A stretch of DNA of 64,000 bases, from positions 3,776,001-3,840,000 of the forward strand of contig OZ219926.1 in NCBI GenBank assembly GCA_964291405.2. Reading direction: 5' to 3'. Within the stretch, counting starts at the first letter, position 1. The number at the start of each line of letters is the position of its first letter. Below, piece by piece: positions 1 to 64,000 of the stretch. Source of the stretch: Thermodesulfobacteriota bacterium (GTDB lineage Bacteria; Desulfobacterota; Binatia; Bin18). The translations under genes and the position numbers were made by a program. The notes under the pieces were generated by a model that made no database searches, had not been told where the DNA came from, and saw nothing but the letters and a program-made list of their open reading frames with translations.

Positions 1-453
1 TCTCATATGCGTGCTGCCATAGCCGAGAGCGCTATGCAGGCCCGAAGGCAGGCTGACGAAATTGGCCTCGTGGTTGGAGCGGTCACAGTGGTTGATACGG
101 ACGGCAAAGCTGCTCGTGATCTGGCGCGGCGAGAAGCCGCGCTCTATCTACCGATTATCGCTACGCTGGACCACAGCCTGGCCATTGAGCCCGAGTTATT
201 GGCGCGTCTCAAGGAGGCGACTGACGCCTACGATTTTGAGCGAGCCGGGAGCTATATCTCTGACGATTTACTCCAGCGGTTGGCTTTTGCCGGAACGCCA
301 GACCAGGTAGCCAGTCAAGCTGCGGCGCTGTTCGAGGTAGGTGCCCGACGAGTCGAGTTCGGTACTCCCCACGGTCTCACAACCGCACAGGGCCTGCGCT
401 TACTAGGCGAGCGGGTGCTGCCGGCGTTGCGGGCGTATATTGATGGGAGCTGA
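1..453 (+). CDS. LLM class flavin-dependent oxidoreductase (Mer-like), 5'-truncated by window edge
   Basis: C-terminal LLM motifs AFAGTPDQV, GARRVEFGTPHG, LLGERVLPAL; frame is open to the window start; stop TGA at 451-453. Confidence 0.8.
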   Translation, partial: SHMRAAIAESAMQARRQADEIGLVVGAVTVVDTDGKAARDLARREAALYLPIIATLDHSLAIEPELLARLKEATDAYDFERAGSYISDDLLQRLAFAGTPDQVASQAAALFEVGARRVEFGTPHGLTTAQGLRLLGERVLPALRAYIDGS

Positions 454-637
454 AAGGCTTAGCGACATTGTACCGTTCAAGATGTGGGAGGACAGACTTC
501 CCCATTTTTCTTTCCTGATCAAAATTTTTCAAACCGAGACACTACTGCTTCGGGAGTACGCTGGTCTCGAAGCCTGTGGGTTCTATAGGTGTCTCTTCGT
601 TAGGTTAGGGAGGGGCTATACAAGGAGGAAGTGAATA

Positions 638-2386
638 ATGGCGGATCAGTCCACAGACACTCACCAGGATATTCGCTACGAGCCTGATGAACGCCCACCG
701 CTCCCGCTCCTCCTCGGGCTTGGATTCCAGTATGCCGTGATTGCTATGGCGAGCATCATGGTGACTCCCGCCATGATGATCCAATTAGCGCAAGGTAGCG
801 AGGCGTATCTGTCCTGGGCGGTCTTTTCGGCGCTGGTGATCGGCGGGATCACGACGCTCGTTCAAGTGATCCGGTTTGGGCGATTTGGCTCGGGCTATAT
901 TCTGCTCATGGGCAGTACAACTGCCTTCCTTCCCGTCTGTGTCTCTGCACTGGAGCAGGGAGGGCCGGGTCTGTTGGCGAGTTTGATCATCATTTCCTCC
1001 TTCTTCCAGTTCATCATGGCCGGGAAGTTGTCGCTCCTACGGCAGATATTCACGCCCACAGTGGCCGGTACCGCGATGCTCCTGATTCCCATCATGATTG
1101 GGCCGCTTATTATGAAGAAGTTGGTGGACGTGCCAGAGTGGGCTTCTTCTGCGGCCGCACCGGCAACGGCGGCCGCAACCGTCATCGCGATGGTCGTTGT
1201 GGCGATTCGCGGTTCCGGAATGTTACGATTGTGGGCGCCCATCATCGGCTTAGGAGCCGGCAGTATCACGGGGGTCTTTTTCGGCATCTACGACACCGCC
1301 CGCATTCCTGAAGCCGACTGGATTGGGACGCCCTCCGTGGTATGGCCCGGATTCGATCTGAGCTTCGGTCCGCACTTCTGGGCACTGCTCCCGGCGTTCG
1401 TGATGATAACCTTTGTGGGGGCGCTCGATACGATTGGGGATACTATCGCAATGCAACGGGCCTCGTGGCGCAGACCACGGGCCGTGGACTTTCGCTCGAT
1501 TCAAGGCTCGCTCAATGCCGACGGTCTGGGCAACCTGCTCTCTGGGCTTGCTGGCACGGTGCCGAACACGACCTATGCGGCAAGTATTGCGATTGCCGAA
1601 ATCACCCGAGTGGCATCGCGGGCGGTTGGCGTGTGCGTGGGAGGGCTGTTCGTGGTGATTGCCTTCCTGCCCAAACTGATCGCGGTGGTCTTGGCCATCC
1701 CGAGTCCGGTCATGGCAGCGTACCTCATCGTAATCGTGTCCGTTCTCTTTGTGATGGGTATTCGAGTTCTTGTCCAGGACGGACTCGACTACCAAAAGGG
1801 GGTGATTGTCGGATTCTCGTTCTGGACCGGAATTGCCATGCAATTTGGCTGGATATTCCCTGATTATCTCCACGGAACGCTAGGGGAATTGTTAGAGAAC
1901 GGGGTAACGACCGGCTGCGGCATGGTGATCGTCCTGACCTTATTCCTTCGCCTGACGGGCTCACGACCGCAACGTTTCAAGACTACCGTCCATATAGAGG
2001 CACTTCCGAAACTAGACACTTTTTTGTCTGAATTTGCCACCCGCAAACGCTGTGGCCCGGAATGGGCAGCGCAACTCCGGGCGGTCGGAGAGGAAGCATT
2101 ACTGACGTTTATTCAACAGAAAGACGATGGAAAAGCAGGAGAAGAGCGCCAAATGCTCCTCATTGCACGAAAGAATGGCAGAGCAATTGATTTGGAGTTT
2201 ATTGTGTCTGCCAACAAGGCCAACTTAGAGGATCAAATGGCAGTCCTCAGTGAACAGGCCGCTGAGATACCCAATGAAGATGAGCTTTCCTTGCGCATGC
2301 TCCAACACCACGCTACGTCCGTACGCCATCAGCAATTCCACGACACCGACGTAGTCACGGTCCGTGTGGAGTCGGCTGTCTCTTGA
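638..2386 (+). CDS. NCS2 (xanthine/uracil/ascorbate) family permease with ~140-aa soluble C-terminal extension
   Basis: SD GGAGG; N-terminal RYEPDERPP..LGFQ; ~13 TM segments; NCS2-like region DGLGNLLSGLAGTVPNTTYAAS...SR and PKL..IP.PV. Confidence 0.85.
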   Translation: MADQSTDTHQDIRYEPDERPPLPLLLGLGFQYAVIAMASIMVTPAMMIQLAQGSEAYLSWAVFSALVIGGITTLVQVIRFGRFGSGYILLMGSTTAFLPVCVSALEQGGPGLLASLIIISSFFQFIMAGKLSLLRQIFTPTVAGTAMLLIPIMIGPLIMKKLVDVPEWASSAAAPATAAATVIAMVVVAIRGSGMLRLWAPIIGLGAGSITGVFFGIYDTARIPEADWIGTPSVVWPGFDLSFGPHFWALLPAFVMITFVGALDTIGDTIAMQRASWRRPRAVDFRSIQGSLNADGLGNLLSGLAGTVPNTTYAASIAIAEITRVASRAVGVCVGGLFVVIAFLPKLIAVVLAIPSPVMAAYLIVIVSVLFVMGIRVLVQDGLDYQKGVIVGFSFWTGIAMQFGWIFPDYLHGTLGELLENGVTTGCGMVIVLTLFLRLTGSRPQRFKTTVHIEALPKLDTFLSEFATRKRCGPEWAAQLRAVGEEALLTFIQQKDDGKAGEERQMLLIARKNGRAIDLEFIVSANKANLEDQMAVLSEQAAEIPNEDELSLRMLQHHATSVRHQQFHDTDVVTVRVESAVS

Positions 2387-2411
2387 TGAGTGGACCGGGA
2401 GCTATATCTCT
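2387..2411 (+). repeat. Remnant copy of LLM gene segment 237-261
   Basis: CCGGGAGCTATATCTCT identical at 245-261 and 2395-2411; extends to 22/25 nt. Confidence 0.65.
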
Positions 2412-2412
2412 C

Positions 2413-2443
2413 TTGACGCACGACATTACGTTGAGTAAATGTC
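2413..2443 (+). promoter_or_regulatory. Putative sigma70 promoter and inverted-repeat operator of the TA operon
   Basis: TTGACG (2413-2418), then GTAAAT ~16 nt later; inverted repeat GACATT (2422-2427)/AATGTC (2438-2443) overlaps the -10 region. Confidence 0.55.
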
Positions 2444-2447
2444 ACGC

Positions 2448-2750
2448 ATGAAGACTATCGCCTCACGAATGTTAACCGCAGCGCCAGGCAAGGTGTGGGC
2501 AGAACTTGAACGGGAAGGGGCGCTGGTGGTCACCAAAGACGGGGTTCCCCGCAGCATCATGATTCCCACCAGTGACGCCACACTCTTTGAGGATATCGGC
2601 GAGATCGTGTTTGCCCGTGCCCGTCGGGCGGTGCGCGCGATGCGCACACAGGCTCACCAAAGTGGTGCGGAGGTTGTTACGTCTGCAGACGTAGAGCGAG
2701 AGATCAGAGCCGCACGGCGGGCGCGCAAGCAAAGAGCGCGGCGTGGCTGA
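2448..2750 (+). CDS. Phd/YefM-like antitoxin
   Basis: MKTI...VVTKDGVP Phd-like N-terminus; overlaps the downstream PIN gene; alternative start 2439. Confidence 0.75.
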   Translation: MKTIASRMLTAAPGKVWAELEREGALVVTKDGVPRSIMIPTSDATLFEDIGEIVFARARRAVRAMRTQAHQSGAEVVTSADVEREIRAARRARKQRARRG

Positions 2751-3171
2751 GGCCCCTGTCTGGGTGCTGGACACCAACGTCCTCGTCTCAGGACTTCTCT
2801 CGCCTTTTGGACCACCGGGTCGACTCGTTGATGCGCTCCTGGCCCGTCGGTTGCGACTTGCGTTTGACGACCGCATTGAGTTGGAGTACCGGGAAGTCTT
2901 AGCACGCCCACGGTTTGGCATAGCACAAGCTTGGCAGGATGCCTTTTTCGCAATCCTGCAATTCCAGGAACATGTTACCGCGTTGCCATGGCCGCACCGA
3001 GCCCCGCCTGACGCGGATGACACGGTATTCCTGGAGGTTGCCAGCCAAATAAGCTCGCGAACGCTGGTGACCGGCAACCTGAAGCATTTCCCACCGAACT
3101 GCCGCGGTCCGGTGACTGTTCGATCACCACGTAGCGCCTGGGAGTATTTCCGGCGTCTGTCCTCCGTATAA
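2743..3171 (+). CDS. PIN-domain toxin (putative TA toxin component)
   Basis: VLDTNVLVSGL, EY.EVL.RP.F, DADD..FLE.A, LVTGNLKHFP PIN motifs. Confidence 0.88.
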   Translation: MAEAPVWVLDTNVLVSGLLSPFGPPGRLVDALLARRLRLAFDDRIELEYREVLARPRFGIAQAWQDAFFAILQFQEHVTALPWPHRAPPDADDTVFLEVASQISSRTLVTGNLKHFPPNCRGPVTVRSPRSAWEYFRRLSSV

Positions 3172-3235
3172 CGAAGCAGCGCGACGGATCAGCCAGCGTG
3201 TTGAAACACCAGTTCCGGCACCACCACCCATTCCT

Positions 3236-3289
3236 CTATTGGGCGAGCGGGTGCTGCCGGCGCTACGCGGGTACGTTGATGAAGGCTGA
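3236..3289 (+). repeat. Diverged duplicate of LLM gene 3' end (400-453)
   Basis: Encodes LLGERVLPALRGYVDEG* versus LLGERVLPALRAYIDGS*; 21 nt identical (GGCGAGCGGGTGCTGCCGGCG at 406 and 3242). Confidence 0.85.
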
Positions 3290-3305
3290 GGGTCGCTTCT
3301 TCACA

Positions 3306-3941
3306 CTACCAAGTGCCAGAAAGGAGCCTTTCCACTAATCGGTAGAAATCTGTACTCGAATTTCGATCAGCAATATCGGACTTTTCCCTATGATCAATTT
3401 CGACAACCATTTTTGCGTTAGTTACCGCGACTTGAGTGTCTTTTGCTAACTTTTGATATAACCTAGTATCACTCTTGTTATAAGGCTGTCTGAAAGCTCT
3501 CCTCCATTCCTTATCCAACTCTATAATTACCGCATCGCAATCCCTGAATGACCGCGATGTTCTTCTGAAATGGGCCAAGAACCAAACTTCAAAAGCTGGA
3601 TTAGACAGATAGAGAGTGATATCGTTACGGGCCGCTTCTTGTCGAGCCGCTTCAAGGTCTTCTTTTACCTGAGTATTTTCCAGCGATTCGGTATCGAGCA
3701 CACAAAAGACGGCGTCCATTTCTTTGCGCTGCGCATCCTTCTTCTTGATTGCCCGTCTAATAATTTGGCTTCGTGATCCACCTTTTCCACCCTCTATGGT
3801 AATTGTGAATGCCTCACGGATAGTTTCCTCATGTTTAAGGCCGTCAAGGTAATATCTCTCGGTTTTTTCACCTTCACAGACGATCAAAATGGTCTTCTTA
3901 AGTTTTTTCTTTCGAGGCGTACGCTTTATTCTGTTCTGCAT
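3306..3941 (-). CDS. rloB: RloB family protein
   Basis: ILIVCEGEKTE.YY, VFCVLD, SNPAFEVWFLAHF, NSST motifs; downstream of AAA ATPase; AT-richer than flanks. Confidence 0.88.
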   Translation of the reverse strand: MQNRIKRTPRKKKLKKTILIVCEGEKTERYYLDGLKHEETIREAFTITIEGGKGGSRSQIIRRAIKKKDAQRKEMDAVFCVLDTESLENTQVKEDLEAARQEAARNDITLYLSNPAFEVWFLAHFRRTSRSFRDCDAVIIELDKEWRRAFRQPYNKSDTRLYQKLAKDTQVAVTNAKMVVEIDHREKSDIADRNSSTDFYRLVERLLSGTW

Positions 3942-3970
3942 CGTTTTGCATCGGACGCTGTTAATTCTGT

Positions 3971-5278
3971 TTAGAGATCTTCAAAGAAGGGACCAAAGCT
4001 CGGAACAGCTCCATATCTCCCTGCTAAATAATTCTTTTCGAAAGCCGTGTTTTTTCGTGGTCGAGAGTCTGCACCAAAATCGTATAAGGAAAACAACTCA
4101 GTAGCTCCATTTGCTCGTTTTTCTGTCAACCAAATTTGGTCCCTCCGCAATAGTGTCTGGTCCATGACAGAACTATCATGAGTGGCAAAAACCAGTTGTG
4201 CACCCTTCGTATTTTCTTCTGGACTTTGAAATAATTCGATAACTTTCCGTGTCAGTAGTGGGTGCATACTACAGTCGAGTTCATCAATCACAAGGAGGTC
4301 CCCATCTGACAACGCTGATAAAATGGGCTCTGCTAAGGCAAAGAAACGTTGGGTTCCCTGAGACTCATCTTCCTCAAGACTGAATGATATTGGAGCCTTC
4401 TCACCATTTATCAAATGTTCCATAGTAACCGAGAAATATGTAAACTTTTCGTTACCTGCCAGTTTCTGTAAATTTACGATTACCTCTTGCAGTTCTTTCG
4501 GAGCATCGTCGGGAATGCTTGGCAGCGGCTCTTCCCCTACCGATAGACTGTTTATTCCGAAGTCGGCCTCTCTCATGAATCGAACGACCCGGCTTCGGAA
4601 CTCCTCATCTTCACTTATTTTCTTCGCGGTAGACTGCCCAAGAACCCGTGGTGTCTCTGAAAGATCAAAAACCCAAAACGTTTTGCGAAACCAGAGATAT
4701 AGAGGTTTCACAGCCTCAATGTTCAGCTCCGCTGCTCGTGACAGTACAAGACCGTTGTCCCGTGTTTTCTCTTTAAGCAGACCTGCGTCCCTTTTAAGTG
4801 GTCCCCGAAAAGCCCATGATGTGGCTCCACTAGCCTTATCACGTGACCTTTGTAACCATTTTGAGATTCGTTTCCCTTGCGGCTGAACAAAGAGCCATTC
4901 ATCATGCACTTGTTCCTTTGTCACGGAAAATCCGTAGATAAAAATGTCGCCTTCTATGAGTAAGGTAATCTCGAATCGGGAGGGCTCCTGGGTGGTTGAG
5001 GTGTCTAGCCGGAACGGAGAAGCGCATTTAATCCTATCGCCCAGGTTCATCTCAGTGGCCGAAAATAGGACAAAGCGTTCCATCGCTTTCATTGCCTTCA
5101 CAAGGTTACTTTTTCCAGAAGCATTTGCCCCGTAGATTGATGCGACTTTGGACAATCGGAATTTCTCCCCGCAGTTAATGAGTGAATCGGGGTGAGCAGC
5201 GTCCTTGCCTGCTACGAGGGAGAGTGTTTGTTCCTCATGGAATGATCGATAATTCTGAACACTGAATTGAATTAGCAT
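3971..5278 (-). CDS. AAA_21/ABC-type ATPase (RloA/AbiLi-like)
   Basis: MLIQFSVQNYRSF, Walker A GANASGKS, ESQGT, Walker B LVIDELD, FATHD, RRDQIW, YL.GRYGAVP. Confidence 0.9.
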   Translation of the reverse strand: MLIQFSVQNYRSFHEEQTLSLVAGKDAAHPDSLINCGEKFRLSKVASIYGANASGKSNLVKAMKAMERFVLFSATEMNLGDRIKCASPFRLDTSTTQEPSRFEITLLIEGDIFIYGFSVTKEQVHDEWLFVQPQGKRISKWLQRSRDKASGATSWAFRGPLKRDAGLLKEKTRDNGLVLSRAAELNIEAVKPLYLWFRKTFWVFDLSETPRVLGQSTAKKISEDEEFRSRVVRFMREADFGINSLSVGEEPLPSIPDDAPKELQEVIVNLQKLAGNEKFTYFSVTMEHLINGEKAPISFSLEEDESQGTQRFFALAEPILSALSDGDLLVIDELDCSMHPLLTRKVIELFQSPEENTKGAQLVFATHDSSVMDQTLLRRDQIWLTEKRANGATELFSLYDFGADSRPRKNTAFEKNYLAGRYGAVPSFGPFFEDL

Positions 5279-5459
5279 TTTAGGCCACTCCTTAATTTAT
5301 GCAGGATTAAGCGAACTGTACGATTTGCTATAATGGCAATTCCTACAGTTTTTCTGCACTAAATACTATACTATCGCATTTTAAAGCTAGTGAAAGGATA
5401 CTTAATGCAATATTATGGATAAGAAGTGTGCTTTGAAGTGCGGCTGGAGGGGGTTACCT

Positions 5460-6011
5460 TTAGAAGCCGGCGACACCGTTGTCCAGTTGCACCCCGAAGG
5501 AGTTGAGTGCCATGGACACCATATTGTACTGGCCGACGGTGAAGACCACGTCCATGAGTTGCTGGGTCGTATAGCGCTCGCTCAGGGCCGCCCAGGTGCC
5601 GTCACTGATAAACGCGTCCGCGTGCAGTTCGTCTGCGGCGCGTAGCAGACTGGCATCAAACGGGTCCCAGCCGTCCGCGTTTGGGCCCTCTTTGATTCGC
5701 GCGATTTCTTCGTCCGTCAGTCCGGCTTCTCTGCCGAAAATCACATGCTGGCCCCATTCGTATTCGGCCTGACACAGCCAGCCGATACGCAATATCAATA
5801 GCTCGCGCTCTCTGGGGACCAGGGTCGAGGTCTCACCCATGATGTGGTAGGCCCAGACCTGGAATTTCTTTGCGGCCTCCCAATGTCGCGCCAGGGTACC
5901 AACCACATTATACACCCGGCCCTCACGGGAGCGGGCCTCAAGAGAAGCGCGTTGTTCGTCCGTCCATTCGTCTGCTGTGAGTGGGGTGATGCGGGGCTGC
6001 GAGAGTTTCAT
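5460..6011 (-). CDS. Carboxymuconolactone decarboxylase/AhpD-like family protein
   Basis: RERELLILR....CQAEYEWGQH; AADEL...ISD.TW..L. Confidence 0.85.
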   Translation of the reverse strand: MKLSQPRITPLTADEWTDEQRASLEARSREGRVYNVVGTLARHWEAAKKFQVWAYHIMGETSTLVPRERELLILRIGWLCQAEYEWGQHVIFGREAGLTDEEIARIKEGPNADGWDPFDASLLRAADELHADAFISDGTWAALSERYTTQQLMDVVFTVGQYNMVSMALNSFGVQLDNGVAGF

Positions 6012-6091
6012 ATCATTCTCTTTCTATAGCAAGGCCGAGAGCGTGCCCTCGGCCTTGTCTATCTATGGCAGGGATCAATAGCGGTGCTGTT

Positions 6092-7204
6092 TTACTCCAG
6101 GCCGTACACGCGAGCGGCGGTATCGTGAACGATCTTGCGCAGTTCCTCGTCGGGCAGCATGCCCAGCCGCTTGTTGACGATCTCCCGTGAACGCGGAAAG
6201 GTCGCCGCGGTATGCGGATAGTCGGACGACCACATGGTGTTGTCCGGACCGTAGCGATGGAGCGAGTCCACAAACACCGGGTCGGCGATAAAGGTCGCAT
6301 ACACCTGACGTTTGACATAGTCGCTGGCGCGCTTCGGCAGGTCCATATTACCGAGTGCACCCAAGCGACGCTGCACGATGTCGAGCCGGTACATGAGATA
6401 GGCCATCCAGCCGACGTCGTTTTCCGCAGAGACGATTTTCAGGCCGGGAAACTTCTCAAGTACGCCGCCATAGACCATCTCGGAAATCGAGCGCTCAATC
6501 TGGTGGTGGAGGGTCGCCAGGGACAGCAGAAAACCCTTGCCGCTGGCCTGGTTTGCGCCCGTGCCACTCCGAGCAGTGAGAATGTGGAGGGAGAGCGGCA
6601 TATTCAGGTCCTGGGCCGCGGCCCAAAACGGCTCATAGTCGGGATGACTATAGGGACGGTCGTCTGGCGGTTCGGCCCAGATCATGGCACCCCGCATGCC
6701 CTGTTTGGCGATGCGTTGCAGTTCGTCCACGGCCAGCGGAATGTCTTCCAGCGTGATCAGACCCAACGGGACGAGCCGCTTCGAGTCGTAACTGCAATAT
6801 TCAGTGGCCCAGTCGTTAAAGGCGCGAAAGCAGGAATAGCGCAATTCCGCGTCGTCCAAGCCGAACAGCGGCATCCCCATGGAGGTATAAATAACCTCTG
6901 CCCGGACGCCGTCACGATCCTGGTCCGCGATCCGATAGGCGGGGTCCCAGACGCTCTTGGGCGCTTCATCAAAGCCCTTTTTGTTGTGCTCGGGAAGTTC
7001 CGGCGACGGCACACCAGCCCCAAAGAAGCCGGCGACGGACATGGGGGTGATATTCTCACACACGAACCACTCCCCGGCACGACCGTTCAGCCCCTTGACG
7101 GTGCGAGGGGCACGGTCACGAAATTTCTTATCTATCCGCTCGGCCCACATATTAGGCGGCTCAACAAAATGCGAGTCTGCTGAAATGAGTGTATACTCCG
7201 ACAT
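6092..7204 (-). CDS. Amidohydrolase 2 family protein
   Basis: ISADSH, PLSLH, SAEND.GW, WSSDYPH; start MSEYTL after GGAGAG. Confidence 0.9.
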   Translation of the reverse strand: MSEYTLISADSHFVEPPNMWAERIDKKFRDRAPRTVKGLNGRAGEWFVCENITPMSVAGFFGAGVPSPELPEHNKKGFDEAPKSVWDPAYRIADQDRDGVRAEVIYTSMGMPLFGLDDAELRYSCFRAFNDWATEYCSYDSKRLVPLGLITLEDIPLAVDELQRIAKQGMRGAMIWAEPPDDRPYSHPDYEPFWAAAQDLNMPLSLHILTARSGTGANQASGKGFLLSLATLHHQIERSISEMVYGGVLEKFPGLKIVSAENDVGWMAYLMYRLDIVQRRLGALGNMDLPKRASDYVKRQVYATFIADPVFVDSLHRYGPDNTMWSSDYPHTAATFPRSREIVNKRLGMLPDEELRKIVHDTAARVYGLE

Positions 7205-7311
7205 GAGCTCTCCCTCCTTACTGATGGCTCTTCGTTGTCCATACTCTACGTCAGATTCGACCATGTTGCTATGCCTTGCTTTCGCTCTCTCGCATCGTTT
7301 ATAGAGGGGGC

Positions 7312-9021
7312 ATGCAATACGATCTGATTCTGAAAAACGGTACGGTTATTGATGGTTCCGGGCTGCCCCGCTTCCAGGCTGACGTCGGTATCAGCCACGG
7401 AAAAATCGCGACCATCGGCAGAATCCGCGACGGTGCTCGGGAGGTGATTGATGCCGAGGGTCATGTAGTCGCCCCAGGGTTTATCGATGCGCACACCCAT
7501 ATGGACGCCCAGGTGTTCTGGGACCCGCTGGGGACGTGCTCCTGCTGGCATGGTATCACCAGTGTAGTGATGGGAAATTGCGGTTTTTCGCTCGCCCCGT
7601 GTGCCGAGCAGGATAAACTGCTGGTGATGCGCAATCTTGAACGGGCAGAAGATATTGCCCCGGAAGCAATGGAAGCCGGGATTCCGTGGAGTTGGACTAC
7701 CTACCCGGAATACCTGGATGCGGTCGATGCGCTTCCGAAGGGTATTAACTATGCCGCCTATATCGGGCACTCCGCGCTGCGGACCCACGTCATGGGGGAG
7801 CGTGCATTTACGCAAGAAGCAAGCCCGGCGGACCTGGAAGCCATGCAGCGCGAAGTGCGGGCTGCGATTCAGGCGGGCGCTATTGGACTGAGCACCTCAC
7901 GCACCCACAACCATCAGACGCCGGACGGTCAACCGGTCGCCAGCCGGCTGGCGACCTGGGAGGAAGTGCGCCAACTGGTTGGCACCATGGGCGAGCTGAA
8001 TGCCGGTGTATTTGAAATTGCCAACGAAGATGCCCGGTTCGATCCTGAACGGATTGATGAGTATCTTGGCCGCCTTAAGGCGCTCGCCGTTGACACCGGC
8101 GTGCCGATCACGTTTGGCATGTTCAGCAGCCGCCAAGCGCCAAATATGTGGCAGCCGTTCTTTACCTTGGCCGATGAAACCGCCGAGGCGGGCGGACGGA
8201 TATTCATTCAGGTACATAGTCGCCCGCTGAACGTGGTGCTGTCATTCGAGACGGCGACGCCGTTCGATACATTACCCGTGTGGGAGGATATCAGAAAACG
8301 CCCATTAGCCGCCCAAGAGGCCGCGCTGCGTAACCCGGAAACACGTCAGAAGCTGGTTGAAGCCGTCCACCAACGGCCGCGCGGTCAGAACAAGGGTGTT
8401 GGTGCCGAGCCGCGCGCGGCGAATTTCAAGTGGTTGTTTGTCATGGACTCTGCCACTCCACCGTATCGTTCAATCGCCGAGATTGCCGATGAGCGCAATC
8501 AAGACCCGGTCGAAGTGTTTATTGATCTCGCTTTGGAGAAGGGCCTGAAACAGTTTTTCCTGCAACCGCTCGTCAACCACAATCAAGATCATGTGTTGGA
8601 AATGATGCGGCACCCACGTTCGGTTATCACCTTTTCGGACTCCGGTGCGCACGTCTCCCAGATCATGGACTCATCCCTCCAAACCCACGTCCTCGGTCAT
8701 TGGGTTCGGGAGAAGCAGGCGCTGACCCTGGAAGAGGCAGTGCGACAGTTGAGCTTCGTTCCTGCCTCTCACTGGGGCCTGAGCGGGCGAGGATTGCTGC
8801 GTGAGGGCTGGAACGCCGATATGGTGATCTTTGATCCCCAGACCGTTGCACCGCAGTTGCCGGAAGTCGTCTACGATCTGCCGGCTGGCGCGCGACGACT
8901 CAAGCAACAGGCGCATGGCTTTCTCGCCACAGTCGTGAACGGCGAGACGGTCTTGCGCCACAACGAACACACGGGCGCACTGCCCGGTCGGTTGCTGCGG
9001 GGGCCACGGGCTTCTGGTTAA
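7312..9021 (+). CDS. N-acyl-D-amino-acid deacylase-like amidohydrolase
   Basis: PGFIDAHTHMD, GITSVVMGNCG, SDSGAH; SD GAGGGG; paralog at 53641. Confidence 0.9.
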   Translation: MQYDLILKNGTVIDGSGLPRFQADVGISHGKIATIGRIRDGAREVIDAEGHVVAPGFIDAHTHMDAQVFWDPLGTCSCWHGITSVVMGNCGFSLAPCAEQDKLLVMRNLERAEDIAPEAMEAGIPWSWTTYPEYLDAVDALPKGINYAAYIGHSALRTHVMGERAFTQEASPADLEAMQREVRAAIQAGAIGLSTSRTHNHQTPDGQPVASRLATWEEVRQLVGTMGELNAGVFEIANEDARFDPERIDEYLGRLKALAVDTGVPITFGMFSSRQAPNMWQPFFTLADETAEAGGRIFIQVHSRPLNVVLSFETATPFDTLPVWEDIRKRPLAAQEAALRNPETRQKLVEAVHQRPRGQNKGVGAEPRAANFKWLFVMDSATPPYRSIAEIADERNQDPVEVFIDLALEKGLKQFFLQPLVNHNQDHVLEMMRHPRSVITFSDSGAHVSQIMDSSLQTHVLGHWVREKQALTLEEAVRQLSFVPASHWGLSGRGLLREGWNADMVIFDPQTVAPQLPEVVYDLPAGARRLKQQAHGFLATVVNGETVLRHNEHTGALPGRLLRGPRASG

Positions 9022-9059
9022 AACCTGACAGGACTGGGAGGCCGTCTTGTGAGGCGAGT

Positions 9060-9497
9060 ATGGAAATTCTAGAAATTATCGCCATCCTTGCATGCTCGAT
9101 TTTTGCTGGTGCGGCGATTTACGGTACTGTGGTGGAGCATCCGGCCCGCCTCGCCTGTGGAACGGAACTGGCCGCCACTGTTTTTGGACCGAGCTACAAA
9201 CGTGCCGCAGTTATGCAAGCTTCTCTCGCGCTTCTCGCCACACTGGCAGGCGTTGCGGTAGCGATTAACGGGGGTGTGGGGCTATGGTTCGTGGGAGCTT
9301 GCCTCATCTTCAGCGTCGTGCCGTTCACTTTCTTAGGCATCATGCCGACGAACAAGCGACTGCTTGACCCAGAGCGCGACCGCACCTCAGAAGAAACCCA
9401 AGTGCTGCTTGAGAAGTGGGGCAGACTTCATGCTGTCCGCAGCGTTTCAAGCTTTGCCGCGTCAATCCTGTACGTGTATCTTGGTGTTACAACCTAA
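9060..9497 (+). CDS. DUF1772 / anthrone oxygenase family membrane protein
   Basis: VEHPAR, PFT...MPTN..L, L.KW..LH.VRS; 4 TM segments. Confidence 0.8.
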   Translation: MEILEIIAILACSIFAGAAIYGTVVEHPARLACGTELAATVFGPSYKRAAVMQASLALLATLAGVAVAINGGVGLWFVGACLIFSVVPFTFLGIMPTNKRLLDPERDRTSEETQVLLEKWGRLHAVRSVSSFAASILYVYLGVTT

Positions 9498-9603
9498 CCG
9501 GAAGTTCTGCTTTTGGACCCTATCCCTCCCCCTACCACGTCAACATACAAGGGCTAGGGTGAGGGCGCCTCTTGTCTGGAGCCCTGCACGACCGCAAACC
9601 GGT

Positions 9604-10905
9604 CTACACCGCCTGTGGTTCCGGCGCTACGACCGCGGCCCCTGCACCCGCCAAAAATGCGCCGACGCAAGATAGGAATGCCCAGTCATAATTGCCGGTG
9701 TTATCGTACAACACGCCGGCAATGACCGGCCCCAGCGCGCCGCCAATACTCAGTCCCAACGTCCCCAGTACACCGGCAATGGCCCCAAAAGCCTGCCGGC
9801 CGAAATCATGTCCGACGATCAAGGGCCACAGCACAATCATACCGCCATAGCCGAGTCCAAAGAGCGATACAAAGAGCGTGAGCGCCCAAAACCCGAGACT
9901 CTCCAAAAAGAGTAACACTCCGATGCCGACCGCCTGCATGCACAGACATCCGGCCAGGATGGCGTGGGGGTGGCGGATGTGTTCGCTGACCCAGCCTGCC
10001 AGAAACCGCCCGGCCATACTCATACCTAAAGAGATACCGGTAATCGTTGAAGCTAACTCGAGGCTATACCCGGCATCCTGAAAAAAGGCGACCTGGTGGG
10101 CATGCACAGCCCCTCCCGCCATCAGCCCCAGGCAGAATGCGGCCCCTAAACGCCAAAATGTTGACGTGGACAGCGCTTGTCTGAGGGTCCAGTCCCGCAC
10201 GTCCTGCTCTGGCTCGGGTCCCAGCAGGGTGTGACGTACTTTCGAATAATCCTGTCCCAAGGGCTTGAGGCCCTTTTCCTGCGGGGAGTTAACGACAAAG
10301 AACCAGACCAGGGGCAGCATGCCGAAGAGGGACAGGCCGGCCAAGACCTGATAGCCCACCCGCCAACTGAACTCGGCGATCAAAAAACCGCACAGCGGGA
10401 CGAGCACCAGCCCCCCGCCACTCGCGCCAACCAGGGCGATACCCATCGCCAGACCCCGTTTGTCCACAAACCACTGGGTAATGACCTTCCCCACGGGCAT
10501 GGGTCCGATGCCCGCCAGCCCGACGCCCAAAAACAGGTAGAGGGCGTAGAAGCCGGGCAGGCTGCTGACGGCGCTGAGCAGGAGCAGAGCGACGCCGTCA
10601 ATCAGGGCACTCAGCAGAAAGACCCAGCGGGCACCAACATGGTCAATGAGCCAGCCCCAGGCGGGTAGAACCAGGCCGGCAACCAGCAAATACAGAGAGA
10701 ACGCCGTGGCGGTCTCGGCTCGTGACCAGCCGAATTCCTGGGTGAGTGGTTTCAGAAACGTCGAGAAGGTATAGGTGAATCCTCCATCGATGATGGAGAT
10801 AAAGAACAGGACGCCGACAATCAGCCAGCCATAGAAGATGCCTTCGCTACGGTCTGCGCTCCCGTCCTCGCTCTTGAGGTCGTCCAAGGAATCTGGCTCT
10901 CTCAT
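9604..10905 (-). CDS. MFS transporter (OFA/MCT-like)
   Basis: 12 hydrophobic segments; FYGW, EFGWSR, GWLIDHVGAR, WF..KRGLAMGI. Confidence 0.9.
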   Translation of the reverse strand: MREPDSLDDLKSEDGSADRSEGIFYGWLIVGVLFFISIIDGGFTYTFSTFLKPLTQEFGWSRAETATAFSLYLLVAGLVLPAWGWLIDHVGARWVFLLSALIDGVALLLLSAVSSLPGFYALYLFLGVGLAGIGPMPVGKVITQWFVDKRGLAMGIALVGASGGGLVLVPLCGFLIAEFSWRVGYQVLAGLSLFGMLPLVWFFVVNSPQEKGLKPLGQDYSKVRHTLLGPEPEQDVRDWTLRQALSTSTFWRLGAAFCLGLMAGGAVHAHQVAFFQDAGYSLELASTITGISLGMSMAGRFLAGWVSEHIRHPHAILAGCLCMQAVGIGVLLFLESLGFWALTLFVSLFGLGYGGMIVLWPLIVGHDFGRQAFGAIAGVLGTLGLSIGGALGPVIAGVLYDNTGNYDWAFLSCVGAFLAGAGAAVVAPEPQAV

Positions 10906-11022
10906 CAGCCGCGATTAGATAGAGGATGTCCTGGTCTGTCAATCTGAAACGATGTGATATGGATATGGAGTGAAAGTGAATGCGCCGGGTACACTATAGG
11001 GCTTAAAAAGGAGGAGAATCGC

Positions 11023-11646
11023 ATGAGTGATCTCACATTGCCAAAAGATAAAACCGCCATTCTGGTAATGGACTGCCAGAACGACATCGTGCATGAAGAC
11101 GGGAAATTTGGCGGGCACCTGACTGGCGGGGCCATGCCCAGGCTTATTAAGGAAAAGAACATCCTGGGTAATATCAGCGCCCTGACTGCCGCGGGCAGGA
11201 CGGCCAAGGTGCCGATCATCCATGTGCGACATGCCTACCGGCCGGATTACTCCGACTTGCTGGAGCACGTGAAGGTCTTTCAGGTGATCAAGCAAATGGA
11301 AGCCCTGCAGGACGGGACGTGGGGAGCTGAGATCCATGCTGACCTCACCCCCGAGCCGGAAGACCTGGTGATTACCAAAACGCGGGTGAGTTCCTTTTAC
11401 GCCAGTCCTTTGGAAGCCATTCTCAATTCCCAGGGGCGCACCCATTTGGTGCTGACCGGTATCGCGACAGACGGCGTTGTCGAAGGCACGGCACGGGACG
11501 GTACTGACCGTGGCTATCATATCTTCATTCCTGAAGATTGCTGCGCGGCCACGACCGAAGAGGCCCATGGGGTCATTCTAGGTGCAGCACTAGGAGGACT
11601 CACTGCCGTGTGTACGTCGGATGAGGTGATCCGGGCGTTGGCGTAG
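11023..11646 (+). CDS. Cysteine hydrolase / isochorismatase family
   Basis: AILVMDCQND, KTRVSSF, TGIATDGVVEGTARD (catalytic Cys position is Val); SD GGAGGAG. Confidence 0.85.
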   Translation: MSDLTLPKDKTAILVMDCQNDIVHEDGKFGGHLTGGAMPRLIKEKNILGNISALTAAGRTAKVPIIHVRHAYRPDYSDLLEHVKVFQVIKQMEALQDGTWGAEIHADLTPEPEDLVITKTRVSSFYASPLEAILNSQGRTHLVLTGIATDGVVEGTARDGTDRGYHIFIPEDCCAATTEEAHGVILGAALGGLTAVCTSDEVIRALA

Positions 11647-11670
11647 GGACGCAGCCTGCTGCGCCCCTGC
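11643..11670 (+). repeat. GTAG-type REP palindrome overlapping the stop codon
   Basis: GTAGGGACGCAGC-CT-GCTGCGCCCCTGC imperfect hairpin starting with GTAG, between convergent genes. Confidence 0.65.
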
Positions 11671-11711
11671 ATTGGCATTGTCGAAGAGGCCGTCTGAACT
11701 GGGACGTGTTG

Positions 11712-12134
11712 CTACAGTTCGGGCGGTGCCAGGATCGTAAAGCCAAAGAATGATTCGTTTCCGGTCCGAAGCGTATGTGGCGCGCCGGCCGGAATCATCA
11801 GTACATCGCCGGCCTTGATGTCCTGCTCTTTGCCGGACACTCTGGCGGTGGCACAGCCTTCGACGACATAAATGATCTGGTCGCCCTTGTGGGTATTCTC
11901 TTCGTCGTTGCTATAGCCGGCCGGCAGGGTGAAGGCGACCGTCTGGCTCAAATCGGTCTCCTGGAGCTTGGCAACCTCACTCCCCCGGTGGTCAAAGACG
12001 TTGGCAACGTCAAGCCCGCCGGATGCGCCGTTCCCTCCGATTTCCTGCATCTGTTCGGCAAAGAGTTCGTCCGAGATCAGCCCCTGCCGATATGCCTTGA
12101 GGATTTGTTTGACCTCAAAATCTTTGTTCGCCAT
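11712..12134 (-). CDS. Cupin-domain protein with N-terminal SHOCT-like helical segment
   Basis: Cupin motifs THKGDQIIYVVEG and GDVLMIPAGAPH; SD AGGAGG before MANKDF. Confidence 0.8.
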   Translation of the reverse strand: MANKDFEVKQILKAYRQGLISDELFAEQMQEIGGNGASGGLDVANVFDHRGSEVAKLQETDLSQTVAFTLPAGYSNDEENTHKGDQIIYVVEGCATARVSGKEQDIKAGDVLMIPAGAPHTLRTGNESFFGFTILAPPEL

Positions 12135-12325
12135 GGTGTGTTCCCTCCTTTGGTGTGTATGACTAATCGTCCTCCTGCCCATAGCGCCGGACCGCCCGAA
12201 AAGCAAGATGCTCTTTTCCCGCTACCAAACGTCTGGATTGAATAGCTTGCAGAAAAGAGGGGAAGGGGCATATGGTTTGATGATTCTGGATCTCAGGCCA
12301 TATGGCCTCACTGCGCGGGGAATAT

Positions 12326-13267
12326 ATGCAATACACGACCCTCGGACGGACCGGCCTCAAGGTCAGCGTGGCCGGCCTCGGGTGTGGCGGCCACAGCCGG
12401 CTGGGGCAGAAAACGGGCAAAACCGAGCAGGAGTCCGTTGGCGTTGTCCGGCAGGCGTTAGACCTGGGCATCAACCTCATCGATACCGCCGAGGCGTATG
12501 GGACAGAGCGCATTGTCGGTAAGGCGATACAGGACGTTGGCCGCGACCAGATCGTGATTTCCACCAAAAAGCTGTGTCCGGACCCTGAGGGTGACGACCC
12601 AAGCGGAGAGCTGCGGCGTGGCGTGGAACAGAGTCTCAAACGCCTCCAGACCGACTATGTGGACGTGTTCTATCTCCACGGGGTGCGGCCCAAGCAGTAC
12701 CAGTACGCGTACGACACGCTTGCTCCCGTGCTGGCCCGACTACGCGAGGAGGGCAAGGTTCGCTTTCTCGGTGTGACCGAGGCGTTCATTCCCGACCCGC
12801 AGCACGCTATGCTCAAACGGGCTCTGGAAGACGACTGCTGGGACGTGATGATGGTTGGCTTCAATCTGCTCAACCAGTCCGCCCGCCAACGGGTGTTTCC
12901 GCACACCCAGGCCAGGAACATTGGAACCATGGGCATGTTCGCCGTGCGGAACGCGCTCAGCCGCCCGGCCCGTCTGAAAAAAATTCTGGCTGAACTCAGA
13001 GATAAGAACCAAATCGATCCCGCCCTGTGTGAGATACCGGATGTGCTCGGCTTTCTGACTGACACGGGGAAAGCCGAGACCCTTCCCGAGGCGGCCTATC
13101 GCTACTGCCGGTATGAGCCCGGAATGGACAGCGTCCTGACTGGCACCGGTAGTGTCGAGCATCTCAAAGAGAATATTGCCGCGCTGCTCAAAGAACCGCT
13201 GCCGTTGGCGGATTGTGAGCGGCTGGCCGCACTGTTCGGGCAGGTCGATTGCGTGTCGGGAAATTAA
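12326..13267 (+). CDS. Aldo/keto reductase
   Basis: LGRTGLKVS..GLG, DTAEAYG, STK, SLKRLQTDYVD.FYLH, GKVRFLGV. Confidence 0.92.
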   Translation: MQYTTLGRTGLKVSVAGLGCGGHSRLGQKTGKTEQESVGVVRQALDLGINLIDTAEAYGTERIVGKAIQDVGRDQIVISTKKLCPDPEGDDPSGELRRGVEQSLKRLQTDYVDVFYLHGVRPKQYQYAYDTLAPVLARLREEGKVRFLGVTEAFIPDPQHAMLKRALEDDCWDVMMVGFNLLNQSARQRVFPHTQARNIGTMGMFAVRNALSRPARLKKILAELRDKNQIDPALCEIPDVLGFLTDTGKAETLPEAAYRYCRYEPGMDSVLTGTGSVEHLKENIAALLKEPLPLADCERLAALFGQVDCVSGN

Positions 13268-13277
13268 GGAGGCCCCT

Positions 13278-15029
13278 ATGAGCGAGACCACGAGCGAGTC
13301 CACCCTGACGGTTGAACGAGATGTGGCCATCCCCATGCGGGACGGCACACTGCTGCGCGCCGATGTCTATCGTCCGGCAACGGGCAGGCATCCGGTTATC
13401 TTACAACGGACCCCATACGACAAGGGGCTGACGACAATTTCCATGCTCATGCTTGATATTATCCGAACCGCCAGTGAGGGCTATGCCGTTGTCGTCCAGG
13501 ACTCGCGTGGCCGCTACGCCTCGGACGGAGAGTTTTACACCTTTCGCGACGATATGGCCGACGGCTATGACACGGTTGAATGGTGTGGCGTGCAGCCGTG
13601 GTCGGACGGCAACGTGGGCATGTATGGCGCGTCCTACGTTGGGGCCACCCAGTGGCTGGCCGCGCTGAGCCGGCCGCCACATCTGAAAGCGATCTTCCCG
13701 CTGATTACGGCGTCCGATTACCACGAGGGCTGGACGTATCAGGGCGGAGCCTTTGCGCTGGGCTTTAATGCAAGCTGGACCATGACCGGCCTGGCGCCCG
13801 ATACCGCCATGCGGCTGGCGAAAGACCGGCCCGAACTACGGGATGAGGTCGGACAGCTCCTGTCCGGGATCGACGATATGTGTGAGGCGTTTCGTCACCT
13901 GCCGCTCAAGGATTTTCCGTTCTTTCATCAGTCTGCGTCCTATTTTTACGACTGGCTGGCACATCCTGACGACGACGACTACTGGGCGCAGCTCAATATC
14001 GAAAATCGGCATGACACGATCCCCGTTCCGGCCTGTAATGTCGGCGGCTGGTACGACATCTTCCTGGGTGGCACGATTCGCAATTATCTGGGTATGCGCG
14101 AGCGCGGTGCTACGCCGGAGGCCCGCGACGGCCAAAAACTCGTTATCGGTCCGTGGCACCATGCGCTGCCGCTGAACAACGTTGTTGGTGAGGCGAATTT
14201 TGGACTCTCAACGACGCAACTGGCTGCGGGCCTGGACGGGTTGCACCTGCGCTGGTTTGACTACTGGCTTAAAGGTAAAGCGAACGGCCTGTTGGAAGAG
14301 CCGCCGGTGCGTATTTTCGTCATGGGCGAGAATACGTGGCGGGATGAGAACGAATGGCCGCTGGCTCGGACACGGTACACGCCATACTACTTGCACAGCG
14401 CCGGTAAAGCGAACGGCCTGAACGGTGACGGTAGCCTGAGCCCCGAGGCTCCACGTAGCGAACCGGCGGACGTCTTCGTCTCCGACCCGCGTCACCCCGT
14501 TCCGACCAAAGGCGGCGGGTTATGCTGCTGGCCGGCGGCCGTTCCCGGCGGGGCGTTCGACCAACGTTCCGTGGAAGAGCGGGAAGATGTTCTGGTGTAT
14601 ACCACCCCCGTCCTTGAGCAGGACGTCGAGGTCACCGGACCTGTCACGGTGACCCTGTATGCGGCCACGAGCGCGGTTGATACGGATTTTACGGCCAAGT
14701 TGGTGGACGTGCACCCCGAAGGATACGCCCAGAACCTGACAGACGGTATCATTCGGGGCCGCTATCGGACCTCGAAAGCCCAGGCTACGCTCCTCCAGCC
14801 CGGCGAGGTCTACGAGTTTACGATAGACGTGTGGGCAACCAGCAATGTCTTCAAGGCCGGACACTGCATTCGGCTCGAAATTGCCAGCTCAAACTTTCCG
14901 CGTTTTGACCGCAATCCGCAAACCGGCGAGGCCAGCGGTGAGGCCAGTCGCTTGGAGCCGGCCCTCCAGCGCGTCTTTCATGATGAGGCCCATCCCTCAC
15001 ATGTGGTGCTGCCGATCATTCCCCGCTGA
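13278..15029 (+). CDS. CocE/NonD family serine hydrolase
   Basis: MRDGTLLRADVY, RTPY, GASY.G nucleophile, GGWYD, GPW.H, SSNFPRFDRNP; SD AAGGAGG. Confidence 0.93.
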   Translation: MSETTSESTLTVERDVAIPMRDGTLLRADVYRPATGRHPVILQRTPYDKGLTTISMLMLDIIRTASEGYAVVVQDSRGRYASDGEFYTFRDDMADGYDTVEWCGVQPWSDGNVGMYGASYVGATQWLAALSRPPHLKAIFPLITASDYHEGWTYQGGAFALGFNASWTMTGLAPDTAMRLAKDRPELRDEVGQLLSGIDDMCEAFRHLPLKDFPFFHQSASYFYDWLAHPDDDDYWAQLNIENRHDTIPVPACNVGGWYDIFLGGTIRNYLGMRERGATPEARDGQKLVIGPWHHALPLNNVVGEANFGLSTTQLAAGLDGLHLRWFDYWLKGKANGLLEEPPVRIFVMGENTWRDENEWPLARTRYTPYYLHSAGKANGLNGDGSLSPEAPRSEPADVFVSDPRHPVPTKGGGLCCWPAAVPGGAFDQRSVEEREDVLVYTTPVLEQDVEVTGPVTVTLYAATSAVDTDFTAKLVDVHPEGYAQNLTDGIIRGRYRTSKAQATLLQPGEVYEFTIDVWATSNVFKAGHCIRLEIASSNFPRFDRNPQTGEASGEASRLEPALQRVFHDEAHPSHVVLPIIPR

Positions 15030-15058
15030 GGGGTGTACTGGTTAAAGGAAGGCGGACA

Positions 15059-15100
15059 GTGAAGAGGCAGATTATAGAAACGGTTTGACTGCCTCTTCAC
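15059..15100. terminator. Hairpin between convergent genes (possible bidirectional terminator)
   Basis: Perfect 12-bp inverted repeat GTGAAGAGGCAG / CTGCCTCTTCAC. Confidence 0.55.
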
Positions 15101-15110
15101 GTCAGATGTT

Positions 15111-15356
15111 TCACTCGCTCCCGCCGGCCACTGGCGGAAAGATGCTGATTTGGTCCCCGTCCGTAAGCGTCTGATCGAACTCCCGGGTCTGCTCGCCGTT
15201 GACCAGGACCATCTGGGCCAGGTCGAGAGGAATGTCGAGATGATGAATCAGATCGTTGATGGTTGCCTGATCCGTGAGATCAAGCGTGGCTTTCCCGAGA
15301 GAGCCTTTGGGTAGTTTTTTCCGAAGATTGGCAAAGAGTTTGATACTGACCTGCAT
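15111..15356 (-). CDS. moaD: MoaD/ThiS-family sulfur carrier (AOR-associated)
   Basis: KLFANLR, VLVNG, L.DGD.ISIFPPVAGG followed by SE; last gene of the AOR operon. Confidence 0.85.
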   Translation of the reverse strand: MQVSIKLFANLRKKLPKGSLGKATLDLTDQATINDLIHHLDIPLDLAQMVLVNGEQTREFDQTLTDGDQISIFPPVAGGSE

Positions 15357-15359
15357 CGA

Positions 15360-16790
15360 TTATTCACCCTTCTCAATACCTGGTGTCGGTGTCCGTGGAA
15401 GCGTATCCAGCGCGTCCGGGCGAGAACCGATAAGCGGGCCGTGCGAGCCTTTTTGCCAGGCCGGGGGTGTCTTCCCGTCCACCCGGTAGGCGCGCGCCGT
15501 GGCGGGTGCACCTAAGAGGGTTTGCCCGACCAGTTTCTGCGCGGTCCCGGTGGCAACATAGGCGCGCCGCACATCGGTCGGGTTCTCTTTGACGTAGTCT
15601 GCCCAGTTTCCCAGGGCCTGTTGTGTCTGGATGAGTCCTTTGACCATACCAACGTCGTTCAGCATGGTGACGTCATTGATCGGTCCGACGAACAGTGCCC
15701 CGACCATGCGATCGCCGTCCCAGACGTATTTACGATAAATCGGGCGCGTCGGGTTCCAGACGGTGGTGATCGACTCCTTCGCATCTGTCCGCCACTGGCC
15801 AAAGCTGGCGCAGTGCAGATTGATGACATCCAACACGTTAAGCAGCAGGCTGCCCGGATAGTGTGTCTCTTGGCCGGCCATATTCGTGCCGGCAATCCGA
15901 CCGTGGTCAACGGCTGTTGGTTGAATCGCATGCACCGCGGGCGAGCCATTCAGCAGGTCCGGTCCGGCGGCAACATCACCGGCCGCATAGATGCCGGAAA
16001 TATTGGTCTGCATGCGGTCGTCAACCACAATGCCGCCGTCAACGTGGATACCGGAGCCGTTGAGAAAGCTCAGGTTGGGCTGAATGCCCGTGGCCAAAAT
16101 GACAATATCCGCGCTCAGGCTGGCACCGTTGCTCAGCGACAGGTTGAGTGCCTCACCTTCACGGCTGATGCTTTGGACCTGCGCGCCGGTATGAACAGCT
16201 ACATTCTGGCTGGTCAGCCAGCCTTCGACCGCCTGCGCGCCGGTGGCATCGAGCATACGCGGCAAGACCTGGGCTTCGGTTTCAACTACCGAGAGGTTCC
16301 AGTCCAGCTTGGCCATGGCATTCAAGACGATAAAACCGATAAAGCCGGCACCAATGAGCACTGCCCTGGGCGTTCCCTGTGCCTTCGCCATGACCTGTTT
16401 TGCGTCTTCGAGCGTCCAGAAGGTGTACACGCCTTCCTGGTCAATGCCGGCAATAGGAGGACGCTGGGCCGAAGAGCCGGTTGCGATGAGGAGAGTGTCA
16501 AACGTGTGGTTTGAGCCGTCACCGAGTGTAACCGTACGCGCCTGGGCATCGACTTTTTCGACTTGGCCCAACACGGACGTAATACCGTGCTGTTCAAAAT
16601 AGGCCGCGTCTCCGGTCAGTACGTGCCGCTCCGGAATATCGTTCGCCAGATAGTAGGGCAGGACCATGCGCGAGTAGGCGGACTCGTTGGAGATGAGAGT
16701 GATCTGCGCTTCGGAGCCTGCTGTCGCCCGGATCGTTTCCGCCGCGGCCACCCCGGCCGGTCCCCCTCCAATAATGATGTGTTGTGCCAT
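15360..16790 (-). CDS. FAD/NAD-dependent oxidoreductase (AorC-like)
   Basis: IIGGGPAG, LIATGS, IGAGFIG, T...GIYAAGD; in operon with AOR. Confidence 0.85.
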   Translation of the reverse strand: MAQHIIIGGGPAGVAAAETIRATAGSEAQITLISNESAYSRMVLPYYLANDIPERHVLTGDAAYFEQHGITSVLGQVEKVDAQARTVTLGDGSNHTFDTLLIATGSSAQRPPIAGIDQEGVYTFWTLEDAKQVMAKAQGTPRAVLIGAGFIGFIVLNAMAKLDWNLSVVETEAQVLPRMLDATGAQAVEGWLTSQNVAVHTGAQVQSISREGEALNLSLSNGASLSADIVILATGIQPNLSFLNGSGIHVDGGIVVDDRMQTNISGIYAAGDVAAGPDLLNGSPAVHAIQPTAVDHGRIAGTNMAGQETHYPGSLLLNVLDVINLHCASFGQWRTDAKESITTVWNPTRPIYRKYVWDGDRMVGALFVGPINDVTMLNDVGMVKGLIQTQQALGNWADYVKENPTDVRRAYVATGTAQKLVGQTLLGAPATARAYRVDGKTPPAWQKGSHGPLIGSRPDALDTLPRTPTPGIEKGE

Positions 16791-16883
16791 GACGTGTGTT
16801 CCTTGTAGGTTCGTTGAGTCCGCTGAGTCTTTGGAGTCAAGATTCAACAGACCCAATGACTCAATAGACCAAACAGACCTCCT

Positions 16884-18743
16884 TTACTCCAGCCCTAGCT
16901 CTTTCTTCTTTGCCTCGGAGATTTTGCCGTCCTTATCCCAGCCCCGCAGTTCATAATACTCGGGCAGCATCTCTCCCAGTCGGTTGACCTCGCCCTTGGC
17001 TGGGCCGGATGGGATGGGCTCTTCCAGAATCCGCTTGGGCAGGGTGTCGTCCTTGCCGGTGAAGCCTGCCCGTTCGTTCCACAGCCGCTCCAGATTCCAG
17101 ATACGCTCCCCAATGTGGACCAGTTCTTCCTGCGTATACGTTACGCCTGTGGCTGCCGACAGTTGGGGTAACATCTCCTCCAGACCTACGCCGAAAGTAA
17201 GGAATTGACACAGGCCGGTGGCGTCAACGGTTGAGGTCGCGTCCTGGAAGATCTTGGTAATCTCTGCTTTCTCTTCTGTGGCACGCGGATCCATCTGACG
17301 CGGCAAGCCCAGAATTTCGGCCGCAACCGTATAGGCTTTCAAGTGACACGCACCGCGGTTGGAGGTCGCATAGCCCAGGCCCATGCCCTGAATGGCACGA
17401 GCTTCATATGCGGCAAACTCCTGACCGCGGACGCCCATGAAGAACTCTGGACGACCGAAATTTTCGGTCATGCGTTTGGAGCCTTCGGCCACGGCATCAC
17501 CAAAGCCCTGCCGGTAGGCGGTCTTCTCAGCCATGGCAATGAGAGCTTCGGCACTACCGAACTCTAGCGGAATCTCGGTCTGGTCCTGGCTGACCGTGCC
17601 CTTCTCGAACAATTCCATAGCCGCGGCTACGCTGGCCCCAAAGCTGATGGAATCCATACCCAGGTCATTGCACAGCCAGTTAGCCTTGATTAGCGCGTCC
17701 AGGTCGCCCACGCCGCACTCCGAGCCCATGGCCCACGCCGCTTCGTACTCGGGACCCTCGCCGGCGATTTTCCAGTTCTGCGGATTGGTGGTGACCGAGT
17801 ATTTCGAGGAGGCTTCGCCCGGCAGGGTGCTGACCCGCCCACAGGCAATGGTGCAGGAAAAACAGGCTTTATTGGCGACCAAACGGGTTTCAGTCAGGGT
17901 TTCACCGCTAATGTTTTCAGCCTCATCAAAGACGGTCTGCTGATGGTTTCGGGTCGGCAGGGCGCCGTGCTCGTTAATCACGTTGACCAGCACTTCCGTA
18001 CCGTACATGGGCAGGCCCTCGGCGGTCACGGGCGACTGCCGCAGCTTTTCCTTCATGGCCCATTGGCCTTCCATATATGCCTGCGGGTCGGCCAGAGAGA
18101 CGCCGCCGGTACCGCGCAGAGCAATCGCCTTGAGATTTTTGGAGCCCATCACCGCACCTACGCCGGACCGACCCGCGGCCCGGTGCAGATCGTTCATGAT
18201 GCAGGCAAAGCGCACCAGGTTTTCTCCGGCCGGGCCGATGCTGGCAATGATGGTGTCCGGCACGCCGAGCTCGGTGCGGAGGGCTTCTTCGGTTTGCCAA
18301 ACCGTCTTGCCCCACAGGTGGGTCGCGTCGCGCAGTTCCACCCGATCGTCATAAATCCACAGGTAGGACGGCTGCGCGGCCTTGCCCTCCAGGATGATCA
18401 TGTCATAGCCGGCGAATTTCATCTCCGGTCCCCAGAAGCCACCCGAATTCGAGGTGGTAATAGCGTTGGTCAGCGCGCCCTTGGTAACGACCATATAGCG
18501 TGAGCCACAGGATACGTTGGTGCCGGTCAGCGGCCCGGTGGCAAAGATCATTTTGTTCTCTGGACTAAGCGGATCGACGCTGGGGTCCATCTCTTCGTAG
18601 AGATATTTGACGCCGAGCCCGCGGCCGCCGACATAGTCTCTGGCCCATTCGGCGTTCAGCGGCTCCTTGGTGATACTGCCGCTGGTCAGATTGACGCGCA
18701 GGACAGTACCGGTCCAGCCATGCATTGTGTTCGTCGCGCTCAT
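16884..18743 (-). CDS. aorB: Tungsten-dependent aldehyde:ferredoxin oxidoreductase, catalytic subunit
   Basis: GGRGLG, SIGPAGE, AAGRSGVGAVMGSKNLKA, CFSCTIAC, EGPEYE, C.DLGMD.IS, SNRGACH, EYYELRGWD. Confidence 0.93.
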   Translation of the reverse strand: MSATNTMHGWTGTVLRVNLTSGSITKEPLNAEWARDYVGGRGLGVKYLYEEMDPSVDPLSPENKMIFATGPLTGTNVSCGSRYMVVTKGALTNAITTSNSGGFWGPEMKFAGYDMIILEGKAAQPSYLWIYDDRVELRDATHLWGKTVWQTEEALRTELGVPDTIIASIGPAGENLVRFACIMNDLHRAAGRSGVGAVMGSKNLKAIALRGTGGVSLADPQAYMEGQWAMKEKLRQSPVTAEGLPMYGTEVLVNVINEHGALPTRNHQQTVFDEAENISGETLTETRLVANKACFSCTIACGRVSTLPGEASSKYSVTTNPQNWKIAGEGPEYEAAWAMGSECGVGDLDALIKANWLCNDLGMDSISFGASVAAAMELFEKGTVSQDQTEIPLEFGSAEALIAMAEKTAYRQGFGDAVAEGSKRMTENFGRPEFFMGVRGQEFAAYEARAIQGMGLGYATSNRGACHLKAYTVAAEILGLPRQMDPRATEEKAEITKIFQDATSTVDATGLCQFLTFGVGLEEMLPQLSAATGVTYTQEELVHIGERIWNLERLWNERAGFTGKDDTLPKRILEEPIPSGPAKGEVNRLGEMLPEYYELRGWDKDGKISEAKKKELGLE

Positions 18744-19231
18744 GCGTTGCCTCCTTCTTCGTCCTGCATATGTTGAAAGCCCTGGTTGACTTTGTCCGCC
18801 CAACTGGCCAGCCAGTCCGGCTGATCCATATCTACATATTCGAGCGCGCCGGTCGGGCAGGACTTGACGCAAGCCGGGTCACCACCACACAGGTCACACT
18901 TGAAGGCTTTGTGACTATCCGGGTTATAGAACATGGTGCCGTAGGGGCAGGCCACCGTGCAGACCGCACAGCCGACACATACGTCGTCCATCACCACCTT
19001 GGCGTTCGTGTCCGGGTCAATGCCGATCGCATTCACCGGACAGGCCGTCAGGCACCAGGCTTCATCGCACTGAAAGCAGGTATAGGGCGCGTAGACGGCT
19101 TGCTCGTCAAAGATGTGGACACGAATAACGGAACGCGACGGCTGAAAGGTCCCGGTTTGAACAAAGGCACAAGCCAACTCGCACTGAATGCAGCTTGTGC
19201 ATTTCTCGGTAATCACGCGGAGTTGTTTCAT
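18740..19231 (-). CDS. 4Fe-4S polyferredoxin subunit (AorA-like)
   Basis: CxxCxxCxxxC, CxxCxxxxCxxxCP, CxxCxxCxxxCP and CDLC..DPAC...CP; ATGA overlap with aorB. Confidence 0.9.
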   Translation of the reverse strand: MKQLRVITEKCTSCIQCELACAFVQTGTFQPSRSVIRVHIFDEQAVYAPYTCFQCDEAWCLTACPVNAIGIDPDTNAKVVMDDVCVGCAVCTVACPYGTMFYNPDSHKAFKCDLCGGDPACVKSCPTGALEYVDMDQPDWLASWADKVNQGFQHMQDEEGGNA

Positions 19232-19451
19232 ACGGTGTTGACCCTCCTGCCTTTCCTCTAACAGATTCGTCCGAAGAATGCCACAAAAGTCAGGCAGTCC
19301 AGAGCGACAACCGGCCTCAGTAGACCAACCGTTGTTATCCGCTCCTGCGGCGAGAGGTGACTCAAGCATCCTGCCGCTGTAAAGCCGCCTTGCCGACCAC
19401 CTAGGGAAAGCGCTAGGCTACGAAAACCAACACCATACGGGAGGGCGTAGT

Positions 19452-19634
19452 ATGAAAGTGAACTGGGACGAGGAAGTCTGCACGCATTCGGCAAATTGTG
19501 TGAAGAGCCTGCCGCAAGTCTTTAAGGTTGAAGGCGGAGAATTCGTGATTGACCCCAGCGCGGCGTCAGAGGACGAGGTCCGGGCCGTCGTTGCCAAATG
19601 CCCGTCAGGGGCACTGTCCGTGCAGGAAGATTAA
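19452..19634 (+). CDS. Divergent (4Fe-4S)-binding ferredoxin (Fer4_19/YjdI-like)
   Basis: CTHSANCVKSLP.VF ... CPSGAL; SD GGAGGG. Confidence 0.85.
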   Translation: MKVNWDEEVCTHSANCVKSLPQVFKVEGGEFVIDPSAASEDEVRAVVAKCPSGALSVQED

Positions 19635-19668
19635 ATCGGGATAGGGCCGTTTTTCTGTGGCTGCTCGT

Positions 19669-20235
19669 ATGTCACAGACCTCGACGCAGCATACATTTCT
19701 CAACGGCCGCGTTTCCGTCCTGGTGGGTGACATTACCCAACAGCGGGTCGCTGCGGTGGTGAATGCGGCCAACGCAGGCCTGCTGGGTGGCGGGGGTGTG
19801 GATGGTGCCATTCATCGGGCCGGCGGGCCGGATATTCTCGCGGCCTGTCAGGAACTGCGGCGGACTCGTTATCCTGACGGGCTGCCCACGGGCGAAGCCG
19901 TCCTCACCACAGCCGGACGCCTACCGGCCCGGCATGTGATTCATACGGTCGGGCCGGTCTATAGTGCTGCCGGAGAGCAAGCGGACGATCTTCTCTCCGC
20001 CTGTTACCGCAACTCTCTCTCGCTTGCCGTACAGCATAAGCTGACGACGCTTGCCTTCCCGGCCATCTCCACCGGCGTGTACGGCTATCCGCGTGAGGAA
20101 GCCGCGGCAGTTGCCTCGCGGGCAATTGCCGACTTCTTCGCTACCGACGCGACTATCACGGAAGTCCGTCTGGTGTTTTTTGCCCAGCAGGACGCTGACG
20201 TTTTCATGACGCACCACACATTTCCGGCTGCATAA
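19669..20235 (+). CDS. ymdB: Macro-domain O-acetyl-ADP-ribose deacetylase
   Basis: GDIT, VNAAN, GGGGVDGAIHRAGG, HTVGP, FPAISTGVYGYP. Confidence 0.9.
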   Translation: MSQTSTQHTFLNGRVSVLVGDITQQRVAAVVNAANAGLLGGGGVDGAIHRAGGPDILAACQELRRTRYPDGLPTGEAVLTTAGRLPARHVIHTVGPVYSAAGEQADDLLSACYRNSLSLAVQHKLTTLAFPAISTGVYGYPREEAAAVASRAIADFFATDATITEVRLVFFAQQDADVFMTHHTFPAA

Positions 20236-20319
20236 GAATCAGCCTACCCCGTTCTCCGCGACCTCTCCCTTTCTTGTTCCGGGTATGGTAAGGCTGGCTG
20301 CTCTGAAAGGGAGGGACGT

Positions 20320-21666
20320 ATGTCGAGAGGGCAGACTACTGCGAGTTTCATGCGCCGGCTCTGGGGAATACTCGTCTTGGCTTGCTGGCTGGGAGGGACA
20401 CCGGTCTCGGCCGAGGACAACAAGAGCCGGACCTGGCGCACACTAGACGAACTTTCCGAAGAAGAACTCGCCCGCTTCGACTTTTCAACCGACACGCCCC
20501 GCCACGCAGACATCCCGTATATGCCGGCGGAAGCCTATCCGTTCGAGCCGCCCTACACGCCCGAAGAGGTCGGCTATCGGATCATGGAGTTCCCGCATAT
20601 GCCCCGCTGGAACTGTGTTCAGATTGAAGACACGGGAACACTCACCCCGACCGGCTATCTCTTTGTCCAGCAGATTATCGCCCTGGTGCATTATCGCGAC
20701 CCGGAAGGGCTGATGGGTCAGATTCTGTCCAAGCCAGGAGAAGTCTACTCGCGCTGGCTCACTCAGGATGTCGCTCCCCCGGAAAACTATGGCAACCAGA
20801 TGCTCTTCAGTACGTTTCGGACCGATCAACACCTGACCAAGAAAGCGGACCTGTTTGGGTATTCCCTGAGCATGCGCCGGGTGCGCCGTTTTCCCCAGCC
20901 GCGGCGGCAGGAAAAATTTCCAAACGCGCCTATGGCCTATGACGATTTTTTGGGTCGCGACGCCTGGGAGTTCTCCTGGCGCGTTCTGGGCACCGATGTG
21001 CTCTACAAAACCGCGCGTTTCCCAAAGACGCGCCAGTCGATCACGCTTCAGACCGAGGACGGGACTTTTCAGGATGTCCCGGCCAGTACCATCAAACTGA
21101 TGGGCGATGACTATCCATTTTACACCGAGGATAACGGAGTCAAATGCTATCTGGTCGAGGCCGCAGCCAAGCAAGACTGGTTGCCCGATTACTACGCACC
21201 CCGGATTCTGTTCTGGGCGGATCAGCACTATTTCTATCCGTTGCGGACCGAAATCTATGGCAGGAATGGCGAGCCCATTATGATAGAGGAGCGCGTGGCC
21301 AAGCTCATGAACCCACGCCTCAAGGAGCGCGGCTATCATAACCTGATTACCCTATGGTGGGACCCACAGCAGGACTTTTACTCATACGGCATCCACGACG
21401 CCATGCAGCTCCGGGACTGGTCACAAGAGGATAAGGACGTGTTCTTTAATCCGGACTTCATGCGCCGCACCTGGTTCCCGGCACCGCTCAAGACGCAAGC
21501 CGGCATCAGTTTACCGGAGGAGTTTTTCCTCCGACCTCAACTCCATCGCGGCAAGTTTCCCAAAGAGCGCGACCTTGTCCTGCCGGCCTATCTGGAAGAG
21601 AGAATTCAGGCCCAGGAGGAAGCCGGCTATATCGTCTTTACCGGGGAGACGAACGGAGCGGAGTAG
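20320..21666 (+). CDS. DUF1329-like exported protein
   Basis: Signal peptide; YSLSMRRVRR motif, DD..G, W..LG, C.LVEA, YY..RI.W.D. Confidence 0.65.
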   Translation: MSRGQTTASFMRRLWGILVLACWLGGTPVSAEDNKSRTWRTLDELSEEELARFDFSTDTPRHADIPYMPAEAYPFEPPYTPEEVGYRIMEFPHMPRWNCVQIEDTGTLTPTGYLFVQQIIALVHYRDPEGLMGQILSKPGEVYSRWLTQDVAPPENYGNQMLFSTFRTDQHLTKKADLFGYSLSMRRVRRFPQPRRQEKFPNAPMAYDDFLGRDAWEFSWRVLGTDVLYKTARFPKTRQSITLQTEDGTFQDVPASTIKLMGDDYPFYTEDNGVKCYLVEAAAKQDWLPDYYAPRILFWADQHYFYPLRTEIYGRNGEPIMIEERVAKLMNPRLKERGYHNLITLWWDPQQDFYSYGIHDAMQLRDWSQEDKDVFFNPDFMRRTWFPAPLKTQAGISLPEEFFLRPQLHRGKFPKERDLVLPAYLEERIQAQEEAGYIVFTGETNGAE

Positions 21667-21721
21667 GATCGGAAGGACGATCCTCCTCGGACCGTCCTTC
21701 CTAAAGAAATCCTGCGGCCTT

Positions 21722-24022
21722 CTACGCCTCACCTGACCCGTTGGCCCCGTTTGACCCGTTGGCTCCATTGCTACGCGTGGCCCAGAAAATCCGCTCGGGA
21801 TTCATGGGCAGCTCGTACAGCCGGGTGCCGGTGGCGCGGTAGAGCGCATTGGCCAGGGCTGCGCCCGGCGGCACGATGGGCACTTCGCCGACACCGCGCA
21901 GACCGTAGGGGCCTTCGGAGGCCGGGACTTCGGTCAGGACGGTTTCGATCATGGGCAGGTCCAGCGCCACCGGACAGCGATAGTCCAGCAGGCTGGCGTT
22001 TTTCAGCTCGCCGTTATCAAAAATATATTCCTCATTCAGGGCCCAGCCGATGCCCTGCACGGCCCCTCCCTGGATCTGACCTTCAACCTGGGTTGGATTG
22101 ATAGCTTTGCCGACATCCTGGAAGCAGGTATAGCGCAGGATAGTCACTTTGCCCGTCTCCGGATCAATCTCAACATCCGCGACATGGGCGGCATAGGCGT
22201 GGGCCGGCTGCATCCGGGTGGTGCTGCCCTTGCCGATGATCGGTCCGCTGCCCCAGGCTACACTCTCGCGGGCCAACTCGGCCAGGCTGACTTCGTTCCG
22301 GGTATCACCCTTGGCCCAGAACCGTTTGGCCTGATACTCGATCTCAGCGACGGGCACCTTGAGCTTTTCCGCAGCCCGCTCTTTGAGTTGGGTCAACACA
22401 TCCTGACTGGCCTGATGGGCGGCGGCACTCATCGTGTAGGTAATCCGGCTGCCGCCGCTCAGGTCGGCAAAGGGGGCGCTGTCGGTATCACCCACTGTGA
22501 TGGTAATGTCTTGGGGGTCAAGCTGGAGTTCATCGGCCACCATTTGTGAAATCGTGGTACGGGTGCCGGTCAGGTCCACGGTGCCCACAAAAATTGAGGC
22601 GGTGGCATCCGGGTTGATCTTGACCTCGGCACTCGATGTGAAGGAGCCACCGATCCAGTAACCCAGGGCCAGTCCCCGACCGCGGTGGGGACCCTCCAGC
22701 GGCGTAGTCCAGCATGGATGCGTCTCGATCTGTTTCAGCATCTCGGTCAGGCCGATACGGTTGAGCGGCATGCCCAGGGGTAGGGTATCGCCTTCTTCGG
22801 CGGCGTTTTTCTGCCGAAACGCCAGCGGGTCGACGCCGACCTCGTCCGCCAGGGCATCCATCAGCGCTTCGACCGCAAAGGCTGCCGGCGTGCCGCCAGG
22901 GGCGCGATAGGCTTGAACGCGCGGCTTATTGGTCAGCACGTCGAACCCTTCGGCAACCATATTGTCCAGCTTATACGGAGCCAGACCCACCAGCAGGCCG
23001 CGGGCGACCGGCGAGCCGGGAAAGGCGCCGGCATCATAGCGCATGGTTGTTGTCAGTGCGGTAATCTTTCCGTCTTTTGTGGCGCCGGCTTTCACGGTGA
23101 TGACCGCGGGTGCCCCTGGGCCGGTTGCGCGCAGCACCTCTTCCCGGGAGACCACGAGTTTAACCGGCCGGCTGGTCTTTTGTGCCAGCACAATAGCGGT
23201 GGGTTCAAACAGTGCCAGGGCTTTGCCGCCAAATCCGCCTCCGATCTCCATGGGTACGACCTTGAGCTGGCTGGCGGGGAGACCGAGCAGGGTCACGAGT
23301 TGGGTGCGGACGGTGAAATGCCCCTGGGCCGAAGTCCACAACGTGACCCGGCCGTTGGGCTCGACTCGCGCCGCGCAGGCCTGGGGTTCCAGATAGCCCT
23401 GGTGGACCATCTGGGTCGTATACGTTTTCTCAATAACCGCGTCGGCCGCCGCGAACCCGGCCTCAACATCGCCCCGGGCGTAGACCATATGCGTGGAAAT
23501 ATTACTCGGCTGGTCGGACCTTTCCTGGGTCGCCTCTTCGAGCGTGTGCAGATCTTCGTGAACGAGCGGGGCGTCCGGCTGCATGGCCTGGAGTACGTCT
23601 TCCACGACCGACAGGGGTTCGTAGTCGACGTCAACCAGTCCAGCCGCTTCCTCGGCAATAAACGGGTCGGTGGCGGCCACCGCGGCTACGACCTGACCGT
23701 GATAGCGGACTTTGTCCGAGGCCATGACGATCTCGCGGATGGCGCTCATATCGATGCTGACTTCTCCCACCAGGGGGGCGGTGGCACCTTTTGGCAGGGA
23801 GGGCAGATCGTGCGCGGTAATGGCGGCTTTCACGCCGGGCAGCGCTTTGGCCCGGCTGGTATCAATATGTTTGATACGGGCGTGGGCATACGGGCTGCGG
23901 ACGAGTTTCGCCCACAGCATGCCGGGCAGATCGAGGTCGGCCCCATAGGTCGCCTTGCCCGTGACCCGCTCCGGGGCATCGACTTTGGCCAAAGACGTTC
24001 CGATTACATTATACTCAGCCAT
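21722..24022 (-). CDS. Xanthine dehydrogenase family molybdopterin-binding large subunit
   Basis: RSPYAHARI, HQGYLEP, IGGGFGGK, AYRAPG, GGSRIT, EGQIQGG..QGIG, GVGE. Confidence 0.93.
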   Translation of the reverse strand: MAEYNVIGTSLAKVDAPERVTGKATYGADLDLPGMLWAKLVRSPYAHARIKHIDTSRAKALPGVKAAITAHDLPSLPKGATAPLVGEVSIDMSAIREIVMASDKVRYHGQVVAAVAATDPFIAEEAAGLVDVDYEPLSVVEDVLQAMQPDAPLVHEDLHTLEEATQERSDQPSNISTHMVYARGDVEAGFAAADAVIEKTYTTQMVHQGYLEPQACAARVEPNGRVTLWTSAQGHFTVRTQLVTLLGLPASQLKVVPMEIGGGFGGKALALFEPTAIVLAQKTSRPVKLVVSREEVLRATGPGAPAVITVKAGATKDGKITALTTTMRYDAGAFPGSPVARGLLVGLAPYKLDNMVAEGFDVLTNKPRVQAYRAPGGTPAAFAVEALMDALADEVGVDPLAFRQKNAAEEGDTLPLGMPLNRIGLTEMLKQIETHPCWTTPLEGPHRGRGLALGYWIGGSFTSSAEVKINPDATASIFVGTVDLTGTRTTISQMVADELQLDPQDITITVGDTDSAPFADLSGGSRITYTMSAAAHQASQDVLTQLKERAAEKLKVPVAEIEYQAKRFWAKGDTRNEVSLAELARESVAWGSGPIIGKGSTTRMQPAHAYAAHVADVEIDPETGKVTILRYTCFQDVGKAINPTQVEGQIQGGAVQGIGWALNEEYIFDNGELKNASLLDYRCPVALDLPMIETVLTEVPASEGPYGLRGVGEVPIVPPGAALANALYRATGTRLYELPMNPERIFWATRSNGANGSNGANGSGEA

Positions 24023-24033
24023 GCGGTCCCTCC

Positions 24034-24510
24034 TTAGGCGGTTTGTGAAAGCGCCTGCGACGCAGCCTGAATCGCCCGAACAATTTTGTCATAGCCCGTG
24101 CAGCGGCATAGATTGCCGGAAATCGCCAAACGAATCTCCACTTCGCTCGGGTTGGGGTTGCGTTCCAATAATGCCTTGGCCGACATGATAAAGCCCGGCG
24201 TACAAAACCCGCACTGCAAACCACCGTTTTCAATAAAAGCCTGCTGCACGGGGTGGAGGTTGCCCTCAGCCGCCACCCCCTCGACCGTAGTCACGTCCGC
24301 GCCTGCCGCTTCGACCGCGAATACGAGGCAGGCATTGACGACCGCACCGTTCAGGACGACCGTACAGGCCCCGCAGTTGCCATTGCCGCAGCCTTCCTTG
24401 GGCCCCATATGGCCCAGCTTGTAGCGCAGGGTGTCCAGCAGCGTTTCGCGGGTATCGACCAGCGCGGCGTGCGGCTCGCCGTTGACGTTCAGTTCAATTG
24501 CCTGTTTCAT
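24034..24510 (-). CDS. (2Fe-2S)-binding small subunit (CoxS-like)
   Basis: KEGCGNGNCGACTV, QCGFCTPG, GNLCRCTGY. Confidence 0.95.
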   Translation of the reverse strand: MKQAIELNVNGEPHAALVDTRETLLDTLRYKLGHMGPKEGCGNGNCGACTVVLNGAVVNACLVFAVEAAGADVTTVEGVAAEGNLHPVQQAFIENGGLQCGFCTPGFIMSAKALLERNPNPSEVEIRLAISGNLCRCTGYDKIVRAIQAASQALSQTA

Positions 24511-25382
24511 GCTGCCTCCCCCCTGGCTCTCTCCAGCGCCTTGCCCAGCGTACGTCGCGTCAGCACCTTCACCAGTTCAATCCGATAGGCCGCCGAACCA
24601 CGCACGTCGGAGATCGGACTGGCGGCCCGGGACGCCAGCTCCCCAGCCTGGGAAACCGTTGTCTCATCCAAAGCCCGCCCCGTTAAAAACGCCTCGGCCT
24701 CTTTTGCACGGACGGGAATGGGCGCAACCGCGGCGAGCACGATACGGGCCTGCTCGCAGGTACGAGCGTCCGGGCTGAGCTGGACAAACGAGCCCACCCC
24801 AGCCACCGCAATGTCCATCTCTTCGCGCGGGATAAAACGCAGATAGGCCGCCCCGGAATGGGGTGGGGGAGGCGGCAGTACAATCTCGACCAGGACCTCG
24901 CCCTTTTCCAGTACGGTCTGGCCAGGCCCGACAAAAAAATCTTCTGATGGAATCTCCCGCTGTCCGCCTAGCCCGGCGATCACCAGCGTCGCGCCATACG
25001 ATACCGCCGGTGGAACGGCATCTGCGGAGGGGGCAGCGTTGCAAAAGTTGCCCCCTAACGCGGCGCGGTTCTGTATTTGATACGAGCCGATCAGGGCGCA
25101 GGCCTCGGCCAGGGCCGGGTAGTGGACACGCACCGGCTCGAACTCGGCGATCTGCGTACACGACACGGCCGCACCAATGTGGAGCCCGGCCTCGTAGGAG
25201 AGGACATTGAGCTCAGGGATTTTTTTAACGTCAACGACCAGAGCCGGGCTCCGGCGGTTCTCCTTCATTTGGGCAATAAGATCGGTTCCGCCCGCCAGGG
25301 GTCGTGCCTCACCACTTGCCTCGGCCAGCAATACCACGGCGTCTTGTAGATTCTGCGGAGCAGCGTACTCGAATGCATCCAC
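24507..25382 (-). CDS. FAD-binding medium subunit (CoxM-like)
   Basis: LAGGTDL, QIQNRA.LGGN.CNA.P.AD, PISDVRGS..YR; GTG start after GGAGGG. Confidence 0.92.
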   Translation of the reverse strand: MDAFEYAAPQNLQDAVVLLAEASGEARPLAGGTDLIAQMKENRRSPALVVDVKKIPELNVLSYEAGLHIGAAVSCTQIAEFEPVRVHYPALAEACALIGSYQIQNRAALGGNFCNAAPSADAVPPAVSYGATLVIAGLGGQREIPSEDFFVGPGQTVLEKGEVLVEIVLPPPPPHSGAAYLRFIPREEMDIAVAGVGSFVQLSPDARTCEQARIVLAAVAPIPVRAKEAEAFLTGRALDETTVSQAGELASRAASPISDVRGSAAYRIELVKVLTRRTLGKALERARGEAA

Positions 25383-25579
25383 ACTCAGACCCTCCTTCTC
25401 CTTGTTGGACACTAGTACTCCTATCCCTTGAAGTAGGAAAAGATCAAGAGAATTGTTCTGCTTCAAGTTTCCAGTAAAGAGGAACGTGTGGACAATTCGG
25501 GTCGGGCCTGATTAAGTAATCCGGCTGTGAGGGGGAGGGGCGTCTGAGTGCGAAAACCTTGCGTAAGGAGGAAAGATTC

Positions 25580-26365
25580 TTGGCAAACTGGACTGAACAG
25601 AAGGCTCATATAGCCGAAGCTGAATTAACGCTCATTAAGGGCGGATCAGGTAAACCCTTGTTAATGTTGCATGATGAGCTGGGATTCCCCGGATGGATGA
25701 AATGGAATGACGAGCTTGCGACAGAGCGCGCGTTCGTGATTCCGCTCCAGCCCGGTTTTGGCAAAACTCCGCGTCTGGGGTGGATTCGGGATTTTCGTGA
25801 CTTGGCCGGTCTGTATAGCATGGCGGTCAGAGAAATGGGGCTCGACCCGGTGGATGTCATTGCGTTCTCAGCCGGTGGATTCATTGCCGCTGAGATGGTC
25901 GCGGCCGACCCCAAGATTTTCGACCATTTGATTCTGGTAGGTCCGATGGGGCTCAAACCCGAGAAGGGCGAAATCTGGGACATCTTCCCGGTGACGATCC
26001 GGACCCATTTACGGGCAACCGTTGCCGACCCAGGGGCCGCCGAGTTCGGAAGTATTTACGGTGGCGAGATGACGCCGGAGCAATTCGAGGCGTTTGAAGA
26101 TGCCCGGGCGGAAAGCGCGCGTATCGGCTGGGAGCCGTATATGCATAATCCGAGCCTGCCCTATCTGTTGCGCGGCGTAAAAAACGTCCCCACCCTGCTG
26201 GTTCGCGGGTCCGAAGACCGGATCGTGCCAGCGGGTTGCATCGCCGCCTATATCAAAGCCATTGACGGGGCCAGGGCCGTGGAAATCGCCAATGTCGGCC
26301 ATCGTCCGGAAATCGAAAATTCGGCCGAATTTGTCAAAATCGTGCAAGACTTCCTGGCGTCGTAA
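25580..26365 (+). CDS. Alpha/beta fold hydrolase
   Basis: GSGKPLLMLH, PGFG, elbow AFSAGG, PTLL..G..D.IVP, GH.PE.E; TTG start after AAGGAGG. Confidence 0.8.
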   Translation: MANWTEQKAHIAEAELTLIKGGSGKPLLMLHDELGFPGWMKWNDELATERAFVIPLQPGFGKTPRLGWIRDFRDLAGLYSMAVREMGLDPVDVIAFSAGGFIAAEMVAADPKIFDHLILVGPMGLKPEKGEIWDIFPVTIRTHLRATVADPGAAEFGSIYGGEMTPEQFEAFEDARAESARIGWEPYMHNPSLPYLLRGVKNVPTLLVRGSEDRIVPAGCIAAYIKAIDGARAVEIANVGHRPEIENSAEFVKIVQDFLAS

Positions 26366-26401
26366 TTGCGTGGGACAAGTTCGTCCGAAGGAGAATGCCT
26401 T

Positions 26402-27736
26402 ATGCAAATCTCATATTTCACCGAACGGCCCTATCGCGGTCTGAACGAGGACGAGATACTCAAGAACAAAGCCTACTTCGCCGTGCCCAACGCCCTGTTC
26501 GACCGCGAGCAGGCGGCCAACGATTACAATTATTATCTGGACGAATACTGCTATGCCGAAGAGCTCGGTTTCGATGCTGTTGCGCTCAACGAGCACCACG
26601 GCAATCCCTTCTGCATGGGCAGCGTCATGAATGTCGAAGCTTCCATCCTGGCGCGGATTACCAATAAAGTCCGCATTGTTCTGATCGGCAATCCGTTGCC
26701 CGTGCTGAAGCACCCGCTACGCATGGCCGAAGAGCTGGCCGAGATTGATCTGATCTCGCGCGGTCGTCTCGTCACCGGCTGGGTACGCGGGGCGGGCAGC
26801 GAGCAGTTCTTTAATAATGCCAACCCGGCCTATAACCGGGAGATGTTCAACGAAGCTCACGACTTTATCGTGCAGGCCTGGACCAAGCCCGGTCCGTGGC
26901 GTTACGAGGGCAAGCATTTCCACTATCGACACGTCAATCCGTGGGCGCTTCCCTACCAAAAACCGCATCCGCCGATGTGGATTCCCGGTGTGTTGAGCCC
27001 GGAGACAGCCCGCTGGTGTGCGGAGCACCGCTATCCCTACCTGGGATTAGGCACGGCCTTGGGGCCAACCTGTGACCTGTGGGATTTCTACGCCGATGAA
27101 GCCGCCAAGCACGGCTATCAGGCCGGGCCGGAAAACTTTGGCTATCTGATTCCGACCTTTCTGGCCGAAACAGAAGAGAAGGCCCAGGAAATCGGCAAGA
27201 ACTTTGTGTTCGGCGGCGGCCAGAACGCCTTCTCCCGTCCCGAGCATACCCTGCCGCCGGGCTATAACTCCAAGGGCGCTATCCGTATGCTGGCCAAACA
27301 TCCAGGTGGAAGCTGGCTGGGTGTCAGCCCCGAGAAATTACGGGCTCAGTCGGACGATGGTCGGCCCGACACCACCGACTTTGATACCGTCCGTCAGAAA
27401 CTGCTCAAGGGCTACGGTAAGGCGCAGAGGAATCTCCAACTCCTCATCGGCACCCCGGAGTCCGTCCTGCCCAAAGCCAAGACTCTGTTGCGGGTGCTAC
27501 GTCCGAGCATCTTTGTCTTCTTCAATATCCAGGGGCCGGTCGGTGATGAGGAGCGTAAAACGAGCATGCGTCTGATCGCCCAGGAGTTGACTCCGCGATT
27601 GCGGGAATATGCCAAGGAAATCGATCTGGTCGATCCGTTTGAACGCACCCCAGGCTCGATGGCTTACCGCAACGGGGTGACGCGCGATCCGGTCGTGGAC
27701 CGCGAACCCCTGGCCGCGTTGGGCATGGCCGGCTAG
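26402..27736 (+). CDS. LLM class flavin-dependent oxidoreductase
   Basis: AEELGFD....NEHH, PLRMAEELA.ID.IS.GRL, PYQKPHPP.W. Confidence 0.92.
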   Translation: MQISYFTERPYRGLNEDEILKNKAYFAVPNALFDREQAANDYNYYLDEYCYAEELGFDAVALNEHHGNPFCMGSVMNVEASILARITNKVRIVLIGNPLPVLKHPLRMAEELAEIDLISRGRLVTGWVRGAGSEQFFNNANPAYNREMFNEAHDFIVQAWTKPGPWRYEGKHFHYRHVNPWALPYQKPHPPMWIPGVLSPETARWCAEHRYPYLGLGTALGPTCDLWDFYADEAAKHGYQAGPENFGYLIPTFLAETEEKAQEIGKNFVFGGGQNAFSRPEHTLPPGYNSKGAIRMLAKHPGGSWLGVSPEKLRAQSDDGRPDTTDFDTVRQKLLKGYGKAQRNLQLLIGTPESVLPKAKTLLRVLRPSIFVFFNIQGPVGDEERKTSMRLIAQELTPRLREYAKEIDLVDPFERTPGSMAYRNGVTRDPVVDREPLAALGMAG

Positions 27737-27777
27737 ATCGCACATACGGGCTGGGTGTCATTTGTGTTTGCAGGTGG

Positions 27778-27805
27778 AAAGGGTGGTCGTGAAGCCACCC
27801 TTTTT
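27778..27805 (+). terminator. Rho-independent terminator
   Basis: AAAGGGTGG-tcgtgaag-CCACCCTTTTT downstream of the LLM gene. Confidence 0.7.
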
Positions 27806-27875
27806 GCTATGCGCAGAACGGCGGTAGGATGTCCGCAGGAGAAACGTCACTCCCAGACTGAGGAGGACGCGCACG

Positions 27876-28907
27876 ATGAGTGATGCTCACGAACATGATA
27901 CCGGCGTGGCCTTTCAGCAGCGCCTGCTGACGACCGACCAGAACCGTGAACGTGAGATTCGGGTCAAGGCGATCGAAGCCCTGTTGACTGAGAAAACTCT
28001 CATTTCCAACGCATTGCTCGATGCCGTTCTGGACTCGTACGAAAACGACATCGGGCCGTTGAACGGCTGCAGGGTTGTTGCCCAGGCCTGGACGGACCCC
28101 GTCTATAAGGCCCGTCTGCTTGAGAATGGCTCCGCTGCTATAGCCGAGTTGGGCTTTGGCGGCTTGCAGGGCGAGCATCTGGTCGTGGTGGAGAACACGC
28201 CACAGACGCATAACGTGATCGTCTGCGCCTTATGCTCGTGCTACCCCTGGCCGGTCCTGGGGCTGCCGCCATTCTGGTATAAGAGCCAGTCGTATCGCTC
28301 CAGAGTCACCGGCCGGCCTCGTGAGGTGCTCCAGGAGTTTGGGCTTGAGCTGGACGAGAGTATTCAGATTCAGGTCTGGAACAGTACCTTCCAGACCCGC
28401 TATATGGTCCTGCCGGAGCGACCGGCCGGGACGGAGCAGATGACGCTCGATGAGCTTACGGCCATTGTCACGCGAGATGCGATGATCGGGGTGGCGCGGG
28501 TCGAGCCTGAGAAACAGCAGCAGCCCGGTCTGTCCCAGAGACACGTCTCTGACATGCAGGGTCCTGCCTCTCTGCCCCGACGAAGCGGCGAACTCCAGTT
28601 CCAGGACCCGTGGGAAGGCATCGCGTTTGCCCTGGGGGTCGCCCTGTGCGAACGGAGCTACTATGCCTGGGCCGAGTTTCAAGAGCGATTGATTGCCGAG
28701 ATTGCCAGTGCGGACCGGCAGCCACCTGAGATGAGACCAACCTATTATGAAAGCTGGCTGGCCGCCTTTGAAAAACTGCTCGACACAAAGAATATACTGG
28801 CTCAGAGCATAATTAACCGCCGCGTCCGCCAGATTAAACAGGGTCTCTCTCTGCGCCGCACCCGTCTTCCGTTTGGCATCAGGCCGTGGCCGGACGAGGA
28901 AGGATAG
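27876..28907 (+). CDS. nthA: Nitrile hydratase alpha subunit fused to NHase accessory/activator (beta-N-terminal-like) domain
   Basis: VA.AW.DP.YK.RLL, VVENT, VCALCSCYPWPVLGLPP.WYKS, RYMVLPERP; then in frame LPR..GEL.F..PWEG.AF, W.EF...LI..I, YYE.WL.A.E.LL. Confidence 0.88.
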   Translation: MSDAHEHDTGVAFQQRLLTTDQNREREIRVKAIEALLTEKTLISNALLDAVLDSYENDIGPLNGCRVVAQAWTDPVYKARLLENGSAAIAELGFGGLQGEHLVVVENTPQTHNVIVCALCSCYPWPVLGLPPFWYKSQSYRSRVTGRPREVLQEFGLELDESIQIQVWNSTFQTRYMVLPERPAGTEQMTLDELTAIVTRDAMIGVARVEPEKQQQPGLSQRHVSDMQGPASLPRRSGELQFQDPWEGIAFALGVALCERSYYAWAEFQERLIAEIASADRQPPEMRPTYYESWLAAFEKLLDTKNILAQSIINRRVRQIKQGLSLRRTRLPFGIRPWPDEEG

Positions 28908-28936
28908 GCCACGGACCCTGGAGGCCCATCCCCCAC

Positions 28937-29042
28937 ATCCCCTCTTGGGAGGGGTGCCGCGCCAGCGGCGGGGTGGGTTTGTTCGGCCGGGCGTGCAGGG
29001 ACAACCCACCCCGGCCTTCGGCCACCCCTCCAGGGAGGGGAT
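28937..29042. repeat. REPIN-like inverted pair of GC-rich palindromes
   Basis: ATCCCCTCTTGGGAGGGGTG..GGGGTGGGTT versus AACCCACCCC..CACCCCTCCAGGGAGGGGAT between convergent genes. Confidence 0.65.
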
Positions 29043-29046
29043 AGGA

Positions 29047-30282
29047 CTAGCCCTCCGGTGGTGGACCGGCGATAATTTTTTGGCTTTCCAAGCCCGCCAG
29101 TTCCTCTGGAGCCAGTCCTAGAACTTCCTTGAGGACAAGGTGGGTATGCTCACCGGGATGGGGAGCGCTGGGCAGGTCGGAGGGTTCCAGGTCACGGGCT
29201 TCGATCACTGGGCCAGGCACCCAGATTGAACCGAGATCAGGGTCGTCAACGTGGTGGAAGCAGGGCAGGTCTCGGGCGTGCTGTTCCGCTTCGATACTGT
29301 CCCGACACGGCTCGACCACCAGCCCGGCCTGACTCAGGGTCTTGAGCACCTCTTCCTGTGGACGGGCGGCGACCCAATCGGCAATTTGCTGTTTAATCGT
29401 ATCGACCCGCTCATAGCGGGCGTGGTCGCCGTGAATCTCGTGGCCCTGCTCGTCGAGAGCGAGGTTGCGCAGACCAGTAGCTTCGCGCAGCCGACGTAGG
29501 ACCGAATCACCAATCAGATTCAGGGTGACGAACTTCCCGTCCCGGGCGCAGTAATGGCCGTGGACAGCATCCAGCAGATTGTCGCCGATCGGTTCCCGGC
29601 CCTCGCCCGTTGTCTCGGCCTGGGCGTACCAGCCCAACTCTGCCAGGGTTTGGAAGGCAACCTGTTCCAGAGCGATCTGATAGCAGTCGCCCCGCCCGGT
29701 TTCCGCCAGGCGGCGCAGGGCGACGTGGAAGGCGTTCAGGCCGTGCAGTCCGGTGAGCATATCGAAAAACGCCACCGGAATGGTGAGCGGTCTGCCGTGC
29801 GGCTCGCCCGTAGCGTGAGCTAAGCCGGTCGCCCCCTGCATGGAATAATCGTTGGCCGCCCGCCCGTCATGTCCGCCGTCGAACTGGATTTTAATGACGG
29901 ACGGCCCGCAGTGCTCGACCAGATGAGCGTAGTCGAGCCAGGGCGCCATGCGCGGGGGCCAGTTGCTGATCAGCACATGGGTTTCTCGAATGAGATCGAG
30001 GACGAGCTGTTTGCCTGCCTCCTGGCGAAAGTCGATGGCAACCGCCTGCATGCCGCGATGCAGCATCTGCCAGGGGATGCTGACCCCCGCCCGATTCAGG
30101 GGGCCACGATCCCGGTCGGGCAGGCCGCGGCCATGGTGCGCCCCCATAATGGGCTCGACCAGAATGACGCGCACGCCGAGCCGCATCAATTCGAGCAGCA
30201 TCTTGTTTGGGGCGACAAACAGCCCAATGGCAACAACGGTAATCTCTTCGCCGTCTATGCTGTAGCGTAATTGGAAGGACAC
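29047..30282 (-). CDS. Family III (CaiB/BaiF) CoA-transferase, divergent; resembles mesaconyl-CoA C1-C4 transferase group
   Basis: VILVEP, VAIDF....G, catalytic Asp in AFFDMLTG, TG.G, AP.PGEHT..VL; GTG start with SD GAGGAGG. Confidence 0.8.
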   Translation of the reverse strand: MSFQLRYSIDGEEITVVAIGLFVAPNKMLLELMRLGVRVILVEPIMGAHHGRGLPDRDRGPLNRAGVSIPWQMLHRGMQAVAIDFRQEAGKQLVLDLIRETHVLISNWPPRMAPWLDYAHLVEHCGPSVIKIQFDGGHDGRAANDYSMQGATGLAHATGEPHGRPLTIPVAFFDMLTGLHGLNAFHVALRRLAETGRGDCYQIALEQVAFQTLAELGWYAQAETTGEGREPIGDNLLDAVHGHYCARDGKFVTLNLIGDSVLRRLREATGLRNLALDEQGHEIHGDHARYERVDTIKQQIADWVAARPQEEVLKTLSQAGLVVEPCRDSIEAEQHARDLPCFHHVDDPDLGSIWVPGPVIEARDLEPSDLPSAPHPGEHTHLVLKEVLGLAPEELAGLESQKIIAGPPPEG

Positions 30283-30504
30283 GCTTCACCTCCTCTATAC
30301 GTCAATGATACCACAGCACCTGATGCTCATCCCACTCAACCCGCTTCCCCGCACTGGCAGGCGATTATTGTAGGGGGTCGTCTGAGTGTCAAGCATTCTC
30401 TCTCTTCGGGACGATTCGACCAAAATAAAATTGCACATCACTCTTGATTCTCAATTCTCGTTACGTACGTTTTACAGAATAATACATCCGGTGGAGCAAA
30501 AGCG

Positions 30505-30705
30505 ATGCAAAAGCTGGTCCGGAAGAATATCTTTCTCGATCCGCAGGCACTGAAACGCGCCCAGAAGATATTGGGGAAAAAGAGCGAGTCAGAGACTATC
30601 CGGGAAGTGCTCAACCTTGTGACCTTCCATAACGAGGTCATGCGTGGCTTTGATCGGGTGGCGGGGAAAGCACCGAACTTCAGGGATATCTGGGAAGAAG
30701 ATTGA
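30505..30705 (+). CDS. Putative antitoxin (VapB-like, RHH type)
   Basis: RKNIFLD...L.RA..ILG.KS.SETIRE.L; TGATG coupling to the PIN gene. Confidence 0.7.
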   Translation: MQKLVRKNIFLDPQALKRAQKILGKKSESETIREVLNLVTFHNEVMRGFDRVAGKAPNFRDIWEED

Positions 30706-31137
30706 TGTCCGCCCTGCTATTTGACACGAGTGTGTATATTCCGATTCTGCGCGATGAAAATTTTGCGAGAGAATTTCGACCCCGTTATCTCCGGCGGGCT
30801 TCCGCTTACATACTGTAGCGCTGTCGTCATAGAAGAACTTCTCGCTGGAGTCCGAACGATCCGACATCGAAGACAGGCGGCTGCCCTGTATGAACCCTTC
30901 GAGCGGGTGCGACGAATTATTACCCCCAGTCAGCGCATATGGAAAGAAACCGGGACCATTGCCGCAACGATAGCGGACCAAGCTCCCCAGCTCCGTGATA
31001 AGCTCTCGCGTGAATTCCTGAACGATATTCTTATTGCTTTGAGTGGACGTTCTATCGGAGCAACGGTCGTCACTCGGAACGAGGGGGACTTTCGGCTCAT
31101 CCGGCAATTTCGAAAGTTCTCACTGGAGGTTATCTAA
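30705..31137 (+). pseudogene. vapC: VapC/PIN toxin, frameshifted (+1) near 30795-30798
   Basis: ATG 30705 frame reads MSALLFDTSVYIPILR... and stops at 30816-30818; the remaining PIN motifs (SAVVIEELLAG, NDILIA, VVTRNEGDF) are in the +1 frame. Confidence 0.75.
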
Positions 31138-31141
31138 ACTC

Positions 31142-31576
31142 ATGGTACCGGCCTGGAGATTACCCGGAGTACTGGTCGTAGCAGGAGCGGTCCTAGTGTG
31201 GGCCGCTCTCATCCGCGCTCAGCCCAGCGACACGCCGGCCAGCCAGTCGATTGATGCCCTTTTGGCGGCAAAGGCCCAGCGGACGCCAGCCCAGCGGAAG
31301 CTGAGTTCGCACCTGCTCGACGCATGGCGGGCGGTGCAGGATCAGTCGGCCGTGGACGCCCTGGTCACAGTAGACATCCGGGCTGACGTGACGCCAGCGG
31401 TGCTGGAACGTATACAAACCTTGGGCGGTACGGTCCTGAACAGCGTCCCCAAATACCGGGCCATCCGGGCACGCCTGCCCCTCTCCGCCCTGGAGCCGCT
31501 TGCCACGCTCGACGCCGTGCAGTTGGTCCGCCCCGCCGACCAAGCCCAGACGCACGGTCCAAGCCTGACGGATTGA
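31142..31576 (+). CDS. Secreted stand-alone subtilase propeptide-like protein
   Basis: Signal peptide ending ..IRA-Q; near-identical blocks to N-terminal prodomain of the 32667 protein (AAKAQRTPAQRKLSS, VTVDIRADVT, LGGTVLNSVP.YRAIRARLPL). Confidence 0.75.
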   Translation: MVPAWRLPGVLVVAGAVLVWAALIRAQPSDTPASQSIDALLAAKAQRTPAQRKLSSHLLDAWRAVQDQSAVDALVTVDIRADVTPAVLERIQTLGGTVLNSVPKYRAIRARLPLSALEPLATLDAVQLVRPADQAQTHGPSLTD

Positions 31577-31880
31577 AGGCGCCGCTGCACCGATAATATT
31601 TCCCTGCGCTGTTTCCTCCAAGGTCAGTACCTGTCGGGGTTGTCATCAGAGGCATTCATGCGGGGAGGGAGGTGGGGGCGCCTCAAGCCGCTCTTTCCCA
31701 GCGGCGGCCGTTGCCTCCATTACTTAGTGTAGCACGGCTTCGAGCAGTTCGACGCGCGATGTCCTTGTCCGGCACTTCGTCGATGAGCTGCTCTGCTCGT
31801 AGCCGTAATTGGCAAACCAACTCGCCATTTTCAAAATACAGCATTTCCTAGGGTTCAACCTGCAAGCTATCCGCCAGCCG

Positions 31881-32117
31881 GGTAGTGTCTCCCTTTGAAA
31901 TTTGTTCTTCTCGTCGTCTTTCCCCTCCCGGTGGTGACGGCTGATTGTTTGCGGCCCTCGCAGCCTTTTTTCTTCTGTCCGAACCGGTTTGCGCGGGACA
32001 GGGGTCGCCCCATTGTTTCCAAGTCCTCTTTCTCAACGGGGCCACGTCCCCGAGGGCGGGGCAGGTACCCTCCCCCCGACGAGCGTGACCGCCAAAGCAT
32101 TTAAACTGAGACACTCC
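31881..32117. mobile_element. MITE, IS1-like termini (degenerate copy)
   Basis: GGTAGTGTCTCCCTTTG ... AAACTGAGACACTCC terminal inverted repeats; internal similarity to the adjacent copy. Confidence 0.65.
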
Positions 32118-32165
32118 TGTACCCTTAATATTACTAGTATTTATTCTCTAGAACTATATAAATAC

Positions 32166-32414
32166 GGTAGTGTCTCCCTTTGAAATTTGTTCCCCTCGCC
32201 ATCGGCTGCGTCGCCCCCTTTCCCCTCCCGGTTTCGCCTGCTGAGCTTCTGCGGGGCTCGTATCTTTTTTTTGTTCCCCCCCATTTGGGGGGGGATAAGG
32301 GCCGCAGCAGTGTGTTAGGAGTCCTTTCTCAGCAGGGCCAACCCCCTGAGGTCGGCGAGGCCAAAGTCCCCTATATGAGAACGACATCCCAAGGATTCAA
32401 ACTGAGACACTACC
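32166..32414. mobile_element. MITE, IS1-like termini, with 8-bp target-site duplication
   Basis: TIRs GGTAGTGTCTCCCTTTGAA / TTCAAACTGAGACACTACC, flanked on both sides by ATAAATAC (32158-32165, 32415-32422). Confidence 0.8.
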
Positions 32415-32480
32415 ATAAATACCAGTAGCCCGGGGAGTTTTTCCGTTACAAAAAGGAACAAATTAAATGACAGACGGAGG

Positions 32481-32636
32481 CTAGAGCAAAATTCACATGA
32501 GTGTCGCGTCCCACGGCCTCCGCGCGTTGCCCGATACGTCGGGTGCGCCCTGTGCACCGGGGCAAGGTGGTGCATGGGATGCACCCGACGGAACTCTGGA
32601 GAGCACCTCGCTACACCACGGAGGAAACTGCTCTAG
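32481..32636. mobile_element. CTAG-bounded MITE containing an internal REP pair (copy 1)
   Basis: CTAGAGCA...TGCTCTAG ends; near-identical copy at 49397-49551. Confidence 0.8.
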
Positions 32637-32647
32637 GTGAGGGGATT

Positions 32648-32665
32648 GCAAACTGAGACACTACC
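32648..32665. repeat. Orphan right TIR of the GGTAG MITE family
   Basis: CAAACTGAGACACTACC, the same end as 32398-32414. Confidence 0.65.
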
Positions 32666-32666
32666 T

Positions 32667-35600
32667 ATGATCACCGACACAGGGCGGAGGTCTGTGGGAC
32701 CATCTTATCAGGGTGAAACAACCAGCCAGTCCGGACTCAGGAAACGGGACTATAGTGTCAGGCTCTTCAAGTCTTTGGTCGCGCTCGGCGCGGCCCTGGT
32801 GGGGGCCGACCTCAGCCATGCCCAGCCGACCGATCAGTCGATTGCGGTCATCCTGGCGGCCAAAGCCCAGCGGACCCCGGCCCAACGGAAGCTGAGTTCC
32901 CAGTTCTTGGACGCGGCCGGGAATGCCCAGCCGTCGGCCAGCGTCACTGGCCAGCAGGCACAGCCTGCATCCGTCACGGGCGTCGGCGTCACGAACGGCG
33001 TCCGGGCCGACGTGACGCCGCCGGAGCCAGTGCGTCCACGGGCTGTACAGGTCATGGACGAGCAGGTTCCAACCGCGGATGTCGAGGACGCAGCCGTCAC
33101 GGTCGATATCCGGGCCGACGTGACAGACGTCGTCCTGGCCCGCATCCGAGCTTTGGGCGGTACGGTGCTGAACAGCGTCCCACAATACCGGGCCATCCGG
33201 GCGCGGCTGCCGCTGGCCGCCTTGGAACCGCTCGCCAGGCTGGAGGCCGTCCAGTTCATCCGGCCTGCCGACCAAGCCATCACGCACCAGATGCTGTCGC
33301 GCCCAGCCGTGGCCGAGGTCGTCGTGACGGCGAAGCTCAACACCACCGAAGGCGATGTGGCCCACCAGGCGAACACAGCGCGCACGACCCACAGCGTGGA
33401 CGGCTCGGGCATCAGCATCGGCGTGCTCTCGGACGGCGTCGTCGGACTGGCCAACCAGCAGGCGACGGGCGACGTGCCGGCGCAAGTCACGGTCCTGCCC
33501 GGCCAGGAGGGCCGCCCGACTTCGTTCTGCGGCCGTCCGATCTCGGGGAACGAGGGCGTGGCGATGCTGGAGATTATCCACGATCTGGCACCGGGCGCCG
33601 AGCTGTTTTTTGCGACCGGGTTCGGGGGCGCGGCAGAAATGGCGCAGAACATCGAAGCCCTCTGCGATGCCGGTGCCGATATCATTGTTGACGATATCGG
33701 ATATCTTTTGGCGCCGGCCTTCCAGGACGGCGTCATTGCCCAGGCGGTCAGCGCGGTGGTTGCCAAGGGCTGTTACTACTTCTCGTCGGCCGGCAACGGC
33801 GGCAACCTGAACGACGGTACGTCCGGGGTGTGGGAAGGCGACTTTGCTGCGGGAACGACCCTGAACCTGAGCGGCGTCAAGACCGGGGCCGTCTACCACG
33901 AATTCTCCAGCGGCGTCACCGGAAACCAGATCGTGAAGGACAGCCCCCTCCCCATCTCCCTACAATGGGCCGATCCGATTGATGGGTCGGCCAACGACTA
34001 CGATCTGTTCCTGATCGACGCGAACAACAACGTGCTGGCCAGCTCAACCAATACGCAGGACGGGACCCAGGACCCCATCGAGTACATCGTCGGTTCGTGC
34101 TCGAACGCTTACCAGAACGCTCGCCTCGTCATTGTCAAGAATGCAGGCGCGGCGGATCGCTATCTGCGGCTCAACACGGGAGGCGCGCTGGCAATCGCTA
34201 CGGCCGGCCAGACCTTCGGCCATTCTGCCGCGCAGGATGCAATAGGCGTGGCTGCGGTCGATGCGCGGGCGGCGCGTGGCGCGGGCGGCGTTTTCAACGG
34301 CACGGAGTCGGTCGAGACGTTCAGCTCGGACGGGCCGCGACGAATGTTCTTCGAGGCCAACGGCACGCCGATCACGGCGGGGAACTTCTCGTCCACCGGT
34401 GGGCGGGAGTTGCAGAAGCCGGACCTGACCGCAGCCGACGGCGTCTCAACCTCAACGCCCGGCTTTTCGGACTTCCACGGCACCTCGGCGGCGGCACCGC
34501 ACGCCGCGGCGATTGCGGCCTTGATGCTGGAAGCGGCCGGCGGCCCGGCCAATGTCACGCAGTCCGCACTCCGCACGGCCATGACATCCGGGACCGCGGT
34601 CCTGGACATTGAGGCGACCGGCGTAGATCGTGATTCCGGTGCCGGTATCGTAATGGCGCCCGGCGCGGTCGATGCAGTCGCTGTCGCCGTGGCAGACCGC
34701 AACTTGGCGCCGACCGTGACGAGTACCCTGACCGACCGGACGTTCGCGCCGGGGGCCGACGCAGTGATGATCGACCTGGATGATATCTTCGACGATCCGA
34801 ACGACGACACCCTGACCTACACGATGCAGTTACGCCCTGAGGACCCGGCGGTGACGTTGGCTGGGTCGGTGCTGACGTTGACGCCGGCGAGCCCGAGATC
34901 CACGGTCATGGTGATGGTACGGGCGGCCGATCCCGACGGCCTGGCCAGGACGCAGAACTTCACGGTCACCGTGACCGCCGGGAACCGAGACTATGATGTC
35001 GATAACGACAACCTTATCGACGTCTCCACGCTCGCCCAACTCGACGCCATACGGTACGACCTGAACGGCGACGGCCAAGTGGATGGCACGACGTGGATGC
35101 CGTATTACAGCGCCTACCCCATGGGCGCGCTAGGGATGGGGTGTCCAGACGGGTGTGTCGGCTATGAGCTGACCACCGATCTGGACTTCGACACCGACGA
35201 CGATGGAGATATCGACTCGGACGACGATTACTGGAATGCCGGTGCCGGCTGGGACCCCATCGGCGACAGTACGACTCCGTTCGACGCCACCTTCACGGGC
35301 AACCGGCGCACCGTCAGCCACTTGTTCATCGATCGCGACGACGACGCCACCGGATTGTTCGGTGCAACCGGTTCGTCGAGTCTCATCCGCCGCCTCGGGC
35401 TCGTGGATGCCGACGTGACGGGAGCGGACTCCGTCGGCGGGCTGGTCGGAGAAGGCGCGGGCGAGATTCGCTCCAGCTACGTCACCGGTCACGTGTCGGG
35501 CGCCGATATAGTGGGCGGATTGGTCGGGCACAACCTCGGGGACGTGACCGCCAGCTATGCCAGCGTGGCCGTGACGGCTGACGCACAAGGCGGTGGGCTG

Positions 35601-38600
35601 GCCGGGGGCAATGCCCTCGATGGCCGCATCCGTGCCTGTTATGCCACGGGCCGCGTGTCGGGTGAGGACGTGGGCGGGCTGGTCGGAGCCAATGCCGGTA
35701 CCGTGGCCGCCAGCTACGCCACCGGACGGGTGCTGGGCACGGACGACGTGGGTGGGGTGGCCGGGACCGGTGATGGGGTGTTCCGCGCCAGCTACTGGGA
35801 CCGGGAGACCTCCGGGGTGCGCGTCGGCGTCGGCGCGGACGATCTGGACGACGACGGCTGGCTCGAAGCCGGGGAGTCGCGGACGCCCGGCGTCGCTGGC
35901 TGGTCCACCGCCGCCCTACAGACACCCAGGGGCTATAACGGCATCTACCGGACGTGGAATCTGGACCTGGACGACGATGCGGTGCCCGATACTCCCTGGT
36001 TCCTCCAGAGGAGCGGTTATCCGCTGCTGTCGTCCCTTGACTACGCTGCGGGAGGCTATCAACTCGGGCGCGGGACGACCTTGACGGCGACGACCTCCAT
36101 GGGGCAGGCGCAGGTGGAACTGACCTGGACCGCGCTGAATTCGAGCAATTTCTGGGTCGATGGGCCGGCCATCTTCTACACCCTGCTCCGCGACGACGGT
36201 TCCACCTTCGAGGTCCTCCTGGAAGAGAGCAGCACTCTCCAGTACACCGATACCGACGTGACCGCTGGCACGACGTACACCTATCAGGTGGTGGCGGTGG
36301 TGCAGGGCGGCGAAGCGGGGCGCAGCGCTCCGCTGGCGGTGATTGCCGGCGTCGGCAACCAGCCGCCGGGGGCGGTGGGCACGCTCGCCGGTCAGACGTT
36401 GCGCGTGGGGGGGAATGCGGTCATGGTGGACATCGCGGACGCGTTCGAGGATCCTGAGAACGATACGTTGACATACGCGGCGACGTCCTCCGCGACGGGC
36501 GTGGCCACCGTGGGCATATCAGGCACGCAGGTGACGGTCACGCCGGTCGCCACGGGTACGACGACCGTCACGGTCACGGCGACCGACACCGCGGGCTCGA
36601 ATACGAGCACGGAGCAGCGGTTCGTTGCCACGGTGTGGTCGGCGACAGCGGTTGACTACGACACGGACGATGACGGGTTGATCGAGATCACGACGCTGGC
36701 GCAGCTCGATGTGGTGCGCCACGATCTGGATGGCGACGGTACGCCCGCATCCGGTGGGGCGTCGTCGTATCGGATCGCCTTCGCCAATGCGGTCGAGGCA
36801 ATGGGCTGTGACGGTGTCGACGGCTGCATGGGCTACGAGCTGGCCGCCGATCTGGACTTTGACACCAATAGGAGCGACGCCCCGGACGCGGGCGACGACT
36901 ACTGGAATGGGGGGGACGGCTGGACGCCTATCGGGTCCGCGGTCGATGAGGCGTTTGCCGCAACCTTTGACGGCAACGGACAGACAATTGCCAATCTGTA
37001 CATCAAGGCAGACGGTGCAGTTGAGATGGACTACACGGGGTTGTTCGGCGTGGTCGGAACGCTTGGCCTCGTCCGCGGCCTTGGGTTGACGGCCGTCGAC
37101 ATCGCGGTGAGCGTGGACGACGACCAGGTCGGTGGGCTGGTCGGGGCCAACTTCGGCACCATTACCGGCTGCTACGTGGCGGGGCAGGTGATGGGCAATC
37201 ACTTCGTCGGCGGGTTGGTCGGGTGGAGCCGTGGTGTCATTGCCGCCAGCTATGCGACCGGACGCGTAACGGGCGATCTCGCGGTGGGCGGACTGGTCGG
37301 AGTGAACAACGGCGCTGTCATCGCCAGCTATGCAACGGGACGCGTCGTGGGGCGGAGCGGCATCGGTGGACTGGTCGGGTTCCTGTCCGGGGGGACGGTG
37401 GAAGCCAGCTATGCGACCGGGCGGGTGACGGGAACGGGCAATGTCGGCGGGCTGCTCGGGTCCACATCGGGGTTCTTCGGGGGCGACGTGACACACAGCT
37501 ATTGGGACACCCGCACGTCGGGTCTGACAAGCAGCGATGGGGGCCGGGGCTATGCGACCGGGTCGTTGCAGGGACCGAGCGGCTACACGGGGCTCTATGG
37601 GGCCTGGCGTGTGGACTTGGACGGGGACCGCCGTCAGGAATCTCCCTGGCATTTCGGGACATCCTCGCAGTACCCGGCGCTGGCGCTGGACGTGGACGGC
37701 AACGGGCAGGCGACATGGCAGGAGATAGGCTACCAGCTACGGGAGAGTCTGACTCTGAGGGCGTCGGGTCAGCCGACCCAGGTGTCCCTGACCTGGAACG
37801 CTGTGGATGTGAGCTATTGGACCTCGGCGCCGACAGTCCGCTACACGCTCTTTCGTACCGAGGGCACCACGACGGAAGTCGTCGAGGACATTGACGACGT
37901 GCAGTACACCGACACCAGCGTCACGACCGGGACGACGTACACGTACCAGGTCGCGGCGGTGGTATCGGGTGGTGAAGCGGTGTGGAGTGCCCCGGTGACG
38001 GTGACTGCGAGAAGGTCGGGCGGTGGCGGGGGCGGCGGCGGCGGGGGCGGCGGCGGCGGCGGGGGCGGCGGCGGCGGCGGGGGCGGCGGCGGCGGCGGGG
38101 GCGGCGGCGGGGGCGGCGGCGGGGATGGTGCCTGCACGCAGGAGGACGTGCACGGCAACAGTGCCGCACAGGCCACCGCCGCTGCGCTGGCTACTCCGAC
38201 CCTCGGGGCCATCTGTCCCGTCGCCGACGTGGATTATTTTACCGTCACCGCCCCCGACCGGGGCCTCCTGTTTGTGGATACCACTGGCGGGGTGCAAACC
38301 CGCGGAACTCTCTGGCAAGACGACATATCCTTGGCCTCTGGCCCTATGCGTAGCGGTCCGCAGGATGCCCGCCTTGGTGCCCGCGTGCAGGCGGGCACAG
38401 TCGTGATCGCTGTCCAGGGCCAAGGGGGCGCGACCGGGGACTATGACGTGGTCGTCACCTTTGTGCAGGGCTATCTGGAGAATCCCGGCCCCGACTCCTT
38501 CCAGAGCGGCGTGGGGATCCTGTCCGGTTGGGTGTGTGAAGCTGATATGGTAGAGCTTGAGTTGAACGGTGTGCCCCAGGGGGCCGCGTATGGGACCGAG

Positions 38601-39326
38601 CGATTAGATACGGCCGGGGTGTGTGGCGATATCGACAACGGGTTTGGCCTGCTGTTCAACTGGAATCTGTTGCGAGATGGGGAGCATGACGTGGTGGCCC
38701 TGGTCGATGGGGTGGAGTTGGGCCGGGCACGTGTCACCGTCACGACGCTCGGGCAGGAGTTTCTGCGGGGCGTGGCGGGGAGGTGTGAGGCCGAGGACTT
38801 TCCGAGTCCAGGCGAGCAGGTGACGCTGGAGTGGCAGCAGAATAGCCAGAACTTTGTGATTGCGGGGGGAGTCCCCCCGGTCGGGGCGAACACCGGCCGA
38901 CCGAGTGGGCTGACAGGGTTTTTGGAGAATCCGGGGCATAACTCCTTTCAGAGTGGGGTGCGGGTCCTGTCGGGCTGGGTATGCGACGCAGATATCGTGG
39001 AGATCGAGTTGGGGCATCTGGGGCGCCAAGTGGCCGCGTATGGCACGGAGCGGCTGGACACTCAAGACGTGTGTGGGGACACGGACAATGGGTTTGGGTT
39101 GTTGTTCAACTGGAACCTGTTGGACGATGGAGAGCATGACGTGGTGGCCCTTGTGGATGGCGTGGAATTAGGTCGGGCCACGGTGCGGGTGACAACCCTG
39201 GGGGCGGAATTCCTGCGGGGAGCGGAGGGGGAATGTATGGTGGAAGACTTCCCCGGCCTGGGGCAGAGTGTGCTGTTGGAGTGGCAACAGAATAGTCAGA
39301 ATTTTGTCATCACGGATGTGGAGTGA
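32667..39326 (+). CDS. Giant secreted S8/S53-like serine protease with Ig/cadherin-like, GLUG, FN3 repeats, poly-Gly linker and tandem C-terminal module
   Basis: GVLSDG, NEGVAMLEIIHDLAPGA, SSAGN, KPDL.A.DG, GTSAAAPH; VGGLVG GLUG repeats; YTDT.V..GTTYTYQV FN3; start codon uncertain. Confidence 0.88.
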   Translation: MITDTGRRSVGPSYQGETTSQSGLRKRDYSVRLFKSLVALGAALVGADLSHAQPTDQSIAVILAAKAQRTPAQRKLSSQFLDAAGNAQPSASVTGQQAQPASVTGVGVTNGVRADVTPPEPVRPRAVQVMDEQVPTADVEDAAVTVDIRADVTDVVLARIRALGGTVLNSVPQYRAIRARLPLAALEPLARLEAVQFIRPADQAITHQMLSRPAVAEVVVTAKLNTTEGDVAHQANTARTTHSVDGSGISIGVLSDGVVGLANQQATGDVPAQVTVLPGQEGRPTSFCGRPISGNEGVAMLEIIHDLAPGAELFFATGFGGAAEMAQNIEALCDAGADIIVDDIGYLLAPAFQDGVIAQAVSAVVAKGCYYFSSAGNGGNLNDGTSGVWEGDFAAGTTLNLSGVKTGAVYHEFSSGVTGNQIVKDSPLPISLQWADPIDGSANDYDLFLIDANNNVLASSTNTQDGTQDPIEYIVGSCSNAYQNARLVIVKNAGAADRYLRLNTGGALAIATAGQTFGHSAAQDAIGVAAVDARAARGAGGVFNGTESVETFSSDGPRRMFFEANGTPITAGNFSSTGGRELQKPDLTAADGVSTSTPGFSDFHGTSAAAPHAAAIAALMLEAAGGPANVTQSALRTAMTSGTAVLDIEATGVDRDSGAGIVMAPGAVDAVAVAVADRNLAPTVTSTLTDRTFAPGADAVMIDLDDIFDDPNDDTLTYTMQLRPEDPAVTLAGSVLTLTPASPRSTVMVMVRAADPDGLARTQNFTVTVTAGNRDYDVDNDNLIDVSTLAQLDAIRYDLNGDGQVDGTTWMPYYSAYPMGALGMGCPDGCVGYELTTDLDFDTDDDGDIDSDDDYWNAGAGWDPIGDSTTPFDATFTGNRRTVSHLFIDRDDDATGLFGATGSSSLIRRLGLVDADVTGADSVGGLVGEGAGEIRSSYVTGHVSGADIVGGLVGHNLGDVTASYASVAVTADAQGGGLAGGNALDGRIRACYATGRVSGEDVGGLVGANAGTVAASYATGRVLGTDDVGGVAGTGDGVFRASYWDRETSGVRVGVGADDLDDDGWLEAGESRTPGVAGWSTAALQTPRGYNGIYRTWNLDLDDDAVPDTPWFLQRSGYPLLSSLDYAAGGYQLGRGTTLTATTSMGQAQVELTWTALNSSNFWVDGPAIFYTLLRDDGSTFEVLLEESSTLQYTDTDVTAGTTYTYQVVAVVQGGEAGRSAPLAVIAGVGNQPPGAVGTLAGQTLRVGGNAVMVDIADAFEDPENDTLTYAATSSATGVATVGISGTQVTVTPVATGTTTVTVTATDTAGSNTSTEQRFVATVWSATAVDYDTDDDGLIEITTLAQLDVVRHDLDGDGTPASGGASSYRIAFANAVEAMGCDGVDGCMGYELAADLDFDTNRSDAPDAGDDYWNGGDGWTPIGSAVDEAFAATFDGNGQTIANLYIKADGAVEMDYTGLFGVVGTLGLVRGLGLTAVDIAVSVDDDQVGGLVGANFGTITGCYVAGQVMGNHFVGGLVGWSRGVIAASYATGRVTGDLAVGGLVGVNNGAVIASYATGRVVGRSGIGGLVGFLSGGTVEASYATGRVTGTGNVGGLLGSTSGFFGGDVTHSYWDTRTSGLTSSDGGRGYATGSLQGPSGYTGLYGAWRVDLDGDRRQESPWHFGTSSQYPALALDVDGNGQATWQEIGYQLRESLTLRASGQPTQVSLTWNAVDVSYWTSAPTVRYTLFRTEGTTTEVVEDIDDVQYTDTSVTTGTTYTYQVAAVVSGGEAVWSAPVTVTARRSGGGGGGGGGGGGGGGGGGGGGGGGGGGGGGGGGGGDGACTQEDVHGNSAAQATAAALATPTLGAICPVADVDYFTVTAPDRGLLFVDTTGGVQTRGTLWQDDISLASGPMRSGPQDARLGARVQAGTVVIAVQGQGGATGDYDVVVTFVQGYLENPGPDSFQSGVGILSGWVCEADMVELELNGVPQGAAYGTERLDTAGVCGDIDNGFGLLFNWNLLRDGEHDVVALVDGVELGRARVTVTTLGQEFLRGVAGRCEAEDFPSPGEQVTLEWQQNSQNFVIAGGVPPVGANTGRPSGLTGFLENPGHNSFQSGVRVLSGWVCDADIVEIELGHLGRQVAAYGTERLDTQDVCGDTDNGFGLLFNWNLLDDGEHDVVALVDGVELGRATVRVTTLGAEFLRGAEGECMVEDFPGLGQSVLLEWQQNSQNFVITDVE
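38019..38123 (+). repeat. GGC/GGG microsatellite encoding 35 consecutive Gly
   Basis: 105 nt of GGN codons, mostly (GGC)n-GGG units. Confidence 0.95.
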
Positions 39327-39387
39327 GCCGGACGTCCCCAACCCCCCCCAGCGGGCGAGGGGTTTATCACCGCATTCCTATCGGGTT

Positions 39388-40425
39388 CTACCGACAGTGC
39401 GGAATGACTTCCCTGGCAAAACGCTCCATCGAGCGTTTGACGATGGCGTGATCGACCAGCCCGCCCTGGTTGAAATAGCCGATAAACTCGGTCATAGGAA
39501 ATTCCTGCTTGAAGTGCCGAATGCGTTCGATGCAGTAATCCGGGTCACCGAAGGCACCCATCTTGTTATCCAAACCCTCGTAGTTGACCCGCTCCAGTCG
39601 CTCCACTATCTGTTGAAAAGCTTCGTAGCTTTTGATGGTGGTTTTGCCGAGCGGACGGAGCCGTTCTCCTGCGGCGCGAAAAAAATTCATCAGACTCGGT
39701 TCGTATTCCTCTCGGGCTTTGGCCCGGCTGTCGGCAACGTGGACGGGAAACATCAGCGCGACATCGGGTTGGACCCCAGTGTTTAGATTACGTTGATACT
39801 CCGCAATATAGCCGCGCAGTTTGTCGGGCGGGTTAATCAGCGGAGAAGCAAAGATCGACAGGCCGAGTTGCCCGGCTAAAGCAAAGGTGTCCGGGCTGTT
39901 TGCCGCCATGCGTATCGGAGGGTAGGGCTGCTGAATGGGGCGTGGCACGACCGGCAGGTCCTCAGCCTGGAAGTATTTGCCCTGATAGGACAGGCGGTCC
40001 GTTGTCCAGGCGATGCGAATCACGTCGAGTGCTTCCGCAAAGCGCTCCCGACTCTCTTCCATGGGCACGTTATAACCTTGGTAATGTACCGGCGCGGTGC
40101 CGCGTCCGACACCAAACTCCAGCCGTCCGCCGCTCAGAATATCGGCGGTGGCCGCTTCTTCTGCCATTTTCATCGGGCTGTGCAGCGGCAGAAGGGTGAC
40201 GGCGGTGCCCAGACGGATACGCTCGGTATGCTGGGCCGCGGTTGCCAGCACCATCAGCGGCGAGGCCATAATCGAAGTGCTCGGCCCAAAGTGCAGTTCG
40301 CCCAGCCAGACGGTATCAAAGCCGACCGCGTCGCCCAGGCGAATCTGGGCCAGAATATCGTGGTAGCGCTGGCGCTCTGATTGTGTGGGCGCGCACGGCA
40401 GCTGATCGAAAAACCCAAAGCGCAT
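39388..40425 (-). CDS. LLM class flavin-dependent oxidoreductase
   Basis: GFDTVW.GE.HF, IRLGTAV, AT.D.LS.GRLEFGVGRG, PRP.Q.P.PP, FA.EVIP. Confidence 0.92.
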   Translation of the reverse strand: MRFGFFDQLPCAPTQSERQRYHDILAQIRLGDAVGFDTVWLGELHFGPSTSIMASPLMVLATAAQHTERIRLGTAVTLLPLHSPMKMAEEAATADILSGGRLEFGVGRGTAPVHYQGYNVPMEESRERFAEALDVIRIAWTTDRLSYQGKYFQAEDLPVVPRPIQQPYPPIRMAANSPDTFALAGQLGLSIFASPLINPPDKLRGYIAEYQRNLNTGVQPDVALMFPVHVADSRAKAREEYEPSLMNFFRAAGERLRPLGKTTIKSYEAFQQIVERLERVNYEGLDNKMGAFGDPDYCIERIRHFKQEFPMTEFIGYFNQGGLVDHAIVKRSMERFAREVIPHCR

Positions 40426-40466
40426 GAATCCCTCCTTTATGCGCTACGTTGAGTCGTCTGCACCCG

Positions 40467-40898
40467 CTACGGGAGGTGAGGACGAGACTCGTGGTAGTGG
40501 ATGACTTTCCAGGCCGCGTCTTTACGATGCAGGATAAAGGTGTCGCGTCCACCGGTCACAAAGGGCTCGGTCAGTCGCCTGATATCGGCCTCGAAGTGGA
40601 AATTGCAAAACGCGTAAGCCGTATCGCCGAACACGTCGATGGTGATATCGCTCAGTTGCATGGCTCCAACGCGGATGACCGATTCCGCGGCATGACGAAA
40701 ATAAGCCTCAACCTCGGCCCAGCCCCGGATCGGCTGGGCGCGCTCCTCGGGAATATAGAGGATGTGCTCATAGTCGGGGTCCCAGATGCTCTTGAGCCCT
40801 TCCCAGTCCATGGCTTCCCAGCTTTTGGAATAGTGCTCAAGAACAGCTCTGATCTGCTGTGTGTCCTGTTCCGTGGTTGACATGTGTGCAGTCCTCAT
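40467..40898 (-). CDS. NTF2/SnoaL-like protein (DUF4440 type)
   Basis: I.GW..V..Y, GR.TFIL......WKVIHYHES. Confidence 0.8.
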   Translation of the reverse strand: MRTAHMSTTEQDTQQIRAVLEHYSKSWEAMDWEGLKSIWDPDYEHILYIPEERAQPIRGWAEVEAYFRHAAESVIRVGAMQLSDITIDVFGDTAYAFCNFHFEADIRRLTEPFVTGGRDTFILHRKDAAWKVIHYHESRPHLP

Positions 40899-41695
40899 CC
40901 GAGTTGGGTAACAAAGTTCTCCAGGGCTTGGTTGAACGCCAGCGGCTGCTCAATCTGGTACATATGGGCGACATCTGTGACGATCTGTAAGTCCGCGTTG
41001 GGCATGTGTTCGGCCAGAATCCGGTTGGCTTCAACCGGCGTGGCCTCATCCTCTTCGCCCACCACGATCAGCGTGGGCTGGGTAATCTCCGTGAGCCTGG
41101 CTGTAATATCCCAATTCCACACGCCGTCCGGATGTTCGACCAGGGCGCGGGCCACACGCCGCGGAAAGGCGATACTATCGAGCAGATTGTTTTTGAGCAG
41201 ACGACAGATCTCGGGCCGCTCGTGCCGTGTCCGACGCGAAAAACACCGCCGCACAAACTCGTCGGTCATCTCTTCGTATTTGGTCCACAAGTCTCTCAGC
41301 AGATCGGTCGAATCGACAAACCGGGTCAGATTCGTCGCGCTGCTGATAATCAGATTGCCGGCAACGAGGTCCGGGTTGTCCAGGCATATCTGCATGGCCC
41401 GCATGCCGCCCATGGAATTGCCAACCAGAATCGCACGGTCAATACCCAAAGCGGCCAGCACGGCGGCATCGTCCGCCGCCATCTCCTGAATGGAATATCC
41501 GCTCAGCGGCTTGCTCGAACGCCCGTGACCCCGGGCTTCAATCACAATACAGCGATAGCGGTGGGCCAGGAGCGGGACCTGGTAGGTCCATATCCAGGCG
41601 TTGCAGGAATACCCGTGCAGAAAAACGAGCGGCCGACCCTGCCCATAATCGTCATAATGCACGCGAATCCCGTGCTCCCTTTCAACGAATGGCAT
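40895..41695 (-). CDS. Alpha/beta fold hydrolase
   Basis: G.GRPLVFLHG, RGHG.S, GNSMGG, PTLIVVGEED, AH....EQP. Confidence 0.9.
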   Translation of the reverse strand: MPFVEREHGIRVHYDDYGQGRPLVFLHGYSCNAWIWTYQVPLLAHRYRCIVIEARGHGRSSKPLSGYSIQEMAADDAAVLAALGIDRAILVGNSMGGMRAMQICLDNPDLVAGNLIISSATNLTRFVDSTDLLRDLWTKYEEMTDEFVRRCFSRRTRHERPEICRLLKNNLLDSIAFPRRVARALVEHPDGVWNWDITARLTEITQPTLIVVGEEDEATPVEANRILAEHMPNADLQIVTDVAHMYQIEQPLAFNQALENFVTQLG

Positions 41696-41711
41696 GGACG
41701 CTCCTCTTCTC

Positions 41712-42182
41712 TTACTGGCCGAGGAAGGGTGTTTTCAGCCAGCCGTCGCCGTATGGCGTAAAGAAGAAGGGCGTCACGCTGAGGTGTTTGAATTTCCACT
41801 CGCCGTCCCGCTTCTCATAGCGCTCTTCGTAGCGACCGGTCAGCCAGGCGGCCTGGTTGCCCTCGGCCAGGGTGCAGGGCTGAAACAGGTACCACTGGCC
41901 CGTGGCAGTGTCCGCGTCCACCTCAATAATAGGGTTCATGACGTTGTGGACCGCAAAAGGAAAAATTTCAGACGCGCCCTGAAAGAAGGTGCGGATGGCC
42001 TCACGGCCTTCGTGCTTGCCAAATTTTCCACCATCCCAGACCGCGTCCTCGGTAAACAGTTCGGCAATGCCGTCCGCGTCGTATTGATTGTCGCAGAAGG
42101 CACAGTAGCGAGCTTTGAGTTTCTTGATGGCTTCAATGCTCTCCAGGGTTTGAATGCGTTGGGCGAGATCGTCAGCGTTCAT
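41712..42182 (-). CDS. NTF2/SnoaL_4 protein (BaiE/LinA-like)
   Basis: LE..EAI..LKARY...D, LFTEDA.WD, H...NP.I.V, G.Y...Y.K.DG.WKF. Confidence 0.85.
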   Translation of the reverse strand: MNADDLAQRIQTLESIEAIKKLKARYCAFCDNQYDADGIAELFTEDAVWDGGKFGKHEGREAIRTFFQGASEIFPFAVHNVMNPIIEVDADTATGQWYLFQPCTLAEGNQAAWLTGRYEERYEKRDGEWKFKHLSVTPFFFTPYGDGWLKTPFLGQ

Positions 42183-42206
42183 GTCTGCTCCCTCCTTGGT
42201 GAGATG

Positions 42207-44480
42207 TTATTGCCTCGTTGTTTCTGAAGACCCGATGGGTGTGGCCGGCTCGACCTTGACCAGACGGCAGGGGAGGCCGCGCAGCAGCCAGGTACCCATC
42301 ATGGGGTCGCACTGCGCCGGGTCATCGTCGGTACACACATTGATATTCGTTTCCCACAGACCGTACAGCTCCGGAGCCTGTCCTGGACGCTCGGGATACC
42401 ACCAGCGGTCGGCCTGGACGACGCGCGGATGAAGGGTGTCATCCAGGCGGGCGACGTGCCGCACGCTGCCGATTGGGGTTTCGATGGTGATCCACGTCCC
42501 GTCCTCAATACCGAGTTCCGCCGCGGCGTGCGGGTGAAGCTGAACCACCGGGTGGGGATACTTCTTGCGGAACCACGGCATCTGCTGACTGTTCTGGTGG
42601 AAGCCTTCGATCACCCGCCCTCCGGTTGTCAGCACCAGCGGATAGTCGGTTGACCAGCGCGTAAAAATTTCCGGCTCCTCGTAGACGGGCAGAGCCGGGT
42701 AGTCGAGGTCGGTCAGGATGGCTGAGCGTAACTCTACCCTTCCGGATGGGGTCCCAAAGCGCGGTTCATCGTCCTGGGCCGACCGGCCAGTGAATTTCCC
42801 GTAGCGTGGCGTAGCGGACATCCACGGCCCGCTTTGCTGAGCAAGAGTGTGAAAGCTGAGGCCGGCCGGTCGCAGACAGGTATCCCAGAACTCTTCAACG
42901 GTTTCCGGCCAGTCGGCCTCCTGACCTAGCCGCTGCCCGAGGTCTCTCCACAGCTCATAATCGTTCCGGTGACCATACTCGGGCTCGATGGCCGCGTGGC
43001 TCGCCGCGGCGTAATCGCCGGCGGTGCCCATATAGCCGAGGCCGGTGGAGAAGGACGGCTTTTCGAGCCAGTGGCTGGCTGGCAGGACGTAGTCGGCCAA
43101 CTGCGCGGTCGGAGACAGAAACAGGTCGTGGACTACCAGCAGTTCCAGGTTGGCACTCCGCAGCGCTTGCTCGACCCGCTTGGCATTGCCACTCCCACCC
43201 AGCGGATTATGGTGCTGGACAAACAGCCCCTTGACCGGGTACGGATCGCCCTGGGTAATCGCCTGCCACAGGCTGGGCTCATGGGCCGAAGCCGTCCAAC
43301 TCAGCAGGTGGTGCTTGCCGTGCCAGGCCGGTGCCATGGCCGCATCAAGCTGTTTATACCCGTCGCCCAGAAGACGAAAGCGATCGATCCCCAGTCGCTT
43401 GCGCCACTGTTCTTCGGGCAGGCGGTTCATCAGCATCACATCCCCGTTTGCCACGACCTGCCGGGGAGGGCCTGATAGGGAGTGGCCGCCTTCCCGATCC
43501 AGATTGCCGCTAATGGCCACCAGACAGGCAATTGCCCGTGCAGCCTGGAGGCTCGCCGGGCCGAGCTGGCACACTCCGTTGCCACTATTGATGATGCCTG
43601 GCCGGTTGCGGGCAAACAGCCGGGCAGCTTTGACCAGGAGTTCTTTTGGGACCCAGGTGAGCTCGGCGGCCCGTTGCGGCGAATAGGCGGCCACGTGCTG
43701 CTGCAAGGCGTCGAACCCGGTGGTGTACTGCTCGACAAACTCCTGGTCGTACAGACTTTCTTCAATCAGAACCGAGAGCCAGCCCAAGGCTAAGGCCCCA
43801 TCCGTCCCAGGACGGAGCTGCAACCACAGATCGGCCCGCTTTGCCTCGGTAGTGTAGTGGGGGTCAACCACAATGAGCGTGGCTCCCTGGCGGTGGGCTT
43901 TGACGATCTGTTTCCACAGGAGGGGTACCGAAGCACTCGGCCGCATCCCCCACAGCACTATGCATTTCGTAAGGCCGGGGACGGGAGAAGTGTGCGCGGT
44001 CGGGCCATAGCCATAGGTCAGGGCCTCGGCCATGGTTGTTGGGCCGGAGCAGATTTTATCCTGTCCGGCGCTATTGGGGCTGCCGAAAAGGTTCAGAAAA
44101 CGCTCGCCAAGACCCCAGTCCGCACCGTGAAACGTGCCAAAGGTGACGGCAACACTCTCAGGGCCGTGCTGGTGCTTCAGGGTTTTGAGCCGTGCGGCAA
44201 TATCATCCAAGGCTTCGTCCCAGGTGACCTGCTGCCAGGCCCCCTCACCCCGCTCCCCCGTGCGTTTGAGTGGCCAGTGGACGCGTCCCTCCTGGTAATG
44301 CAATTCAGCAGCTCGGCGACCCTTAATACAGACAAACCCCTGACTGATCGGATGCTCTGCGTCGCCACTGATCTGGGTGATTCGTCCCTGCTCCACATGG
44401 GCGAGCACGCCACACTGCTGAGAACAGCTACAACATATGACAGGCCTGACGGCTGTCTGCTCTTGGGTGGAAAGAGTCAT
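42207..44480 (-). CDS. Molybdopterin/tungstopterin oxidoreductase, DMSO-reductase superfamily (acetylene-hydratase-like clade)
   Basis: CCSCSQQC...C 4Fe-4S; PLKR.G.RGEG.W; [10 protein letters not shown]; ADYVLPA..WLE; TPSG.VEL; WWYPE. Confidence 0.88.
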
Positions 44481-44655
44481 GGCGCGCCTTTCACGCAAAG
44501 AATATGAAATCGCTCTAGTCCATCTCAGACCGAGTGTCAATGAAAAAATGGTCTCAGGAATTCGAGACCGCAAGAATAAGGAATGTCTTGCCAACATGAG
44601 GGAAAAGGGCGTAGAGAGAAAAACGACTATAGAGAAGGGAGGCGTCGGTGAAACG

Positions 44656-46110
44656 ATGAGTACCACACAGCTCCTTAATTTTGTGGACGGCGAGTGGAGT
44701 CATTCGAGCGCAACAGAATCGCTGACCATTCCGAATCCGGCGACTGCACAGGAGATCGCCAGCCTGCCTGTCTCTCCCGCTCCTGATGTTGATGCTACGG
44801 TCCGGGCGGCCACCCGTGCTTTTCCTGAGTGGCGGCGCACGCCGGCGGGTGAGCGGATACAGTATTTATTCAAATTTAAGACCCTGTTGGAGGAACACCT
44901 CGACGACCTTGCCCAAACCATTACCAATGAATGTGGCAAGACCTATACGGAAGCGGCCGGAGAAATGCGCCGCGGCATTGAGAATGTCGAGGTTGCCTGT
45001 GGAATCCCCAGTTTACTCCAAGGTTTGTACAGCGAGGATATTGCGCGCGGTATTGATGAAACCATGATCCGGCAGCCGGTCGGCGTGGTGGCGGCGATTA
45101 CGCCGTTTAATTTTCCGGGCATGATTCCGCTGTGGTTTCTGCCGTATGCCATTGCGTGTGGGAACACCTTTATTCTCAAGCCGTCGGACAAAACGCCCCT
45201 CACCGCCCAAAAGATCTTTGCCCTGTTGGAGCAAACCGGCCTACCCAAAGGCGTGGCCAATCTGGTGAACGGCGCAAAAGAAACCGTAGACGCCTTGGTC
45301 GATCACCCTGAGGTGCGGGCCATCAGTCTGGTTGGTTCCACACCAGTCGCCAGGGCAGTGTACGCCCGAGCCACAGCAAACGGCAAACGCGCGCAATGTC
45401 AGGGCGGTGCAAAAAATCCGATTATTGTTCTGCCTGACGCCGATATTGAAGAGGTGGCGCAGGTCGCGGCTGAGTCGGCTTTTGGCTGCGCCGGTCAACG
45501 CTGCCTTGCCGCTTCGTTGGCCATCACGGTTGGTGACGCCGCACAGCCATTTGTTGAGGCCATGGCCGACGTGGCGGTACGGCGAAACGTTGGCTACGGG
45601 CTGGACGCTGGAGTGGAAATGGGGCCGGTGATCCGAGCCGAAAGTAAAGCGCGCATTGAACAGCTTATCCAAACCGGTCTTGACGACGGGGCGCAGGCCA
45701 TCGTAGACGGCCGCCAGGCCCAGGTCGCCAGCTACGAACAGGGCTATTTCGTCAAGCCGACCATCCTGACCGAGGTACAGCCGGGGAGCCAGATCGCGAC
45801 CACGGAGATATTCGGGCCGGTCCTGAGTGTGATGTCGGCAAAAGATGTTGACGGCGCGCTCAGCTTGGTAAACGGCCAGCACTACGGCAATATGGCCTGT
45901 CTCTTTACCCAGAGTGGAGCGGCGGCCCGAAAATTTCGCTACGAAGCTCAGGTGGGCAACCTGGGGATTAACGTCGGCGTTGCCGCGCCCATGGCCTTCT
46001 TTCCTTTTAGTGGCTGGAAAGACAGTTTTTTCGGCGACCTGCATGGCCAGGGGCGCGATGCCATCGATTTTTATACGGAAAAGAAGGTGATCGTAGAGCG
46101 ATGGGGATGA
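44656..46110 (+). CDS. mmsA: CoA-acylating methylmalonate-semialdehyde dehydrogenase
   Basis: [54 protein letters not shown]. Confidence 0.9.
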
Positions 46111-46138
46111 GAAAGCGTCGTTGAAGAAGGGATCTCTC

Positions 46139-47902
46139 ATGTCAATCGACAGTCTGTCTGACGCTGGAACCGAAACACGAACCGTAGCTGCCCATCGACC
46201 GACCATCCGGGGCACCCGCCACATGGTCGCGGGCGGGCATTATCTGGCGGCACACGCTGGCTTTCATATTCTTGAGGCCGGTGGCAATGCGGTTGACGCC
46301 GGGGTCGCTGCCGGTATCGCCCTGGGTGTCTTGCAGAGCGATCTGGTGAACGTGGCCGGGGTGGCCCCAATCATTCTGTATCTGGCCGACCGGCGTGAGG
46401 TGACGACGATCAGCGGTCTGGGTTGCTGGCCGCAAGCCGCCTCGGTGGAGATGTTTCAGCACAAGCACGCCGGCCATATTCCTGTGGGTATTCTCCGCAC
46501 CGTCGTGCCGAGCGCGCCCGACGCCTGGATTACCGTGCTGGAGCGGTACGGAACCATGGGGTTTGGTGAGGTCGCGGCAGCCGCAATCCGTTTTGCGCGC
46601 GACGGGTTTCCCATCCATGCTTTTACCGCGGGCATCATCAAGGCGAATGCCGACAAGTATCGGCGCTGGCCCTCGAACGCGGCCATCTATCTGCCTGGCG
46701 GTCAGGCCCCACAGCCGGGCGACATCTTCAAACAAACCGACCTGGCCGGAACCTTGCAGTATATGGCCGACGAAGAGACGCACGCCCGGAGACAGGGACG
46801 AAAGGCCGGGCTCCAGGCGGCCCGGGCCGCTTTCTATCAAGGCGATATTGCCGCGGCGATTGTCAAGTTTCACGCGGAGAATGACGGGCTACTGACCGCC
46901 AAAGACCTGGCCGAATTTCAGGTCGCCGTAGAACCCCCGACGCGGACGACATTCCAGGACCTTGAAGTCTACGCCTGTGGCCCGTGGTGTCAGGGGCCGG
47001 TCTTGCAGCAAGCGCTGAATCTCCTGGAAGGCTATGATCTTGCGGCCCAAGGCCACAATTCGCCCCAGTATATTCACACGGTGACCGAAGCGCTCAAACT
47101 GGCGTTTGCCGACCGGGACCGCTACTACGGCGACCCGCGCTTCGTTGAGGTGCCCATCGAAGCACTGTTGTCCAAGGACTATGCCGAGCAGCGCCGTTCC
47201 CTGATTCGGGAGAATGAAGCCTGGCCCGAGATGCCACCGGCCGGCGACCCCCAACGCTGCCGGGCGGCGGTTGACGCCGAGCTCAGTCCAGCGCCGAACG
47301 AGACGGCCCAGCCCGGCCTGGACACCTCGTACGTCTGCGTCATAGACCGGCATGGCAATGCTTTCTCCGCCACTCCGAGCGATACCTCATCTGATATGCC
47401 GGTCGTGCCCGGTACAGGTCTGTGTCCGTCCTCACGCGGTTCGCAGTCCTGGGCCGATCCGCATCATGCTTCCTGTGTTGCCCCTGGGAAACGCCCCCGC
47501 CTGACCCCCAACCCGGCCTTGGTCCTGCGTGACGGTCGCCCCTTTCTGGTGTTGGGCTCTCCCGGCGGTGATGTTCAGCCTCAGGCCATGTTGCAGACCT
47601 TGCTCAACACCGCGGTCTTTGGCATGGAGGCCCAGGAAGCGGTCGAAGCGCCACGCTTTGCCAGCTACAGCTTCCCGGATTCCTTTGAACCGCACGCCTA
47701 CCATCCCGGTCGGCTGAATATCGAGAGCCGTATCGTTGAGGAGACCGGAGCGTCGTTGTCCGAGCGTGGTCACCAGGTGCACTGGTGGCCGGACTGGATG
47801 TGGCGAGCCGGGGCGGTATGCTGCATTCACGTTGAGCCAACAACCGGTGTGCTGGCCGGCGGCGCCGACCCGCGCCGTGCGTCGTACGCCGTGGGTTGGT
47901 AA
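46139..47902 (+). CDS. ggt: Gamma-glutamyltransferase family protein
   Basis: GGNAVDA, LAFADR..Y.GDP, nucleophile DTSY, PGKRP, GSPGG..Q.Q, ADPRR. Confidence 0.9.
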   Translation: MSIDSLSDAGTETRTVAAHRPTIRGTRHMVAGGHYLAAHAGFHILEAGGNAVDAGVAAGIALGVLQSDLVNVAGVAPIILYLADRREVTTISGLGCWPQAASVEMFQHKHAGHIPVGILRTVVPSAPDAWITVLERYGTMGFGEVAAAAIRFARDGFPIHAFTAGIIKANADKYRRWPSNAAIYLPGGQAPQPGDIFKQTDLAGTLQYMADEETHARRQGRKAGLQAARAAFYQGDIAAAIVKFHAENDGLLTAKDLAEFQVAVEPPTRTTFQDLEVYACGPWCQGPVLQQALNLLEGYDLAAQGHNSPQYIHTVTEALKLAFADRDRYYGDPRFVEVPIEALLSKDYAEQRRSLIRENEAWPEMPPAGDPQRCRAAVDAELSPAPNETAQPGLDTSYVCVIDRHGNAFSATPSDTSSDMPVVPGTGLCPSSRGSQSWADPHHASCVAPGKRPRLTPNPALVLRDGRPFLVLGSPGGDVQPQAMLQTLLNTAVFGMEAQEAVEAPRFASYSFPDSFEPHAYHPGRLNIESRIVEETGASLSERGHQVHWWPDWMWRAGAVCCIHVEPTTGVLAGGADPRRASYAVGW

Positions 47903-47933
47903 CAGAGGTCTTGCTGTATAAGGAGGGAAGACG

Positions 47934-49400
47934 ATGGCATCCACACAAGAATATCTGGTGAGCTGTGGCACGACAAAGGTGCCGGCGCATCTGCCGGTTG
48001 ACCGGACCCGTATCCCGCCAGGACCGCCACCCTCTGTTGCTCCCTTGCCCGACGCGGCAGCCGCCTTTCGGGCCGCGGTCACGCAGCCGGTTGGCATGCC
48101 GGCCTTGGAGAAACTGGTCAAGCCGGGAGCAAAGGTCACCATTGGCATTCAGGACGGCCGGGCCACGCACTACCATCCCGACGACCAGGATTTGCGTATT
48201 CTCGGGCTGCCCATCTTACTCGATCTGTTAGGCCAGTACGGGGTCAAGCCCGAAGATATTCAGATCAAGGTTGCCAACGCGCTCCACCGCATGTGGACCC
48301 GCAAGGAGATGACCCACATCCTGGGCCCGAAGCTGCCCTACACGCTGGGGGGCCGCCTGGCCTGCATTGATGCGACCGACCCGGACCAGTTTGTTAATCT
48401 GGGTATGACCCGGCGAGGCATGGAGGTCATGGTTCACCGCTCGGTCGTTGAGTCCGATCTGTTCATCTTTATGTCCGTTCCCGGTGGATTCTTCCAGGGC
48501 GGCTGGAAGTCCATTCTGGTCGGGATGAGTAATTGGGAGTCCATCCGCTATCATCACCGCCCCTGGCCGTTTGCCTCGGGGCACTCGGTCCAGGACCCAA
48601 AAAACAGCTCCTTCCACAAGCTGCTGAATGAGATGGGGGCCCTGGTGGACGCCGAGCTGGAGCGTCGTGGCCACCCGCCCGTCATGAAGATAGAGGGTGT
48701 CCTGACCACAAGTAGCCCGCAGCGATTTGCGGCCATTGACGCCGGGCTGATCACCCCGGTGCGGGAAATGCATATTGATATGCTGCTCTCGCAACTCGTT
48801 ACTGACGTGGAAGGGCAGACGGATGTGCTGCTGATGGGGATGGGGGATGGGGACGGCTACTCGCGCCTGTCTGTGTTCAACCCTATTCACTGTCGCAACA
48901 AGGCGCTCTCCGGGTTGTTCAACGCCTATCACGAGAACCCCCTGGTCCGAAAAGGTGGGATGCTCATCGTGGCCAACCCCTTTGACCCTAAATTCAGTCT
49001 GCTCAACCATCCCTCGTACCACACCCTCTACGAGGAGGTGTTGCCTGCCATGCAGGACCCGGTGGAGGTGTGGGATACCTACTCCGAAGAGTACGCACAC
49101 CGCCCGGAGTTTGTTCACAAGTATCGCAACGGCTTTGCGTTCCACGGGGCGCACCCGTGTATTTTGTACGGGCAGGGCTTGTATGCGCTCAACCATCTGG
49201 GTGGTGTCCTGGCTGCGGGCGTACCCAAGGAAAACGAAGCGGTTGCCCGCCGGATGGGCTTTGAGCCGTTCCCGACCATTGAAGCCGCGCTGAGCGAGGC
49301 CGAAGCGCGGCTCGGCAAAGACTGTACGATTACCTATCACCAGCACCTGGAGGAGCACGGCTATTTCACGCGGGTGCATGTGAACGGTAATACTGCCTAG
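47934..49400 (+). CDS. Lactate racemase (LarA/DUF2088) domain protein
   Basis: P.GMP.L..L...G.KVTI..D, ANALHR, GG.KS...G, GG.LI; C-terminal TIE.AL..A. Confidence 0.75.
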   Translation: MASTQEYLVSCGTTKVPAHLPVDRTRIPPGPPPSVAPLPDAAAAFRAAVTQPVGMPALEKLVKPGAKVTIGIQDGRATHYHPDDQDLRILGLPILLDLLGQYGVKPEDIQIKVANALHRMWTRKEMTHILGPKLPYTLGGRLACIDATDPDQFVNLGMTRRGMEVMVHRSVVESDLFIFMSVPGGFFQGGWKSILVGMSNWESIRYHHRPWPFASGHSVQDPKNSSFHKLLNEMGALVDAELERRGHPPVMKIEGVLTTSSPQRFAAIDAGLITPVREMHIDMLLSQLVTDVEGQTDVLLMGMGDGDGYSRLSVFNPIHCRNKALSGLFNAYHENPLVRKGGMLIVANPFDPKFSLLNHPSYHTLYEEVLPAMQDPVEVWDTYSEEYAHRPEFVHKYRNGFAFHGAHPCILYGQGLYALNHLGGVLAAGVPKENEAVARRMGFEPFPTIEAALSEAEARLGKDCTITYHQHLEEHGYFTRVHVNGNTA

Positions 49401-49551
49401 AGCAAAATTCACATTAGTGTAGCGTCCAACGGCCTCCACGCGTTTCCCGATACGTAGGGTGCGCCCTGCGCACCAGTAAAGGTGGTGCATGGGATGCACC
49501 CTACGGAACTCTGGAGAGCACCTCGCTACACCACGGAGGAAACTGCTCTAG
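49397..49551. mobile_element. CTAG-bounded MITE containing an internal REP pair (copy 2)
   Basis: CTAGAGCA...TGCTCTAG; left CTAG overlaps the TAG stop of the LarA-like gene; matches 32481-32636. Confidence 0.8.
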
Positions 49552-49626
49552 CCCTGGAGCGCTTCCCCGACCCGGAATGGTCCGATAGTTCCTGGTGTGC
49601 CGGTCGCTGAGTTGTTTCTCGGCTGC

Positions 49627-50760
49627 TCAGTCCAGCTCTATCCCGTACAGCTTTGCGGCGTTGTCGTACACAATCTTGCGCGTGATATGGGCCGGAACGT
49701 TGGCAAAGTCTCGTTCAATGACTTTGCGTGAATGGGGCCAGGTAGTGTCTGTGTGCGGAAAATCGGACGCCCACATACAGTTATCCTCGCCAAAGACTGC
49801 GGCGTTTGTGGCGCCGATCGGGTCGTCCTGAAAGGTTGCCCAGACCTGGCGGCGGACATATTCGCTCGGTTTCATGGGGAGCGGATGTTCCACCATTACC
49901 CCAAACTTCTCATAGGTATGGTCCAGGCGCTGGACATAATGAGCCAGCCAGCCGATATCGCTTTCCGCAGAAACAATTTTGAGTCCGGGAAAACGGGCCA
50001 AAACCCCGCCGAAGATGAGACTGGTCAGAGACTTTTGGACTTCGTGAATGAGGTGCACAAACCGCATGGCCGTCTGGTTGACCCAGCCGCTTGAGCCGCG
50101 ATCCATGACCACGCGAGTGTTATTGTCCCGGCTGGTCACGACATGCAGGGAGAGTGGTATATGCAGTTCTTGCGCCGCAGTCCAGAACGGATCGTAAACC
50201 GGACTATAATACGGCCGGTCTTCGGGCGGAGCGCCCCAGATCATCCCGCCGCTGAGGCCCAATTTTGCCGCACGTTCGAGCTCTTTGACTGCGGCCGGGA
50301 TATCCTCAAGCGAGATCAGCGCCACGGGATAGAGCCGTTTGGGATCGTGCGACTGAAACTCCGCCACCCAGTCGTTATAGACCCGAAAACATGCCTGCTG
50401 GAGTTCGGCGTCTGCGAGCTGGAACAGGGCCAGACCCAGGGTAGTGTAGATCACCTCAGCCCGGACCCCGTCGATATCCTGATCCTTGATGCGCTCGACC
50501 GGGTCCCAGCCGCTGGGCCGGGCCGCTTCATAACCACGGGTGAGATGTTTCTTGAGCTCTTCGCCACTGCGCCCCGTAGAAAATCCGCCCGCCACAGGGA
50601 AGGGTGTGATACCGGGGGCTGTGAAAAAATGTCCGGGTTTTTCTTTATTCTCGACCACCCGCGGGGCGCGGTCCCGAAACTGTTGATCGAGCCGGGTGGT
50701 CCACAGATCGGGCGGCTCTGTCATATGCGAATCAGCAGAAATCACACGCAGCGGTTCCAT
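49627..50760 (-). CDS. Amidohydrolase 2 family protein
   Basis: ISADSH, PLSLH, SAESDIGW, WASDFPH. Confidence 0.9.
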   Translation of the reverse strand: MEPLRVISADSHMTEPPDLWTTRLDQQFRDRAPRVVENKEKPGHFFTAPGITPFPVAGGFSTGRSGEELKKHLTRGYEAARPSGWDPVERIKDQDIDGVRAEVIYTTLGLALFQLADAELQQACFRVYNDWVAEFQSHDPKRLYPVALISLEDIPAAVKELERAAKLGLSGGMIWGAPPEDRPYYSPVYDPFWTAAQELHIPLSLHVVTSRDNNTRVVMDRGSSGWVNQTAMRFVHLIHEVQKSLTSLIFGGVLARFPGLKIVSAESDIGWLAHYVQRLDHTYEKFGVMVEHPLPMKPSEYVRRQVWATFQDDPIGATNAAVFGEDNCMWASDFPHTDTTWPHSRKVIERDFANVPAHITRKIVYDNAAKLYGIELD

Positions 50761-50877
50761 CTCTCCCCCTGTGTCTGGTCATTTGTGGACGGTAATCCCG
50801 TACACTGACCGAGCAACGCCTAGCATTTTCGCTTCCGGCATGTCAAATCATGCGGTGTAAGATGTTGATGACAGGAG

Positions 50878-51468
50878 GTGGCCCCTATGAGTCGTTCGAC
50901 GGTGATGCGTGGGAAGAGAAGAATCGTGCTGATAACACTGACAACCGCTATCGTACTCAGTTGGGCTCTGGGTTCGGGTGTTGCTGCGGAGCCGACCAGC
51001 CGGTTGCAGGACGAGGCGGACATTCGCAACCTTACTATCTGTTATGCTCACGGAACGGACGCCATCGGACGGGGTGATGTGGCGGCAGGGAGGGCGATCT
51101 ACCAGCCGTGCTTTACAAAGGACGCGACCTTCTCGGTTGTCTTTCCAAACGGACAAATCGAGGAAAGGACCGGCTCAGACGCCTGGGCGGATTTTGTGGC
51201 GTCGGTCTTTCAGGGTGCTGGCTATACGAGTACGCAACATCTGCTCGGAACCATCAGTATTGAGGTGCAAGACAAGAGCGCCACGATGAGCACCTATCTG
51301 CACGCAACCCATGTGCTGCCAAACGGCAGCATGGATATTGCGAATGGCACCTATGAAGACACCGTGGTGAAAACCGAAGAGGGCTGGCGCATTCAGAGCC
51401 GTAAGCTCACCCTCATTACCTTTCTGAACCTTGCGCCGACGGCACCACATCCGAGGAGTGAAGAATAA
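50878..51468 (+). CDS. Secreted NTF2/SnoaL_4 protein
   Basis: Signal peptide; DE..I..L...YA...D, TQHL.G, G.Y.D......GWRI..R; start uncertain (50887 or 50905 possible). Confidence 0.75.
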   Translation: MAPMSRSTVMRGKRRIVLITLTTAIVLSWALGSGVAAEPTSRLQDEADIRNLTICYAHGTDAIGRGDVAAGRAIYQPCFTKDATFSVVFPNGQIEERTGSDAWADFVASVFQGAGYTSTQHLLGTISIEVQDKSATMSTYLHATHVLPNGSMDIANGTYEDTVVKTEEGWRIQSRKLTLITFLNLAPTAPHPRSEE

Positions 51469-51484
51469 TAGACTTCCCCTCCGG

Positions 51485-53539
51485 TCAGAATAATCCCGGA
51501 TGAAAGGTCCCGCTGGTATCCTCAGCCGTGCATAGAGCATCGGACACGATATCTCCAGTGTCCGCGCAGCATACGTCCGTCGGACCGCAGGTAAAGCCGT
51601 CAAACAAGATGCGGGCGGCCCCATCCTGGCCCTGAAGCGAAGGGTGGAAACAGTCGCAGCACGAGATCTGGTCGCTCGTAAACTTGTACATCCAAGAAGC
51701 ATTGCTGAAGCTGAGGGAAGTTCCGGCCGCCTTGACTGTCCCGCCAACCGTCTCGCCACCCACTGTCGCCACAGGAGAGGATTCCCCCTCAGCCAGGGCG
51801 GCGTACTCCGAAGAGACGCGCGCCATAATGTCACGATAGGCCCGCGCTGTTTCGTAACCATCTTTAAGGCGTTCGTCCGAGCAGTCTTTCGTAATAGACC
51901 CGCAGATACCAGTAGGGCGTACGCGAGCAAACCGATCCCACAGTGATTCGCAGCTTCCGCCAACAAGGGAACAGTTCGTTTTGTTCGCGTGGTTACACAA
52001 TTGGGTTACCCGCACGGGTGCGGCAATACCGATTTTCAATTCTGGGACGGTAATCAAAACATCGAGCCCCCTGCGAAACTCGCGCTCAAACGCCGCCTCC
52101 GTGGTTCGGCAGTGGTTCATCGGGTCCTGATCGTCTCCTTCTTCACAGTCGGCTTGAATACGCTCAATAGTTCCGCTGCAAATATCGTTATGGCCCATCT
52201 CGACCGCGACATAACGTGGAGCGGCCGGCGGCTCCATCCCGAAAAGCGCGGCTGATTCCTGTGCCTGGGCGAAAAAATCCTTGAGCATCTCGGCACCGGA
52301 TTCCGCGCTATTGGGGTCGGCATTCACAATCATGGCACCCTGCCGACATTCGATCCGCTCCGCCTGGCTATAGACCCCGTCCCCACCGTCGCCGCAAAAC
52401 GTACCATCCTGGGTGATGCTGGTTGCCCAGTTGAGGTTCTCCTGGTCTAGATTAGTACACTTCCCGACTCCCCCGGCGTTCACTGCCTTGCTGATGCTGT
52501 CCCCGATAGCGTCGATGGAGGCAATCCGGGGTCCGAGATTATCGAGCCGGGCAATCGTGAAGTTCTGGAGAGACTGTTGCCAGGCGACAATGAGGTCCGT
52601 TCCGTCCTCGGGAAAATCCTCCAGTCGGGCGTGTTTGCCAACGTCTTCCAGGAATTCTGTATCGAAGGTGGTGACCGTGAAGGTGGCACTGCCAAACTCC
52701 ACCCCGTCGGCCCGGGCGCTGACCGTATGGACGCCGTCGTCTAGCCGATTCCAGTTGAACAAGAGCCCAAAGCCGTTGTCGGTGTCCCCGCAGAGGACTT
52801 CCCCCTCCTGCGTATACTCCGTGTCCTCGCGGGTGGTCTTATAGCCGGCCCGCCAGGTCTCTTCCGTGGCGGTGCCGGGATTAAAGACAATATCAATCTG
52901 CTCGGCGTCACACACCCAGCCGGAAATCACGCCTACACCACTCTGAAACGAGCCCGGTTGTGGGTTCTCCAGAATATGCGGTGGCGCACCGCTCGTCCCA
53001 CCGCTACTCCTCATATCCCCCTGAATCACAAAGTTCTGGAGAGACTTTTGCCAGGCGAGGGTGACATCGACATTACGCCCATTCACCGGAAAATCTTCCA
53101 CGACAAACTCTCCGCTTACGTCATCCCGGAAGTCTTTCCCCAAGGTGGTGACCGTAAAGGTGGCCCGGCCGAACTCCACCCCGTCGGCCCGCGCACTAAC
53201 CGTATGCTGGCCATCGCCTAGCCGATTCCAGTTGAACAGCAAGCCAAAGCCGTTGTCGGTGTCGTTGCAGACACTCTCAGTGTCTTCACGGGTGGTCCGA
53301 TAACCGGCCCGCCAGGTCTCTCCCTCGCCGGTGTCGGGATTAGGATTAAAGACAATGTCAATCCGCTCGGCGTCACACACCCAGCCGGAAATCACGCCTA
53401 CACCACTCTGAAACGAGCCTGGTTGTGGGTTCTCGAAAACCGACTGCGCTCGGAGTGATTGAGGGAAGGACAAGCCGCCGATAAAGGTGACGAAGAGTGC
53501 AAGAACGAGTGTAATTTTCATGACTATGCCTCGTAGCAT
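51485..53539 (-). CDS. Secreted SGNH/GDSL hydrolase with two N-terminal ENPxxxSFQSG modules
   Basis: Signal peptide (start may be 53521); blocks GDSI, SGA, GHND, DCFHP; Cys-rich. Confidence 0.8.
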   Translation of the reverse strand: MLRGIVMKITLVLALFVTFIGGLSFPQSLRAQSVFENPQPGSFQSGVGVISGWVCDAERIDIVFNPNPDTGEGETWRAGYRTTREDTESVCNDTDNGFGLLFNWNRLGDGQHTVSARADGVEFGRATFTVTTLGKDFRDDVSGEFVVEDFPVNGRNVDVTLAWQKSLQNFVIQGDMRSSGGTSGAPPHILENPQPGSFQSGVGVISGWVCDAEQIDIVFNPGTATEETWRAGYKTTREDTEYTQEGEVLCGDTDNGFGLLFNWNRLDDGVHTVSARADGVEFGSATFTVTTFDTEFLEDVGKHARLEDFPEDGTDLIVAWQQSLQNFTIARLDNLGPRIASIDAIGDSISKAVNAGGVGKCTNLDQENLNWATSITQDGTFCGDGGDGVYSQAERIECRQGAMIVNADPNSAESGAEMLKDFFAQAQESAALFGMEPPAAPRYVAVEMGHNDICSGTIERIQADCEEGDDQDPMNHCRTTEAAFEREFRRGLDVLITVPELKIGIAAPVRVTQLCNHANKTNCSLVGGSCESLWDRFARVRPTGICGSITKDCSDERLKDGYETARAYRDIMARVSSEYAALAEGESSPVATVGGETVGGTVKAAGTSLSFSNASWMYKFTSDQISCCDCFHPSLQGQDGAARILFDGFTCGPTDVCCADTGDIVSDALCTAEDTSGTFHPGLF

Positions 53540-53640
53540 TCCTCCGACAGGTTGACAAATACTTGGCAGGGGTATCCCATGGCCGGCTATAGTAAGAAAA
53601 GCCTTTCAGATGGGTAACCGTTCCAGAAGAAGGAGGGAGA

Positions 53641-55353
53641 ATGCAGTACGATCTGATTATTAAAAATGGGACCGTCGTTGATGGCTCGGGCATGCCCCGG
53701 TTCCGTGCCGACGTGGGTATCGTGGATGGAAAAATCGCCTCTATTGGCCGTGTTCGCGACGGGGCGCAAGAGACGATCGACGCCGAAGGTCACGTCGTCA
53801 CTCCCGGCTTTATTGATGGCCACACCCATATGGACGCCCAGGTCTCCTGGGACCCGCTTGGAACGTGTTCCTGCTGGCACGGCATTACCAGCGTGGTGAT
53901 GGGGAACTGCGGATTTTCGCTCGCGCCGTGTAAGGAGAGCGAAAAGGACATGGTCATGCGCAACCTGGAGCGGGCCGAAGATATCGCGCCCGAGGCCATG
54001 AACGCCGGCATCAAATGGACCTGGGAGACCTTTCCCGAGTATCTGGATTCGGTCGAGCGGATGCCCAAAGGCATCAACTATGCCGCCTATATGGGGCATT
54101 CCGCCCTGCGTACCCACGTGATGGGCGAGCGTGCCTTTACCGACCCGGCCACCGATCAGGACTTGGAGCAGATGAAACAGGCGGTGCGCGAAGCGATTCA
54201 GGCCGGCGCGATGGGGTTCACCACCTCGCGCACCCGTAACCACCAGACGCCGCAGCGCCAGCCGGTGGCCAGCCGGCTGGCCACCTGGGACGAGGTCCGG
54301 CAGTTGGTTGGTACCATGGGCGAGATGGGGGCCGGCATCTTTGAAATCGCCGGAGAAGACACCGGTCAGAACCCGGAGCGCATCCGTGAATACATGGACC
54401 GCCTCAAGGCTTTGGCGGTCGATACCGGAGTCCCGGTGACCTACGGCATGTTCAGTATGCGCCGGGCGCCGGACTGCTGGCAGCCCTATCTCGATTTAAC
54501 CGACGAGACCGCGGCTGCGGGTGGCCGCATGTTCCTTCAGGTGCACAGCCGCGCGCTGAATGCGGTCCTGTCCTTCCAGACCAATACGCCCTTCGACCGG
54601 TTGCCGAGCTGGCGTGCACTCAAGAAGATGAAGTCGCTCGAAGAGAAGGAAGCGGCCCTGCGGAACCCCGACTACCGGCGCAAACTGGTTGAAGAGGCTC
54701 ACACGCAAGAAGACGATGGCAACCGGGGAGTCGGGCCTGAAGCGCGGGCGGCGAATTTCAAATGGCTGTTCTTGATGGACAAGCCCAATCCGCCCCACCG
54801 CTCCATCGAAGAGATCGCCACAGAGCGGAACCAGGACCCGGTCGAGACCTTTATTGATCTGGCCCTGGAGAAAAACCTCAAGCAATTCTTCCTGCAACCC
54901 CTGGCCAACGAGAACCAGGAGCATGTGCTGGAGATGATGCGGCACCCGCGTTCCGTGATCACCTTCTCCGACTCCGGCGCCCACGTATCCCAGATTATGG
55001 ACTCTTCCTTACAGACCCATCTGCTGAGCCATTGGGTGCGCGAGCAGCAAGTCATCACCCTCGAAGACGCGGTCCGGCAGCTCACCTTCGTGCCGGCTTC
55101 CCAGTGGGGGTTGCACGGACGCGGCCTGCTGCGCGAGGGGATGACCGCGGACGTCGTAGTCTTCAATCCAGAAACGGTCGGGCCGATGATGCCGGAGTTG
55201 ACCTACGATCTACCCGCAGGTGCGCGACGGCTCAAACAGAAAGCCGCGGGCTTTCTGGCTTCGGTTGTCAATGGCCAAGTGGTCCTGCGCGAAAACGAGC
55301 ATACCGACGCGCTGCCCGGACAGTTGTTGCGTGGGCCGTTGGCTCAACGTTAA
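53641..55353 (+). CDS. N-acyl-D-amino-acid deacylase-like amidohydrolase (paralog of 7312-9021)
   Basis: PGFIDGHTHMD, GNCG, SDSGAH; colinear with the first copy. Confidence 0.9.
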   Translation: MQYDLIIKNGTVVDGSGMPRFRADVGIVDGKIASIGRVRDGAQETIDAEGHVVTPGFIDGHTHMDAQVSWDPLGTCSCWHGITSVVMGNCGFSLAPCKESEKDMVMRNLERAEDIAPEAMNAGIKWTWETFPEYLDSVERMPKGINYAAYMGHSALRTHVMGERAFTDPATDQDLEQMKQAVREAIQAGAMGFTTSRTRNHQTPQRQPVASRLATWDEVRQLVGTMGEMGAGIFEIAGEDTGQNPERIREYMDRLKALAVDTGVPVTYGMFSMRRAPDCWQPYLDLTDETAAAGGRMFLQVHSRALNAVLSFQTNTPFDRLPSWRALKKMKSLEEKEAALRNPDYRRKLVEEAHTQEDDGNRGVGPEARAANFKWLFLMDKPNPPHRSIEEIATERNQDPVETFIDLALEKNLKQFFLQPLANENQEHVLEMMRHPRSVITFSDSGAHVSQIMDSSLQTHLLSHWVREQQVITLEDAVRQLTFVPASQWGLHGRGLLREGMTADVVVFNPETVGPMMPELTYDLPAGARRLKQKAAGFLASVVNGQVVLRENEHTDALPGQLLRGPLAQR

Positions 55354-55374
55354 GCGTCGGATTTTTGACTTTCC

Positions 55375-55410
55375 ATACGGGCGGATGTGAGCGATCATGT
55401 CCGCCCGTGT
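55375..55410. terminator. Hairpin between convergent genes
   Basis: ATACGGGCGGATGTGA-gcga-TCATGTCCGCCCGTGT. Confidence 0.55.
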
Positions 55411-55414
55411 GTTA

Positions 55415-56128
55415 TTATCCCGGCAGCGCCCGGCACTCCTGACCGCCATGGAGCTGCGGGTCAAGCCCGACGGTCTCTCCGGCCACCTGTCCGGCGGCAT
55501 AGCCCTCGGGGTCAACTTTCAGCGAGCGTGGTGTGCCGGACAGCTTGCGAATGCGCGTCCCTTGGCCAGCCAGATAGGTATAGACCTCGTCGCGATAGTT
55601 TTTCCGTACCGCGGGCAAGGTGGTCTTGGCTGCGGCCGGCTCTCGTTCGGCGATCAGGGCTTTGATTTTATCGGTGATAGACTGGGCACAGCCATAGGCA
55701 AAGGAGTCCAGAAAACGCCGCCCCTTGCCGTAATGCTCCTTGCGTAAGCGCTGGACGGTATGAATCAGATAGCCCAGCATTTCTTTGGCAACAACGACGT
55801 TATGGGAGCGACCGATAATAAACGACCGGCCCACGGACAGGGTCGAACAGCAGAAATACAGTTTGCAAGTCGCGAGCCAGAGCAGCCGTTCCCACGGGAG
55901 CAGGCGGCTCGTCTTCCAGCCCTCGACCCGCATGGCCTGTTCGCTCTGCCCGCCCTGGGCCTCAACCTCTGTCAACGAGAGATTATACGTGGCAAGGAGC
56001 TGATGAACCTTGGCCGCCGCCAGGGCCGCTTCGTGTTCGGTTGCGGCCTCATCGCGGCTGAGTTGGAGCAGTTTTTGAATTTTATGGATGAGGGAATCCG
56101 GAGCAACGAGATCGATTGCGGTGTCCAT
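55415..56128 (-). CDS. DUF2786 domain protein
   Basis: KIQKLL.L......EHEAALA..K...L...YNL; SF..G; C-terminal GY.AG...G..V.L. Confidence 0.85.
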   Translation of the reverse strand: MDTAIDLVAPDSLIHKIQKLLQLSRDEAATEHEAALAAAKVHQLLATYNLSLTEVEAQGGQSEQAMRVEGWKTSRLLPWERLLWLATCKLYFCCSTLSVGRSFIIGRSHNVVVAKEMLGYLIHTVQRLRKEHYGKGRRFLDSFAYGCAQSITDKIKALIAEREPAAAKTTLPAVRKNYRDEVYTYLAGQGTRIRKLSGTPRSLKVDPEGYAAGQVAGETVGLDPQLHGGQECRALPG

Positions 56129-56193
56129 TCCTACCTATTCTACTGGGCACCCTAAGAAAACACTAGGCCGTCTTGTCGCTATCAGTGCCGTGC

Positions 56194-56988
56194 TCAGCTC
56201 CCAAGCTGACCGATGCCCCAGCGGATACCGCGCCTGAGTAGTTCATAGTAGACCGGTGACTCCCACGAACAGCGCTCAATAGAGCAGACCGGCATAAAGG
56301 GCTGCATGTCATATTTCCCCCGACAGTGACCGAGCGTCAGATAGAGAACTTCACCCTGACCGTAGGGGTGTAGATAGAGCTGGGGACGTGGGTCGTCATT
56401 GCCCAGGTCTTCGCGGACATAGCCCTCCGACTTGGCGTTATAGCGCGACTCCAGCAGCGTGTGGATTTCTCCATAGAATTCGCAATAATACGGCTCATCC
56501 ATGACCTCGAAGGGTTGAATGTCGCGGACGAGCGGATGGCTGGGGTCGGCGACCGTGACGTGAATAGGCTGAATGGGCGGATGCGACACAAAATGGTTGC
56601 CCAGCATGTCAGACAAGGCCGGTGCTTTCCGTGGCGTATCAACTTTGCCCGGAATCACAATCCCGTCGGTCTCCAGGCTTTGGCCGACAAACTCCAGCAG
56701 CGCACTCGTGCCGTGCAGGGCAAACCAGCGCCCGCCGCTGCTGAGAAATTGCTTGAGACCCTCCTGTTGCTCCGGGGTCGGACACACGTCGCAGGTATAG
56801 GTGACGAGAAGCTTAGATTGCCGGATGGCGTCATGATCGCGGTAATCTTCGGCGACCCGGATAACCACGTCCTCGTGTTCGGCCAGAAGCTTGAGCAATT
56901 CAAGTCGAGCAAAATTGGTGTCGTGATATTTGGCGTTACAGATGAGATAGACATCAATACGGGCATCTCCAGGACTATTTTCTGCCAT
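56194..56988 (-). CDS. ThuA-like (class I glutamine-amidotransferase fold) protein
   Basis: F...GG...ALHG, F..HP, HPL.......F...DE.Y, G.G.V.Y..LGH. Confidence 0.8.
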   Translation of the reverse strand: MAENSPGDARIDVYLICNAKYHDTNFARLELLKLLAEHEDVVIRVAEDYRDHDAIRQSKLLVTYTCDVCPTPEQQEGLKQFLSSGGRWFALHGTSALLEFVGQSLETDGIVIPGKVDTPRKAPALSDMLGNHFVSHPPIQPIHVTVADPSHPLVRDIQPFEVMDEPYYCEFYGEIHTLLESRYNAKSEGYVREDLGNDDPRPQLYLHPYGQGEVLYLTLGHCRGKYDMQPFMPVCSIERCSWESPVYYELLRRGIRWGIGQLGS

Positions 56989-57162
56989 AGCGATCTCCTC
57001 TGGCTGGTATAACCTTGGCTCCATTATCCAGTTCGTCGGCCAGAAAGATATCCTGGAGCGCTATGCCGGGAAAGAGACTGCCCGCATACATCTTTGCACC
57101 TGAGCCTGAGGGTGCTATGCCGTCAGTATTGAAAAATACTCTCAGCACTCAGGAGGGGAATT

Positions 57163-58161
57163 ATGGAAAACGGACATACCATTTGTGTCGGAACTGTTGG
57201 CGCTGGGGTGTGGTATAGCTCGGACAGTGGCGCCCGTTGGCGGCGGAGTCGTATGAAGCTGCCGTTCTATGCCGAACCTGGGGAAATCCAGATTCGTTCG
57301 CTGGTGGTGTCCCCGCACAACCCCAACGTGGTGTATGCCGGCTCCGAGGTTGGGCTGTATCGCAGCGAGGATAAGGGCGCGGTCTGGGACTTGGTCGAAT
57401 CTCCCGCAGACGGCAAACAAATCTGGTCCATTGCCGTGCATCCTGACGACCCGAACGTCATTCTTTTCGGGACCAAACCGCCGTGCGTCTTTCGCACCAA
57501 GGACGGCGGTCAAACCTGGGAAGAGCTGCCCCTCAACGCGGCCGAGAGCTGCCTGGCCGGAGCGCCCAAGGTCACCAACCTCCTTTTTGATCCGCGCGAC
57601 TCCGGCACGGTCTGGGCCAGTGTTGAGATCGACGGTATCTATCGGAGTACCGATGGTGGCGACACCTGGGAGCATCTGCCCGCCCTGGGTAAAAGCGAGC
57701 TGAATCAGGATATCCACGGTCTGACCATCAGCCCCGACCCGCACCGAAAAATCATCGCCACCACCCCGGACGGTATTTGGACCAGCACGGACGAAGGCCA
57801 GAACTGGGCGCTACACGAGTTCCCACGTTTCTCCGAGCGGGGCATTTCGTACTGTCGCGGTGTGGCGCTGAAGGCCGACGATCCCAACGTCATGTTTGTG
57901 GGTAATGGGGATTTCATTCCGGGCAAGGTCGGGGCTATCCAGCGTTCGACCGATGGTGGACAAACCTGGCAGGCCGCCCCGTTACCCACCGTACCCAACT
58001 CAACCATGTACTGGTTTGCCACGCATCCGGCAGACCCTGACTTTATTGTGGCCAACAGCCTGCACGGCTATGTCTACACCAGTCAGGACGGCGGGGCGTC
58101 GTGGAGTAAATCCGAACGGGAGTTCGGTGAGGTCCGGGCCTTAGCTTGGGTACCAAACTAG
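57163..58161 (+). CDS. BNR/Asp-box beta-propeller protein (YCF48/VPS10-like)
   Basis: Seven S/TxDxGxxW Asp-box repeats; no signal peptide. Confidence 0.88.
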   Translation: MENGHTICVGTVGAGVWYSSDSGARWRRSRMKLPFYAEPGEIQIRSLVVSPHNPNVVYAGSEVGLYRSEDKGAVWDLVESPADGKQIWSIAVHPDDPNVILFGTKPPCVFRTKDGGQTWEELPLNAAESCLAGAPKVTNLLFDPRDSGTVWASVEIDGIYRSTDGGDTWEHLPALGKSELNQDIHGLTISPDPHRKIIATTPDGIWTSTDEGQNWALHEFPRFSERGISYCRGVALKADDPNVMFVGNGDFIPGKVGAIQRSTDGGQTWQAAPLPTVPNSTMYWFATHPADPDFIVANSLHGYVYTSQDGGASWSKSEREFGEVRALAWVPN

Positions 58162-58191
58162 GTCTTTCTGTCTCAAAAGTTTCTCTCCATT

Positions 58192-58216
58192 TCCCTCTCT
58201 CATTATGAGAGAGGGA
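58192..58216. terminator. Hairpin downstream of BNR gene
   Basis: TCCCTCTCTCA-tta-TGAGAGAGGGA perfect stem; no clear U-tract on +. Confidence 0.4.
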
Positions 58217-58358
58217 GGGTCTCGCCACTCAATTGAACGTGCATCACTCATTGTGTTCACGCCTCGTTGAGGAGATACAGCCAACCGAAACTCGCCCAAG
58301 GTTGTATAGAGACGAAGAAGCACATATTAAGGGACGGGTGCAAAAAACGGAGGCAGAC

Positions 58359-59519
58359 ATGCAGGCAGCGAGCAATGAGACAACGGGCGATTATGGGGCC
58401 GCTGAGTCGGCCATGCAGGTGTATCTGCGCGAGGGAGAGAAACGGGCCTATGCGCTCGATAATCGCGGTCCGATCCGTTTTCACGCCGATGGCAGGGTCC
58501 ACACCGACATTCTTGATGCCTATTGGAAATATGGCTTCTATGTCTTCGAGGGAGTGCTCGGGGAAGAGGAACTGAAGGATATCGAAGCCGACCTGTTCGA
58601 CATCATGGAACGCCTCCCGACCGAGCGGGGCTCTGCGGTCGATGCTCAGGGTCGCCCGGCCCTGGGGGCTGATTGTGAGGCGCGGACGCTGTTCTGGTCC
58701 AAACCGCTTGGCGACCCTTTTGGCGGGACCGATCTTGCCAACGGTCGGCATCCGGTCAAGATGCTGGAGCCCACCCCGGCCACGGATCTGCCTCAGGAAG
58801 TGGTCTATCTCATAATCGGCTCGCTACAATTTTCCGAAGCCAGCCTCCGCACCTATGCCCATCCGCATCTCCTGGCCGTGGCAGCAGCCGTCAACGGTGA
58901 GGATTTCTTGCCGTTCAGCGACGCGTTGTTTATTAAAGAGCCGGGCAAAGGGGCCTCGGTCGCCTGGCATCAGGATGGCACGACCCACTGGGACAGTCCG
59001 ACCTGGGACCAAGGAACCCACGGTTTCAACTTCATGGCCCAGCTCTACGGTTGCACTCCGGCAAACGGGGTGTGGGTCGTGCCGGGAACCCATAAAGTCG
59101 GACATATCGATATCACGCGACGGGTGGCCGAGGCGGGCTCGGAGCGTCTGCCGGATGCCGTTCCCATGGTGTGCGGTCCGGGTGATGTGGTCATCTCCAA
59201 CCGGCAATTGCTGCACTGTTCGTTTGCCAATACCAGCCCGGACTGGCGCGTCACGGTGAACTTTGGTTTTCATCGCCGCTCGTCCGTGTTGGGGGTGAAA
59301 GGTGGCGGAGTGCATAGCGCCCCGGCGGTCTACGATGAAGAACGTATCCGTATCCGCTCGCGCGTGATCGGCTATGCCATTGATGCGCGCCGGCAGCGCT
59401 TCCCGGACGAAACGCCGTTTGCCTATAAGCCGTTTGTCGAATCGGGCGAGCGCTACTGCTGGGACGAGGAAGCCAAAGCCAGCATGAAGGATTACAATCT
59501 GCTGGATTTCAGCATCTGA
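58359..59519 (+). CDS. Phytanoyl-CoA dioxygenase (PhyH) family Fe(II)/2OG oxygenase
   Basis: K.PG.G..V.WHQD, NG...VPGTH, GD.......LHCS..N.S...R; SD GGAGG. Confidence 0.88.
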   Translation: MQAASNETTGDYGAAESAMQVYLREGEKRAYALDNRGPIRFHADGRVHTDILDAYWKYGFYVFEGVLGEEELKDIEADLFDIMERLPTERGSAVDAQGRPALGADCEARTLFWSKPLGDPFGGTDLANGRHPVKMLEPTPATDLPQEVVYLIIGSLQFSEASLRTYAHPHLLAVAAAVNGEDFLPFSDALFIKEPGKGASVAWHQDGTTHWDSPTWDQGTHGFNFMAQLYGCTPANGVWVVPGTHKVGHIDITRRVAEAGSERLPDAVPMVCGPGDVVISNRQLLHCSFANTSPDWRVTVNFGFHRRSSVLGVKGGGVHSAPAVYDEERIRIRSRVIGYAIDARRQRFPDETPFAYKPFVESGERYCWDEEAKASMKDYNLLDFSI

Positions 59520-59548
59520 GGACGGACGGCATGGCGCCGTTTCTTCCT

Positions 59549-61849
59549 TCAGAATTTGACCCGTACCCCACCAAAGGCGCCGAACGGTTGCCCCGGCCCC
59601 ATAAAGCGTTCGACACCGGTCTCATCCACCGCATTTTCAAAATACGCGCCGTAGCTTTCGTATTCTTCGTCAAAAATATTTTCGAGACGCAGAAAGATAT
59701 CAAACACCTTATAGCTGTATTCAAGCGCGGCGTTGGCCACAAAATACGGGTCCAGACGACTGCGTTGGTTGGCCTCATCGCCCCGCAACCGCTGCCCATC
59801 CACATAGGCCCCGTCCAGGCTCAGCCGTAACTGAGAGCCGATGAAAAACTCGATACCGCCATTGACCCGATGCGGCGGAACCAGCGGCAGACGGTCTCCG
59901 TCACGGACCAGGGCGATGCGCTCTTCATTGGCGAACGTAAACAGCTCAATCTCATCATTAAATGTGGCATCCGTTACCGTGTAATTCAGAAACCAGTTGC
60001 CCCAACTCCACACACCGCGCAGCAGGAGTTCGATGCCCTGGCGACGAGTGGCATCCACGTTCTGAAAAAACCCCAACACGCGGCTCTCCGGTTCGTTACG
60101 AAACAGGATGTCGTCTTTAAGGTCCGTCCGAAAGAAAGCCAGGGTCGCGTCAATATAGGGCGGCAAGGCCCAGCGGACGCCCGTCTCCCAGGTCTTTCCC
60201 TTCACCGCATTCAGGGGCGGGTCATCCACAATCGCGGTCGGCACCGGGCAGGGCGCTTCGGGGTTGGCGCAGGTCAGCTCGATCGCGGTCGGCGCGCGAT
60301 AACTCTCACTATACCCGGCATACAGGCTCAGATGCTCGGTGAAGGTATAGGTCGCTCCGACTGCGGGATTAAACCGGTCAAAGGTATGGTTGCCGCTGGC
60401 GTCCGTTCCCGCCCCTTCGTCGTCATCATCGTCCTCAAGCCCGGCGAGGCGGTCCTTAATGCGGAGATAGGTGACCTCGTAGCGCCCGGACACGGTCACC
60501 GTCAGTTTATCAATCGGTTCGGCGCTGATAGTAAAAAACGGGCCGCCGGCGTGGGTTTCGGTTTTAACATTGGTCTCCACCTCAAATTCGTCCGCCTCGT
60601 CCTCTACCAGGGCCTGGAGCAGAGCCAGGTCGTCTTCCAACTCATCATCGCTGTCGTCATCGTCGTCGTGGTCGCCGTTGTCATCCCCATTATCATTGCC
60701 GTCGTCGTCATCGTCGTCCTCCCCCCGCTCGCCAATGAGGTGGTCAAGCCGGGCTCCGCTGTAATCGCCGCCAATCGTGATCGAGACCGGCCGCTCCCAT
60801 ACCGTCCCTTGGTAGGCCAACTGGAGTGCCCCTCCCCAACCCTTCTGATTCGTGCGAGCGTCGACGTCTTCTTCAACATCCACGTTAAACTGGTCCACAT
60901 CCAACAGGCGGCCGTACAGATTGGCCGACAGCGAGAAGCCACGGCCCAGGTCGCGTTGGTATTGGCTGTTGAGAAACCACAGGTCGGGTTTGAAAATATC
61001 GGGATGAGTGAACACCGCGGAGCGGTCACGCTTGAGACGGCTTTCGGGCAACGGGCCGTTGCCGGTCAACTTGTTGTTTACATGGGTCAGGGAGAGAGAG
61101 AAATCATCACGCGTCCCCCGATAGCCGACCTTGCCGAAGAGATGGCCGACATGGCTTTTTGAGAAATCCCGAAAGCCGTCTTCGAGAAAGAGATTGCCCG
61201 ACACAAAATAGTCGAACTTGCCGCGGCTGCCCCCATGTTGCAGCAAGGTCCGATAGCGGGCGAAACTCCCGCCCCAGACCTCTACGGTGGTCCCCGGATG
61301 GGTAAAGCCGCGCTTGGTTTGCATCACAATGGTCCCGCCGAGCGTGTTCCGACCATAGACCGGGTTTGAACCGGGGATGAGCTCCAGACGATCAATGGCA
61401 TCGGTGGGAATCAAATCCCAGTTGACCTGGTCGGCCAAGGGCTCGTTAATGCGCACGCCATCGACAAAAACGCTCAGCCCCGGCGGCGTCCCAATCAGAA
61501 AGGAGCTGGTAAAACCCCGATAGCTGACGTCGGGCTGGAAGGGGTTGTTCTGGACATGATTCAGGTTTACCCCGCCCAGGCTGCGGGACAGAGTGTCGGT
61601 CAGGTTGAGCGCGCCGCGTCTTGTGATCTGCTCGCTGGTGAGGGTCTGTACATTGGCCGGGACGTGCTCGCGCGCGACGGGAGAGCTCATCAACGGCGTC
61701 GTGCCGCGTACTTCAATGTCCGGTAGGGCGACGGGCGGCGAAGACTGGGCTAGAACCGGCGTGGTTAACGCAAGACTCAGCGCAGCACTGCCAAAAATGT
61801 GCAGCAAGACCAGACAAATCCTTTGGCTTCGCAATGAGTTATCCTCCAT
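59549..61849 (-). CDS. TonB-dependent receptor with poly-acidic loop insertions
   Basis: Signal peptide, TonB-box-like DIEVRG, plug RGF...DGVRINE...IELIPG...YG.N.LGG.I, ENIFD..Y, C-terminal F. Confidence 0.9.
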   Translation of the reverse strand: MEDNSLRSQRICLVLLHIFGSAALSLALTTPVLAQSSPPVALPDIEVRGTTPLMSSPVAREHVPANVQTLTSEQITRRGALNLTDTLSRSLGGVNLNHVQNNPFQPDVSYRGFTSSFLIGTPPGLSVFVDGVRINEPLADQVNWDLIPTDAIDRLELIPGSNPVYGRNTLGGTIVMQTKRGFTHPGTTVEVWGGSFARYRTLLQHGGSRGKFDYFVSGNLFLEDGFRDFSKSHVGHLFGKVGYRGTRDDFSLSLTHVNNKLTGNGPLPESRLKRDRSAVFTHPDIFKPDLWFLNSQYQRDLGRGFSLSANLYGRLLDVDQFNVDVEEDVDARTNQKGWGGALQLAYQGTVWERPVSITIGGDYSGARLDHLIGERGEDDDDDDGNDNGDDNGDHDDDDDSDDELEDDLALLQALVEDEADEFEVETNVKTETHAGGPFFTISAEPIDKLTVTVSGRYEVTYLRIKDRLAGLEDDDDDEGAGTDASGNHTFDRFNPAVGATYTFTEHLSLYAGYSESYRAPTAIELTCANPEAPCPVPTAIVDDPPLNAVKGKTWETGVRWALPPYIDATLAFFRTDLKDDILFRNEPESRVLGFFQNVDATRRQGIELLLRGVWSWGNWFLNYTVTDATFNDEIELFTFANEERIALVRDGDRLPLVPPHRVNGGIEFFIGSQLRLSLDGAYVDGQRLRGDEANQRSRLDPYFVANAALEYSYKVFDIFLRLENIFDEEYESYGAYFENAVDETGVERFMGPGQPFGAFGGVRVKF

Positions 61850-61896
61850 ATCATCAGAAAGACACCAGGATAGCCGAATCCCACGCAAGAGCGGTA

Positions 61897-61937
61897 TCCG
61901 GGAAAACCCTGAAAGGCGGACAGGAGGACCCTGAAAG
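61897..61937 (-). promoter_or_regulatory. Tandem putative response-regulator binding sites upstream of the TonB receptor
   Basis: ACCCTGAAAG repeated at 61906 and 61928 (22 bp apart); first copy lies in the imperfect palindrome TCCGGG-AAAA-CCCTGA. Confidence 0.5.
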
Positions 61938-61946
61938 CGGGCGGGC

Positions 61947-62615
61947 TTAGTGGTCGGGTGCGACCAGACCGACTCGCACCGCATAGCGGACCAGGCCGGC
62001 AATATGGCGAATGCCGAGCCGGTCCATAAGCTGGCTGCGGTGGGTTTCGACGGTCTTGGTGCTGAGGTGCAGCAGGCTGGCAATCTGCTTGGTGGTATGG
62101 CCTTCGGCAATCAACTGGAGGATTTCACGCTGGCGGACGGTCAAAGGATTTGGCGCAGGTTCGGACATGTCCTCGGCCGGGTTGTTTACGCGCTGTAAAT
62201 AGCGGTCAACAACGTGTTTGGAGACAGCCGGACTGAGATAGGTTTCACCGCGGGATACGGCCTGCACGGCCAATTCGAGTTCGGTCGTCGCCGCGTCTTT
62301 GAGCAGATAGCCGGCTGCCCCCACCCGGAGCGCCTGGCTGACGTATTCTTCGTTTTTGTGCATGGACAGCATAATCACCTGGACCCCAGGGCAGGTTTTC
62401 GTGATCTGTGCGGTCGCGTCCAAGCCGTTGAGTCCCTGCATGGTCACATCCATGAAGGCGATATCCGGTTGGTGCTCTCGAACGAGACGGAGAGTGTCCC
62501 GGCCGTCATTGGCTTCGGCTACCACTTCGACGTTGGGAACCTGTTCGAGGAGGGACCGAATCCCGGCACGAACCAGGGTGTGGTCATCGGCCAGAAGAAT
62601 ACGAATGGGCTTCAC
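61947..62615 (-). CDS. NarL/LuxR-family response regulator
   Basis: ILLADDH..VR.G, PD...MD, GYLLK, LT.RQREIL.LIAEG, S.KTVETHR; GTG start. Confidence 0.93.
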   Translation of the reverse strand: MKPIRILLADDHTLVRAGIRSLLEQVPNVEVVAEANDGRDTLRLVREHQPDIAFMDVTMQGLNGLDATAQITKTCPGVQVIMLSMHKNEEYVSQALRVGAAGYLLKDAATTELELAVQAVSRGETYLSPAVSKHVVDRYLQRVNNPAEDMSEPAPNPLTVRQREILQLIAEGHTTKQIASLLHLSTKTVETHRSQLMDRLGIRHIAGLVRYAVRVGLVAPDH

Positions 62616-62629
62616 AGTACGACTCCAGG

Positions 62630-63604
62630 TCAGAGAGGAAAGTGGGCGCGGACCTCGCTGCCCTCCTGCGGGATGGACACAATGTTCAGGCTGCCCCCGG
62701 CCAACTCGGCGCGCTCCTGCATGCTTAATATGCCGATACTGCACCCCTGGATAGCGGCTTCCCGCGCGTGCGTCACGTTGAAACCGACTCCGTCGTCCTG
62801 AATCGTGCAGTGCAGGCTATCAGCGTGGATACCGAGCTCAATCCTCACTTGGCGGGCACGGGCGTGTCGAGCAATATTCGTTAAGGCTTCCTGGACAACT
62901 CGAAAACACGCAGTGGCAATATCAGGCGGAATGTCGCGGTCCGCCACTCCATCGCTCTGAAAGGAGTGGGCAATCCCACTGCTCTGGGCGTGACGGTCCG
63001 CATACCACCGCAGCGTAGGGACAAGGCCGAGGTCGTCCAGCATGGATGGACGCAGGTCCAGCGCAACATCCCGCACCTTTTCCAAGGTCTGATCCGTCAG
63101 GGCAAGACTCTCCTGTAAGCGGGCATTGGTCTCGGCCTCTGGAACATTGTCCTGCACGAGCTGGAGATTCAGCTTGATCATGGTCAGGGTCTGACCGACT
63201 TCGTCGTGTAACTCACGGGCAATACGCTGCCGTTCCTCCTCCTGCGACGCCTGAACCGTGCGGGACATGGTTTTGAGCGCAGCCTCAGTCTGTTTCCGCT
63301 CGGCGATTTCCTCGGACAGCACGATATTTGTGGCTTCGAGTTCCTGGGTTCGCTCCTGCACCCGTTGTTGGAGTTCATCGCGCGCCGCCTGGAGTGCGGT
63401 GATGAGTCGCTGTCCATAGTAGCCGATGACGACGAATAAGCCCCACACCACCAGGCGCAAGCGCACCTCTTCGGGCTCGGAAGTAAAGACTTCGGCAAGG
63501 AAGTGACGCTGCTGCTCAAACAGCCACACGTCGACCGCTGCGTCACACAGCCAAAACACGGTCCCCAGGCCAATGCTCAGCCACAGCAGCCTGCGATCTT
63601 TCAT
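62630..63604 (-). CDS. Sensor histidine kinase (HisKA_3)
   Basis: Two TM segments; EEERQRIARELHDEVGQ, LRP..LDDLGL, QEALTN..RHA, DDG.GF. Confidence 0.93.
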   Translation of the reverse strand: MKDRRLLWLSIGLGTVFWLCDAAVDVWLFEQQRHFLAEVFTSEPEEVRLRLVVWGLFVVIGYYGQRLITALQAARDELQQRVQERTQELEATNIVLSEEIAERKQTEAALKTMSRTVQASQEEERQRIARELHDEVGQTLTMIKLNLQLVQDNVPEAETNARLQESLALTDQTLEKVRDVALDLRPSMLDDLGLVPTLRWYADRHAQSSGIAHSFQSDGVADRDIPPDIATACFRVVQEALTNIARHARARQVRIELGIHADSLHCTIQDDGVGFNVTHAREAAIQGCSIGILSMQERAELAGGSLNIVSIPQEGSEVRAHFPL

Positions 63605-63662
63605 GGACTGCCGGTCTTTATCACCGCCCCCGCACGGGCCCCCAGGCGGGGGCCCTCGGTGC

Positions 63663-64000
63663 TTATTCGATGCGATACACGCGCGCGGCGGTGTCGTGAA
63701 TCAGCTTCCGGCGGTCGGTCTCGGACAGCTCGCTGAAGGTCGATTGGATGAACTCCTGTGAGCGCGGCCAGATGGCGGCCGTGTGCGGATAGTCCGAAGA
63801 CCACATGGCATTGTCCGCCGCATAGCGGTGATAGCCATCGAGCAGGATAGGCTCCTCAATGAAGGTCGCATACACCTGCCGCTTCACATAGTCGCTCGGC
63901 TTCATGCTCAACTCGACCGAGGAGAGCGGGCCGATTCGCCGGTGGGCAAAATCCATCCGCCACATAAAATAGGGCATCCAGGCCACGTCGTTCTCGGCCG
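63663..64000 (-). CDS. Amidohydrolase 2 family protein, 5'-truncated by window edge
   Basis: AENDVAW, SDYVKRQVYATF, WSSDYPHTAA; close paralog of the 6092-7204 C-terminus. Confidence 0.85.
   Translation of the reverse strand, partial: AENDVAWMPYFMWRMDFAHRRIGPLSSVELSMKPSDYVKRQVYATFIEEPILLDGYHRYAADNAMWSSDYPHTAAIWPRSQEFIQSTFSELSETDRRKLIHDTAARVYRIE

Follow-up and report, generated by a model that had tools for sequence, protein, structure and literature searches.

A conserved natural fusion of a nitrile hydratase alpha subunit to an accessory domain in a Binatia lineage, possibly working without a conventional beta subunit

The 64,000-nucleotide stretch of Binatia DNA analysed here (the window) holds a single 343-residue open reading frame, starting at an ATG, in which a nitrile hydratase (NHase) alpha subunit is followed across a linker by a domain of the accessory type, and this arrangement is a natural, conserved fusion and no artefact. 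We read its product, with a probability of about 0.45, as a single-chain relative of the Co-type NHase alpha subunits that carries its accessory protein as a permanent C-terminal domain, would mature itself and would work without a conventional beta subunit; the identity of the metal, Cys oxidation, independence of beta, catalysis and the substrate are the parts of this reading that we infer. The features of the gene and its surroundings are given in Table 1.

Table 1. Features of the fusion gene and its neighbourhood (positions in the window)
Feature	Position	Strand	Basis
Xanthine-dehydrogenase-family Mo hydroxylase genes (large, 2Fe-2S and FAD subunits), divergent	21722..25466	-	Domain searches
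Alpha/beta-hydrolase (268 aa) and luciferase-like monooxygenase, LLM (456 aa), directly upstream	25559..27736	+	Pfam/NCBIfam; recurrent pair
Terminator-like hairpin ending in a U run, 3' of the upstream LLM gene	27770..27812 (folded stretch 27765..27812)	+	Folding energy
Shine-Dalgarno-like GAGGAGG, 9 nt 5' of the ATG	27860..27866	+	Read from sequence
CDS, alpha-accessory fusion protein P0001	27876..28907	+	ORF, Pfam/NCBIfam domains, full-length fused homologs
NHase alpha domain, residues 26-209	27951..28502	+	TIGR01323, Foldseek, closest solved sequences
Metal motif C117-A-L-C120-S121-C122-Y123	28224..28244	+	Sequence; family alignment
Asn169, the ppNHase alpha-D164 position	28380..28382	+	Alignment, offset C117 = ppNHase C112
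Gln173, the ppNHase alpha-E168 position	28392..28394	+	Alignment
Linker including QQQ, residues 210-241	28503..28598	+	AF2 pLDDT, ortholog identity, dN/dS
Accessory (activator / self-subunit-swapping chaperone type) domain, residues 242-311	28599..28808	+	TIGR03889, shared insert
Gln269, position of the catalytic beta arginine (beta-R52 of ppNHase)	28680..28682	+	Alignment
REP-like pair, ~42-nt palindromic units, between convergent genes	28934..29044		Nested inverted repeat
Family III CoA-transferase, convergent	29047..30282	-	Pfam/NCBIfam; neighbour within genus only

The original prediction had read the frame as an alpha subunit, a QQQ-containing linker and an accessory-like domain, and the profile searches bear this out: NCBIfam nitrile_alph (TIGR01323) reaches 279.9 bits (cut-off 249.85), and nitrile_acc (TIGR03889) reaches 62.8 bits (cut-off 46) over residues 242–311. 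Pfam places NHase_alpha (PF02979) at residues 26–207 (E 9.7e-83) and NHase_beta_N at residues 228–320 (1.4e-8), Foldseek matches the alpha domain to Co-type alpha chains (E 1e-17), and the solved sequences nearest to it in a PDB sequence search are likewise Co-type. The metal motif CALCSCY is present as first described, as are the accessory signatures PWEG.AF (here PWEGIAF) and YYESWL, and the QQQ occupies residues 214–216. In the AF2 monomer (mean pLDDT 71, pTM 0.59) both domains are folded, and pLDDT falls below 50 in the 126–133 loop and over residues 213–240, so that the linker, which is 27–50% identical to those of distant orthologs, is predicted to be disordered. A two-copy complex prediction of the fusion, run without controls, gave 0.00 against a mark of 0.42 and speaks neither for nor against self-association.

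The C-terminal domain is of the accessory type and is not half of a beta subunit, since it shares a 7-residue insert (residues 273–279) with free accessory proteins, beta lacks this insert, and the position of the beta arginine is Gln: the fused domains and 74 free accessory proteins have the insert, all 79 beta N-terminal parts show a gap there, and the beta-R52 position is Arg in 100% of beta subunits (n = 79) and in 32% of free accessory proteins but Gln in 83% and Arg in 15% of the fused domains. The suggestion that this domain might itself supply the conserved beta arginines thus fails. Assignment as an NHase beta subunit was rejected on the same Gln269, on a TIGR03888 score of 29.3 bits against 152.2 that covers only model positions 10–98, and on the absence of PF02211. 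Two further candidates were rejected as well: the thiocyanate hydrolase gamma subunit (TIGR03887, 172.4 bits, below its cut-off of 291.45) and an NHLP-type RiPP leader peptide (TIGR03793), whose marginal score of 51.1 against 50.9 stems from homology inside a complete alpha domain with its metal site intact. A classical accessory chaperone is a small protein of its own that forms alpha-e2 and passes holo-alpha on to the apo-enzyme; here the accessory domain is fused 1:1 within one reading frame. A search for longer proteins found four, none of them convincing as a beta-alpha-accessory triple fusion.

An assembly or frameshift artefact, or a gene in decay, was also considered, and broken copies, frameshifted or interrupted, do exist in G017, G019, G134 (its second copy) and G206. 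Nonetheless, this explanation has next to no probability, and for the copy in the window it is refuted by intact copies in 38 genomes, by purifying selection and by contigs free of indels. The best 120 database matches are all 331–427 aa long and each contains both Pfam domains; of the 301 class genomes, 38 have uninterrupted full-length copies, and these 38 belong without exception to family f1 or f2 (one family and one sister genome); the two-domain matches listed from other families have a stop in every case. The fused alphas are monophyletic (43/43, SH-aLRT 99), and the fusion proteins have invariant residues in both domains; R222 and R235 are invariant arginines. All segments are under purifying selection, with dN/dS of 0.08 for alpha, 0.20 for the linker (within genus) and 0.16 for the accessory domain (11 orthologs, 50–55 pairs). 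Among contigs from independent metagenome runs, record 24 of contig X5 spans 27700–28925 with 49 substitutions and no gaps, X1 and X2 contigs cross 28485–28689 without a difference, and the sole indels listed are at 28962/28963, beyond the reading frame. The linker is therefore intact, with neither stop nor frameshift, and the homologs are not separate genes beside nthB, the two outcomes that would have told against the original prediction. This constraint has its bounds: the fused accessory domain (dN/dS 0.161) is under no tighter constraint than its free counterpart gene within the genus (0.165), and the fusion gene is dispensable, since it is missing or broken in 7 of the 28 genomes of the genus (one of those seven only 65% complete).

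Many of the metagenome runs that contain the window DNA carry the label sponge metagenome. A link to the aeroplysinin-1 NHase of the sponge Aplysina was considered and rejected, since that enzyme is reported to be Mn-dependent, with peptides unlike known NHases (PMC3766881), and nothing ties it to the gene.

The gene stands alone, as had been proposed, between a terminator-like hairpin and a repeat. The hairpin folds at -23.8 kcal/mol (z -5.09; 1 of 200 shuffles equally stable), and a simple consensus terminator scan of the window does not list it. The inverted repeat downstream (fold z -4.3) has 67 further matches in its own genome and a depth of ~5000 against ~72 in the X1 metagenome contigs, a ~70-fold excess, which makes "REP pair" a fair name for it. 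One metatranscriptome contig (X20 record 18, 249 nt, 5 differences) spans 28746–28989; its source may be RNA or DNA, and we do not take it to show expression, because such libraries can contain DNA and contigs give neither level nor strand.

The second position of the metal claw is Thr in Co-type and Ser in Fe-type NHase alpha subunits; in the window protein it is Ala. The C, L, C, S, C and Y of the motif, and with them the 3-Cys/1-Ser claw, are unchanged in 121 of 121 fusion proteins, and R175 (the ppNHase R170 position) is invariant alongside the ligands C117, C120, S121 and C122. Description of the motif as a variant holds in that Ala118 is real, and needs amending in that Ala shares this position with other residues across the family (A 48, V 42, T 26 and M 5, n = 121); elsewhere this position is Thr in 80 of 80 canonical alphas, and Thr in 144 and Ser in 2 of 146 library representatives. 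The surroundings of the claw differ as well. The D164 position is Asn in 43 of 43 fused representatives and Asp in 80 of 80 canonical alphas, and in ppNHase the D164N change lowers kcat/KM 20-fold (PMC4420525). At the E168 position, whose Glu salt-bridges beta-R52 in ppNHase, the fused alphas have Q 41, E 16, K 11 and R 11% against E 80 and D 11% (91% acidic) in canonical alphas; beta-R52K alone costs ppNHase ~1300-fold (PMC4420525). The window protein thus has neither acidic second-shell residue, and R166 and the acidic residue at 147 are also lost in the fused alphas when compared with the 80 canonical ones. The fused alphas therefore depart from the canonical ones at sites linked with beta or with the metal centre, and the beta-linked second-shell residues are lost. 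Such altered surroundings of the active site suggest a protein that functions without the normal beta.

Is a beta subunit available to the fusion from elsewhere? The original claim that there is no beta gene is correct for the whole 64,000-nt window, and does not extend to the genome, where beta is found at two other complete NHase loci: a canonical beta-alpha-accessory operon, in which the alpha and accessory genes overlap and which keeps its own accessory gene, and a split-beta NHase, which has its own alpha and no accessory gene. The alphas at these two loci share only 60% and 51% identity with that of the fusion. Across the family no beta match lies within 8 kb, or up to the contig end, at any of 20 fusion loci; by contrast, a genome-contig scan placed beta within that distance at 78 of 79 canonical loci, and at locus L075 it is ~2.7 kb upstream. 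Of the 55 genomes of the family, 49 contain PF02211, and every reasonably complete fusion genome has some beta gene. The sole fusion genome without one (G297) is 84% complete in ~800 contigs, and for this reason cannot serve as proof of beta independence. The type of beta is not consistent among fusion genomes: it is canonical only in genus g19, split only in G234 and G184, and both in genus g1.

Because nearly all fusion genomes hold some beta gene, partnership in trans has to be weighed: the protein would be an alternative alpha with a built-in activator that matures itself and pairs with the canonical or split beta into a hybrid NHase of altered specificity, while the accessory domain swings aside on its flexible linker. 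The long, disordered linker and the intact first shell of the alpha domain would suit this, and engineered NHase performs best when P14K follows alpha at its C-terminus, which is how the fusion is arranged, a single chain beta-alpha-P14K being fully active at 452.5 U/mg (PMC4709657). We nevertheless think it unlikely, albeit with a real chance of being right, since the alpha partner of the beta-R52 salt bridge is not conserved, D164 is replaced in all members, beta is missing from all 20 loci and varies in type between genera, and the canonical and split operons each have an alpha of their own.

The role of Co-NHase activators is still debated, as subunit-swapping chaperones, metallochaperones or both. 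The fusion could be an inert cobalt chaperone, store or donor of holo-alpha: a covalent counterpart of the alpha-(activator)2 mediator, working for the cell's other NHases. The mediator alpha(P14K)2 contains cobalt, has zero activity and activates apo-NHase (PMC3511329; PMC4709657), the second domain is accessory-type both by HMM score and by the shared indel, and the split-beta locus has no accessory gene. This explanation is nonetheless improbable: the canonical operon retains its own accessory gene under similar selection, subunit swapping donates an enzyme's own alpha whereas the fusion alpha is distant from both resident alphas and carries the D164N change, a three-subunit NHase matures without an activator (PMC7329996), and genus g19 has the fusion and no split-beta NHase. 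It would also leave the recurrent hydrolase neighbours unexplained.

Those neighbours recur as follows: the hydrolase and LLM pair adjoins the fusion in three arrangements (g1, G025 and G266), the Mo hydroxylase trio adjoins it in 8 of 20 loci, and an Amidohydro_3 gene is at or near it in 5 of 20. In the window's genome the canonical NHase operon also has a paralogous LLM/hydrolase pair beside it, and the hydrolase and LLM pair is kept in G012 and G016, both of which lack the fusion, so the neighbours are independent of it. By their domain assignments they point to catabolism. NCBIfam gives no subfamily above cut-off for the Mo hydroxylase, LLM, hydrolase or amidohydrolase, and thus no substrate can be named. 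Between the two roles originally offered for the fusion, chaperone or beta-independent enzyme, the alpha substitutions and the gene neighbourhoods lean toward the enzyme.

If the fusion is a self-maturing, beta-independent single chain, the tethered accessory domain would hold its own alpha domain in a cobalt-accepting state, much like a free activator within an alpha-(activator)2 mediator, while two Cys ligands oxidise; it would then stay bound, capping the surface that beta normally covers. The resulting Cys-sulfinate/sulfenate metal centre could hydrate a nitrile or a related substrate, and the enzyme may act in a small catabolic module with hydrolases and oxidoreductases. In a fuller version, which we hold somewhat more tentatively, the accessory domain of this beta-less chain has become permanently structural in a Binatia lineage, and a remodelled second shell (Ala, Val or Met for Thr, Asn for D164, loss of E168, absence of the beta arginines) adapts the centre to a non-classical substrate or reaction alongside the hydrolase, LLM and Mo-hydroxylase neighbours.

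Several observations bear on the single-chain, beta-independent reading from both sides. ToyJ alpha alone is reported, in papers that cite the original work (PMC7329996, PMC11672702), to be catalytically active and fully modified, which by analogy may be counted in its favour. Holo-alpha(P14K)2, the closest biochemical analogue, contains 0.91 cobalt per complex and shows 0 U/mg NHase activity (PMC3511329, Table 2), and its inactivity counts against. So do the absence of both catalytic beta arginines, for which no replacement was found, and the cost of D164N in ppNHase, as well as the presence of beta in every reasonably complete fusion genome, the persistence of the neighbours without the fusion, the unexceptional constraint on the accessory domain and the dispensability of the gene.

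A conserved natural alpha-activator fusion is a stable 1:1 object for structure and biochemistry, with which it could be asked whether alpha is a complete enzyme without beta, and the family-wide replacements at sites of P. putida point mutants (D164N, E168Q) are a natural experiment on the second shell of an industrially important metal site. Should the fuller version be true, this would be the first natural covalently locked alpha-activator pair for structural work; were it to act just as a chaperone or as an alternative alpha, the fusion would add modestly to known gene layouts. A literature search of article texts, few of them from subscription journals, found no paper on a natural alpha-accessory fusion, and in a PDB sequence search all matches were alpha or thiocyanate hydrolase gamma chains, with no accessory protein among them.

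A comparable protein is present in databases: an annotated alpha/accessory protein of Natronomonas (P0127 cluster, 351 aa) has the same domain order, scores above cut-off with both NCBIfam models and is 43% identical to the window protein. It retains CTLCSC together with the Asp and Glu of WDSSSE, and so looks, from its residues, like a plain fusion of canonical parts. Metagenome contigs scanned with it yielded 7 loci, all ~52–58% identical and none close. The eukaryotic NHase of the Monosiga brevicollis type is also naturally fused; in it a His-rich linker connects an entire beta with alpha, and there is no activator (PMC7193024), whereas the window protein has no beta and carries its accessory partner C-terminal to alpha. 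ToyJ, the alpha of the toyocamycin NHase (Nelp et al. 2014, as related in PMC7329996 and PMC11672702), is the precedent for an alpha that modifies itself and catalyses without beta; as related there, its usual partners are two subunits derived from beta, and no accessory domain is fused to it; the window's genome has a split-beta type NHase of its own.

The engineered P. putida enzymes (BA)P14K and (BAP14K) of Xia et al. 2016 (PMC4709657) likewise tether the activator to the alpha C-terminus, an arrangement that is compatible with cobalt loading, but they are laboratory constructs that always contain beta, and the fusion is natural, beta-less and in a separate alpha clade. The closest systems by family are the mediators NhlAE and NhhAG of Rhodococcus rhodochrous J1 and alpha(P14K)2 of Pseudomonas putida NRRL-18668, which pair a Co-type alpha with a small beta-related accessory protein, and the alpha-to-accessory order of the fusion matches that of the beta-alpha-activator operons, including the one in the window's own genome. 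In those mediators, however, the chains are separate, associated 1:2, transient and catalytically inactive, whereas the fusion is a 1:1 single polypeptide with no cognate beta nearby, whose alpha has lost T118, D164 and, mostly, E168.

Profile searches confirm what had been predicted from the sequence, namely that one open reading frame holds a full nitrile hydratase (NHase) alpha subunit, a QQQ-containing linker and an accessory (activator) domain (the table lists coordinates of this and other features). Pfam places NHase_alpha at residues 26–207 (E 9.7e-83) and NHase_beta_N at residues 228–320 (E 1.4e-8); the N-terminal part passes the NCBIfam equivalog cut-off for NHase subunit alpha (279.9 bits vs. 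249.85) and residues 242–311 pass that for NHase accessory protein TIGR03889 (62.8 bits vs. 46), and the NCBIfam beta model scores just 29.3 bits against a cut-off of 152.2. The QQQ occupies residues 214–216, PWEGIAF and YYESWL are both found, and the metal motif reads as originally described. In an AF2 model (mean pLDDT 71) the predicted alpha domain matches Co- and Fe-type alpha chains in Foldseek (E 1e-17), linker residues 213–240 are predicted to be disordered, and the C-terminal domain is modelled as four helices with a weak match to the beta-chain N-terminal part and to thiocyanate hydrolase beta. The proposed flanks, a terminator and a REP pair, were also found. The upstream hairpin is absent from the output of a simple consensus terminator scan; the downstream element consists of two inverted palindromic units, each ~42 nt, and 67 matches to it lie elsewhere in the same genome (40 of 100 candidates were scored). 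Metagenome-contig depth over it is ~5000 vs. ~72 in the flanks (a ~70-fold excess), with many alternative junctions.

Coordinates of the fusion gene, its surroundings and related loci
Feature	Position	Strand	Remarks
Aldehyde:ferredoxin oxidoreductase family gene	16884-18872		AFOR_N, AFOR_C; upstream of Mo hydroxylase cluster
Macro-domain gene	19657-20235		Upstream of Mo hydroxylase cluster
Hairpin, then U run	27765-27812		5' of fusion; strong, -23.8 kcal/mol, z -5.1
Fusion CDS	27876..28907	+	Uninterrupted, 343 codons; ATG preceded by GAGGAGG, spacing 9 nt
Metal motif C-A-L-C-S-C-Y	28224-28244	+	Read from sequence
REP-like element	28934-29044		Nested inverted repeat downstream of fusion
Two adjacent small ORFs (66, 138 aa)	30505-31137		Toxin-antitoxin-like layout; no Pfam match at E 0.001
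177-aa ORF	31043-31576		Shares N-terminal segment (AKAQRTPAQRKLSS) with the 2229-aa ORF and so may be its truncated paralog
2229-aa ORF	32637-39326		Run of >30 glycines, internal repeats
Split-beta locus (L007, L002, L003)	G000:C3:1794876-1796933		Own genome; alpha 210 aa (CTLCSCY), 101-aa beta C-terminal protein
Hydrolase and monooxygenase paralogs (L130)	G000:C3:3064000-3071200		Own genome; just past canonical beta-alpha-accessory operon
Additional fusion copy (L131)	G134:C1:2099000-2112000		Alpha and accessory in different frames
Additional fusion copy (L132)	G206:C140:5000-19000		Alpha and accessory in different frames

Could the gene be an artefact, or a product of decay? The linker, which was to be confirmed in reads, is crossed without indel by contigs of public sequencing runs: record 24 of run X5 spans 27700–28925 with 49 substitutions and 0 gaps, contigs of X1 and X2 over 28485–28689 have 0 differences from the window, and the indels listed in run contigs fall solely within the REP element. 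A search of a 5.8-billion-protein collection gave 7998 matches, the best 120 of which are all 331–427 aa long, carry both Pfam domains and are 59–95% identical. Among 301 genomes of the class (G218 and G222, both unpublished, contribute to this denominator alone), 38 have an uninterrupted match over both domains; 37 of these belong to family f1 (own genus g1 and genera g18–g22) and the remaining one, G025, to sister family f2. The two-domain-spanning matches listed from other families all contain a stop and so represent separate alpha and accessory genes. Within the own genus the copy is intact in 21 of the 28 genomes seen and broken in G017 and G019, and no full-length match was found in G003, G009 (65% complete), G012, G016 or G020. 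Across 11 orthologs of this genus (50–55 pairs per segment), the Nei–Gojobori dN/dS of alpha is 0.084, that of the linker 0.195 and that of the accessory domain 0.161, and the tail has 0.200. The fusion is no artefact, and artefact or decay taken together is a very improbable explanation; we regard it as a genuine, naturally occurring variant of a system already known. The out-of-frame additional copies are frameshifts or assembly errors. Twenty public runs (16 studies) contain the interval 27700–29100, and many of them are annotated as sponge, coral or marine metagenome; one contig from a sponge metagenome has the complete gene at ~96% identity.

To identify the second domain, we aligned three sets: 121 fused domains, 74 free accessory proteins and 79 N-terminal parts of beta, the latter two drawn from canonical operons in named genomes. 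A 7-residue insert (273–279) is common to fused domains and free accessory proteins, and each of the 79 beta sequences has a gap there. Where beta has its catalytic arginine, R is present in 100% of beta sequences, in 32% of free accessory proteins and in 15% of fused domains, 83% of which have Q instead. The second domain is thus of activator type rather than half of a beta subunit, and the conserved beta arginine is not supplied by it. Some positions vary far less in the fused than in the free set, such as C258 (99% vs. 13%), G248 (100% vs. 12%) and S237 (100% vs. <14%); within-genus dN/dS is equal for the free gene (0.165) and the fused domain.

When a thinned set of 43 fused alphas is put in a tree with 79 canonical alphas and the two resident alphas, the fused alphas form a single clade (SH-aLRT 99), whose weakly supported sister is a canonical alpha of another Binatia genome. 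Compared with 80 canonical alphas, the fused clade has A (37%), V (32%), T (25%) or M (4%) at position 118 where the canonical residue is T (100%), N (100%) for D (100%) at 169, Q (41%), E (16%), K (11%) or R (11%) for E (80%) or D (11%) at 173, L, Q, F or K for R (86%) at 166, and N, K, R or Q for D or E (100%) at 147; at position 133, variable in canonical alphas, it has F (100%). In a wider check of 149 library representatives at 50% identity, the 146 that align at position 118 have T (144) or S (2) and none has A, V or M; four of 133 have N at 169, two of these being fragments of the fusion family. Setting C117 equal to alpha-C112 of Pseudomonas putida NHase (ppNHase) makes 169 alpha-D164 and 173 alpha-E168. 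According to the relevant part of PMC4420525, alpha-D164 reaches alpha-C112 via water and D164N loses 20-fold in kcat/KM, alpha-E168 salt-bridges beta-R52, and beta-R52K costs about 1300-fold. The fused clade has thus lost both the alpha partner of beta-R52 and the arginine on its own beta-like domain, a pattern we would expect without a bound canonical beta.

The claim that no beta gene is present holds for the window but not for the genome, since beta genes lie at two other loci. The own genome has three alpha genes, in a canonical operon (219-aa beta, 233-aa alpha with CTLCSCY, 131-aa accessory protein; alpha and accessory genes overlap), at the split-beta locus and in the fusion. At the split-beta locus an SDR gene is inserted between the beta halves, the beta N-terminal gene lies further up, and no accessory gene was seen. 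Homologs are fused and do not sit as separate genes beside beta: at 20 of 20 fusion loci (six genera and G025, checked out to 8 kb or as far as the contig reaches) alpha, accessory and beta queries matched only the fusion ORF itself. Canonical loci from named genomes have beta in 78 of 79 cases, adjacent in 77 and ~2.7 kb upstream in one (L075). Of the family's 55 genomes, 49 have the beta C-terminal domain PF02211, and the fusion might therefore serve as an alternative alpha and borrow its beta in trans. It is tracked by no single beta type: it accompanies canonical and split beta in g1, canonical beta only in g19 and split beta only in G234 and G184. No beta was detected in G297, a genome just 84% complete, and no good-quality genome among those surveyed proves beta absence alongside the fusion. 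With the beta-R52 contact apparently lost from the fused alpha, we consider such borrowing rather unlikely.

In the own genus the genes are arranged as follows: divergent Mo hydroxylase genes (large, small and FAD subunits), alpha/beta-hydrolase, luciferase-like monooxygenase (LLM), terminator, fusion and a convergent CoA-transferase. G025 has the fusion, the hydrolase and the LLM in that order on a single strand, in G266 the hydrolase/LLM pair is close to the fusion on the opposite strand, and in g19, too, the Mo trio diverges from it. At five of 20 loci (g18, g19 [L107] and g22) the fusion has a 560-aa Amidohydro_3 gene after it or nearby. The hydrolase/LLM module is separable from the fusion, being kept in G012 and G016 where the fusion is absent. 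The paralogs at L130 are 45% (LLM) and 35% (hydrolase) identical to the fusion's upstream neighbours. These links favour a metabolic role, and they do not name a substrate. The LLM family has 4–7 copies per genome, the L130 region also has an Abhydrolase_3 esterase and an HbpS-like gene, and the out-of-frame copy in G206 also adjoins Mo hydroxylase genes.

Our preferred reading, held tentatively (probability about 0.45), is a beta-independent, self-maturing single-chain enzyme. Of the ppNHase complex of alpha with its activator P14K, Table 2 of PMC3511329 records that holo-alpha(P14K)2 has cobalt present and an activity of 0 U/mg, as would a covalent chaperone or donor of cobalt that is itself inert; the neighbourhoods favour a metabolic role, and we judge this alternative unlikely. 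As described in part of PMC4709657, full activity is seen in a single chain engineered from beta, alpha and P14K, and the best placement of P14K is at the C-terminus of alpha. ToyJ, the alpha subunit of toyocamycin nitrile hydratase, is reported active and fully modified alone (as cited in passages of PMC7329996 and PMC11672702). The sole natural fusion named in the portion we used of a 2020 review of NHase gene orders is the eukaryotic beta-alpha form (PMC7193024), and no natural alpha-accessory fusion is described in the main texts of the literature searched. Haloarchaea of the genus Natronomonas have an independent second alpha-accessory fusion (P0127/P0275 cluster, 351 aa; IMG name 'alpha subunit/accessory protein'), 43% identical to that of the window, which, unlike the Binatia fusion, retains CTLCSC together with the D and E of canonical alphas.
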